From positions 1-52,845 of the forward strand of contig NW_021835522.1 of assembly GCF_006345805.1 (NCBI RefSeq): a DNA stretch of 52,845 nucleotides, given 5' to 3'. Below the pieces are notes generated by a model. It was not told the DNA's origin, ran no database searches, and saw nothing but the letters and a program-made list of their open reading frames with translations. Origin of the DNA: Octopus sinensis. Its lineage: Eukaryota. Position numbers and translations under genes: made by a program. This document shows positions 1 through 52,845 of the stretch, piece by piece. Numbering within the stretch: the first letter of the stretch is position 1; each line of letters opens with the position of its first letter.

Positions 1-722
1 TATGGAAGTATGCTGTGTGTGAGAAGACCCGGCAAGACTAGTGAAGCCATAACACATGGCCCCTACCCTGGGCGTAGTCAGTCCACCTGTGCATACCTTC
101 CTTCTTGTGACACTTGTGAAGACCTGTTGAGGCAAGTGAAAATCAAATCAAATCAAACCAAATCAAACCAAATCAAAATAGATGAACATCAATGGAATTT
201 GTATCCTTGTGGTACCAGTGCCGGTGGCACATAAGAAAACCATCCGAACGTGACCGTAGCCAGTACCGCATCGACTGGCCTCTGTGCTGTGGGCACGTAA
301 CAAACACCATCCAAGCGTGGCCGTTCACCAGCCTCGTCTGGTACCTGTGTCGGTGGCACATAAGAAAACACCATCCGAGCGTGGCCGTGCCCAGCCTCGT
401 CTGGCACCTGTGTTGGTGGCACATAAAAAACACCATCCGAGTGTGGCCGTCTGCCAGCCTCGTCTGCACCTGTGTCGGTGGCATATAAAAAACACCATCC
501 GAGCGTGGCCGTCTGCCAGCCTCGTCTGGCACCTGTGTCGTGGCACATAAATCACCCACTACACTCTCGGAGTGGTTGGCGTTAGGAAGGGCATCCAGCT
601 GTAGAAACACTGCCAGATCTGACTGGCCTGGTGCAGCCTTCGGGCTTGCCAGACCCCAGTTGAACCGTCCAACCCATGCTAGCATGGAAAGCGGACGTTA
701 AACGATGATGATGATGATGATG
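1..722 (+). mobile_element. 3' end of an RTE-clade LINE (last ORF codons, 3' UTR with ~59-bp VNTR, (GAT)n tail); truncated by the window start
   Basis: Bases 1-48 match the reverse complement of 29190-29240, which encodes the RTE C-terminus ...DRDLWKYAVREKTRQD*. Ends in GGACGTTAAAC(GAT)n at ~690-722, as other copies do. Confidence 0.85.
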
Positions 723-1150
723 AACTAAGATTAATGAGGAAAAGACATGGATAAAACAGAACTCATGGGTTGCGGCTAATAAATTTTTTGATCTTGTAAA
801 TAATTAACCTGGTAGACATAGTTTGGGGAGGCCTGACAAGAAATGGGGTTGTTTCTAGAGATGTTGCTCATAGTAACTCTGGCATATATGCTAGTAGACC
901 TCCTTTGAGAACCCCTTACTTGTCAGCCTGTAGCAAACAGGGATGTATGAATTGAAAAGACTGTAAATCAAGACATGGCCGGTTCTGATGCTCAACACAC
1001 ATTGTGGACTGTTAAAGGCAGTGAAGGACCAAATGCTCCTGTTGAACCACCACCAGGTACTTCAGTGTTAAAAGATGGAATGAATTAAGTTACAGCCAGA
1101 GCCAGGTGCCCAGAACTGGTTAAACCCATACTAGATTTATTCATAATTAC

Positions 1151-1205
1151 CATTTCTATTAATGTGTTTTCATGTTGTTTCATGATACCTACTGCTTGAT
1201 CTGAT
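1151..1205 (-). CDS. Tentative next downstream exon of the TRPM-like gene (R/SDQAVGIMKQHENTLIEM)
   Basis: Pyrimidine-rich acceptor ...tttcgttttccatccaatttaaAG, donor GTaatt, 55 nt, open frame, and it accepts the phase-2 end of exon 1773-1861. No recognisable motif, so weak. Confidence 0.25.
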
Positions 1206-1772
1206 CTTTAAATTGGATGGAAAACGAAATAGACAAACCAAACATCTCTAGGCATGTCCTGATTGGACCCATTATCTTCCCCAACAAATATGGAGCCTGT
1301 GTCAAAATAACAAATCAATATTATGATTATTATCAGTGTCAAGTCATACTGCCAAAAGTTTGAGTCTTTAGTTAAAGAAATCTGATGAGTCATCAGTTTC
1401 AGTCAAAGCTTTAAATATCTACAATGCTATTAATATCAGCTCTAAAATCAAACTATCAACTATAGTAATAGAAGAGTTGCAAGCCAAAGAGGGAGCAGAT
1501 TACCTTGCCACTCAAAACTGCTAAAAATATAAGTTAAATCCATTTCAAATCATACCCTTTCAGCAAAAAGGAAGACTGACACAGTGGAATAATAAAGTCT
1601 TCTAATAAGTATGTAAATACAGGAAAATAAAGACTGGATTACATACGTTCATAGACCTGTTCTATCAGGGCTAATAGGGGATAAACAACAACATATTTAA
1701 TAACATCAACAGTAATGACAACAACAAAAGAAAAAAAAAAAAATTATTGTTCTATCGAAATGAAGAACAAAC

Positions 1773-1861
1773 CTGTCATTTTTGTCTTCATCTTCTTCAT
1801 TTGAATTTTTGAGTTTTGTTTGGTAAGCTTTTGCCATAATATCTGCTGCTCGACCAGAATC
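1773..1861 (-). CDS. Internal exon of TRPM-family channel (SLOG/MHR region): DSGRAADIMAKAYQTKLKNSNEEDEDKND
   Basis: Acceptor tttttcttttaattatcAG, donor GTttgt, 89 nt (phase 0 in, phase 2 out). Continues IPVVIVK from exon 10093-10202 to give the TRPM-type IPVVIVKxSGRAAD motif. Confidence 0.88.
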
Positions 1862-2010
1862 CTGATAATTAAAAGAAAAACTTTAATGAATTCCTTAAAG
1901 TTAAATTTTCAGATATAAAGTAATCTAAGAATGAACAAATATTTTTAAAAATCTTTTAAAATTCACACATACAATCAAATAAAGATGTTTTGTTGTTTGT
2001 AAAGGTACTA

Positions 2011-4650
2011 CATCATCATCATCGTCATCATCATTTAATGTCCGCTTTCCATGCTGGAATGGGGTGGACAGTTTAACTGAGGGCTGATGAGTCAGAAGGC
2101 TGCATTAAGCTCCAATCTGATCTGGCAAAGTTTCTACAGCTGGATGCCCTTCCTAATGCCAGCCACTCCAAGAATGTAGTGGGTGCTTTAATGTGCCACT
2201 GGCACGGGGGCCAGTCAGGTGGTACTGGCATCAACCGCACTCAAATAGCACTTTTTATGTGCTACCTGCACAGGAGCCAGTCAGGTGACTCTGCCAATGA
2301 CCACTCTGAAATCGTGCTTTTTACATGCCACCAGCACAGGAGCCAGTCAGGTGGCACTGGCAACGACCAAGCTTGAATGGTGCTTTTAACATTCCACTGG
2401 CACAGGTCCCAGTCAGGTGGTACTGTCATCAGCCATGACATCGATTTCACTTGCTTCAACAGGTCTTTGCAAGCAGAGATTATTGCCCAATGATTGAAGA
2501 GTACTCTTAAATGGGCTGGTTATGCAGCACTGGCATAGGCTACGGTTATAGTCTCATTTGGCTAGCCGGGTCTTCTCAAGCACAGCATATCTCCAAAGGT
2601 CTCAGTCACTTGTCATGCCTAGGAGAGGCCCAACGTTCAAAGGTCATGCTTCACCACCTCATTTCAGGGCTTCCTGGGTCTACCTCTTCCACAGGTTCCC
2701 TCAAATGTTAGGATGTGGCACTGCTCACACAGCTGTCCTCATCCATTCACAATACATGACCATACCAGTGCAGTCATCTCTCTTACACACCACATCTGAT
2801 GCTTCTTATGTCCAACTTTTCTCTCAGGGCACTTACACTCTGTTGTGTATGCATACTGACATTACACATCCAGCAGAGCATACTAGCTTCATTCCTTGTA
2901 AGCTTATGAATGTCCTCAGTAGTCACAACCCATCTTTCACAGCCATGTAGCATGCCCGTTGACACACATGTGTCATACAGTCTACCTTTTACTCTGAGTG
3001 AGAGGCCCTTTGCCACCAGCAAAGGTAAGAGCTCTCTGAACTTTGCCCAGGCTATTCTTATTCTAGAAGTTACACTTTCACTTGGTCACCTAGGTAATGA
3101 AAGCTATCAACTACTTGTAGTTTTTTGCCCCTGGAATTTGATGGAAGATGTTCTCTGCACATTTTCAGTGTTTATTGCTCCTGAGCATTTGCCACACATA
3201 TAAACTATCTTCGCAGTTAGCTTTCCTTTGATATTGCTGCACCTCTTATGTATCCATAGCTTATACTGGGTACATCTTATCGAGTTTCTACCTATGCCTT
3301 CTCTACAGATCGAGCAGAGCCATCTACCTGAAGGGATTTGTGGTTTGTCTGCCTTACTACTTATTAAGACTTTGGCTTTTGCTAGGTTGACTCTAAGGCC
3401 CTTCGATTGTAGTCCTTGCATCCACACCTGAAACTTCTCCTCTAGTTCTGATAATGACTCAGCAATTAGAGCAAGGTCATCAGCATAGAGGAGCTCCCAG
3501 GGGCATCCTGTCTTGAATTCCTCTGTTGTTGCTTGGAGGACTATGATGAATAAGAGGGGGCTGTGGACTGATCCTTGGTGGACCCTTACCCAGAATTCTT
3601 CACTGTACTCATTGCCAACCCTCATCTTACAGATAGCATCCCTGTACATGGCTTGTACAGCTCTCACTAACCATTCATCTGTACCTAGATTCCACATTGA
3701 CCACCATATAAGGGATAGGGGAACCCTGTCAAAGGCTTTCTCCATGCCAATGAAAGCCAGGTACAGAGGTTTACCTTTGGTTAAGTATTTCTCCTGCAGC
3801 TGTCTTGCTAGAAATATAGCATCGGCGGTGTTTTTCCCTGGCACAAACCCAAACTGCATCTCATCTAAACTAACTCTCTCCCTAATTAGTTGGCCTATGT
3901 CCCTCTTTGTGACTTTAATTACCTGATCCAACAACTTGATACCTCTGTAATTATTTGTAGCTAATGCATCACCTTTACCTTTGTAACAGTTGACTATGGT
4001 ACTGCTACACCAGTCATTGGGTATGACTCCTTCATGTATCACCAGATTGTCTATATGGGTGACTAGACTATAGCCGACATTACCAGATATTTTAAGCATC
4101 TCTGCAGTGATTCCTGATGGGCCAGGGGCTTTCCCTGTTTTCATACCCTTAATTACTTCATCTACCAAGGTACTGTCAATTCGGATAGCGGGTCCCTCTG
4201 ATGGGTTGACATTTGGCAGACTCTCTTTATTTCATTCATTCTCTTCATTTAGCAATCTTTCATAATGGCATCTCGAAGTCTCTCTTTTTGCAGCCTCATT
4301 AAATGCAAGTGAACCATCATCTATGCGGATACATTTCTCTCCTATGACATCATGATTCTCTCTCACACACTGTCTTGCAGCACAAACCACCTCAAGTCTT
4401 TGGTCCTCACAACACAGGACATTGCCAAATTTTTTCTTATCTGCTACCCTTCCAGCTAAATAAACCTATCTCCTAGCTGACAGTCTGATACAATTCCCTG
4501 CTACCACCAGTCCTTCCATGCCTGTTTCTTTTCTCTTATGGCCTTGTCAACTACGTTGTTCCACCACCATGTTACCTTGGGTTGAGAGGGAACTTTGCAC
4601 CATCCACAGATCTGGTCACAGATCTCACCAGGTTGTCCCAAGGAATTTTT
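2011..4650 (-). mobile_element. 5'-truncated RTE-clade LINE with reverse transcriptase, embedded PHD-like finger, 3' UTR and (GAT)n tail
   Basis: ORF 3107-4168 has KAPGPSG, NYRGIKLL, QFGFVPG, EKAFDRVP, HQGS..SPLLF, YADD. DQICGWCKVP..WWWN lies upstream near 4560-4620. Tail at 2011-2035. Confidence 0.92.
3107..4168 (-). pseudogene. RTE reverse transcriptase ORF fragment (353 aa, frameshifted at the 3' end)
   Basis: RT motifs including LLYADD. The reading continues in another frame (2783-3022: LYDTCV..MLHGCERW..RNEASMLCWMCNV). Confidence 0.9.
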
Positions 4651-4889
4651 GATGTGAGCTTAGCTTTAACACATCCAGGGAAGATATACAGTGGCATTAT
4701 CAGAACTATATTGTGGAGATAATAGTTAAGTGGATAGAGTGTTGTTCTTGTATGAGACTGAACCAAATTGTTCTGCTACTAATTCCTTAGAGCTGAGTTG
4801 TGACCATATAAAATAAAGATATTGACAAAGAAATACAACAATTGTCAATGGTGGGTTTGAACTCGTAACCCATGAATGTTATACACTTT

Positions 4890-5270
4890 ACCATCTCCTC
4901 TCTCACTCTGTTTACAGGCAGGTGTTATCATTGCACACATACACACATGCAGACCTTCTCGCACGCACATATCCACACTTACACAAACATACCTCCTCTT
5001 GCACTCTCCTGTCTTTGAAAGAACTTTTCTTCACCCATTTCCTTCCGGTCATTCAAAATTTGACCGCATGTGTACCATTGGCGATTTTTTTCCTCTGTCT
5101 TCCCTTCTCTGGATCTTTCCTTCTCCTATGTTTTCGACGAAGAGCTCCACTCGAAACGTTAAACCCTCCTTCTTCCCTTCCTTCCTGAGCGTCCAATAAT
5201 ACTATATTTGTTCCACATCCTCGCGTTGTTGTGTTTTCTCTTTGTGTTTTCATGTTTGGATTAACTTTAT
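4890..5270 (+). repeat. Penelope-like-element (PLE) terminal-repeat-like sequence with a degenerate minimal hammerhead motif
   Basis: 5130-5164 GTTT-TCGACGA-A-GAG-CTCCA-CTC-GAAAC-GTT-AAAC. The 3' half (GCTCGAAACGTTAAAGAC) recurs at ~21410. Confidence 0.35.
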
Positions 5271-6586
5271 ATATATATATACACACACACACACAAACAC
5301 ATGCATAGATACATAGACATATAAATATACACACACCCATATATATGTATAAATATACGTATATACAAATACACACACACACACACACACATATATATAC
5401 AACTATTTATCTATCCATGATTTTTTCTCTTTATTAATTTCAATAATGAGAGAAGATTCCCCAGTTACATCAAACGTCAATCCAAATAAGCTGTTGTAAA
5501 CTCCTCCTGTGTTGCTCTTACCTTCATTGCAATCTATAAAGTATCATGAGTTTGTGGTTGTTTTACTTGTTGCTATTGTGTTGTTAGTTATAGTATTATG
5601 TATGTGTGTATAGTGAGATGATGGATGTATATTTATATATATTCTATCTCTTACTATCTAGACTGCAATTGTGCAATCTGATGTGCAGAGCTTTGTAATA
5701 TGGTTGCAGTGTATCAGTTTGGATTGATTGCATTTCTTCCATCATTTCATTTCTGGGCACCAACAGATGTCGAATGAACCCCTTCTTGCAGTATGACAAT
5801 CACTGTGCTTCTGTACTTGTCTCTATCGATTTGTTTCTCAGCACAGAGTTTGAGGCTAAAGAGGCTAATGACGTGTTTGGTAGTTTTAGTTTCACTGAAC
5901 ATGTAACAGCAAGGATTGTGTGGTGTTTCATCTTGCTGTAACAAACTCTGCCTACACGCATTGAAGTGGATATTTCATTTTAAACATTTTAGCTTTATAG
6001 TATATGTTGTTGTTGTTGTTGTTTAGATCAACATCAGCCATGATCAAGCTGACTTGTGATTAGAGAGAATTAAAGCGATGTTCATTTTGCTTTAGCATAT
6101 TGACATCTACAATGTCTCATGTGTGCGTACATTTTTAAGAAAGTGTGTCCGTGCATTTTCAAGAAAGTCAGGTGCTGTTCAGAGAGATTTAGCTGCTATT
6201 TCTAGCAGTCTCATCTAATAACTAACTTGCTTATTCACATGGACTGTGGAAATGGTTGATACAAAATTCGAAAGAATATGAAGTGTACTATTTTATGATC
6301 TTTGTAGATTGTTGAAATTGATTGTTCAGAGATTAGGGGTCTAGACAGGACTGGTATGATGCAGGAGGGATCTTTGTTTTGGTCAAATATGGGGCCAGTC
6401 ACTATTTATAACTTTTTCCAATTTAACTCTCACCTTCTTTTAGGATATGTTGTGAATGTAGTGAAGGTATTTTTGGTAGTTTTTAGGAGGAAGGACAAGT
6501 TCTCTGTGTTATTATAAAAAGAGAATTCCCTGATTACCTCATGTCCTTCAACATATTGGAACGACAGTGTTTATGAGAACATTTTC

Positions 6587-8990
6587 CATCATCATTTAAC
6601 ATCCATTTTCCATGTGTGCATAAGTTGGATGGTTTGACAGGAACTGGCCAGCTTAAAAGCTGCCCAGGCTCCATGACTGGATGCCATTCCTAATGCCAAC
6701 CACTTTATAGAGTGAACTGGGTGCTTTTATGCAGCACCAAAACAGGTACATTTACCTGGAATTAGTACCCATTAACCTGCAGGATTGTGAATACTCAGCT
6801 GAAGAGTAATGCAGGGAACAAGTACGACCTCAGTTTTACTTAGCTTGTCAAATTTTCTCAAGCACACCAAAGTACCTGGAGTACCAATCCTCTGTCATCC
6901 CCACTGTGACTATCAACATCCATAGCTCCTTTCTCATGACTTTGCTGCACATCTTCATGGGCCTAGCCCTTCCATACGTTCCCTCCACAATTAGAGATCA
7001 GTACCTCGCCATGCAACTCTTCACTCATACACATTAAATGACTGTACCAGCACAGACTTATCTCTTGCATACTATGTTCCATGCATCATACACCCAGCTT
7101 TTCTCTCAAATCACTTACACTCTATTGCATATGCATATTAACATTACCCATCCAACCTCTTATCTATCCCTGTCTTCTGCCTTGCCCACCAGGTGTGGGG
7201 AACCTTGTCAAAGATCTTCTTTATGTCAGTAAAAACCAGATATTTTTGGCAAAGTACTTCTGCAATTGCACACCAGGAGGAAAGCATTGGTGGTGCTTCT
7301 ACCTAGTGCAAATCCAAACTGCATCTCATCTACACTAACTCTCTTCCTTATTAATTGACCTACTACTCTTTCTGCAACTTTCATCACCTGGCCCAACAAT
7401 TTGGTGCATCTGTAATTATTTTTGTCTAAATCATCACCTTTGCCTTTGTACCTGTTGACTATAACACTGCTACACCAACTATTGCATTTGGCTCCCTCTT
7501 GCTTGGTTTATCTATATAAGAGACAAGGACATATCCTACTCCACCAGATATGTGAAGCATCTTAGCAGTCATTCCTAATGAGCCAGAGGATTTCCCTGTC
7601 TTTGTAACTTTAATTGCTTTATCTACCAAATTACTGTCAATTCAGATAGCCTCTGTTAGATCAACATTAGGTGAACTTTTCTTCTTCCATGCATTCTCTA
7701 CATTTAGCAAACTTTCATAAAAGTGTTTCCAAGTTTCCTTCCTTGCAGAATCCCTAACTACATGTGAACCATCATCCATGTGAATACACTTCTCTCCTAC
7801 CACATCATAATGATCTCTGATACAGCCTTGTGTTCCAAAATATCTCAAGCCTCTGATCTTCATGATACAGAACATTTGCATACTTTCCCCTCTCTGCTTG
7901 TCCCCAGTCTAAATATACCTTTGTTTTAGCCTTTTTCCATGCTACCTGATATGATTCTCTGGTACTGTAATTCTTTCAGTCATTCCAGGCTTGTTTCTTC
8001 ACTCTCATGTCCTTATCTACAACATCATTCCAGCACCACATCATCCTAGGTCTGATTGGAACTTTACACCAGCCACAGATTTGAGTTGTGGTACTCAGTA
8101 AGCTGTCCTGCAGTAACTCCAACTCACCCACATTGTTACAACTTTGTAATTTCTCCTCCATCTCCTTAAATTTCTCAATTTGGGTGTCTCTAAAAGCTTC
8201 CAAATCCTTCTTTTCTAGATTGGTCTGCTTCCTGAAATCTCTCTAGCCTGAAGTATAAAATCACTAAAGACTAATCTATGCTGAGGTGGTCACATTCTTC
8301 ACCAGGTAAGGCCATTGCATTTATGAGCAACCATATATCTTGCTTACAATTGAGAATGTAATAAATCTGGCTAGCATGAGCAACTAGTTGATGAGTTATC
8401 AGGTGTTTGGCTGGCTTTCTGAAGTCGGTGTTGCAGATCATTAGGTTATTCACATTGTAGAACTCCAGTAGCCTTGTTCCCTCCTTGTTTTGAGAACCAA
8501 TTCCATGGCCCTCATGTATACCATGGAAGATACCTGGGTGTTGCCCAACATGTCCATTGAAAGCATCAGCCAACAAAGATGAGGTTATTGTCATTTGTCT
8601 TTGAGGTAGCTAGCAGAAGAATATCATAAAACGGTCCTTTTGTTCATTGGTAGACCTGCCTGGGGAACATAGTTAGAGATATTGCTCTACTTCTCTGCAA
8701 AACTAGTCTAAGCTTAAATTCTCTATTGCAAATTGTGACTGCCTCAATCACCTTACCATCCCATTTGTCTGTTAGAAGTAATCCCATGCTACCTACCTCA
8801 TCCCTGTTACTTTTCCAGATGATTTTAAATCTGTTTCTTACCCATGAGGAATTTGTCTGAAGCACCCCTCCACAATCTCGCCAGACCTACATAAGGTGTG
8901 GAAAGGGACATGACATGGAACTTGGAAAGGAGAGATGACATTCAACATTTGAAAAGAAGGTTTCATTGAGCATTTACCAGCAGACACGTA
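6587..8990 (-). mobile_element. Older, decayed RTE LINE with endonuclease remnants and an internal deletion of the RT core
   Basis: APE-like fragment (DAFNGHVG..HGIG..NKEGTRLLEF..NLMICNT.FRKP..HLITH at 8271-8594), QICGWCKVP..WCWND (7976-8203), KIFDKVP near 7200. Jumps to WMGNV..SVSDLREKL near 7155. (GAT)n-type tail at 6587. Confidence 0.85.
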
Positions 8991-10092
8991 TCAGTTCCAC
9001 TCGCATTAATATATTATCATTCATTCGTGTTCAAATGACTGTCTCTACTGGAAGTAAGTGTAGTACAAGCATTGTCATTATAAGCACCATTAATACAAAC
9101 ATAAATGGGTAAATAATGAAAATTAAGAAAACAGCTAATTGGTTAATTCATTACAAGTAGAAAGAAAAGAAAAAGGTAGTTTCTTAATTGACTAAAAAGT
9201 AACAAGGTCTCATTTCAGTACATGCATAAATGTAGATGAGACAACTGGTGGAGGCAGAGGCATGAGGTGTTTCTGTTACAAAGGAGAGATTTCTGTAATA
9301 TGTTGTGGTGGAGGCAGAAATAGTTTGGCACATCGTGTATAAGGAAGGCCAGAAAGACTGCACTTTTCTGAGCCATAAGGAGACAAAGGAAGAACAGAGA
9401 AATCAGAGAAGAAAGATTGTAAATAGTGGTAGGCCTACAATTATGTTAATTCGAGACTAGGAAGAGTTACAGGTAGTACACAGAAGATGAATTAGGTGGT
9501 GCAAAAAATTAAAGTGATGGGTCAAAGGCCAAGGAGCACATCTAATGAACAACAAAATTATGAGAAATGAAATCCAATTACAGGTGGGTTAGTGTTTTGT
9601 AAGGTAGAAATGCAAAGAGATGAATGATGTATAACTAAGGTGAAGAAGAAGCAACACTTTGCTGGTCATTTCATTACACATGGAAATTAGCGAGTGGTGT
9701 AATTTCAAGGACCATTAATGTACGAGGGGGTTCATATAAAGTAGCAACAAGAAGGAAAACAGAAGAGGTTGACCACTGGCAATGGCAAATAAATTACTAT
9801 TTTTGGTTGAAAGACAGATTTTTAAAAGAATATTTGTTATAAAATACTCTGAATTAAGTACATATAAAGTCATTCATCCAATAGAGACAGTCATAAGATT
9901 TAAGCAGTTGACCAGAAAACCAAAAACCGGAAAATCATTAAATAAAATATTTATGGAAAATTCTGCACCAACAAAATACTCATATAATCCTTCCTTTTAC
10001 TTTTCTTAACCACAAGCTTCTTCAGATATGCAAACATTATGAACTGAATAAACTCTCAGTAACCTTATTTACATAATAGTCTATTTACTGAC

Positions 10093-10202
10093 CTTTACTA
10101 TTACAACTGGGATGTTGCGTGATATTGAATCATACACTGACTTCAGAGTTTCCAGTTCACCTCCAACCAATACTACAACAGCTGGAATCTTGACTTCTCT
10201 CT
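10093..10202 (-). CDS. Internal exon of TRPM-family channel: (E)REVKIPAVVVLVGGELETLKSVYDSISRNIPVVIVK
   Basis: Acceptor ttttctgctgtaatttTAG, donor GTcagt, 110 nt (phase 1 in, phase 0 out). Matches the TRPM SLOG pattern IP-V-VV-GG...IPVVIV. Confidence 0.9.
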
Positions 10203-10605
10203 CTAAAATTACAGCAGAAAATATGAATTGATTAAGAAAAAATATATATATAATTAAATTATGAAATATGCCTGATTAAGGTAAAACATATCTAGTTAGT
10301 TATAAAACATATACATGATTAAATTTTTAAATATACCTGGTTAAAGTAGAAGGTATAACCAGATCATGGTGTAATGCATACCTGGTTAAAGTACAAAACA
10401 TACCTGATTGAGGTAAAAATATATAAATGATTAAAGTAAAATGTATATCTTTTTAATTATATCTTAATAATAAAATATAACTGATTCTAAAATACATCTC
10501 ACATTAAGTATAACCTCATTTAGGTCTAAAATGTATAAAGTATGACTTGACTAGAATATAAAGTTTAGCATAAGTTCAGGTTTTAGAAAACATAAATCAA
10601 TACCA

Positions 10606-10621
10606 TGATGATGAAGAGGAA

Positions 10622-10672
<51 letters not shown>

Positions 10673-10687
10673 CACATCATCATCATC
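10606..10687. repeat. (GAT)n followed by (CAT)n trinucleotide microsatellite
   Basis: Direct reading of the sequence. Confidence 0.95.
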
Positions 10688-11010
10688 AAAGAATAAGTTG
10701 CTCGATTAAAGGCAGTGCTCAAGCATGGCCGCAGTCAAATGACTGAAACAAGTAAAAGAGTAAAAGAGTATATATATTATATATAATATATATATATATA
10801 TATACGTGCGGGTGGCACGTACAAAGCACCCACTACACTCACGGAGTGGTTGGCGTTAGGAAGGGCATCCAGCCGTAGAAACACTGCCAGATTTTGACTG
10901 GGCCTGATGAAGCCTTCTGGCTTCACAGACCCCAGTAGAACCGTCCAACCCATGCTAGCATGGAAAACGGACGCTAAACGATGATGATATATATATATAC
11001 ATACACACAC

Positions 11011-11047
<37 letters not shown>

Positions 11048-11198
11048 ATATTAATTAGAGACAAAACCACTATTATGCAAATCAAACAAAGAAAGACTTA
11101 ATCCAATACATAAAATTTTTTATATAAATTAAATATAATTAAATATAATTAATTATTCTTAATTATATTTAATTATATTTAATTATATAAAATTTTTA
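10688..11198 (+). repeat. Left arm of ~510-bp inverted duplication (SINE tail + RTE tail + TA repeat + AT-rich palindrome part)
   Basis: Near-identical reverse complement of ~12778-13302. ORFs 10777-11085(-) and 12895-13284(+) give essentially the same peptide. Confidence 0.9.
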
Positions 11199-11990
11199 CA
11201 TCATCATCATCATCATCATCATATCGTCGTCTATACCAACATTATTTATGTCCTTCTTCCATTGTGGTACGGGTGGATGGTTTGAGAAGAACTGGTAAGC
11301 CAGAAGACCATACCAGACTCTACCATTTGCTTTGGCATGGTTTCTACAGCCAGATGTTCTTCTTAACACCAACCACTTTACAGAGTTTACTGGGTGCTTT
11401 TTATGTGGCACCAACACTAGAGAGGTGACCAAGTAACTTGCAAAACAAGAAACTGCAACTGAGTGGGGGGAGTAGTAGTGAGGGAGGTAACTTTGTGCCA
11501 GCTGATGAGAAGTTAGAGTATGAATAAGGGGACAGAAACAGATATGTTGCAGTAGAAGCGATACATGGCTGCTCCAGGTGGAACCAGAGGGAGAGAGAAG
11601 AGGGCGAAGAAGATGTATTGGGGCATTCCATCAAATTACAGGGAGGTGTATATATAGTAATCGGTACAGAGGATTGGATAGGGTGAGTGGGTAGGTAAGT
11701 TTATGAAAGGTGAGTAGGAGATGGAGGGGAGAAAAATGCAGTAAATAGGGATAGGAAGATATGTTTTGGGGGAGAGATTCAGAGACATGGATTGTGTGCA
11801 GGGGTATAGAAATAAACAACATGCCTTTAGGACATCGATTTTACATAGATAGACAGATCTCCTGAAGCCCAAATGATCAATTATCCCAGTTCTTTGTCAT
11901 ATCCTCTGTGAAACTCACAATCTGAAGGTCATTTTACATACTTTTTCCCACATATTTATAGATCTTCTTCCTCCTCAAGTTCCATCCATC
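11199..11990 (-). mobile_element. 3' fragment of a diverged RTE subfamily (different 3' UTR)
   Basis: (CAT)n tail at 11199, RTE-type tail segment to ~11420, and a decayed C-terminal ORF ([17 protein letters not shown]) at ~11850-11960. Confidence 0.6.
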
Positions 11991-11994
11991 TTTA

Positions 11995-12091
11995 TATATG
12001 TATATATATATATATGTGTGTGTATGTGTATATATATATATATATGTGTGTGTATGTATATATATTATATATATATATATATATGTGTATG

Positions 12092-12122
<31 letters not shown>

Positions 12123-12138
12123 ATATATATATATAATA

Positions 12139-12173
<35 letters not shown>

Positions 12174-12202
12174 GTGTATGTATATATATATATATGTGTG
12201 TG

Positions 12203-12249
<47 letters not shown>

Positions 12250-12260
12250 ATGTATATATA
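11995..12260. repeat. (TA)n/(TG)n compound microsatellite
   Basis: Direct reading. Confidence 0.95.
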
Positions 12261-12261
12261 T

Positions 12262-12578
12262 AATAATAATAAATATTAGGGAATAAATCCAAATTTACAG
12301 GGAAAAATCAGATTTAGGATTGAATCCAATTTTATAGTAAAATATATACAATATTAATTAGAGACAAAACCACTATTATGCAAATCAAACAAAGAAAGAC
12401 TTAATCCAATACATAAAAAATTTTATATAAATTAATATAATTAAATATAATTAAGAATAATTAATTATATTTAATTATATTTAATTTATATAAAAATTTT
12501 TATGTATTGGATTAAGTCTTTCTTTGTTTGATTTGCATAATAGTGGTTTTGTCTCTAATTAATATTATATATATATAT

Positions 12579-12610
<32 letters not shown>

Positions 12611-12925
12611 TGTGTGTATGTATTATATAATAATAATAAATATTAGGAATAAATCCAAATTTACAGGGAAAAATCAGATTTAGGATTGAATCCAATTTTA
12701 TAGTAAAATATTATACAATATTAATTAGAGACAAAACCACTATTATGCAAATCAAACAAGAAAGACTTAATCCAATACATAAAAAATTTTATATAAATTA
12801 AATATAATTAAATATAATTAAGAATAATTAATTATATTTAATTATATTTAATTTATATAAAAATTTTTATGTATTGGATTAAGTCTTTCTTTGTTTGATT
12901 TGCATAATAGTGGTTTTGTCTCTAA

Positions 12926-12932
<7 letters not shown>
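12262..12932. repeat. Two tandem ~367-bp units, each ending in a ~215-bp AT-rich near-perfect palindrome (12351-12565 and 12718-12932)
   Basis: Each palindrome starts ATTAATTAGAGACAAAACCACTATTATGCAAATCAAAC and ends with its reverse complement. Confidence 0.9.
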
Positions 12933-12978
<46 letters not shown>

Positions 12979-13180
12979 TGTGTGTATGTATATATATATC
13001 ATCATCGTTTAGCGTCCGTTTTCCATGCTAGCATGGGTTGGACGGTTCTACTGGGGTCTGTGAAGCCAGAAGGCTTCATCAGGCCCAGTCAAAATCTGGC
13101 AGTGTTTCTACGGCTGGATGCCCTTCCTAACGCCAACCACTCCGTGAGTGTAGTGGGTGCTTTGTACGTGCCACCCGCAC

Positions 13181-13222
<42 letters not shown>

Positions 13223-13302
13223 TCTTTTACTCTTTTACTTGTTTCAGTCATTTGACTGCGGCCATGCTTGAGCACTGCCTTTAATCGAGCAACTTATTCT
13301 TT
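12778..13302 (-). repeat. Right arm of the inverted duplication
   Basis: Reverse complement of 10688-11198, including the asymmetric palindrome centre (AAGAAT vs ATTCTT). Confidence 0.9.
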
Positions 13303-13598
13303 GTAAGCCCAGTCCTTATTCTATCGTTCTTTTGTGCCGAACCGCTAAGTGAGGGTACGTAAACCAACCAGCATCGGTTGTCAAGCAATGCTAGGGGGAC
13401 ACAACACACAGACACCAAACACACACACACTTACATATATATACGACAGGCTTCTTCAGTTTCCGTCTACCAAATCCACTCACAAGGCATTGTTTCAGCC
13501 CCGGGGCTATAGCAGAAGACACTTGCCCAAGATGCCACGCATGGGACTGAACCCGGAACATGTGTTGGTTAGCAAGCTACTTACCACACAGCCACTCC
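13222..13598 (-). mobile_element. tRNA-derived SINE (same family as 25302-25680)
   Basis: Head GGAGTGGCTGTGTGG (A-box-like), GGGTTCAGTCC (B-box-like), TTGGGCAAGTGTCTT segment, tail CATGGCCGCAGTCAAATGACTGAAACAAGTAAAAGAG. Confidence 0.85.
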
Positions 13599-13630
<32 letters not shown>

Positions 13631-13711
13631 ATATATAATATATATATTATATTACATGTGTGTCCATCTAATATATGTATATATATATATATATATATTA
13701 ACATGTGTGTC

Positions 13712-13756
<45 letters not shown>

Positions 13757-13890
13757 ATAAATGAAAGAATGAGTCGAACGAAGATGTTAACAAATTCCTT
13801 TACTCTCGACATATGCTACCCAGGTATCGGTTCAAAACGATTTTCCATGCTGACGATAAACATAGGATAATTCATTCACCTATTTATATA

Positions 13891-14295
13891 TCTCTATATA
13901 TAAACTGAAATGCGTTTTTACCGCTTGGATCGCTTCAATGCCACTACATCCCGTCAATTCGCTCACAAATTTACAGGGACATGTAGAATGAGGTACGATG
14001 CTCGTGGGCTACCTTAGAAATCCCTAGCTTAAAAGGTGTGGTTGCTAGGGCCATCTTCCTCACTCACACTATTTCCTCCTTTCCCTCTCTTACTCCCTTC
14101 ATTAATAACTTTGAGAATGCTACCACCCCCGTTATTTAATGTATTCCCTCAACTCCCTTTCACTTTCCCTTTATAAGTTCGTCAGGCGGCTTTCTTTGAT
14201 GTAGCGTTTGCATTCATAGGGAGAATTATCATCGCTACCAAACAACACCAATCATGAGAACAAAATATTATGAATCAGATATTCTTGCGTTCATT

Positions 14296-14326
<31 letters not shown>

Positions 14327-16055
14327 TCTATTATAAATATGTATATATAATGTATGTTGTGTGTGTGTGTGTTCTATATATAAATATTATATATAATGTA
14401 TTGGTGTGTGTGTGTGCTTTCTATATATAAATATGTATATATAATGTATGTGTGTGTGTGTGTTCTATATATAAATATGTATATAATAATGTATGTTGTG
14501 TGTGTGTGTGTGTGTGTTTATATATAAATATGTATATATAATGTATATATACAAAGTGTATATATCTTTATTTATGTAATATTTAACTTTTTCGTAGTTA
14601 TTATATTTTTAAAACAAATTATAATATAATTTAATAATTTTTATTTTCAATTTAAATAATTTAAATTTTTCATTTTATATTTTCTATATTTTCTATATTA
14701 TATATTTTTTTAATGTTTTTGTTTTTGGTTTTTCACTGTTTGATTTGCCTATTAGTGGTTTTATCTCTAATTTAATTTATACAGATATATCTCATTTGTA
14801 TACATTGTATATATAATGCGTGCACACACACACACATATATATATATATATACACACATATATCATATATAATGTGTGCATTACGTAGTTGGTCGATTCA
14901 GCTGAAAATATGCACACCTATGTTAAAAGTGCTGGCAAGTTTGCATGACACTATTTTTTTTCCTCAATGAAAGGCGTCACCTCTAGGACAAAATTCCTCA
15001 TCTTATAAAATGTGGCCCCAGTAGACCCGAATGAAATCGGGTTATATTAACCAAAATGTGAAAAGGGGGTCTAAATGGGGGCTGGAAGGGGATTAAAATT
15101 TCAAGGAGCGGGTGTTTAGGAATTCTCTATTACATCAAGCTAAAAAATTTGCGCCAGCCTTTTAATCGTCAATGTGTTGCCATCCATGATAAAGAAGTTT
15201 TGAATGCTTGCCATGGTGAGTCTACTGTCGTGAGAAAGAATCACTTCAAAACTTGGTGTTCACGAATTTTCTTTTACATCAAGTTCAAAATTTTACGCCA
15301 GCCGTTCTGTCAATACTTTTGTCCGTCGTTAAGAATTGCCAGCCATGGTGACTCTACTATCCTCAGATTCTATCCCTTCAAACTTTCGTTTCCAATATTT
15401 ATTATTTTTATCAGCTCGCAAGTTCATCTGTCCCTTTTAAATGTTAGCGTTTGCTGTCTGCCTTGAAGCAGACCTTTCCATTGCCACTGCCTCATATTTC
15501 TGATTGATCTTTCTAAATATTTTATTTCTCAACTTACTCAGATCTTTTGTTTGTTATAAATGGGAGAGAGATAGATAAAGATAGAGAGTAAGAGAAAGCG
15601 AGGGAGAGTCCGAGAGAAAAGAAAAGTAAGAGAGTGGGAAAGTGAGAGAGAAAGGAGAGAGAAACAAATACGGAGAATCATCATCATCATCATGGTTTAA
15701 CGTCCGTTTTCCGTGCTAGCACGGGTTGGACAGTGTGACCGAGGTCTGGGAAGCCAGGAGGCTGCACCAGGATCCAGACTGATCTGGCAGTGTTTCTACA
15801 GGTGGATGACCTTCCTAACGCCAACCACTCTGTGAGTGTAGTGGGTGCTTTTTTCGTGCCTCCGGCACAGGTGCCAGGGGAGCTGGCAGCGGCAACGATT
15901 GGTTGGTGCTTTTTACGTGCCACCGGCACAGTAGCAAGTCAAGGCAGCGCTGCAATTGACCACGTTCGGATGGTGCTTTTTACGTGCTGAAAGGAAGCAA
16001 CAGAAAGTAACAACCACACTCATACCCGCGCGTAGAGCGGGTCACCTTCAGCTAG
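13891..16055 (+). mobile_element. Putative non-autonomous Helitron (with nested repeats)
   Basis: 5' A|TCTCTATATATAAA at 13890/13891. 3' hairpin ACCCGC-GCGTAGA-GCGGGT (16024-16042), 9 nt spacer, then CTAG|T (16052-16056). The 3' end is strong; pairing it with this 5' end is inferred. Confidence 0.6.
15680..15990 (-). mobile_element. RTE LINE 3' UTR fragment
   Basis: (CAT)n then GTTTAACGTCCGTTTTCCGTGCTAGCACGGGTTGGAC, shared with the other RTE tails. Confidence 0.85.
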
Positions 16056-16254
16056 TATATATATTAGAAAGACACACATGTTAATTAATTCAGTTTGTCT
16101 CATAATCAACAACTAACCCATCTCATAAGAAAACATTACTATACAAATCTAATACTCTTTCACTAATACAAGATATGTATACGTAGACGTTAAATCCATC
16201 TGCCAAATATTACAAACAATAGAGAGACTTAATTGTAATAAATTTAGAATTGTT

Positions 16255-16650
16255 CATCATCATCACCATCATCATCATCATTTAACGTCTGCTTTCCATG
16301 CTAGCATGGGCTGGATGATTTGACTGAGGTCTGGTGAACCAGATGGCTGCACCAGGCTCCAATCTTGATCTGGCAGAATTTCTACAGCTTGATGCCCTTC
16401 CTAACGCTAACTACTCCGAGAGTGTAGTGGGTGCTTTTACGTGTCACCAGCACAGGGGCCAGTCAGGCAGTACTGGCAATGACCTCACTCGAATCTTTTT
16501 ACACATGCCACCGGCACAGGTGCCAGTAATGCGACGCTGGTAACGATCACGCTTGAATGGTGCATTTTACGTGCCACCAGCATGGAAGACAGTTAGCTGC
16601 TCTGGCAATGAACACGCTCAGATGGTGCTCTTAGCACCCTATTAACATGG
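16255..16650 (-). mobile_element. RTE LINE 3' UTR fragment
   Basis: (CAT)n then TTTAACGTCTGCTTTCCATGCTAGCATGGG, plus degenerate VNTR units. Confidence 0.85.
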
Positions 16651-17949
16651 GGCACATATGTTAAAACAGAAAAGCTAGAAATGCTTAATTTACAGGTGAT
16701 ACCATTCTTCACTGCTTCTTAAACTGTCACACGCAGGTGTTAGCAACACAGATGTTTTATATAAATTCAACATAACCTCTATAATCTTGTTTATTTTAAC
16801 AGTATAATAAAAACGACATAATGCTCATAACAAAGAAACATTCTCCAACCAATTACCCCCTCTAGTCTTAAGCTGCATACAACTAAATCCTTAAGGTCAC
16901 CACACATTCTAAGCTTCTAAATTACTGAGTATCTCTCCTGGCAATCTCAAATCTATAAAATATCAAACAAGTGTGTCAAGGTGTTGTCTTCCTTTTTTGA
17001 ACCAGATCATACTTCAGCACTGTACAACTTTCTACAAAGTTCTTCATTGTGAGACCTTCAATTGATACGGTCTCCACAACAGGAAAGGGACTGCACTTAA
17101 ACATCAGAAATAACCTATATTACACAGAAATGAACACCAAGCATCTGGCTGGTCAAGATTTCTGTCTGCAAAAGCTCTATCTCCTGACTCTTATACATTT
17201 GCTGATAATACACTGGTCATTATTCTCTCATTAACAATTCTTTGTGTTCCACTCATTTCCAAACTAACCACTTTTCCAATACTTCCTCCTCAAGATGTTT
17301 ATCTCTCAAATCATATTCACACACATTACTCTTGTAACACTTATTCAAACTGGCATAACTTGTAGCTGATCAACCTGAACATTAGCCACATCTATCTAAG
17401 CAATCAACAAATGTAATTAATTAATTGCTTCATCATTATAGAAAGCATATAAAAATACAACAAATATATATCTATCATATGCTTGAGAAGTTATTGTTTC
17501 TATCATTTACTTCTCTTTCTTTTATATATAACTATTGCCTGATCTCCGCTGCCAACACAACGCTCCCATTTACTATTCTGCTTCTTCCTTCATCTCATTA
17601 AACGCTTTTCTACTTTCGTCATTTTCCTTCTTTTTCTTTCTCATTCTTTCATTTCCCCTGCCAATCTAATATTATCAATACCTTTTTCACTTCTCTCTTA
17701 CCTTTACTTTATCTCTCTTCTTCTAAAACCTATATAGAAAGGTAACAATTTAGTTTAAGACTCGCTTAATGTAGAGCTTCTGCTGAATACGTTGCTATGT
17801 GTATCAACCCCTAATACTGACATATCAGGTGATTGAAATTTATTTATCGAACTGAAATTGTGCAAATTTGAAATTATGTTAATTGATCAAATGTAATCTT
17901 TCATTTTAAATTAATCTCTTATTGTGTTTCCTCATTAATGATTGGTGGC

Positions 17950-19260
17950 CATGGAAATGCACCAAAGACACTTTATCAGTAGAATATTCGGATGTATCGC
18001 TTTTCATTGAATACCGGGGAAAGTTAATGAATTGAGAATCAATAGAGAGCAGAAATATGTAAAGTTCAATCTTTGTAAGTCATTTGTTGGAATAAAGCCC
18101 TGAGATTAATACTTCCCTTGGTAATGACTAATGGAATAGTACCAAGTGTGTCTGATTGGTGGTACTGACTTTCACTGAGAAGGAATTTGAAGCCAAGTAT
18201 TAGAATGTTTATGGTTTTACTAAATCTGAATGAAGGAAATGGTACAAAACTTATTTGAACAATAAAGCTTGAAGAAATAAGAATATAATGTTGATATATT
18301 AATTCAAATTCACTGAAAAGCAAAGGGAAGTGTCTTCTGCTATTTTTGATAGGGTTCAAGGACAAGACTCTGGAACTGGCTTCTTGGAACTTGATAGTAG
18401 AACTGGAAAGACATTGTTGTTTCAGTCTATTGCTTGCCAAAGTCTCTCAATATATCATCAAATGGAAATGCTGATAAGGATTAGTTTATTGTGGATCCCA
18501 ACTTGATTGGGAATGACCCACACACTGTGGTTTCAGGACCATCCTCTACAGAACATGTAGAATCAGATGGACAGTATCAGGTGAAGGAAATGGTAGACTG
18601 CCACTAACTCATAATTCTGAGTGGCACAATCGTAGACAGTATTGAAATCAATCATTGTAGCTGTTTATCTGCTTGTTTTTGTCATGGAGTCTTGAAAAGG
18701 TTGTCTATATTTCCGTCTGGGTTCACCGTCTTTGATTTATAAACATGAGTGACCATACAAGAGTAATAGATTGCTCTCAGAGTTACTGGACCATTCAAGC
18801 CCTCTTTTACAACATGAAATGGCTATCAACATAATACTACAGTAATTGCCGCTGTTTTCAGCTCTTGCTTCCACACTCTTCCAGGGAGAAATACAGCAAA
18901 TTCTGTTTTCAAGTTCCTGTAGGACTTGATGCACTTGTGTGCCAAATTGCCATGAGTTTGGAAGTCAACAATTCTTAAGAGATGCCAAATTATTGTCTTG
19001 GATTGTTAACACAATTATAAACAAAAGAGCTCTCGAGCTCTAGACAAATCAATAAAAAATAGAATGACAGTGGATCTCAAAAGGGTAGCTGTGTTGTTGT
19101 CAAGGACTTCTATCAGACCCTCCATTGATCCCAAAAGTAAAGAGCCAATAAAACCATGCCTGCCTTAATTTGGCATCACTTTAAACTAATATTAAAAATC
19201 TTTAAAGTGTTTAGGAACTTGAGAGCTAATCTTTTGGGGAGATCAACTTTTTGATCTAAT
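17950..19260 (+). pseudogene. Decayed Helitron-type PIF1 helicase coding region
   Basis: Collinear motifs with frameshifts: FTEKQREVSSAIFDRVQGQDSGTGFLELDSRTGKT (Walker A, TGKT 18402-18413), VIAAVFSS..LPGRNTANSVFK (18842-18913), FLRDAKLLSW..NKRALE (~18970-19040), VAVLL/DFYQTL (~19085-19120), IKPCL..IWHHFK, RNLRANLLG (~19215). Confidence 0.8.
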
Positions 19261-19939
19261 GAGAAGCTGTGATAAGATTAAAAAAAAAAAACAATGCAAG
19301 AGTTAAAAGCTGAAAATCATATTTATCTGAGAAACAAGAAAAAATAGAATTTTGTAAGATAGATAGTGGGTGGGAGACACTACGAGATTAGAAACATTTC
19401 GGATTGGAGGGAATAAGAACAGTAAAAGGATAAGAAAGAGCAAATAGATGAATCACTCAATTAGCCATATTAAGAAGAGGGACAAGAGGAGAAAGTGAGG
19501 CAGAAGAATGACCATGGAAATATTTATAAAATAGAGATAAAAAAATGCAATTCCACAATAATAAGATGGGATTGAAGTTTAGCTGCCAAAACAGGACCAA
19601 TAATGTCAGATACTTGCTTTAAACTCAACCAAGGAGATGAAGAATATCAGAAGGGATACCAGCCCAAAGGTGACATCAACATTCCCTAAATAAAAGTTAC
19701 ATAAAATATTTAGGAAAATGAAGAATATGTTTGGAAAAGAGAAAATGATATTTAAGTATGAGGACTAAGCTACATAGTGGCAGGTACTGGAGACAGATCC
19801 AGATATATTTCACCTTATTGTAACCTCATCAGCAAAACACTGACTCTACTGAATATATCACATCATCAATAGGAGAATCACTGAGTAAATGTTAATTGGT
19901 TGGCTTAAAAAAAATAGAATAGTTTAGATGTAAATATAT

Positions 19940-20152
19940 TGGTTTCCAATTTTGGTAAAAGGCCAGTAACTGCGAAGGAAGGATTAAGTTGATTTTATCA
20001 TTCCCAGTGCTCAACTGGTAATTAATTTATAGACCCCAAAAGGAGGAAAAGCAAAGTCAATATTAGTGGAATTTGAAGTTAGAACAAATAGGAGCTACGA
20101 AAGGTTGCTAAGTATTTTGACCAGCGTGCTAACAATTCTGCCTGCTCACTGC
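19940..20152 (-). mobile_element. Diverged SINE-like element of a second family
   Basis: Minus strand GCAGTGAGCAGGCAGAATTGTTAGCACGCTGG...TTCAAATTCC (B-box-like)...GACTTTGCTTTTCCTCCTTTTGGGGTC. Family recognition is from memory only. Confidence 0.5.
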
Positions 20153-20320
20153 TTTAGGTTAGATATAAATATATTAACAATAATTTAACTATTGCTTATA
20201 ACCGACTGATTCCCTGTTAAAAAAAATAATATGGCGTGTATGAAATTAACAAGGTATCCTTAGTATTTCATCTATGCTCCATATGTTTTATGTTTAGATT
20301 TGTCAGTAATAACAACTTAC

Positions 20321-20477
20321 CTGGAATATTCATTTCTGCAATAGTATATTCAAACATTCTTCTGAACTTATCTGGAGTACCATTTTCAACAAGGATAAAA
20401 TGTGAATGATTAGGATCCAAGTCATACAGCCATGCGAAAGGATTATCCCTTCTAAAATTCCTTACATACTGCGATCT
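20321..20477 (-). CDS. Internal exon of TRPM-family channel: RSQYVRNFRRDNPFAWLYDLDPNHSHFILVENGTPDKFRRMFEYTIAEMNIP
   Basis: Acceptor ttgatttgatttcTAG, donor GTaagt, 157 nt (phase 1 out, G+AG=Glu into exon 10093-10202). LDPNHSHFILV is a TRPM/SLOG hallmark. Confidence 0.92.
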
Positions 20478-20625
20478 CTAGAAATCAAATCAATATTTTA
20501 GTAATTATACTTGTTATCAAAATCATTGTCATATAAATATGTGTTGTGTTTGATCTGACATAGTAAAATATAAAACAATGAAGGATTGGTGGAAAGGGAA
20601 ACACAGAGAAATAGATAGATAGATA

Positions 20626-20656
<31 letters not shown>

Positions 20657-21149
20657 CGAGGGGAAGATGGAAGGAGGAGAAAAGAGATAGAAGAGAGAGA
20701 GAAGTATCAGAATATGGATTGAGTTTACTGAATGTGTTGGTGGGAGTTGTTTTTATGTTCACAGACATTAGAAAAGGAACACTAGTGAATTGCTATAGGA
20801 TGCATAATCACACAACATAAGGACAACATACCCACATACATTCTCCCTTCCAATACCAATATATGATACATATATACATACGGTTATATGAATACATGCA
20901 TACATAAATATGTACACATATATAAATGCATACACATATATTAAACTGGTACTCGGATAGAAGAGGTGCTTCAGTTGTTCTAATCAATGGAACAACATGG
21001 AGGTGAAATTAACGCACACGGGGATGAACACCCAATAACCTACATGCCCCGCATGGATTCCTCCTTGGAATCCGTACTGGAAGAATAGACAAGGAGATTT
21101 CAGACTTCCTCAACAAAGGATAATGGAAAAATTCACAAAGGAGCTTGAA

Positions 21150-21275
21150 GATTCATACATATACATATATATACTTATACATATATATACATATACATAT
21201 ATATACATATACATATATATATATATACATATATATATATACATATTATATATATACATATACATATACATATAC

Positions 21276-21307
<32 letters not shown>

Positions 21308-21688
21308 GCATATACATATATATACATAATATATATACATATAATATATATATATACATATATATACATATATATATACATATACATATATACACACATA
21401 TACATATAGGCTCGAAACGTTAAAGACTTTTTTATTTTATTTCCTGAGCCATACTAATACAATTGTTGTTGTTATTCCACCTGCCTTCATCTTTTTCTAT
21501 TTTCATAAAGCTTCCGTTATATATATATATATATGTATATTATATATATATATATATAACATATCTACTATATACATATATATATATAATATATATATAT
21601 ACCATAGATATATATAACATATATATACATATATATATATACATATATATGCATATATATATATATATTACATATATATAATATATAC

Positions 21689-21735
<47 letters not shown>

Positions 21736-21737
21736 CA
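21150..21737. repeat. (TA)n/(TACA)n microsatellite blocks flanking a short PLE-like fragment (~21408-21520)
   Basis: Direct reading. Confidence 0.9.
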
Positions 21738-23635
21738 TATAAGGAAGAGCAGACAAAGAAGCCTGGGCTATAGACAACATAAAATCTAACCCCCAGCTTT
21801 CTACAGGTATGCCAAAGAAACAGCTACGGACTGTAGATAGGGCCACTCCTTGAAAAGGTTGGCACACTCACAGGAAAACCAATGAGGGTAAGTGAAATAC
21901 TGAATGAGCAGTTCAAGAGTGTTTTCACTCCACCCCTTGGGCATTTCCAAATCACCAATCCAACTGACTTCTTTACCACTGCAGATATAAAATCAGTGGC
22001 AGCGACGATAGATTACATCGATATAAAGGAAGACGATGTAATAAAGGCTATAGATGAAATGAAAACAGACTCAGCTACTGGCCCCGATGGATTCCCGGCA
22101 ATCCTCCTAAAAGTATGTAAGAGAGTCCTACCAACACCACTGCAGTTCCTCTTTCAGAGCTTCCTTGCAACTGGCAGACTTCCAAGAAAACTGAAGGAAG
22201 GTAAATTATGCCCTATTCATAAAGGAGGTAGCAGAGCGGAGGCCAAGAACTACAGACCTATCTCTCTGACCTCACACATCAGCAAGGTCATGGAACGAAT
22301 AGTCAGAAGGAAACTGATCACCTTCCTTGAAGAAAATGACTTGCTGCCTGACACCCAACTGCTTAACTCAGCTCCTACAACACTATGACTGGGTGCTGAA
22401 ACGACTGCTCAACCACTCAAATATGGAAGTGATATATCTCGACTTAGCAAAGGCTTTTGATAAAGTCGATCATGGAATGATATATCACAAACTGCGTGAT
22501 CTTAGCATAGTTGGAAAACTGGGAGAATGGCTTCATGACTTTCTGAAAGATAGAAGTCAGGTGGTAGTAGCACTTCCATTAACACGCAAATAGTGAGCGG
22601 TGTTCCACAGGGCACTGTTTTGGGACCACTACTGTTCATAATGAGCCTCTCAGACATGCCCTCAGCCATGCAGAGAGCCACGATCACAAGTTATGCAGAT
22701 GACACAAAAGTTTCACAGGCAATACAGAACCCTGAGGACACTAAACGCCTGCAATTTGAGCTGGACAAAATATACAAGTGGGCTGAAAGGAATAGCATGC
22801 AGTTCAATGCTGAAAAGTTTCAAGCTTTATGCTATCAGCATGCAAAACTAAATGCAATACCCAATGAATACACTGGACCCGGAGGAATTGCAATCCCAGA
22901 GGCACAATCAGTGCGTGACCTGGGTATTTTCATGAGTGATGACGCAACCTTTCGTGTACATGTTGCTAAATTGGCAATGAAATGTAGACGACTGGCCGGA
23001 TTGATTCTCAGAACCTTTAGAACAAGAGAACAAGAAACCATGATGGTCCTCTGGAGGACACTTGTCCTAAGCCACTTTGACTATTGCTCTCAGCTATGGT
23101 CACCATCCAGTGTCAAGTTGATCACAGAACTTGAGGTGATCCAACATAGCTAAACGAAGAAGATAGCCTCTGTGCAGAATATAAGCTACTGGGAAAGACT
23201 CAAGAGATTAAAACTCTATTCCTTGGAGCGTAGGCGAGAAAGATATGCCATAATATACATCTGGAAGATCCTGGAAGGACATGTCCCACACTTTGGCATC
23301 GAGAGTTACACAAATGCCAGAACTGGGCGCCACTGCGTGGTGCCGAGGGCTCCAAATTTGCCATCAAGATGTAGGACAAGATACTGTGACAGCCTGGGCT
23401 GCCGAGGCCCCAGCTCTTCAATATCCTCCCGAAGAACCTAAGAGACCTGCATGGGGTGGTTGCAGATGTCTTTAAAAATGAACTGGATCCCTTCTTGTCA
23501 GGTATCACACACACGATGAACAACTTCGCGGCAGGAGGTGCAGATGAGGGCAGCTGCATCGAACTCTCTCATGCACCAAATGGCAGTTGCTAAAAAGTAT
23601 TCGTGAAGTAAAACCATGTAGCAACACCAAATGGC
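21738..23635 (+). mobile_element. CR1-like LINE family A, RT half (lacks the 3' tail)
   Basis: NYRPISLTSHISKVMERIV, DLAKAFDKVDH, SGVPQGTVLGPLLF, YADDTK, SYWERLKRLKLYSLERRR. Closely similar to ~50590-52518. Confidence 0.92.
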
Positions 23636-25298
23636 GCCGTCTCATTAAAATTTTCCTCTCTCTGGGGATTTTGTTCTTGTGTACAGTGGCCTTTATCTCT
23701 GGGACACATTTGTAGCATATGGCTTGCATTTCAGACATGAATTGTTGAAGTTTCACGTCGATGTCTGGCGAGGAGAGACATTTAGGCCAGTTTTGTTTCA
23801 GGATCTCTTTCTCAATTTGTTTCCAGTTTGCCTTATGGAAGTTCAAGCTGGAAAGATTCTGAGGGATTTTGTAGGCTGCATGTCCATGCTTTCCTTTGGC
23901 CCGTACATGGTCAGCTCTACCATGTTGTGATCCGAGAGTAGTGTCGGTGTCACTTTCACATTATGGATGAGATCCATATTATTTGTGAAGCTGCGATCCA
24001 GTGTGTTACCTGCCCTGTTTGGTTGGAGTATTACTTGCTCCATGTACAGGGTGTTGATGAGGTTCAGGAGGGACCTCGCCTGTCCTCGTTCACATCTTGT
24101 CATTCCTGGGAGAGAAAGGCCCTCGGGCCATCTGACATTGGGTAGATTGAAGTCTCCCATAAGAAGTACACTTATGTGTTGTTCTAATGTGATTAGAACT
24201 TCTGTTTTTATAAGGCAGTCTTCAAACTTGCACACATGGCTTGGGGCATCTGGAGGGCGATATGTAGCACTCACAACTACATCAAGTTGCCTTATATGTA
24301 CAATTAGTGTGTCACACACCGAGTTTGAGTATGACAAAAGGACCTGGGGTTTGAGGTCCTCACGGATGTACATAGCAACTCCTCCATGCTCCTTTCTTTT
24401 CTGTCGGTCCGTAGTACAACATACTGTGGTATGTGTAATTCCGCATCTGCTATGTCCGGTTTCAGGTGCGTTTCCGTAAGTGCTATGCATAAGGCTTGAT
24501 TGCATGCAACAAAGTCTCTCAAGACGGATTTTTGTCCTATTACTAAGTGTTTGCAGTCCTCTGATGTTCAGTAGGAGCATTGAGGTGAGGTGTATGCTGT
24601 TGCCGGCGGTGTCCACCCTGGGTCTATTTGCTGTGGTGGTCTTGTATATTGTGGGTAGTCCCATTTGAGTGCTTGGTTTTGTTGAAGCCTGGTTAGCTGC
24701 TGTACAATCTTTTGTGCCATGCACAAAAAATATTATTGTTCAGCAGCTGCCCTTTCAACAACATCATGTTGGCGGCTTGTGGCACGCACCACATCTGCGT
24801 ACCTCCGTTTTGGGGCAGGTGGTGCGTGGTCCATCCTTTTTCCTTTTGTTAGTTTGTTTCTGATCTGTTTCGTGTCTCTGCGGCAGGGTCCCCGATGTGC
24901 AGTACGGCAGCCTGCACCTTCCTCTCCATGCCAGCAGGTACCTCTCAGGTAGAACCTACACACCCGTGTGCGCTGTTTGTTTCCATCCGTTTTGGTATAT
25001 GGATAGTCAGTTTTAATTCTATTCTTGGCTGTTTCATTTTTTGGTTTTGTTTGTGTTTTTATTTTAGTTTTTCCTCCTTTTATTTCTTCTTTGGGTTCTT
25101 CATCTCCATGGCTTTTGGTGCAGGTAGGAGCACTTGCACTTGGGTTTACTTCCCGGGCAGGTTTCTCCCTTGAAACCTCTTCCTGGGTGTCTACTAGGTG
25201 GGGATGACTTCTTTCATCAGCACCCGTGTCTCCAGCCTTGCCATCTTTACTTTGTTCGTTCTCAAAGATGGCATCAAGCGTGCCAATGTGAGATCTTA
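23636..25298 (-). mobile_element. CR1-like LINE family A, ORF1 (5'-truncated) + endonuclease half, inverted relative to the adjacent RT half
   Basis: CRFYLRGTCWHGEEGAGCRTAH, MLLLNIRG, ALTETHL, YRPP, LMGDFNLP. Reverse complement of ~48830-50490. Confidence 0.92.
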
Positions 25299-25301
25299 AT
25301 A

Positions 25302-25680
25302 GGCGCAGGAGTGGCTGTGTGGTAAGTAGCTTGCTAACCAACCACATGGTAATGGGTTCAGTCATAATGCATGGCATCTTGGGCAAGTGTCTTCTGCTAT
25401 AGCCCCGGGCCGACCAATGCCTTGTGAGTGGATTTGGTAGAGGGAAACTGAAAGAAGCCTGTCGTATATATGTGTATGTGTGTGTGTTTGTCCCCCTAGC
25501 ATTGCTTGACAACCGATGCTGGTGTGTTTCTGGCCCTGTCACTTAGCGGTTCGGCAAAAGAGACTGATAGAATAAGTACTGGGCTTACAAAGAATAAGTC
25601 CCAGGGTCGATTTGCTCGACTAAAGGTGGTGCTCCAGCATGGCCGCAGTCAAATGACTGAAACAAGTAAAAGAGTAAAGA
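25302..25680 (+). mobile_element. Full-length tRNA-derived SINE
   Basis: A-box-like TGGCTGTGTGG, B-box-like GGGTTCAGTC, CTTGGGCAAGT (CORE-like, from memory), internal (TG)n, 3' hairpin CAGTC-AAAT-GACTG, AAGTAAAAGAG tail. Confidence 0.88.
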
Positions 25681-25809
25681 GGACATATATACATATATAT
25701 ACATACATATATATATATATATATATACATATATACATACATATACATACATATATATATATATATATACATATATACATACATATATATATATATACAT
25801 ATATACATA

Positions 25810-26930
25810 CATCATCATCATCATCATCATCATCATTTAGCGTCCGTTTTCCATGCTAGCATGGGTTGGACGGTTCAACTGGGGTCTGGGGAGCCCGAAG
25901 GCTGCACCAGGCCAGTCAGATCTGGCAGTGTTTCTACAGCTGGATGCCCTTCCTAACGCCAACCACTCCGAGAGTGTAGTGGGTGATTTTATGTGCCACC
26001 GACACAGGTGCCAGACGAGGCTGGCGAACGGCCACGCTCGGATGGTGTTTTTTATTGTCCACCGACACAGGTGCCAGACGAGGCTGGCAGACGGCCACGC
26101 TCGGATGGTGTTTTTATGTGCCACCGACACAGGTGCCAGATGCGGCTGGCAGGTGCCAGACGAGGCTGGCAGACGGCCACGCTCGGATGGTGTTTTTATG
26201 TGCCACCGACACAGGTGCCAGATGAGGCTGGCGGACGGCCACGATCGGATGGTGTTTGTTACGTCCCCAAAGCACGGAGGCCAGTCTATGTGGTACTGGC
26301 TACGGCCACGTTCGGATGATTTTCTTGTGTGCCACCGGCACTGGTACCACAAAGATACAAATTCCATTTATGTTCATCTATTTTGATTTGTTTTGATTTG
26401 ATTTGATTTTGATTTTGATTTTCACTTGCCTCAACAGGTCTTCACAAGTGTCACAAGAAGGAAGGTATGCACAGGTGGACTGTCTACGTCGCCGGGTCTT
26501 CGGATGGTGTCTTTATGTGCCACCGACACAGGTGCCAGATGTGGCTGGCGAACGGCCACGATCGGATGGTTTTCTTGTGTGCCACCGGTACTGGAACCAC
26601 AAAGATACAAATTCCATTGATGTTCATCTATTTTGATTTGGTTTGATTTTCACTTGCCTCAACAGGTCTTCACAAGTGTCACGCGTGTCACACACTTGCC
26701 TCAACAGGTCTCCACAAGTGTCACACACTTGCCTCTGCCTCAACAGGTCTTCACAAAGTGTCACACACTTGCCTCTGCCTCAACAGGTCTTCACAAGTGT
26801 CATAAGAGGGAAGGTATGCACAGGTGGACTGACTACGTCGCCGGGTCTTGGATGGTGTTTTTATGTGCCACCGACACAGGTGCCAGGTGAGGCTGGCGAA
26901 CGGCCACGATCAGATGGTGTTTGTTGTGCC
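25810..26930 (-). mobile_element. RTE LINE 3' UTR with expanded VNTR and internal tandem re-duplications
   Basis: Reverse-complement match to 60-722, then re-entry into the VNTR at 26487 and 26838. Confidence 0.88.
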
Positions 26931-27190
26931 CACATATATATATATATACATATATACATACATATATATATACATACATATATACATACATATATACATA
27001 CATACATATACACATACATATATACATACATACATATACACATACATATATACATACATACATATACACATACATATATATATACATATATATATATATA
27101 CATATATATATACATATATATACTTATATATATATATACATACATATATATATATATATACATTATATATATATATACATATATATATAC

Positions 27191-27221
<31 letters not shown>

Positions 27222-27341
27222 CATATATATTATAACATCTATATATATATATACATATATATATACATACATATATATATATATACATATATATATATAC
27301 ATATATATATATACATATAATATATATATATATACATATAT
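26931..27341. repeat. (TA)n/(TACA)n microsatellite
   Basis: Direct reading. Confidence 0.95.
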
Positions 27342-28347
27342 AATTAAAAATGAGGGTGTCTAAAAGACACCAACATGCCGAAATAGCAGTCGAAACACTG
27401 ACTATAGTACCACGTTAAATGTACACATCGCACCATGAGGTAAAGCGGAGGGACAAAACATACAAGCAAAAATTATTGAATAATTCAAGAATAATTCAAT
27501 TGAATATATCAAGGGTACATCAATACAGATATATATATGCACAGCAAACGATATACTTACATATACGAGCGTCATACATACATACATATGCACGTATGGA
27601 CACAGCCAGTTTGAATCGCCCGCCAAATCACCGCATAAGTACGATATGGTTAAAATAAGCACCGCAGTGAATATAATAACAAATTATATAAATTTATATA
27701 TGAGGATAATATCGATATTTAAGTGTCGAAATTATCAAGTGGCCAGCATGAAAGAAATACCTTACAAAGGTAAAAAAATTTTTTAACAATTAAAAATGAG
27801 GGTGTCTAAAAGACACCAACATGCCGAAATAGCAGTCGAAACACTGACTATAGTACCACGTTAAATGTACATATCGCACCATGAGGTAAAGCGGAGGGAC
27901 AAAACATACAAGCAAAAATTATTGAATAATTCAAGATCCAATAATTCAAGATCCAAGCATATGTATGTATGTACGACGATCATATATGTAAGTATATCGT
28001 TTGCTGTGCATATATATATCTGTATTGATGTACCCTTGATATATTCAATTGATAACGGTAAAGCTTATCTAAAGCAGAACCAGAAATCCTTGGATCTTGA
28101 ATTATTCAATAATTTTTGCTTGTATGTTTTGTCCCTCCGCTTTACCTCATGGTGCGATATGTACATTTAACGTGGTACTATAGTCAGTGTTTCGACTGCT
28201 ATTTCGGCATGTTGGTGTCTTTTAGACACCCTCATTTTTAATTGTTAAAAAAAATTTTTTTACCTTTGTAAGGTATTTCTTTCATGCTGGCCACTTGATA
28301 ATTTCGACACTTAAATATTGATATTATCCTCATATATAAATTTATAT
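27342..28347. repeat. Tandem-plus-inverted fold-back element (446-bp period; ~256-bp arms 27686-27941 / 28090-28347)
   Basis: AATTAAAAATGAGGGTGTCTAAAAGACACC at 27342 and 27788, reverse complement near 28215-28243. 27957-28051 is an inverted copy of 27497-27591. Confidence 0.88.
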
Positions 28348-28349
28348 AC

Positions 28350-28386
<37 letters not shown>

Positions 28387-28399
28387 CATATATATATAC

Positions 28400-28468
<69 letters not shown>

Positions 28469-28516
28469 CATATATATATAATATATATACATATATATAT
28501 ATATATACATATATAT

Positions 28517-28557
<41 letters not shown>

Positions 28558-28592
<35 letters not shown>

Positions 28593-29465
28593 GTTTAACG
28601 TCCGCTTTCCATGCTAGCATGGGTTGGACGGTTCAACTGGGGTCTGGCAAGCTCGAAGGCTGCACCAGGCCAGTCAGATCTGGTAGTGTTTCTACAGCTG
28701 GATGCCCTTCCTAACGCCAACCACTCCAAGAGTGTAGTGGGTGATTTTATGTGCCACCGACACAGGTGCCAGACGAGGCTGGCAGACGGCCACGCTCGGA
28801 TGGTGTTTTTATGTGCCACCGACACAGGTACCAGACGAGGCTGGCAGACGGCCACGCTCGGATGGTGTTTTTATGTGCCACCGACACAGGTGCCAGATGA
28901 GGCTGGCGAACGGCCACGCTCGGATGGTGTTTGTTACGTGCCCTCAGCACGGAGGCCAGTCGATGCGGTACTGGCTACGGTCACGTTCGGATGGTTTTCT
29001 TATGTGCCACCGGCACTGGTACCACAAGGATACCAGTTCCATTGATGTTCATCTATTTTGATTTGGTTTGATTTGATTTGATTTGATTTGATTGATTTTC
29101 ACTTGCCTCTACAGGTCTTCACAAGTGTCACAAGAAGGTAGGTATGCACAGGTGGACTGACTACGTCCCAGGTAGGGGCCACAGGTTATGGCTTCACTAG
29201 TCTTGCCGGGTCTTCTCACGCACAGCATACTTCCATAGGTCTCGGTCTCTAGTCATTTCCATGGTGGGACCTAACGTTCGAAGGTCGTGCTTCACCACCT
29301 CGTCCCAGGTTTTCCTGAGTCTACCTCTTCCACGGGTTCCCTCAACTGCTAGGGATTGGCACTTTCTCACACACCTATCATCATTCTTCTCGCCACATGA
29401 CCATACCAGCGCAATCGTCTCTCTTGCACACCACAACTGATGCTTCTTAGGTACCAAACATTTCT
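28558..29465 (-). mobile_element. RTE LINE 3' end (C-terminal ORF + 3' UTR + (GAT)n)
   Basis: ORF 29197-29457 GTRGRGRLRKTWDEVVKHDLRTLG..DRDLWKYAVREKTRQD. Tail at 28558-28591. Confidence 0.9.
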
Positions 29466-29474
29466 CTCAATTTA

Positions 29475-29595
29475 AACGTATATATATATACATATACATA
29501 TATATACATATATATACATATATATATACATATACATATATATACATATATATACATATATATACATATATATACACATATATACATATATATAC

Positions 29596-29632
<37 letters not shown>

Positions 29633-29770
29633 TATATACATATTTATACATATATATATACATATATATATATACATATATATATATACATATAATATAT
29701 ACATATAATATACAATATATATATACATATATATACATATATATATACATATATATATACACATATATAA
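29475..29770. repeat. (TA)n/(TACA)n microsatellite
   Basis: Direct reading. Confidence 0.95.
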
Positions 29771-29771
29771 T

Positions 29772-32207
29772 ACATAAACCAGGAGATCCAGCGAGCTATC
29801 ACCAACCATCTATGCAAATCACAAGGACCACTCACCCATTACCAACTTCCCTTACCTCGACATTCCTGTTAAATGTACGTGGCATTAACCCATCAATTAT
29901 TGCCCAAAAATGGAAGATCCCATATATAGAGAGTTGGCTTGCTGAAATGGCACATTGCTTCCCTTTCTTTATCCTTACCGAGACTCACCTGAACAACACC
30001 CATATGGACACAGAGGTGAAAATAAAAGATTTCACCATTGTTCGTGCGGATCGCAGAGACCGAAATAAGGGAGGGACAGCCATCTTTATCCATGACTCCT
30101 TTTCACTTGATGCCAAGGACATATTTTCCAATGGCTACTGTGAATCGATATCACTATACAACAAAGCCAAGGACATAACCATTGTTGGTCTTTACAGGCC
30201 TCCCCAGGCACCTCTAAAGTACTTTGAAGAGTGCCTTAGCAAAGTTAAGTCCTTCCTTCGGATGTACCACTCCGGAAACATACTAGTGATGGGTGATTTT
30301 GACCTCCCTCATGTGAACTGGCCCACAAATACTCCGAAGTTAGGCAAGTGCTCTACATCAGATAGAGCAGCAGCAGAACTGCTCTTTAATCTGATGGATG
30401 AGTATTTCCTGACTCAGCTAGTGCTTGAACCAACGAGACAGAATAAAACGATCTTCGATCTGGTATTGACCAATCACTCTAGCTACGTTCACAGCATTTC
30501 AGTCAAAAAAACTCTCCTCTCAGACCACGACATGGTACTCTGCAATCTTAATTCCCGACATATAAAAACCAAACCAGCCAATCCCACTCCATGGCACCCA
30601 TTTGACAACATAAACTTCCACAAAGCGGACTGGGGAACAATCAGAAAGGATCTGTCTTCCATCGACTGGTCTTTTACTCTCAATTCCCCTCATATTGAGA
30701 CCGCGTGGCAGCGCTTTGACAACATTGTCACCTATACATGCTCTAAACACGCTCCCAAGAAATCTACTAACACAAGCAGAAACCGGCTCCCAAAAAAGAA
30801 AAAAACACTCATCAGGCGCATCAAAAGACTTAACAAAAAAATCAACCAATTAAAATATTCCCACACACAACATCCACATTCAACAACAATGAAAAGACTA
30901 GAGCTGGAAAAACTTCATCTGCAGACTAACATGAAAACCTCCATTGAAAATCAAAGATCTGTGGAGGAAGAATGGGTAATCAAAAACATCAAACAGAACC
31001 CAAAAGTGTTCTATTCTTATGCAAATAAGCATAGAACCATGTCTCACCCATTGGGCCATTGATTGATGATAACGGCATTCCCCAACACGATGCTAAAGAA
31101 ATGGCAGAAATACTGCAGAAACAATACTGCTCTGTCTTCAGTGTTCCCACTGATATTGACGTGAGGGAAACGAACGAAGTTGACTCCCAAACAAAATCTC
31201 AAACATAACCTTCACTGCCACCAACATCGTAGCAGCAATAAATGAGGTCAAACATTACTCTGCTGTAGGCCCTGATAGATTTCCCGCTAGTCTCCTGAAG
31301 GAATGTAGATATCAACTTGCAGTCCCTCTGACCAACCTCTGGAGAAATTCGTTAGACGCAGTTTATACCGAAACAGTTTCTATCCCAGTCGGTCATCTGG
31401 TTTTCAAACAGGGAACAGATCCCTCGCAGTCAACTATCGCCCAATCTCACTCACCTCCCACATCATTAAAGTGTTTGAAAGAGTGTTAAGATCAAGGATG
31501 GCTGACTTCCTGGAGACCCACAAACTCCTAAATTCAAATCAGCATGGCTTTCGCTGTGGCAGGGACTGTCTACACAGCTCTTACACCACTTGAAGATGTA
31601 CTCAAAGCCTTGGGAACAGGTTCGAACTCTGACGTCATATATCTTGACTTCAGTAAAGCGTTCGACAGGGTAGACCATAACATCCTACTCTCAAAATTGG
31701 CAAATGTTGGAATCCGTGGAAAAGTTCTACACTGGATAAAGTATTTCCTGGTGAATAGAACACAACATGTTGTAGTTGATGGAGTGCACGCAAACCCAGC
31801 AAAAGTCACCAGTGGTGTTCCCAGGGAACTGTTTTGGGTCCGTTACTCTTCATAGTTTACATAAACGACCTTTCCAGTGTCGTACATTACTGCAAAGTGA
31901 AAATATTCGCTGATGACACTAAGCTCCAGCAAATCGTCAATGAAGAAGCAGACCGAACTCAACTCCAGTCTGATCTATATGCTGTGAGTCAATGGGCAGA
32001 CAGAAACAAAATGCAACTGAATGAGGGAAAATTTGAGCTGATGCATTTTGGAAAAAATTCCTCACTAAAAAAACCATACTCTCTTCCTTCAGGGGAACCG
32101 CTCACAGCCTCTGACAATATCAGAGACCTGGGTGTAATTGTTGATGACGATCTCAGTTGAAGTGCACACATCAACAAGAAGGTCGATATAGCTCGTAGGA
32201 TGAGTTC
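29772..32207 (+). mobile_element. CR1-like LINE family B (open endonuclease ORF, frameshifted RT, 3'-truncated)
   Basis: ORF 29812-31062: [33 protein letters not shown] pieces: YRPISLTSHIIKVFERV, DFSKAFDRVDH, IFADDTKL. Confidence 0.92.
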
Positions 32208-32560
32208 ACTGCTTTCAATTTTTTGTTTAGGCGATTTGAAATTTTTGTACGCCGTCTCATTAAAATTTCCTCTCTCTGGGGATTTTGTTCTTGTGTACAG
32301 TGGCTTTCTCTCTGGGACACATTTGTAGCATATGGCTTGCATTACAGACATGAATTGTTGAAGCCTCACGTCGATGTCTGGCGAGGAGAGACATTCAGCC
32401 AGTTTTGTTGAGGATCTCTTTCTCAATTTGTTCCAGTTGCCTTATGGTAGTTCAAGCTGGAAAGATTCTGAGGGTTTCTTGTAGGCTGCATGTCCATGCT
32501 TTCATTGGCCCGTACAGGGTCAGCTCTACCATGTTGTGATCCGAGAGTAGTGTCGGTGTT
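32208..32560 (-). mobile_element. Short inverted fragment of CR1-like family A (EN-RT linker)
   Basis: Reverse complement of ~50170-50535 (TPTLLSDHNMVELT, NYHKA.W, CYKCVPE). Confidence 0.88.
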
Positions 32561-32561
32561 A

Positions 32562-32616
32562 CTACTATACATATACATATACATATAGAATATACTATAT
32601 ATATATATAAATATAC

Positions 32617-32654
<38 letters not shown>

Positions 32655-33068
32655 TACATATATATACATATATACATATATACACATATATACATATATA
32701 CACCATATATACATATACACAGATATAACATTATATACATATATACATATATATATACATATTACATATATATACATATATACATATATATACATATATA
32801 TACATATATACATATATATACATATATACATATATACATATATATACATATATATACATATATACATATATATACATAATACATATATATACATATATAC
32901 ATATATGACATATATACATATATATATATAGATATATAGATATATATTATATAATATATACATATACAAATATATATATAAATACATATATATATACATA
33001 TATACATATATAATATACATATATACATATAATATATATATATATATATCTTTATATATATATATATA

Positions 33069-33127
<59 letters not shown>
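32562..33127. repeat. ~570-bp (TA)n/(TACA)n microsatellite at the left border of the satellite
   Basis: Direct reading. Confidence 0.95.
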
Positions 33128-36100
33128 TTGTCTCTTCACTTCTCCACTACTGTCACATTCTCTTCTCTCACCTTCTCATCTCTCTCTTTCAGCCATTCAA
33201 TCTTCCTTGTCTCTTCACTTCTCCACTTCTCTGTCACAATCTCTCCTCTCTCACCTTCTCATCTCTCTTCTTTCAGCCATTCAATCTTCCCTTGTTTCTT
33301 CACTTCTCCACTTCTCTGTCACAATCTCTCCTTCTCATCTCTCTTCTTTAGGCCAGTCAATCTTTACTTCCCTCTATCACACCATCTCTCTTCTTTCAGC
33401 CATTCAATCTTCCCTTGTCTCTTCACTTCTCCACTTCTCTGTCACAATCTCTCCTCTCTCAACTTCTCATCTCTCTTCTTTCAGCCATTGAATCTTTACT
33501 TCTCTCTATCACACCATCTCTCTTCTTTCAGCCATTCAATCTTCCTTTGTCTCTTCACTTCTCCACTTCTCTGTCACAATCTCTCCTCTCTCACCTCCTC
33601 ATCTCTCATCTTTCAGCCATTCAATCTTCCTTTGTCTCTTCACTTCTCCACTTCTCTGTCACAATCTCTCCTCTCTCACCTCCTCATCTCTCATCTTTCA
33701 GCCATTCAATCTTTACTTCTCTCTATCACACCATCTCTCTTCTTTCAGCCATTCAATCTTCCTTTGTCTCTTCACTTCTCCACTTCTCTCTGTCACAATC
33801 TCTCCTCTCTCACCTTCTCATCTCTCTTCTTTCAGCCATTCAATCTTTCTTTGTCTCTTCACTTCTCCACTTCTCTGTCACAATCTCTCCTCTCTCACCT
33901 TCTCATCTCTTTTCTTTCAGCCATTCAATCTTTACTTCTCTCTATCAAACCATCTCTCTTCTTTCAGCCATTCAATCTTCCCTTGTCTCTTCACTTCTCC
34001 ACTTCTCTGTCACAATCTCTCCTCTCTCACCTTCTCATCTCTCTTCTTTCAGCCATTCAATCTTCCCTTGTCTCTTCACTTCTCCACTTCTCTGTCACAA
34101 TCTCTCCTCTCTCACCTTCTCATCACTCTTCTTACAGCCATTCAATCTTTACTTCTCTCTATCACACAATCTCTCTTCTTTCAGCCATTCAATCTTCCCT
34201 TGTCTCTTCACTTCTCCACTTCTCTGTCACAATTTCTCCTCTCTCACCTTCTCATCTCTCTTCATTCAGCCATTCAATCTTCCCTTGTCTCTTCACTTCT
34301 CCACTTCTCTGTCACAATCTCTCCTCTCTCACCTTCTCATCTCTCTTCTTTCAGCCATTCAATCTTCCTTTGTCTCTTCACTTCTCCACTTCTCTGTCAC
34401 AATCTCTCCTCTCTCACCTTCTCATCTCTCTTCTTTCAGCCATTCAAACTTTACTCATCTCTATCACACCATCTCTCTTCTTTCAGCCATTCAATCTTCC
34501 CTTGTCTCTTCACTTCTCCACTTCTCTGTCACAATCTATCCTCTCTCACCTCCTCATCTCTCTTTTTTCAGCCATTCAATCTTTACATCTCTCTATCACA
34601 CCATCTCTCTTCTTTCAGCCATTCAATCTTCCCTTGTCTCTTCACTTCTCCACTTCTCTGTCACAATCTCTCCTCTCTCACCTCTCATCTCTCTTCTTTC
34701 AGCCATTCAATCTTTACTTCTCTCTATCACACCATCTCCTCTTTCAGCCATTCAATCTTCCCTTGTCTCTTCACTTCTCCACTTCTCTGTCACAATCTCT
34801 TCTCTCTCACATTCTCATCTCTCTTCTTTCAGCCATTCAATCTTTACTTCTCTCTATCACATCCTCTCTTCTTTCAGCCATTCATTCTTCCCTTGTCTCT
34901 TCACTTCTCCACTGCTCTGTCACAATCTCTCCTCTCTCCCCCTTCTCATCTCTCTTCTTTCAGCATTTTCATCTTTACTTCTCTCTATCACATCATCTCT
35001 CTTCTTTCAGCCATTCATTCTTCCCTTGTCTCTTCACTTCTCCACTGCTCTGTCACAATCTCTCCTCTCTCACCTTCTCATCTCTCTTCTTTCAGCCATT
35101 CAATCTTCCCTTGTTTCTTCACTTCTTCCACTTCTCTGTCACAATCTCTCCTTCTCATCTCTCTTCTTTAGGCCAGTCAATCTTTACTTCCCTCTATCAC
35201 ACCATCTCTCTTCTTTCAGCCATTCAATCTTCCTTTCTCTTCACTTCTCCACTCTCTCTGTCACAATCTCTCCTCTCTCAACTTCTCATCTCTCTTCTTT
35301 CAGCCATTGAATCTTTACTTCTCTCTATCACACCATCTCTCTTTTTTCAGCCATTCAATCTTCCTTTGTCTCTTCACTTCTCCCTTCTCTGTCACAATCT
35401 CTCCTCTCTCACCTCCTCATCTCTCATCTTTCAGCCATTCAATCTTCCTTTGTCTCTTCACTTCTCCACTTCTCTGTCACATCTCTCCTCTTCACCTCCT
35501 CATCTCTCATCTTTCAGCCATTCAATCTTTACTTCTCTCTATCACACCATCTCTCTTCTTTCAGCCATTCATCTTCCTTTGTCTCTTCACTTCTCCACTT
35601 CTCTCTGTCACAATCTCTCTCCTCTCTCACCTTCTCATCTCTCTTCTTTCAGCCATTCAATCTTTCTTTGTCTCTTCACTTCTCCACTTCTCTGTCACAA
35701 TCTCTCCTCTCTCTCACCTTCTCATCTCTTTTCTTTCAGCCATTCAATCTTTACTTCTCTCTATCAAACCATCTCTCTTCTTTCAGCCATTCAATCTTCC
35801 TTGTCTCTTCACTTCTCCACTTCTCTGTCACAATCTCTCCTCTCTCACCTTCTCATCTCTCTTCTTTCAGCCATTCATCTTCCCTTGTCTCTCACTTCTC
35901 CACTTCTCTGTCACAATCTCTCCTCTCTCACCTTCTCATCACTCTTCTTACAGCCATTCAATCTTTACTTCTCTCTATCACACACATCTCTCTTCTTTCA
36001 GCCATTCAATCTTCCCTTGTCTCTTCTTCACTTCTCCACTTCTCTGTCACAATTTCTCCTCTCTCACCTTCTCATCTCTCTTCATTCAGCCATTCAATCT

Positions 36101-39100
36101 TCCCTTGTCTCTTCACTTCTCCACTTCTCTGTCACAATCTCTCCTCCTCACCTTCTCATCTCTCTTCTTTCAGCCATTCAATCTTCCTTGTCTCTTCACT
36201 TCTCCACCACTTCTGTCACAATCTCTCCTCTCTCACCTTCTCATCTCTCTTCTTTCAGCCATTCAAACTTTACTCATCTCTATCACACCATCTCTCTCTT
36301 CTCAGCCATTCAATCTCCCTTGTCTCTTCTTCACTTCTCCACTTCTCTGTCACAATCTATCCTCTCTCACCTCCTCATCTCTCTTTTTTCAGCCATTCAA
36401 TCTTTACATCTCTCAATCACACACATCTCTCTCTCTTCATCTTCTTTTCATCCCTTCAATCTTCCCTTGTCTCTTCACTTCTCCACTTCTCTGTCACATC
36501 TCTCCTCTCTCACCTCCTCATCTCTCTTTTTTCAGCAAGCCATTCAATCTTTACTTCTCTCTATCAACACCATCTCTCTTCTTTCAGCCATTCAATCTTC
36601 CCTTGTCTCTTCACTTCTCCACTTCTCTGTCACATCTCTCCTCTCTCACCTCATCATCTCTCATTTTTCAGCCATTCAATCTTTACTTCTCTCTATCACA
36701 CCATCTCTCTTCTTTCAGCCATTCAATCTTCCCTTGTCTCTTCACTTCTCCACTTCTCTGTCACAATCTCTCCTCTCTCACCTCCTCATCTCTCTTTTTT
36801 CAGCCATTCAATCTTTACTTCTCTCTATCACACCATCTCTCTTCTTTCAGCCATTCAATCTTCCCTTGTCTCTTCACTTCTCCACTTCTCTGTCACAATC
36901 TCTCCTCTCTCACCTCCTCATCTCTCTTCTTTCAGCCATTCAATCTTTACTTCTCTCTATCACACCATCTCTCTTCTTTCAGCCATTCAATCTTCCCTTG
37001 TCTCTTCACTTCTCCACTTCTCTGTCACAATCTCTTCTCTCTCACATTCTCATCTCTCTTCTTTCAGCCATTCAATCTTTACTTCTCTCTATCACATCAT
37101 CTCTCTTCTTTCAGCCATTCATTCTTCCCTTGTCTCTTCACTTCTCCACTGCTCTGTCACAATCTCTCCTCTCTCACCTTCTCATCTCTCTTCTTTCAGC
37201 CATTCAATCTTTACTTCTCTCTATCACATCATCTCTCTTCTTTCAGCCATTCATTCTTCCCTTGTCTCTTCACTTCTCCACTGCTCTGTCACAATCTCTC
37301 CTCTCTCACCTTCTCATCTCAATTCTTTCAGCCATTCAAACTTTACTTCTCTCTATCACAACATCTCTCTTCTTTCAGCCATTCAATCTTCCCTTGTCTC
37401 TTCACTTCTCCACTTCTCTGTCACAATCTCTCCTCTCTCACCTTCTCATCTCTCTTCTTTCAGCCATTCAATCTTTACTTCTCTCTATCACACCATCTCT
37501 CTTCTTTCAGCCATTCAATCTTCCATTGTCTCTTCACTTCTCCACTTCTCTGTCACAATCTCTCCTCTCTCACCTTCTCATGTCTCTTCTTTCAGCCATT
37601 CAATCTTTCTTTGTCTCTTCACTTCTCCACATCTCTGTCACAATCTCTCCTCTCTCACCTTCTCATCTCTCTTCTTTCAGCCATTCAATCTTTACTTCTC
37701 TCTATCACACCATCTCTCTTCTTTCAGCCATTCAATCTTCCCTTGTCTCTTCACTTCTCCACTTCTCTGTCACAATCTCTCCTCTCTAACCTTCTCATCT
37801 CTCTTCTTTCAGCCATTCAGTCTTTCTTTGTCTCTTCACTTCTCCACTTCTCTCTCACAATCTCTCCTCTCTCACCTCCTCATCTCTCTTTTTTCAGCCA
37901 TTCAATCTTTACTTCTCTCTATCACACCATCCCTCTTCTTTCAGCCATTCAATCTTCCCTTGTCTCTTCACTTCTCCACTTCTCTGTCACAATCTCTCCT
38001 CTCTCACCTCCTCATCTCTCTTTTTTCAGCCATTCAATCTTTACATCTCTCTATCACACCATCTCTCTTCTTTCAGCCATTCAATCTTCCCTTGTCTCTT
38101 CACATCTCCACTTCTCTGTCACAATCTCTCCTCTCTCACCTCCTCATCTCTCATTTTTCAGCCATTCAATCTTTACTTCTCTCTATCACACCATCTCTCT
38201 TCTTTCAGCCATTCAATCTTCCCTTGTCTTTTCACTTCTCCACTTCTCTGTCACAATCTCTCCTCTCTCACCTCCTCATCTCTCTTTTTCAAGCCATTCA
38301 ATCTTTACTTCTCTCTATCACACCATCTCTCTTCTTTCAGCCATTCAATCTTCCCTTGTCTCTTCACTTCTCCACTTCTCTGTCACATTCTCTCCTCTCT
38401 CACCTCCTCATCTCTCTTCTTTCAGCCATTCAATCTTTACTTCTCTCTATCACACCATCTCTCTTCTTTCAGCCATTCAATCTTCCCTTGTCTCTTCACT
38501 TCTCCACTTCTCTGTCACAATCTCTTATCTCTCACGTTCTCATCTCTCTTCTTTCAGCCATTCAATCTTTAATTCTCTCTATCACACCATCTCTCTTCTT
38601 TCAGGCATTCATTCTTCCCTTGTCCCTTCACTTCTCCACTTCTCTGTCACAATCTCTCCTCTCTCACCTTCTCATCTCTCTTCTTTCAGCCATTCAAACT
38701 TTACTTCTCTCTATCACACCATCTCTCTTTTTTCAGCCATTCAATCTTCCCTTGTCTCTTCACTTCTCCACTTCTCTGTCACACTCTCTCCTCTCTCACC
38801 TCCTCATCTCTCTTTTTTCAGCCATTCAATCTTTACTTCTCTCTATCACACCATCTCTCTTTTTCAGCCATTCAATCTTCCCTTGTCTCTTCACTTCTCC
38901 ACTTCTCTGTCACAATCTCTCCTCTCTCACCTACTCATCTCTCTTTTTTCAGCCATTCAATCTTTACTTCTCTCTATCACACCATCTCTCTTCTTTCAGC
39001 CAATCAATCTTCCCTTGTCTCTTCACTTCTCCACTTCTATGTCACAATCACTCCTCTCTCACCTCCTCATCTCTCTTCTTTCAGCCATTCAATCTTCCTT

Positions 39101-42100
39101 TGTCTCTTCACTTCTCCACTTCTCTGTCACAATCTCTCCTCTCTCACCTTCTCATCTCTCTTCTTTCAGCCATTTAATCTTTATTTCTCTCTATCACACC
39201 ATCTCTCTTCTTTCAGCCATTCAATCTTCACTTGTCTCTTCACTTCTCCACTTCTCTGTCACAATCTCCCTTCTCTCACCTTCTCATCACTCTTCTTTCA
39301 GCCATTCAATCTTCCTTTGTCTCTTCACTTCTCCACTTCTCTGTCACAATCTCTACTCTCTCACCTTCTCATCTCTCTTCTTTCAGCCATTCAATTTTAC
39401 TTCTCTCTATCACACCATCTCTCTTCTTTCAGCCATTCAATCTTCCCTTGTCTCTTCACTTCTCCACTTCTCTGTCACAATCTCTCCTCTCTCACCTTCT
39501 CATCTCTCTTCTTTCAGCCATTCAATCTTCCATTGTCTCTTCACTTCTCCACTTCTCTGTCACAAACTCTCCTCTCTCACCTTCTCATCTCTCTTCTTTC
39601 AGCCATTCAATCTTTACTTCTCTCTATCACACCATCTCTCTTCTTTCAGCCATTCAATCTTCCCTTGTCTCTTCACTTCTCCACTTCTCTGTCACAATCT
39701 CTCCTCTCTCACCTTCTCATCTCTCTTCTTTCAGCCATTCAATCTTCCTTTGTCTCTTCACTTCTCCACTTCTCTGTTACAATCTCCTCTCTCACTTCTC
39801 ATCTCTCTTCTTTCAGCCATTCAATCTTCCTTTGTCTCTTCACTTCTCCACTTCTCTGTCACAATCTCTCCTCTCTCACCTTCTCATCTCTCTTCTTTCA
39901 GCCATTCAATCTTCCTTTGTCTCTTCACTTCTCCACTTCTCTGTCACAATCTCTCCTCTCTCACCTTCTCATCTATCATTTTTCAGCAATTCAATCTTTA
40001 CTTCTCTCTATCACACCATCTCTCTTCTTTCAGCCATTGAATCTTCCCTTGTCTCTTCACTTCTCCACTTCTCTGTCACAATCTCTCCTCTCTCACCTCC
40101 TCATCTCTCTTTTTTCAGCCATTCAATCGTTACTTCTCTCTATCTCACCATCTCTCTTCTTTCAGCCATTCAATCTTCCCTTGTCTCTTCACTTCTCCAC
40201 TTCTCTGTCACAATCTCTCCTCTCTCACCTCCTCATCTCTCTTCTTTCAGCCATTCAATCTTTACTTCTCTCTATAACACCATCTCTCTTCTTTCAGCCA
40301 TTCAATCTTCCCTTGTCTCTTCACTTCTCCACTTCTCTGTCACAATCTCTTCTCTCTCACATTCTCATCTCTCTTCTTTCAGCCATTCAATCTTTACTTC
40401 TCTCTATCACACCATCTCTCTTCTTTCAGCCATTCATTCTTCCCTTGTCTCTTCACTTCTCCACTTCTCTGTCACACTCTCTCCTCTCTCACCTCCTCAT
40501 CTCTCTTTTTTCAGCCATACAATCTTTACTTCTCTCTATCACACCATCTCTCTTCTTTCAGCCATTCAATCTTCCGTTGTCTCTTCACTTCTCCACTTCT
40601 CTGTCACAATCTCTCCTCTCTCACCTCCTCATCTCTCTTTTTTCAGCCATTCAATCTTTACTTCTCTCTATCACACCATCTCTCTTCTTTCAGCCATTCA
40701 ATCTTCCCTTGTCTCTTCACTTCTCCACTTCTATGTCACGATCTCTCCTCTCTCACCTCCTCATCTCTCTTCTTTCAGCCATTCAATCTTCCTTTGTCTC
40801 TTCACTTCTCCACTTCTCTGTCACAATCTCTCCTCTCTCACCTTCTCATCTCTCTTCTTTCAGCCATTCAATCTTTCTTTGTCTCTTCACTTCTCCACTT
40901 CTCTGTCACAATCTCTCCTCTCTCACCTTCTCATCTCTCTTCTTTCAGCCATTCAATCTTTACTTCTCTCTATCACACCATCTCTCTTCTTTCAGCCATT
41001 CAATCTTCCTTGTCTCTCACTTCTCCACTTCTCTGTCACAATCTCTCCTCTCTCACCTTCTCATCTCTCTTCTTTCAGCCATTCAATCTTCCCTTGTCTC
41101 TTCACTTCTCCACTTCTCTGTCACAACTCTCTCTCTCACCTTCTCATCTCTCTTCTTTCAGCCATTCAATCTTTACTTCTCTCTATCACACCATCTCTCT
41201 TCTTTCAGCCATTCAATCTTCCTTTGTCTCTTCACTTCTCCACTCTCTGTCACAATCTCTTCTCTCTCACATTCTCATCTCTCTTCTTTCAGCCATTCAA
41301 TCTTACTTCTCTCTATCACACATCTCTCTTCTTTCAGCCATTCAATCTTCCCTTGTCTCTTCACTTCTCCACTCTCTCTCTGTCACAATCTCTCCTCTCT
41401 CACCTTCTCATCACTCTTCTTTCAGCCATTCAATCTTTACTTCTCTCTATCACACAATCTCTCTTCTTTCAGCCATTCAATCTTCCCTTGTCTCTTCACT
41501 TCTCCACTTCTCTGTCACAATTTCTCCTCTCTCACCTTCTCATCTCTCTTCTTTCAGCCATTCAATCTTCCCTTGTCTCTTCACTTCTCCACTTCTCTGT
41601 CACAATCTCTCCTCTCTCACCTTCTCATCTCTCTTCTTTCAGCCATTCAATCTTCCTTTGTCTCTTCACTTCTTCACTTCTCTGTCACAATCTCTCCTCT
41701 CTCACCTTCCCATCTCTCTTCTTTCAGCCATTCAATCTTCCTTTGTCTCTTCACTTCTCCACTTCTCTGTCACAATCTCTCCTCTCTCACCTTCTCATCT
41801 CTCTTCTTTCAGCCATTCAATCTTCCCTTGTCTTTTCACTTCTCCACTTCTCTGTCACAATCTCTTCTCTCTCACCTTCTCATCTCTCTTCTTTCAGCCA
41901 TTCAATCTTCGCTTGTCTCTTCACTTCTCCACTTCTCTGTCACAATCTCTCCTCTCTCACCTTCTCATCTCTCTTCTTTCAGCCATTCAATCTTCCCTTG
42001 TCTCTTCACTTCTCCACTTCTCTGTCACAATCTCTCCTCTCTCACCTTCTCATCTCTCATCTTTCAGCCATTCAAACTTCCCTCGTCTCTTCACTTCTCC

Positions 42101-45100
42101 ACTTCTCTGTCACCATCTCTCCTCTCTCACCTTCTCATCTCTCTTCTTTCATCCATTCAATCTTCCCTTGTCTCTTCACTTCTCCACTTCTCTGTCACAA
42201 TCTCTTCTCTCTCACCTTCTCATCTCTCTCCTTTCAGCCATTCAATCTTTACTTCTCTCTATCACACCATCTCTCTTCTTTCAGCCATTCAATCTTCCTT
42301 TGTCTCTTCACTTCTCCACTTCTCTGACACTATCTCTCCTCTCTCACCTTTTTATCTCTCTTCTTTCAGCCATTCAATCTTCCTTTGTCTCTTCACTTCT
42401 CCACTTCTCTGTCACAATCTCTTCTCTCTCACCTTCTCATCTCTCTTCTTTCAGCCATTCAATCTTTACTTCTCTCTATCACACCATCTCTCTTCTTTCA
42501 GCCATTCAATCTCCCTTTGTCTCTTCACTTCTCCACTTCTCTGTCACAATCTCTTCTCTCTCACCTTCTCATCTCTCTTCTTTCAGCCATACAATCTTTA
42601 CTTCTCTATATCACACCATCTCTCTTCTTTCAGCCATTCAATCTTCCCTTGTCTCTTCACTTCTCCACTTCTCTGTCACAATCTCTCCTCTCTCATCACC
42701 TCATCTCTCTTCTTTCAGCAATTAAATCTTCCCTTGTCTCTTCACTTCTCCACTTCTCTGTCACAATCTCTTCTCTCTCACCTTCTCATCTCTCTCCTTT
42801 CAGCCATTCAATCTTTACTTCTCTCTATCACACCATCTCTCTTCTTTCAGCCATTCAATCTTCCCTTGTCTCTTCACTTCTCCACTTCTCTGTCACAATC
42901 TCTCCTCTCTCACCTCTTCTTCTCTCTTCTTTCAGCCATTCAATCTTCCCTTGTCTCTTCACTTCTCCACTTCTCTGTCACAATCTCTCCTCTCTCACCT
43001 TCTCATCTCTCTTCTTTCAGCCATTCAATCTTCCTTTGTCTCTTCACTTCTCCACTTCTCTGTCACAATCTTCCTCTCTCACCTTCTTATCTCTCTTCTT
43101 TCAGCCATTCAATCTTCCCTTGTCTCTTCACTTCTCCACTTCACTGTCACAATCTCCTCTCTCTCACCTTCTCATCTCTCTTCTTTCAGCCATTCAATCT
43201 TTACTTCTCTCTATCACACCATCTCTCTTCTTTCAGCCATTCAATCTTCCTTTGTCTCTTCACTTCTCCACTTCTCTGTCACAATCTCTCCGCTCTCACC
43301 TTCTTATCTCTCTTCTTTCAGCCATTCAATCTTCCTTTGTCTCTTCACTTCTCCACCTCTCTGTCTCAATCTCTTCTCTCTCACCTTCTCATCTCTCTTC
43401 TTTCAGCCATTCAATCTTTATTTCTCTCTATCACACCATCTCTCTTCTTTCAGCCATTCAATCTTCCTTTGTCTCTTCACTTCTCCACATTCTCTGTCAC
43501 AATCTCTTCTCTCTCACCTTTTCATCTCTCTTCTTTCAGCCATTCAATCTTTACTTCTCTCTATCACACCATCTCTCTTCTTTCAGCCATTCAATCTCCC
43601 TTTGTCTCTTCACTTCTCCACTTCTCTGTCACAATCTCTCCTCTCTCACCTTCTCATCTCTCTTCTTCAGCCATTCAATCTTTACTTCTCTATATCACAC
43701 CATCTCTCTTCTTTCAGCCATTCAATCTTCCCTTGTCTCTTCACTTCTCCACTTCTCTGTCACAATCTCTCCTCTCTCATCACCTCATCTCTCTTCTTTC
43801 AGCAATTAAATCTTCCCTTGTCTCTTCACTTCTCCACTTCTCTGTCACAATCTCTTCTCTCTCACCTTCTCATCTCTCTCCTTTCAGCCATTCAATCTTT
43901 ACTTCTCTCTATCACACCATCTCTCTTCTTTCAGCCATTCAATCTTCCCTTGTCTCTTCACTTCTCCACTTCTCTGTCACAATCTCTCCTCTCTCACCTC
44001 TTCTTCTCTCTTCTTTCAGCCATTCAATCTTCCCTTGTCTCTTCACTTCTCCACTTCTCTGTCACAATCTCTCCTCTCTCACCTTCTCACTCTCTTCTTT
44101 CAGCATTCAATCTTCCTTTGTCTCTCACTTCTCCACTTCTCTGTCACAATCTCTTCTCTCTCACCTTCTCATCTCTCTCCTTTCAGCCATTCAATCTTAC
44201 TTCTCTCTATCACACCATCTTTCTTCTTTCAGCCATTCATCTTCCCTTGTCTCTTCACTTCTCCACTTCTCTGTCACAATCTCCTCTCTCTCACTTCTCA
44301 TCTCTCTTCTTTCAGCCATTCAATCTTTACTTCTCTCTATCACACCATCTCTCTTCTTTCAGCCATTCAATCTTCCTTTCTCTCTTCACTTCTCCACTTC
44401 TCTGTCACAATCTCTCCTCTCTCACCTTCCCATCTCTCTTCTTTCAGCCATTCAATCTTCCTTTGTCTCTTCACTTCTCCACTTCTCTGTCACAATCTCT
44501 CCTCTCTCACCTTCTTTTCTCTCTTCTTTCAGCCATTCAATCTTCCATTGTCTCTTCACTTCTCCACTTCTCTGTCACCATCTCTTCTCTCTCACCTTCT
44601 CATCTCTCTTCTTTCAGCCATTCAATCTTCCTTTGTCTCTTCACTTCTCCACTTCTCTGTCAAAATCTCTTCTCTCTCACCTTCTCATCTCTCTTCTTTC
44701 AGCCATTCAATCTTCCTTTGTCTCTTCACTTCTCCACTTCTCTGTCACAATCTCTCCTCTCTCACCTTCTCATCTCTCTTCTTTCAGCCATTCAATCTTC
44801 CCTTGTCTCTTCACTTCTCCACTTCTCTGTCACAATCACTCCTCTCTCACCTTCTCATCTCTCTTCTTTCAGCCATTCAATCTTCCTTTGTTTCTTCACT
44901 TCTCCACTTCTCTGTCACAATCTCTCCTCTCTCACCTTCTCATCTCTCTCCTTTCTGCCATTCAATCTTTACTTCTCTCTATCACACCATCTTTCTTCTT
45001 TCAGCCATTCAATCTTCCATTGTCTCTTCACTTCTCCACTTCTCAGTCACAATCTCTCCTCTCTCACCTTCCCATCTCTCTTCTTTCAGCCATTCAATCT

Positions 45101-48100
45101 TCCTTTGTCTCTTCACTTCTCCACTTCTCTGTCAAAATCTCTCCTCTCTCACCTTCTCATCTCTCTTCTTTCAGCCATTCAATCTTCCCTTGTCTCTTCA
45201 CTTCTCCACTTCTCTGTCACAATATCTTCCCTCTCACCTTCTCATCTCTCTTCTTTCAGCCATTCAATCTTCCTTTGTCTCTTCACTTCTCCACTTCTCT
45301 GTCACTATCTCTCCTCTCTCACCTTTTTATCTCTCTTCTTTCAGCCATTCAATCTTCCTTTGTCTCTTCACTTCTCCACTTCTCTGTCACAATCTCTTCT
45401 CTCTCATCTTCTCATCTCTCTTCTTTCAGCCATTCAATCTTTACTTCTCTCTATCACACCATCTCTCTTCTTTCAGCCATTCAATCTTCCCTTGTCTCTT
45501 CACTTCTCCACATCTCTGTCACAATCTCTCCTCTCTCACCTCTTCTTCTCTCTTCTTTCAGCCATTCAATCTTCCCTTGTCTCTTCACTTCTCCACTTCT
45601 CTGTCACAATCTCTCCTCTCTCACCTTCTCATCTCTCTTCTTTCAGCCATTCAATCTTCCTTTGTCTCTTCACTTCTCCACTTCTCTGTCACAATCTCTC
45701 CTCTCTCACCTTCTTATCTCTCTTCTTTCAGCCATTCAATCTTCCCTTGTCTCTTCACTTCTCCACTTCACTGTCACACTCTCGTCTCTCTCACCTTCTC
45801 ATCTCTCTTCTTTCAGCCATTCAATCTTTACTTCTCTCTATCACACCATCTCTCTTCTTTCAGCCATTCAATCTTCCTTTGTCTCTTCACTTCTCCACTT
45901 CTCTGTCACAATCTCTCCTCTCTCACCTTCTTATCTCTCTTCTTTCAGCCATTCAATCTTCCATTGTCTCTTCACTTCTCCACCTCTCTGTCTCAATCTC
46001 TTCTCTCTCACCTTCTCATCTCTCTTCTTTCAGCCATTCAATCTTTACTTCTCTCTATCACACCATCTCTCTTCTTTCAGCCATTCAATCTCCCTTTGTC
46101 TCTTCACTTCTCCACTTCTCTGTCACAATCTCTTCTCTCTCACCTTCTCATCTCTCTTCTTTCAGCCATACAATCTTTACTTCTCTATATCACACCATCT
46201 CTCTTCTTTCCGCCATTCAATCTTCCCTTGTCTCTTCACTTCTCCACTTCTCTGTCACAATCTCTCCTCTCTCATCACCTCATCTCTCTTCTTTCATCAA
46301 TTAAATCTTCCTTGTCTCTTCACTTCTCACTTCTCTGTCACAATCTCTTCTCTCTCACCTTCTGATCTCTCTCCTTTCAGCCATTCAATCTTTACTTCTC
46401 TCTATCACACCATCTCTCTTCTTTCAGCCATTCAATCTTCCCTTGTCTCTTCATTTCTCCACTTCTCTGTCACAATCTCTCCTCTCTCACCTCTTCTTCT
46501 CTCTTCTTTCAGCCATTCAATCTTCCCTTGTCTCTTCACTTCTCCACTTCTCTGTCACAATCTCTCCTCTCTCACCTTCTCATCTCTCTTCTTTCAGCCA
46601 TTCAATCTTCCTTTGTCTCTTCACTTCTCCACTTCTCTGTCACAATCTCTCCTCTCTCACCTTCTTATCTCTCTTCTTTCAGCCATTCAATCTTCCCTTG
46701 TCTCTTCACTTCTCCACTTCTCTGTCACAATCTCCTCTCTCTCACCTTCTCATCTCTCTTCTTTCAGCCATTCAATCTTTACTTCTCTCTATCACACCAT
46801 CTCTCTTCTTTCAGCCATTCAATCTTCCCTTGTCTTCACTTCTCCACTTCTCTGTCACAATCTCTCCTCTCTCACCTCTTCTTCTCTCTTCTTTCAGCCA
46901 TTCAATCTTCCCTTGTCTCTTCACTTCTCCACTTCTCTGTCACAATCTCTCCTCTCTCCCTTCTCATCTCTCTTCTTTCAGCCATTCAATCTTCTTTTGT
47001 CTCTTCACTTCTCCACTTCTCTGTCACAATCTCTCCTCTCTCACCTTCTTATCTCTCTTCTTTCAGCCATTCAATCTTCCTTTGTCTCTTCACTTCTCCA
47101 CTTCTCTGTCACAATCTCCTCTCTCTCACCTTCTCATCTCTCTTCTTTCAGCCATTCAATCTTTACTTCTCTCTATCACACCATCTCTCTTCTTTCAGCC
47201 ATTCAATCTTCCTTTGTCTCTTCACTTCTCCACTTCTCTGTCACAATCTCTCCTCTCTCACCTTCTTATCTCTCTTCTTTCAGCCATTCAATCTTCCTTT
47301 GTCTCTTCACTTCTCCACTTCTCTGTCTCAATCTCTTCTCTCTCACCTTCTCATCTCTCTTCTTTCAGCCATTCAATCTTCCCTTGTCTCTTCACTTCTC
47401 CACTTCTCTGTCACAATCTCCTCTCTCTCACCTTCTCATCTCTCTTCTTTCAGCCATTCAATCTTTACTTCTCTCTATCACACAATCTCTCTTCTTTCAG
47501 CCATTCAATCTTCCCTTGTCTCTTCACTTCTCCACTTCTCCGTCACAATCTCTCCTCTCTCACCTTCTCATCTCTCTTCTTTCAGCCATTCAATCTTTAC
47601 TTCTCTCTATCACACCATCTCTCTTCTTTCAGCCATTCAATCTTCCTTTGTCTCTTCACTTCTCCACTTCTCTGTCACAATCTCTCCCCTCTCACCTTCT
47701 CATCTCTCTCCTTTCAGCCATTCAATCTTTTCTTCTCTCTATCACACCATCTCTCTTCTTTCAGCCATTCAATCTTCCCTTGTCTCTTCACTTCTCCATT
47801 TCTCTCTGTCACAATCTTTCCTTTCTCACCTTCTCATCTCTCTTCTTTCAGCCATTCAATCTTCCCTTGTCTCTTCACTTCTCCACTTCTCTGTCACAAT
47901 CTCTCCTCTCTCACCTTCTCATCTCTCTTCTTTCAGCCATTCAATCTTCCCTTGTCTCTTCACTTCTCCACTTCTCTGTCACAATCTCTCCTCTCTCACC
48001 TTCTTATCTCTCTTCTTTCAGCCATTCAATCTTCTTTTGTCTCTTCACTTCTCCACTTCTCTGTCACAATCTCTTCTCTCTCACCTTCTCATCTCTCTCC

Positions 48101-48490
48101 TTTCAGCCATTGAATCTTTACTTCTCTCTTTCACACCATCTCTCTTCTTTCAGCCATTCAATCTTCCCTTGTCTCTTCACTTCTCCACTTCTCTGTCACA
48201 ATCTCTCCTCTCTCACCTTCTTATCTCTCTTCTTTCAGCCATTCAATCTTCCCTTGTCTCTTCACTTCTCCATTTCTCTCTGTCACAATCTTTCCTTTCT
48301 CACCTTCTCATCTCTCTTCTTTCAGCCATTCAATCTTCCTTTGTCTCTTCACTTCTCCATTTCTCTCTGTCACAATCTTTCCTTTCTCACCTTCTCATCT
48401 CTCTTCTTTCAGCCATTCAATCTTCCCTTGTCTCTTCACTTCTCCACTTCTCTCTGTCACAATCTTTCCTCTCTCACCTTCTCAATTTCT
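33128..48490. repeat. ~15.4-kb CT-rich satellite of two monomers (A 85 bp, B 47 bp) sharing the core ATCTCTCTTCTTTCAGCCATTCAATCTT
   Basis: A = core + CCCTTGTCTCTTCACTTCTCCACTTCTCTGTCACAATCTCTCCTCTCTCACCTTCTC; B = core + TACTTCTCTCTATCACACC. AB = 132 bp gives the 44-aa periodicity seen in the ORF track. Confidence 0.97.
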
Positions 48491-48653
48491 CTAAATATAT
48501 AGTCGTATAAATATATATCTTCTTATCTTCTCTCAGCTTTCAATCTCCCTAAATACACAGTCACTTTCTTTCTCTGCTTCTTCTCTGCCCTCTGTCACAC
48601 TATTGAATTTGTAACATAATTAGATAGATAAATAAATAGATAGATTATCCAAC

Positions 48654-49583
48654 ATGTCCAGAGCCTGGAGACCTGACGAACTGGCGTTGTTCGTACGAGC
48701 CTGGAAATGCGCCTACGGAGATAACCCTAACAATGTGATTACGGCTGCGCTGAAGAGCGGTAGCTACAAAAGGACGATAGCTCAGATAGAGCGAAAGAAA
48801 CAGGAATTCATGCGCTCCTATGCGCTTGTACGGTCGCACATTGGCACACTTGATGCCATCTTTGAGAACGCGCAGGGCAAAGATGGCAAGAATAGAGACG
48901 ATGAAAGAAGTCACCCCCACCTGGTGGACACCCGGGAAGATGTTTTGAGTGAGAAACCTGCCCAGGAAGTGAACCCAAGTGCAATTGCTCTAATCGGCAG
49001 CCAGGGCCATGGAGATGGACAACCCATGGAAGAAGTAGAGGGAGGAAGAACTAAAAGAAGGACTGAGAGAGCTAAAGGAAAAGCTCAAGCAGGACCAATG
49101 GGTGAAACAACCAGGAATAGAAGTGGAACCGCAAAGGATGGAAAAAAACAGCGCACACGGGTGTGTAGGTTCTACCTGAGAGGTACCTGCTGGCATGGAA
49201 AGGAAGGTGCAGGCTGCCGCTTTGCACATCGGAGACCCTGCTGCAGAGACACGAAACAGATAAACAAACCATCAACACAAGGAAAAAGGATGGACCACGC
49301 ACCACCTGCCCCAAAACGGAGGTACGCAGATGTGGTGCGTGCCACAAACCGCCAACATGATGTTGTTGAAAGGGCAGCTGCTGAGCAGCAACCTTTTTTG
49401 TGCATGGCACAAAAGATTGTACAGCAGCTGACCTGGCTTCATCAAACCCACCTCGCAGGTGGGACTACCCACTATATACAAGACCACCACAGCAAACAGA
49501 CCCAGGATGGACACCGCCGGCAACAACATACACCTCACCTCGATGCTCCTACTGAACATCAGAGGACTGCAAACACTCAGTAA
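48654..49583 (+). CDS. LINE ORF1 protein (309 aa): Myb/SANT-like N-terminus, CCCH zinc finger
   Basis: Open ATG-to-TAA frame. WRPDELALFVRAW..ITAALKSGSYKRTIAQIERK and C-x7-C-x8-C-x3-H (CRFYLRGTCWHGKEGAGCRFAH). Confidence 0.75.
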   Translation: MSRAWRPDELALFVRAWKCAYGDNPNNVITAALKSGSYKRTIAQIERKKQEFMRSYALVRSHIGTLDAIFENAQGKDGKNRDDERSHPHLVDTREDVLSEKPAQEVNPSAIALIGSQGHGDGQPMEEVEGGRTKRRTERAKGKAQAGPMGETTRNRSGTAKDGKKQRTRVCRFYLRGTCWHGKEGAGCRFAHRRPCCRDTKQINKPSTQGKRMDHAPPAPKRRYADVVRATNRQHDVVERAAAEQQPFLCMAQKIVQQLTWLHQTHLAGGTTHYIQDHHSKQTQDGHRRQQHTPHLDAPTEHQRTANTQ

Positions 49584-52489
49584 CAGGACAAAAATCCCGT
49601 TCTTGAGAGACTTTGTTGCATGCAATCAAGCCTTATGCATAGCACTTACGGAAACGCACCTGAAACCGGACATAGCAGATGCGGAGTTACACATACCACA
49701 GTATGTTGTACTACGGACCGACAGAAAAGAAAGGAGTCACGGAGGAGTTGCTATGTACATCCGTGAGGACCTCACACCCAGGTCCTCTTGTCATACTCAA
49801 ACTCGGTGTGTGACACACTAATTGTACATATAAGGCAACTTGATGTAGTTGTGTGTGCTACATATCGCCCTCCAGATGCCCCAAGCCATGTGGGCAAGTT
49901 TGAAGACTGCCTTATAAAAATAGAAGTTCTAATCACATTAGAACAACACATAAGTGTACTTCTTATGGGAGACTTCAATCTACCAATGTCAGATGGCCCG
50001 AGGGCCTTTCTCTCCCAGGAAAGACAAGATGTGAACGAGGACAGGCGAGGTCCCTCCTGAACCTCATCAACACCCTGTACATGGAGCAAGTAATACTCCA
50101 ACCAACCAGGGCAGGTAACACACTGGATCTCTGCTTCACAAATGACATGGATCTGATCCATAATGTGAAGGTGACACCGACACTACTCTCGGATCACAAC
50201 ATGGTATAGCTGACCATGTACGGGCCAAAAGAGAGCACGGACATGCAGCCTACAAGAAACCCTCAGAATCTTTCCAGCTTGAACTACCATAAGGCAAACT
50301 GGAAACAAATTGGGAAAGAGATCCTCAAACAAAACTGGCCTGATGTCTCTCCTCGCCAGACATCGACGTGAAACTTCAACAATTCATGTCTGTAATGCAA
50401 GCCATATGCTACAAATGTGTCCCAGAGAGAAAGGCCACTGTACACAGAACAAAATCCCCAGAGAGAGGAAAAATTTAATATGAGACGGCGTACAAAACAT
50501 TTCAAATCGCCTAAACAAACAGATTGAAAGCAGTCCCGCCTAAAAATAAAATGTTGTAAATTGAAAAATGTCTGCAAATCTCCAATGAAAAGGAAAGAGC
50601 AGACAAAGAAGCCTGGGCTATAGACAACATAAAATCTAACCCCAGAGCTTTCTACAGGTATGCCAAAGAAACAGCTACTGTGCACTGTAGAATAGGGCCA
50701 CTCCTTGAAAAGGTTGGCACACTCACAGGAAAACCAATGAGGGTAAGTGAAATACTGAATGAGCAATTCAAGAGTGTTTTCACTCCACCCCTTGGGCATC
50801 TCCAAATCACCAATCCAACTGACTTCTTTACCACTGCAGATATAAAATCAGTGGCAGCGACGATAGATTACATCGATATAAAGGAAGACGATGTAATAAA
50901 GGCTATAGATGAAATGAAAACAGACTCAGATACTGGCCCCGATGGATTCCCGGCAATCCTCCTAAAAGCATGTAAGAGAGTCTTAGCAAGACCACTGCAG
51001 TTCCTCTTTCAGAGCTTCCTTGCAGCTGGCAAACTTCCAAGAAAACTGAAGGAAGGTAAAATATGCCCCATTCATAAAGGAGGTAGCAGAGCGGAGGCCA
51101 AGAACTACAGACCTATCTCTCTGACCTCACACATCAGCAAGGTCATGGAACGAATAGTCAGAAGGAAACTGATCACCTTCCTTGAAGAAAATGACTTGCT
51201 ACCCGACACCCAACATGGGTTACGACCAGGGAGAAGCTGCTTAACTCAGCTCCTACAACACTATGACTGGGTGTTGAAAGGCTGCTCAACCACTCAAATG
51301 TGGAAGTGATATATCTCGACTTTGCAAAGGCCTTTGATAAAGTCGATCATGGAATGATATATCACAAACTGCGTGATCTCAACATAGTTGGAAAACTGGG
51401 AGAATGGCTTCATGACTTTCTGAAAGATAGAAGTCAGGTGGTAGTAGGGGCCACTTCCATTAACACGCAAATAGTGAGCGGTGTTCCGCAGGGCACAGTT
51501 CTGGGACCACTACTGTTCATAATGGCCCTCTCAGACATGCCCTCAGCCACGCAGACAGCCACGATCACAAGTTATGCAGATGATACAAAAGTTTCACAGG
51601 AAATACAGAACCCTGAGGACACTAAACGCCTGCAATGTGAGCTGGACAAAATATACAAGTGGGCAGAAAAGAATAGCATGCAGTTCAATGCTGAAAAGTT
51701 TCAAACTTTATACTATAAGCATGCAAAACTAAATGCAATACCCAATGAATACACTGGACCCGGAGGAATAGCAATCCCAGAGGCACAATCAGTGCGTGAC
51801 CTGGGTATTTACATGAGTAATGACGCAACCTTTCGTGTACATGTTGCTAAATTGGCAATGAAATGTAGAAGACTGGCCACATTGATTCTCAGAACCTTTA
51901 GAACAAGAGAACAAGAAACCATGATGGTCCTCTGGAGGACACTTGTCCTAAGCCACTTTGACTATTGCTCTCAGTTATGGTCACCATCCAGTGTCAAGTT
52001 GATCAGAGAGCTCGAGGCGATCCAGCGTAGCTACACGAAGAAGATAGCCTCTATGCAGAATGTAAGCTACTGGGAAAGACTCAAGAGATTAAAACTATAT
52101 TCCTTGGAGCGTAGGCGGGAAAGATATGCCATAATATACATCTGGAAGATCCTGGAGGGACGTGTCCCAAACTTTGGCATCGAGAGTTACACAAATGCCA
52201 GAACTGGGCGCCACTGCGTGGTGCCTAGGACTCCAAATTTGCCATCAAGATGTAGGACAAGATACTGCTGATACTGGATAGTTGGGCTCCGAGGCCCACT
52301 GCTCTTCAATATCCTCCCGAAGAACCTGAGAGACCTGCATGGGGTGGATGCAGATGTCTTTAAAATGGAACTGGATCTCTTCCTGTCAGTGTCCCAGATG
52401 AACCAACTTCACGGCAGGAGGTGCAGATGAGGGCAGCTGCATCGAACTCTCTCATGCACCAAATGGCAGTTGCTAAAAAGCTTTCGTGA
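49543..52489 (+). pseudogene. LINE ORF2 (APE endonuclease + RT), disrupted by several frameshifts/stops
   Basis: Pieces 49459-49821, 49788-50060, 50680-51309 and 51300-52271 in different frames. Predicted natural stop TGA at 52487-52489. Confidence 0.9.
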
Positions 52490-52590
52490 GGTAAAACCAA
52501 GTAGCAACACCAAATGGCGGTGCCCCAGCATGGCCACAGCTCATGAGCTGAAAGTAGAATCAATCAATCAATCAATCAATACATACATAC

Positions 52591-52635
<45 letters not shown>

Positions 52636-52669
52636 CATACACATATATATATATATATACATACATATA

Positions 52670-52701
<32 letters not shown>

Positions 52702-52734
52702 ACATTATATATATACATATACATATATATATAC

Positions 52735-52800
52735 ATCCTTAGATCCTTAAAAATGTCTTAGACCGAAGGCCGCGGCCATGCTGGGGAACCACCGCTGAAT
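52735..52800 (-). mobile_element. Short 3' tail of a related LINE/SINE
   Basis: Minus strand GCGGTGGTTCCCCAGCATGGCCGCGGCCTTCGGTCTAAGAC followed by AAGGATCT-type repeats. Confidence 0.55.
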
Positions 52801-52845
52801 GAGCTACACTAATATGTGAAACCACCTCTGATACGTGGCACTTGA

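Follow-up and report, generated by a model that had tools for sequence, protein, structure and literature searches.

A CT-rich tandem array of two related monomers in a probable intron of an octopod TRPM-like gene

The window analyzed here, a stretch of 52,845 nucleotides from Octopus sinensis, contains a single unbroken tandem array of 15.4 kb that is built from 212 monomers of two types. The array is probably a non-coding repeat of the satellite or large-minisatellite type that grew in place, in a ≥32-kb intron of an octopod multi-SLOG (TRPM-like) gene. It seems to behave as an ordinary, recently amplified satellite and not as a triplex-forming or otherwise functional element. The word satellite is applied on the basis of one array and covers both satellite and large-minisatellite types; in the strict sense, it denotes a family that occurs in many or long arrays and makes up a measurable fraction of a genome.

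Architecture and unit order of the array

The two monomers, which we call A (85 bp) and B (47 bp), lie head to tail, and their copies are highly similar to one another: mean pairwise identity is 94% among A copies and 95% among B copies, and identity to consensus is ~97% (Table 1). The monomer count was anchored on CAGCCATTCAATCT, successive anchors lying 85 ± 5 bp or 47 ± 3 bp apart. Under this anchoring, five units were odd: two were double units whose anchor was mutated, two were A monomers cut to 76 and 77 bp, and one was a B variant of 59 bp. TRF likewise reported one array, at ~33.2–48.4 kb, with periods of 47, 85, 132, and 217 and scores of 5200–7200. An initial annotation of this DNA had described a 15.4-kb two-monomer array with strong strand asymmetry and had put the number of 85- and 47-bp monomers at about 200, and both descriptions agree with our measurements. 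It had also noticed a core common to A and B. The core is indeed shared, but it measures 29 bp (CATCTCTCTTCTTTCAGCCATTCAATCTT) rather than the 28 bp given there.

On the + strand, the base composition of the array is 14.7% A, 39.1% C, 3.35% G, and 42.9% T, which amounts to 82% pyrimidine and a G+C content of 42%. The GC skew of this strand is about –0.84 in all 1-kb windows of the array, versus ~0 ± 0.3 in the rest of the window. The left edge of the array (33127/33128) adjoins a 560-bp (TA)n microsatellite. The right edge lies at ~48492, and past an AT-rich spacer of ~27 bp there follows a decayed monomer-like stretch. The window contains no N bases.

The order of the monomers is constrained. 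No BB adjacency was observed versus 23.4 expected, and none of 20,000 shuffles reached zero. Because B never adjoins B, the array is really composed of two building blocks, the 85-bp A and the 132-bp AB. Self-match lags are dominant at 85, 132, and 217 bp, and there is no enrichment at 47 bp. The (AB)n and A-rich runs are found where the initial annotation had located them, and the right half is rich in A monomers; the binary pattern of A and B that was proposed there is, however, not a free one, since two B monomers are never neighbors. In addition, several polymorphic columns distinguish A monomers beside B from those within runs of A; the Fisher p values (down to 1e-6) are inflated by shared ancestry, although the direction is plain. 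Thus, AB spreads as a unit of its own.

On a larger scale, pairs of blocks of ~1–1.5 kb within the array are 96–97% identical, against a background of 94–95%. A strict higher-order repeat, with a fixed multi-monomer period, was not found in the array: self-match peaks fall only at 85, 132, and 217 bp and at small sums of these, and the long-range matches are isolated blocks. Identity between A monomers is nearly flat with distance (0.950 to 0.944), which argues that amplification or homogenization was recent. The transition/transversion ratio in the monomers is 1.74, the per-site rates of change are 0.0093 from pyrimidine to purine and 0.0127 from purine to pyrimidine, and the substitution pattern looks neutral.

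Table 1. Features of the array and its surroundings (positions in the window)
Feature	Positions	Strand	Description
Tandem array	33128..48492	+ (CT-rich strand)	141 A (85 bp) + 71 B (47 bp)
A monomer			consensus, 85 bp: CAGCCATTCAATCTTCCCTTGTCTCTTCACTTCTCCACTTCTCTGTCACAATCTCTCCTCTCTCACCTTCTCATCTCTCTTCTTT
B monomer			consensus, 47 bp: CAGCCATTCAATCTTTACTTCTCTCTATCACACCATCTCTCTTCTTT
Longest (AB)n run	36171..37507	+	(AB)10, 132-bp dimers
Second (AB)n run	37810..38996	+	(AB)9
Longest pure A run	41470..42234	+	9 x 85 bp
A runs	44360..45426	+	A x7, then A x5
Block duplication	41881..43418, copied at 45460-46993	+	97.2% over 1.5 kb
Block duplication	36538-38041 / 38028-39529	+	similar pair
Block duplication	33176-34610 / 34993-36432	+	similar pair
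(TA)n microsatellite	32566..33127	.	left border of array
Decayed monomer-like stretch	48519..48611	+	outside array
LINE, near-complete	48654..52519	+	same strand as CT-rich array
LINE ORF1	48654..49583	+	intact
LINE fragment, same family	32208..32562		just left of array; inverted relative to LINE at 50171-50534
Predicted host exon, SLOG domain	20322..20477	-	residues 652-703 of O. vulgaris P0124, 86.5% identity; donor CCAG/gtaagt next
Predicted host exon, next	10087..10209	-	P0124 residues 702-742, 80% identity; splice phase fits the 20322..20477 exon
Predicted host exon, third	1769..1864	-	P0124 residues 740-771, 84% identity

Host gene and searches for other copies

Homology assigns the predicted host gene, which is encoded on the minus strand, to the octopod TRPM-like genes of the multi-SLOG family. 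The window covers three internal exons of this gene. Together they match residues 652–771 of a homologue from Octopus vulgaris (860 aa), and when two of them are spliced, their product matches the SLOG family LSDAT_euk at 48.5 bits (E = 1e-12; cut-off, 25.7). Six-frame inspection and tblastn with six Octopus homologues gave no host exon from 20.5 kb to the end of the window. Because the exons found are internal and none lies above 20.5 kb, the array almost certainly sits within an intron that measures 32 kb or more, upstream of the host exon that encodes "...YDLDPNHSHFILVENGTPDKF..."; the next upstream exon is located beyond the window, and the intronic position is judged from homologue architecture. 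The intronic position in a TRPM-like gene that had been suggested earlier is thus supported. Since the CT-rich + strand is antisense to this gene, a GA-rich pre-mRNA would be expected, also as the initial annotation had it.

The host may be very large, since the seven closest gene models (P0122–P0126, P0128, and P0129, from O. vulgaris or O. sinensis) span 180–320 kb. The ion-channel identity that the initial annotation had proposed is a possibility only. In the closest homologues (P0121–P0125), the gene models contain only SLOG domains. P0125 is followed on its own strand, after 111 bp, by an Ion_trans gene model, and the 3' part of the host falls beyond the window.

Within the window, no monomer copies were found outside the array. 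Two paralogous TRPM-like loci (L002, 99 kb, from O. vulgaris and L003, 54.5 kb, from O. bimaculoides) gave only chance CT-rich matches to the monomers, and the O. vulgaris locus has an intronic minisatellite of its own (66 bp x 25). Rfam yielded no match at the gathering threshold across the window, and the literature contained no relevant octopus or cephalopod satellite resembling the array, the core string being absent from the texts of 8.4 million papers. The most frequent 25-mer and 31-mer of the array are absent from the JGI metagenome contigs and IMG/VR, and the protein collection contained no relative, but these metagenome, viral, and protein negatives are weak because the source species is evidently absent from the collections (the best database match of the neighboring LINE reverse transcriptase is 72% identical). 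As the initial annotation had supposed, then, the array seems to be undescribed so far. The catalogue of cephalopod tandem repeats has barely begun, and the literature on cephalopod satellites offered nothing relevant.

Origin and growth

We propose that the array descends from an ~85-bp founder sequence that would have been CT-rich, G-poor, and CpG-free. B may be a shortened derivative in which the 29-bp core is joined to a single segment of 18 bp, alignable to the middle of A; if it arose beside an A, the 132-bp AB dimer would have resulted. The pattern of copies suggests that A, AB, and kilobase blocks were multiplied by out-of-register exchange or replication slippage. Exchange would require homology longer than the 29-bp core, such that crossovers would be resolved inside or across A units, and for this reason B would always be flanked by A. 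The avoidance of BB could thereby serve as a natural read-out of the homology length that unequal exchange needs. The strand asymmetry would be the legacy of the founder monomer, copied 212 times; selection would have no part in its upkeep, and no function is required. The host would have to transcribe an additional ~15 kb of GA-rich intronic RNA and remove it by splicing.

Growth in place leaves one fact as a coincidence, namely that a LINE on the same strand begins 160 bp from the right edge. Alternatively, the array could belong to a dispersed family with many copies, or a mobile element could have brought it. Tandem monomers occur at the 5' ends of LINEs in mouse L1, and mollusc satellites are commonly transposon-derived. 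By analogy, the array could consist of amplified 5'-end (UTR/promoter) repeats of the adjacent LINE, or of an internal repeat of another mobile element, that expanded after insertion. The local arrangement speaks for such an origin: as with the mouse L1-type monomers, the array immediately precedes a LINE ORF1 (ATG at 48654) and shares its strand, the decayed monomer lies between the two, and a fragment from the family of this LINE is found just left of the array. That fragment, however, forms no recognizable transposon structure around the array, and a search for flanking inverted repeats gave only (TA)n self-matches. Unlike the mouse monomers, moreover, the array greatly exceeds every LINE 5' UTR in length; at 15 kb, it is ~4 times the length of the LINE itself, whose endonuclease/reverse transcriptase ORF2 is split across several frames. 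No monomer occurs in the 153 kb examined from O. vulgaris and O. bimaculoides, DNA that does contain related repeats. Nor does any occur elsewhere in the window despite two further LINE pieces, although these end at the equivalent of position 48834, before the 5' end, and are uninformative on 5' monomers. On balance, an origin from a transposon seems unlikely.

Strand asymmetry, function, and comparison with known systems

The initial annotation had linked the asymmetry of the array to triplex DNA and R-loops. H-DNA needs homopurine/homopyrimidine mirror repeats, and its effects are lost when these are interrupted (PMC11667243). In the array, 18% of the bases on the pyrimidine strand are purines, with an interruption mostly every 13 nt or less. 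Pure pyrimidine runs are typically 7 or 13 nt and at most 22 nt long, and only 13 in the 15 kb reach 15 nt. All-pyrimidine mirror repeats with a spacer of up to 8 nt number zero for arms of at least 10 nt and one for arms of at least 8 nt. As for R-loops, G exceeds C on the transcript strand (+ strand skew, –0.83 to –0.85), but G+C is only 42%, and G-cluster initiation motifs (at least three G3+ clusters with short gaps) are absent from the RNA-like strand, where 95 G3 runs are isolated and only two G4 runs occur. The triplex/R-loop idea is thus weak. The array resembles the pyrimidine-rich element of PKD1 intron 21 and the (GAA)n of FXN intron 1 in being intronic and in having strong purine/pyrimidine asymmetry between its strands, but those tracts are near-perfect mirror repeats (PMC11667243).

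The array might nevertheless act as a functional cis element of the host gene that slows or pauses polymerase through RNA:DNA hybrids, recruits U1 or SR-type factors, or nucleates chromatin marks. The gene-sense RNA would be 82% purine and rich in G over C, and the minus strand carries 123 AGGTGAG and 94 AAGGTGAGA motifs and no acceptor-like sites (pyrimidine tract plus AG); AGGUGAG is a U1-type 5' splice-site motif. There are also precedents, in the effects of intronic purine-rich repeats on expression (FXN GAA and PKD1 PyRE; PMC11667243) and in the satellite-filled introns of Drosophila (PMC6508621). Against these points stand the interruptions and the lack of long mirror repeats and G-cluster motifs described above. 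Further, the substitution spectrum gives no sign that pyrimidine content is protected, and there is no evidence of conservation. Such a role therefore appears decidedly unlikely. In a stronger version, the array would be under selection as part of giant octopus introns: more than 120 strong U1-type motifs (AAG/GUGAGA) and dense GA-rich protein-binding sequence, with no acceptors, would form a U1/SR loading platform or an element controlling transcription speed or RNA:DNA hybrids. If true, the array would protect or tune the expression of a gene that extends over hundreds of kilobases, but we regard this as very improbable indeed.

Two further explanations concern the array itself. Units that are ~95% identical are hard to assemble, and the assembled length or internal order of a real array could be wrong through expansion or mis-joining; this is very unlikely, as the sequence has no gaps and contains many distinct variants in coherent, non-identical blocks, as expected of long-read-resolved sequence and not of a collapsed or looped one. 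The other explanation, that the + strand encodes a repetitive Ser/Leu/Phe-rich protein, draws on stop-free stretches of 1288–3306 codons and is effectively refuted: the consensus is free of TAA, TAG, and TGA, which leaves all three + frames open simultaneously (the minus strand has ~400 stops per frame), neither 85 nor 47 bp is a multiple of 3 and the frame rotates from unit to unit, array translations have no Pfam match, and a 130-aa array translation has no homologue among 5.8 billion proteins (72–228-aa range searched).

Considered as a satellite grown in place, the array has relatives in kind. Composite or dimeric satellites of two related monomers are exemplified by the left/right dimer of Drosophila Responder and by dimeric A/B-type alpha satellite. 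As in these, the monomers share a core, the dimer (here the 132-bp AB) itself amplifies, and evolution would proceed by unequal exchange, with local block duplications. In contrast to them, the two monomers here differ almost two-fold in length (85 versus 47 bp), single A monomers are mixed freely with AB, there is no fixed higher-order period, and the setting is a genic intron.

With respect to setting, the gigantic introns of the Drosophila Y-linked genes kl-3 and kl-5 (PMC6508621) offer a parallel, in that a tandem repeat within an intron of a very large gene would give purine-rich repeat RNA. There, however, the repeats extend over megabases and consist of simple 5–7-mers, compared with 15 kb of complex 85/47-bp monomers here.

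Beyond its annotation value, the array gives no pointer to new biology: a structural-DNA mechanism fails the standard sequence criteria considered above, and the substitutions look neutral. Its clean consensus and its grammar (A and AB, never BB) are a small addition to octopus repeat annotation, and the array is a convenient marker for length polymorphism.

Organization and growth of the array

The initial annotation had described a tandem array, and its base skew, Tandem Repeats Finder periods and monomer spacing establish that it is real and correctly placed, at window 33128–48492. Between 33 and 48 kb, each 1-kb interval has a GC skew of about −0.84 and an AT skew of about −0.5, versus values fluctuating around zero in the remainder of the gap-free window, and pyrimidines (39% C and 43% T) dominate the + strand, against 15% A and 3.35% G. 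Tandem Repeats Finder calls one array, with periods of 47, 85, 132 and 217 bp (scores 5200–7200). Using the anchor CAGCCATTCAATCT and resolving five odd spacings, we count 212 monomers, 141 of type A (85 bp) and 71 of type B (47 bp), which have in common a 29-bp core, CATCTCTCTTCTTTCAGCCATTCAATCTT; the 18 bp specific to B can be aligned with the middle of A. CpG is nearly absent (10 observed versus 201 expected) because the consensus lacks it.

The (AB)n and A-rich runs reported earlier were found where they had been located, but their order is not a free “binary pattern.” No BB junction occurs, against 23.4 expected (0 of 20,000 shuffles gave none), and base-level self-matches show peaks at 85, 132 and 217 bp and none at 47 bp. 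Thus, the building blocks are A and the 132-bp dimer AB. Several polymorphic columns distinguish A units touching B from those within A runs (p as low as 1e-6 by Fisher test, values inflated by shared descent), and AB multiplies as its own unit. There is no strict higher-order repeat in the array; only several internal duplications of 1–1.5 kb rise above background (96–97% versus 94–95% identity).

The array is recent or well homogenized: A-to-A identity is nearly flat with distance (0.950 to 0.944), and monomers are ~97% identical to the consensus throughout, falling only at the extreme right edge. Substitutions relative to the consensus look neutral, with Ts/Tv of 1.74, C-to-T exceeding T-to-C, and similar per-site rates for pyrimidine-to-purine (0.0093) and purine-to-pyrimidine (0.0127) changes. 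There is thus no sign that pyrimidine richness is under protection; the monomers inherit it from their founder, and the strand asymmetry calls for no explanation of its own. New purines in the monomers are nearly all A and seldom G (95 pyrimidine-to-A versus 18 pyrimidine-to-G changes), consistent with an AT-biased mutation spectrum.

From this pattern, we infer that the array grew by unequal exchange or slippage, which, if it needed homology longer than the 29-bp core, would yield the observed arrangement. With crossovers resolved inside A units or across them, every B would keep its flanking A; the array could gain or lose both A and AB, and would now and then duplicate a kilobase block.

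Coding potential and DNA structure

The array is non-coding. All three + frames are open simultaneously (1288–3306 codons), but only because neither consensus, A or B, contains TAA, TAG or TGA; the minus strand has ~400 stops per frame. The unit lengths shift the frame from one unit to the next, a 500-aa translation has no Pfam match, and a search of 5.8 billion proteins, in the 72–228 aa range, yielded no homologue of a 130-aa translation. A coding repeat is thereby effectively excluded. Rfam has no match at the gathering threshold anywhere in the window.

A triplex or R-loop mechanism had also been proposed. H-DNA requires homopurine/homopyrimidine mirror repeats, and its transcriptional effects are lost with interruptions (PMC11667243). 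In the array, uninterrupted stretches of pyrimidine usually measure 7 or 13 nt (longest, 22), and there are no all-pyrimidine mirror repeats with arms of at least 10 nt and no G-cluster R-loop initiation motif. GC skew is the sole structural property that agrees with the proposal, which these results leave weakly supported. The host pre-mRNA would carry ~15 kb of 82%-purine RNA, in which AGGUGAG occurs 123 times and acceptor-like sites are absent; any effect of this RNA on the host gene is speculation.

The host gene and its intron

Three minus-strand exons align to residues 652–771 of an 860-aa O. vulgaris “TRPM SLOG domain-containing protein” (80–87% identity), and their matches are to Octopus proteins only. 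The first two are consistent in splice phase, and their spliced product matches Pfam LSDAT_euk at 48.5 bits. The 20.4-kb exon is internal in all homologues, and neither inspection of all minus-strand open stretches nor tblastn found a host-family exon from 20.5 kb to the window end. Therefore, the array almost certainly lies within an intron, which would measure 32 kb or more; the initial annotation had placed it in a probable ion-channel intron. This length fits homologous gene models spanning 180–320 kb.

The gene is a member of an Octopus family with 2–4 tandem TRPM-type SLOG domains (P0121–P0129), and its nearest homologues are listed with SLOG domains alone. In O. vulgaris, one multi-SLOG model is followed after 111 bp, on the same strand, by the start of an Ion_trans/YVC1_C model; judging from such gene models, annotation may have divided what are single channel genes. 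An unrelated minisatellite lies in an intron of a paralogous TRPM-like 2 gene; intronic tandem arrays seem common in this family.

Relatives of the array and neighboring repeats

The array may be confined to this locus, belong to a dispersed family or stem from the neighboring LINE. No array-like sequence was found in the literature searched, metagenome or viral contigs, the protein collection or 153 kb of two Octopus genomes, null results that are weak evidence.

Features of the window and of the paralogous O. vulgaris locus (L002, OX597830.1)
Feature	Position	Strand	Remarks
Host-gene exon	20477–20322	minus	O. vulgaris homologue match
Host-gene exon	10209–10087	minus	O. vulgaris homologue match
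Host-gene exon	1864–1769	minus	O. vulgaris homologue match
(TA)n, 560 bp			left border of array
Decayed monomer, one	~48519–48611		right border of array
Adjacent LINE, near-complete	48654–52519	+ (strand of CT-rich array)	immediately right of array
ORF1 of adjacent LINE	48654–49583		309 aa, intact
Reverse transcriptase (RT) of adjacent LINE	51267–52268		best named match Argonauta hians, 62%
Same LINE family	21741–25293		rearranged
Same LINE family	32208–32562	inverted	355 bp, adjoins (TA)n left of array
Other LINE, endonuclease + RT	29476–32157	+	just left of array
Other LINE, RT-bearing	3110–4231	minus	
Other LINE, RT-bearing	7229–8886	minus	
SINE-like element, dispersed	210–551, 2183–2425, 25982–26232, 28740–29024; L002 23079–24030	both	
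367-bp unit × 2.2	12203–12998		96% identity, within (TA)n-rich sequence
Minisatellite, 66 bp × 25.5	L002 26259–27940		97% matches

ORF2 of the adjacent LINE is frameshifted. The three pieces of its family in the window are 90–93% identical; in the rearranged piece, the 3′ half (+) runs directly into the 5′ half in inverted orientation, which is not the arrangement expected of classical twin-priming inversion. The other LINE copies are unrelated to this family; in one of the two on the minus strand, the RT is followed by a weak PHD-like match. The SINE-like element contains an internal 62–66-bp tandem repeat; the element is up to 94% identical to O. vulgaris copies and at most ~86% to O. bimaculoides copies. 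The window is thus of octopod origin, and the SINE-like matches put its species near the O. vulgaris group. Long (TA)n and (TATATACA)n microsatellites together make up approximately 3 kb of the window.
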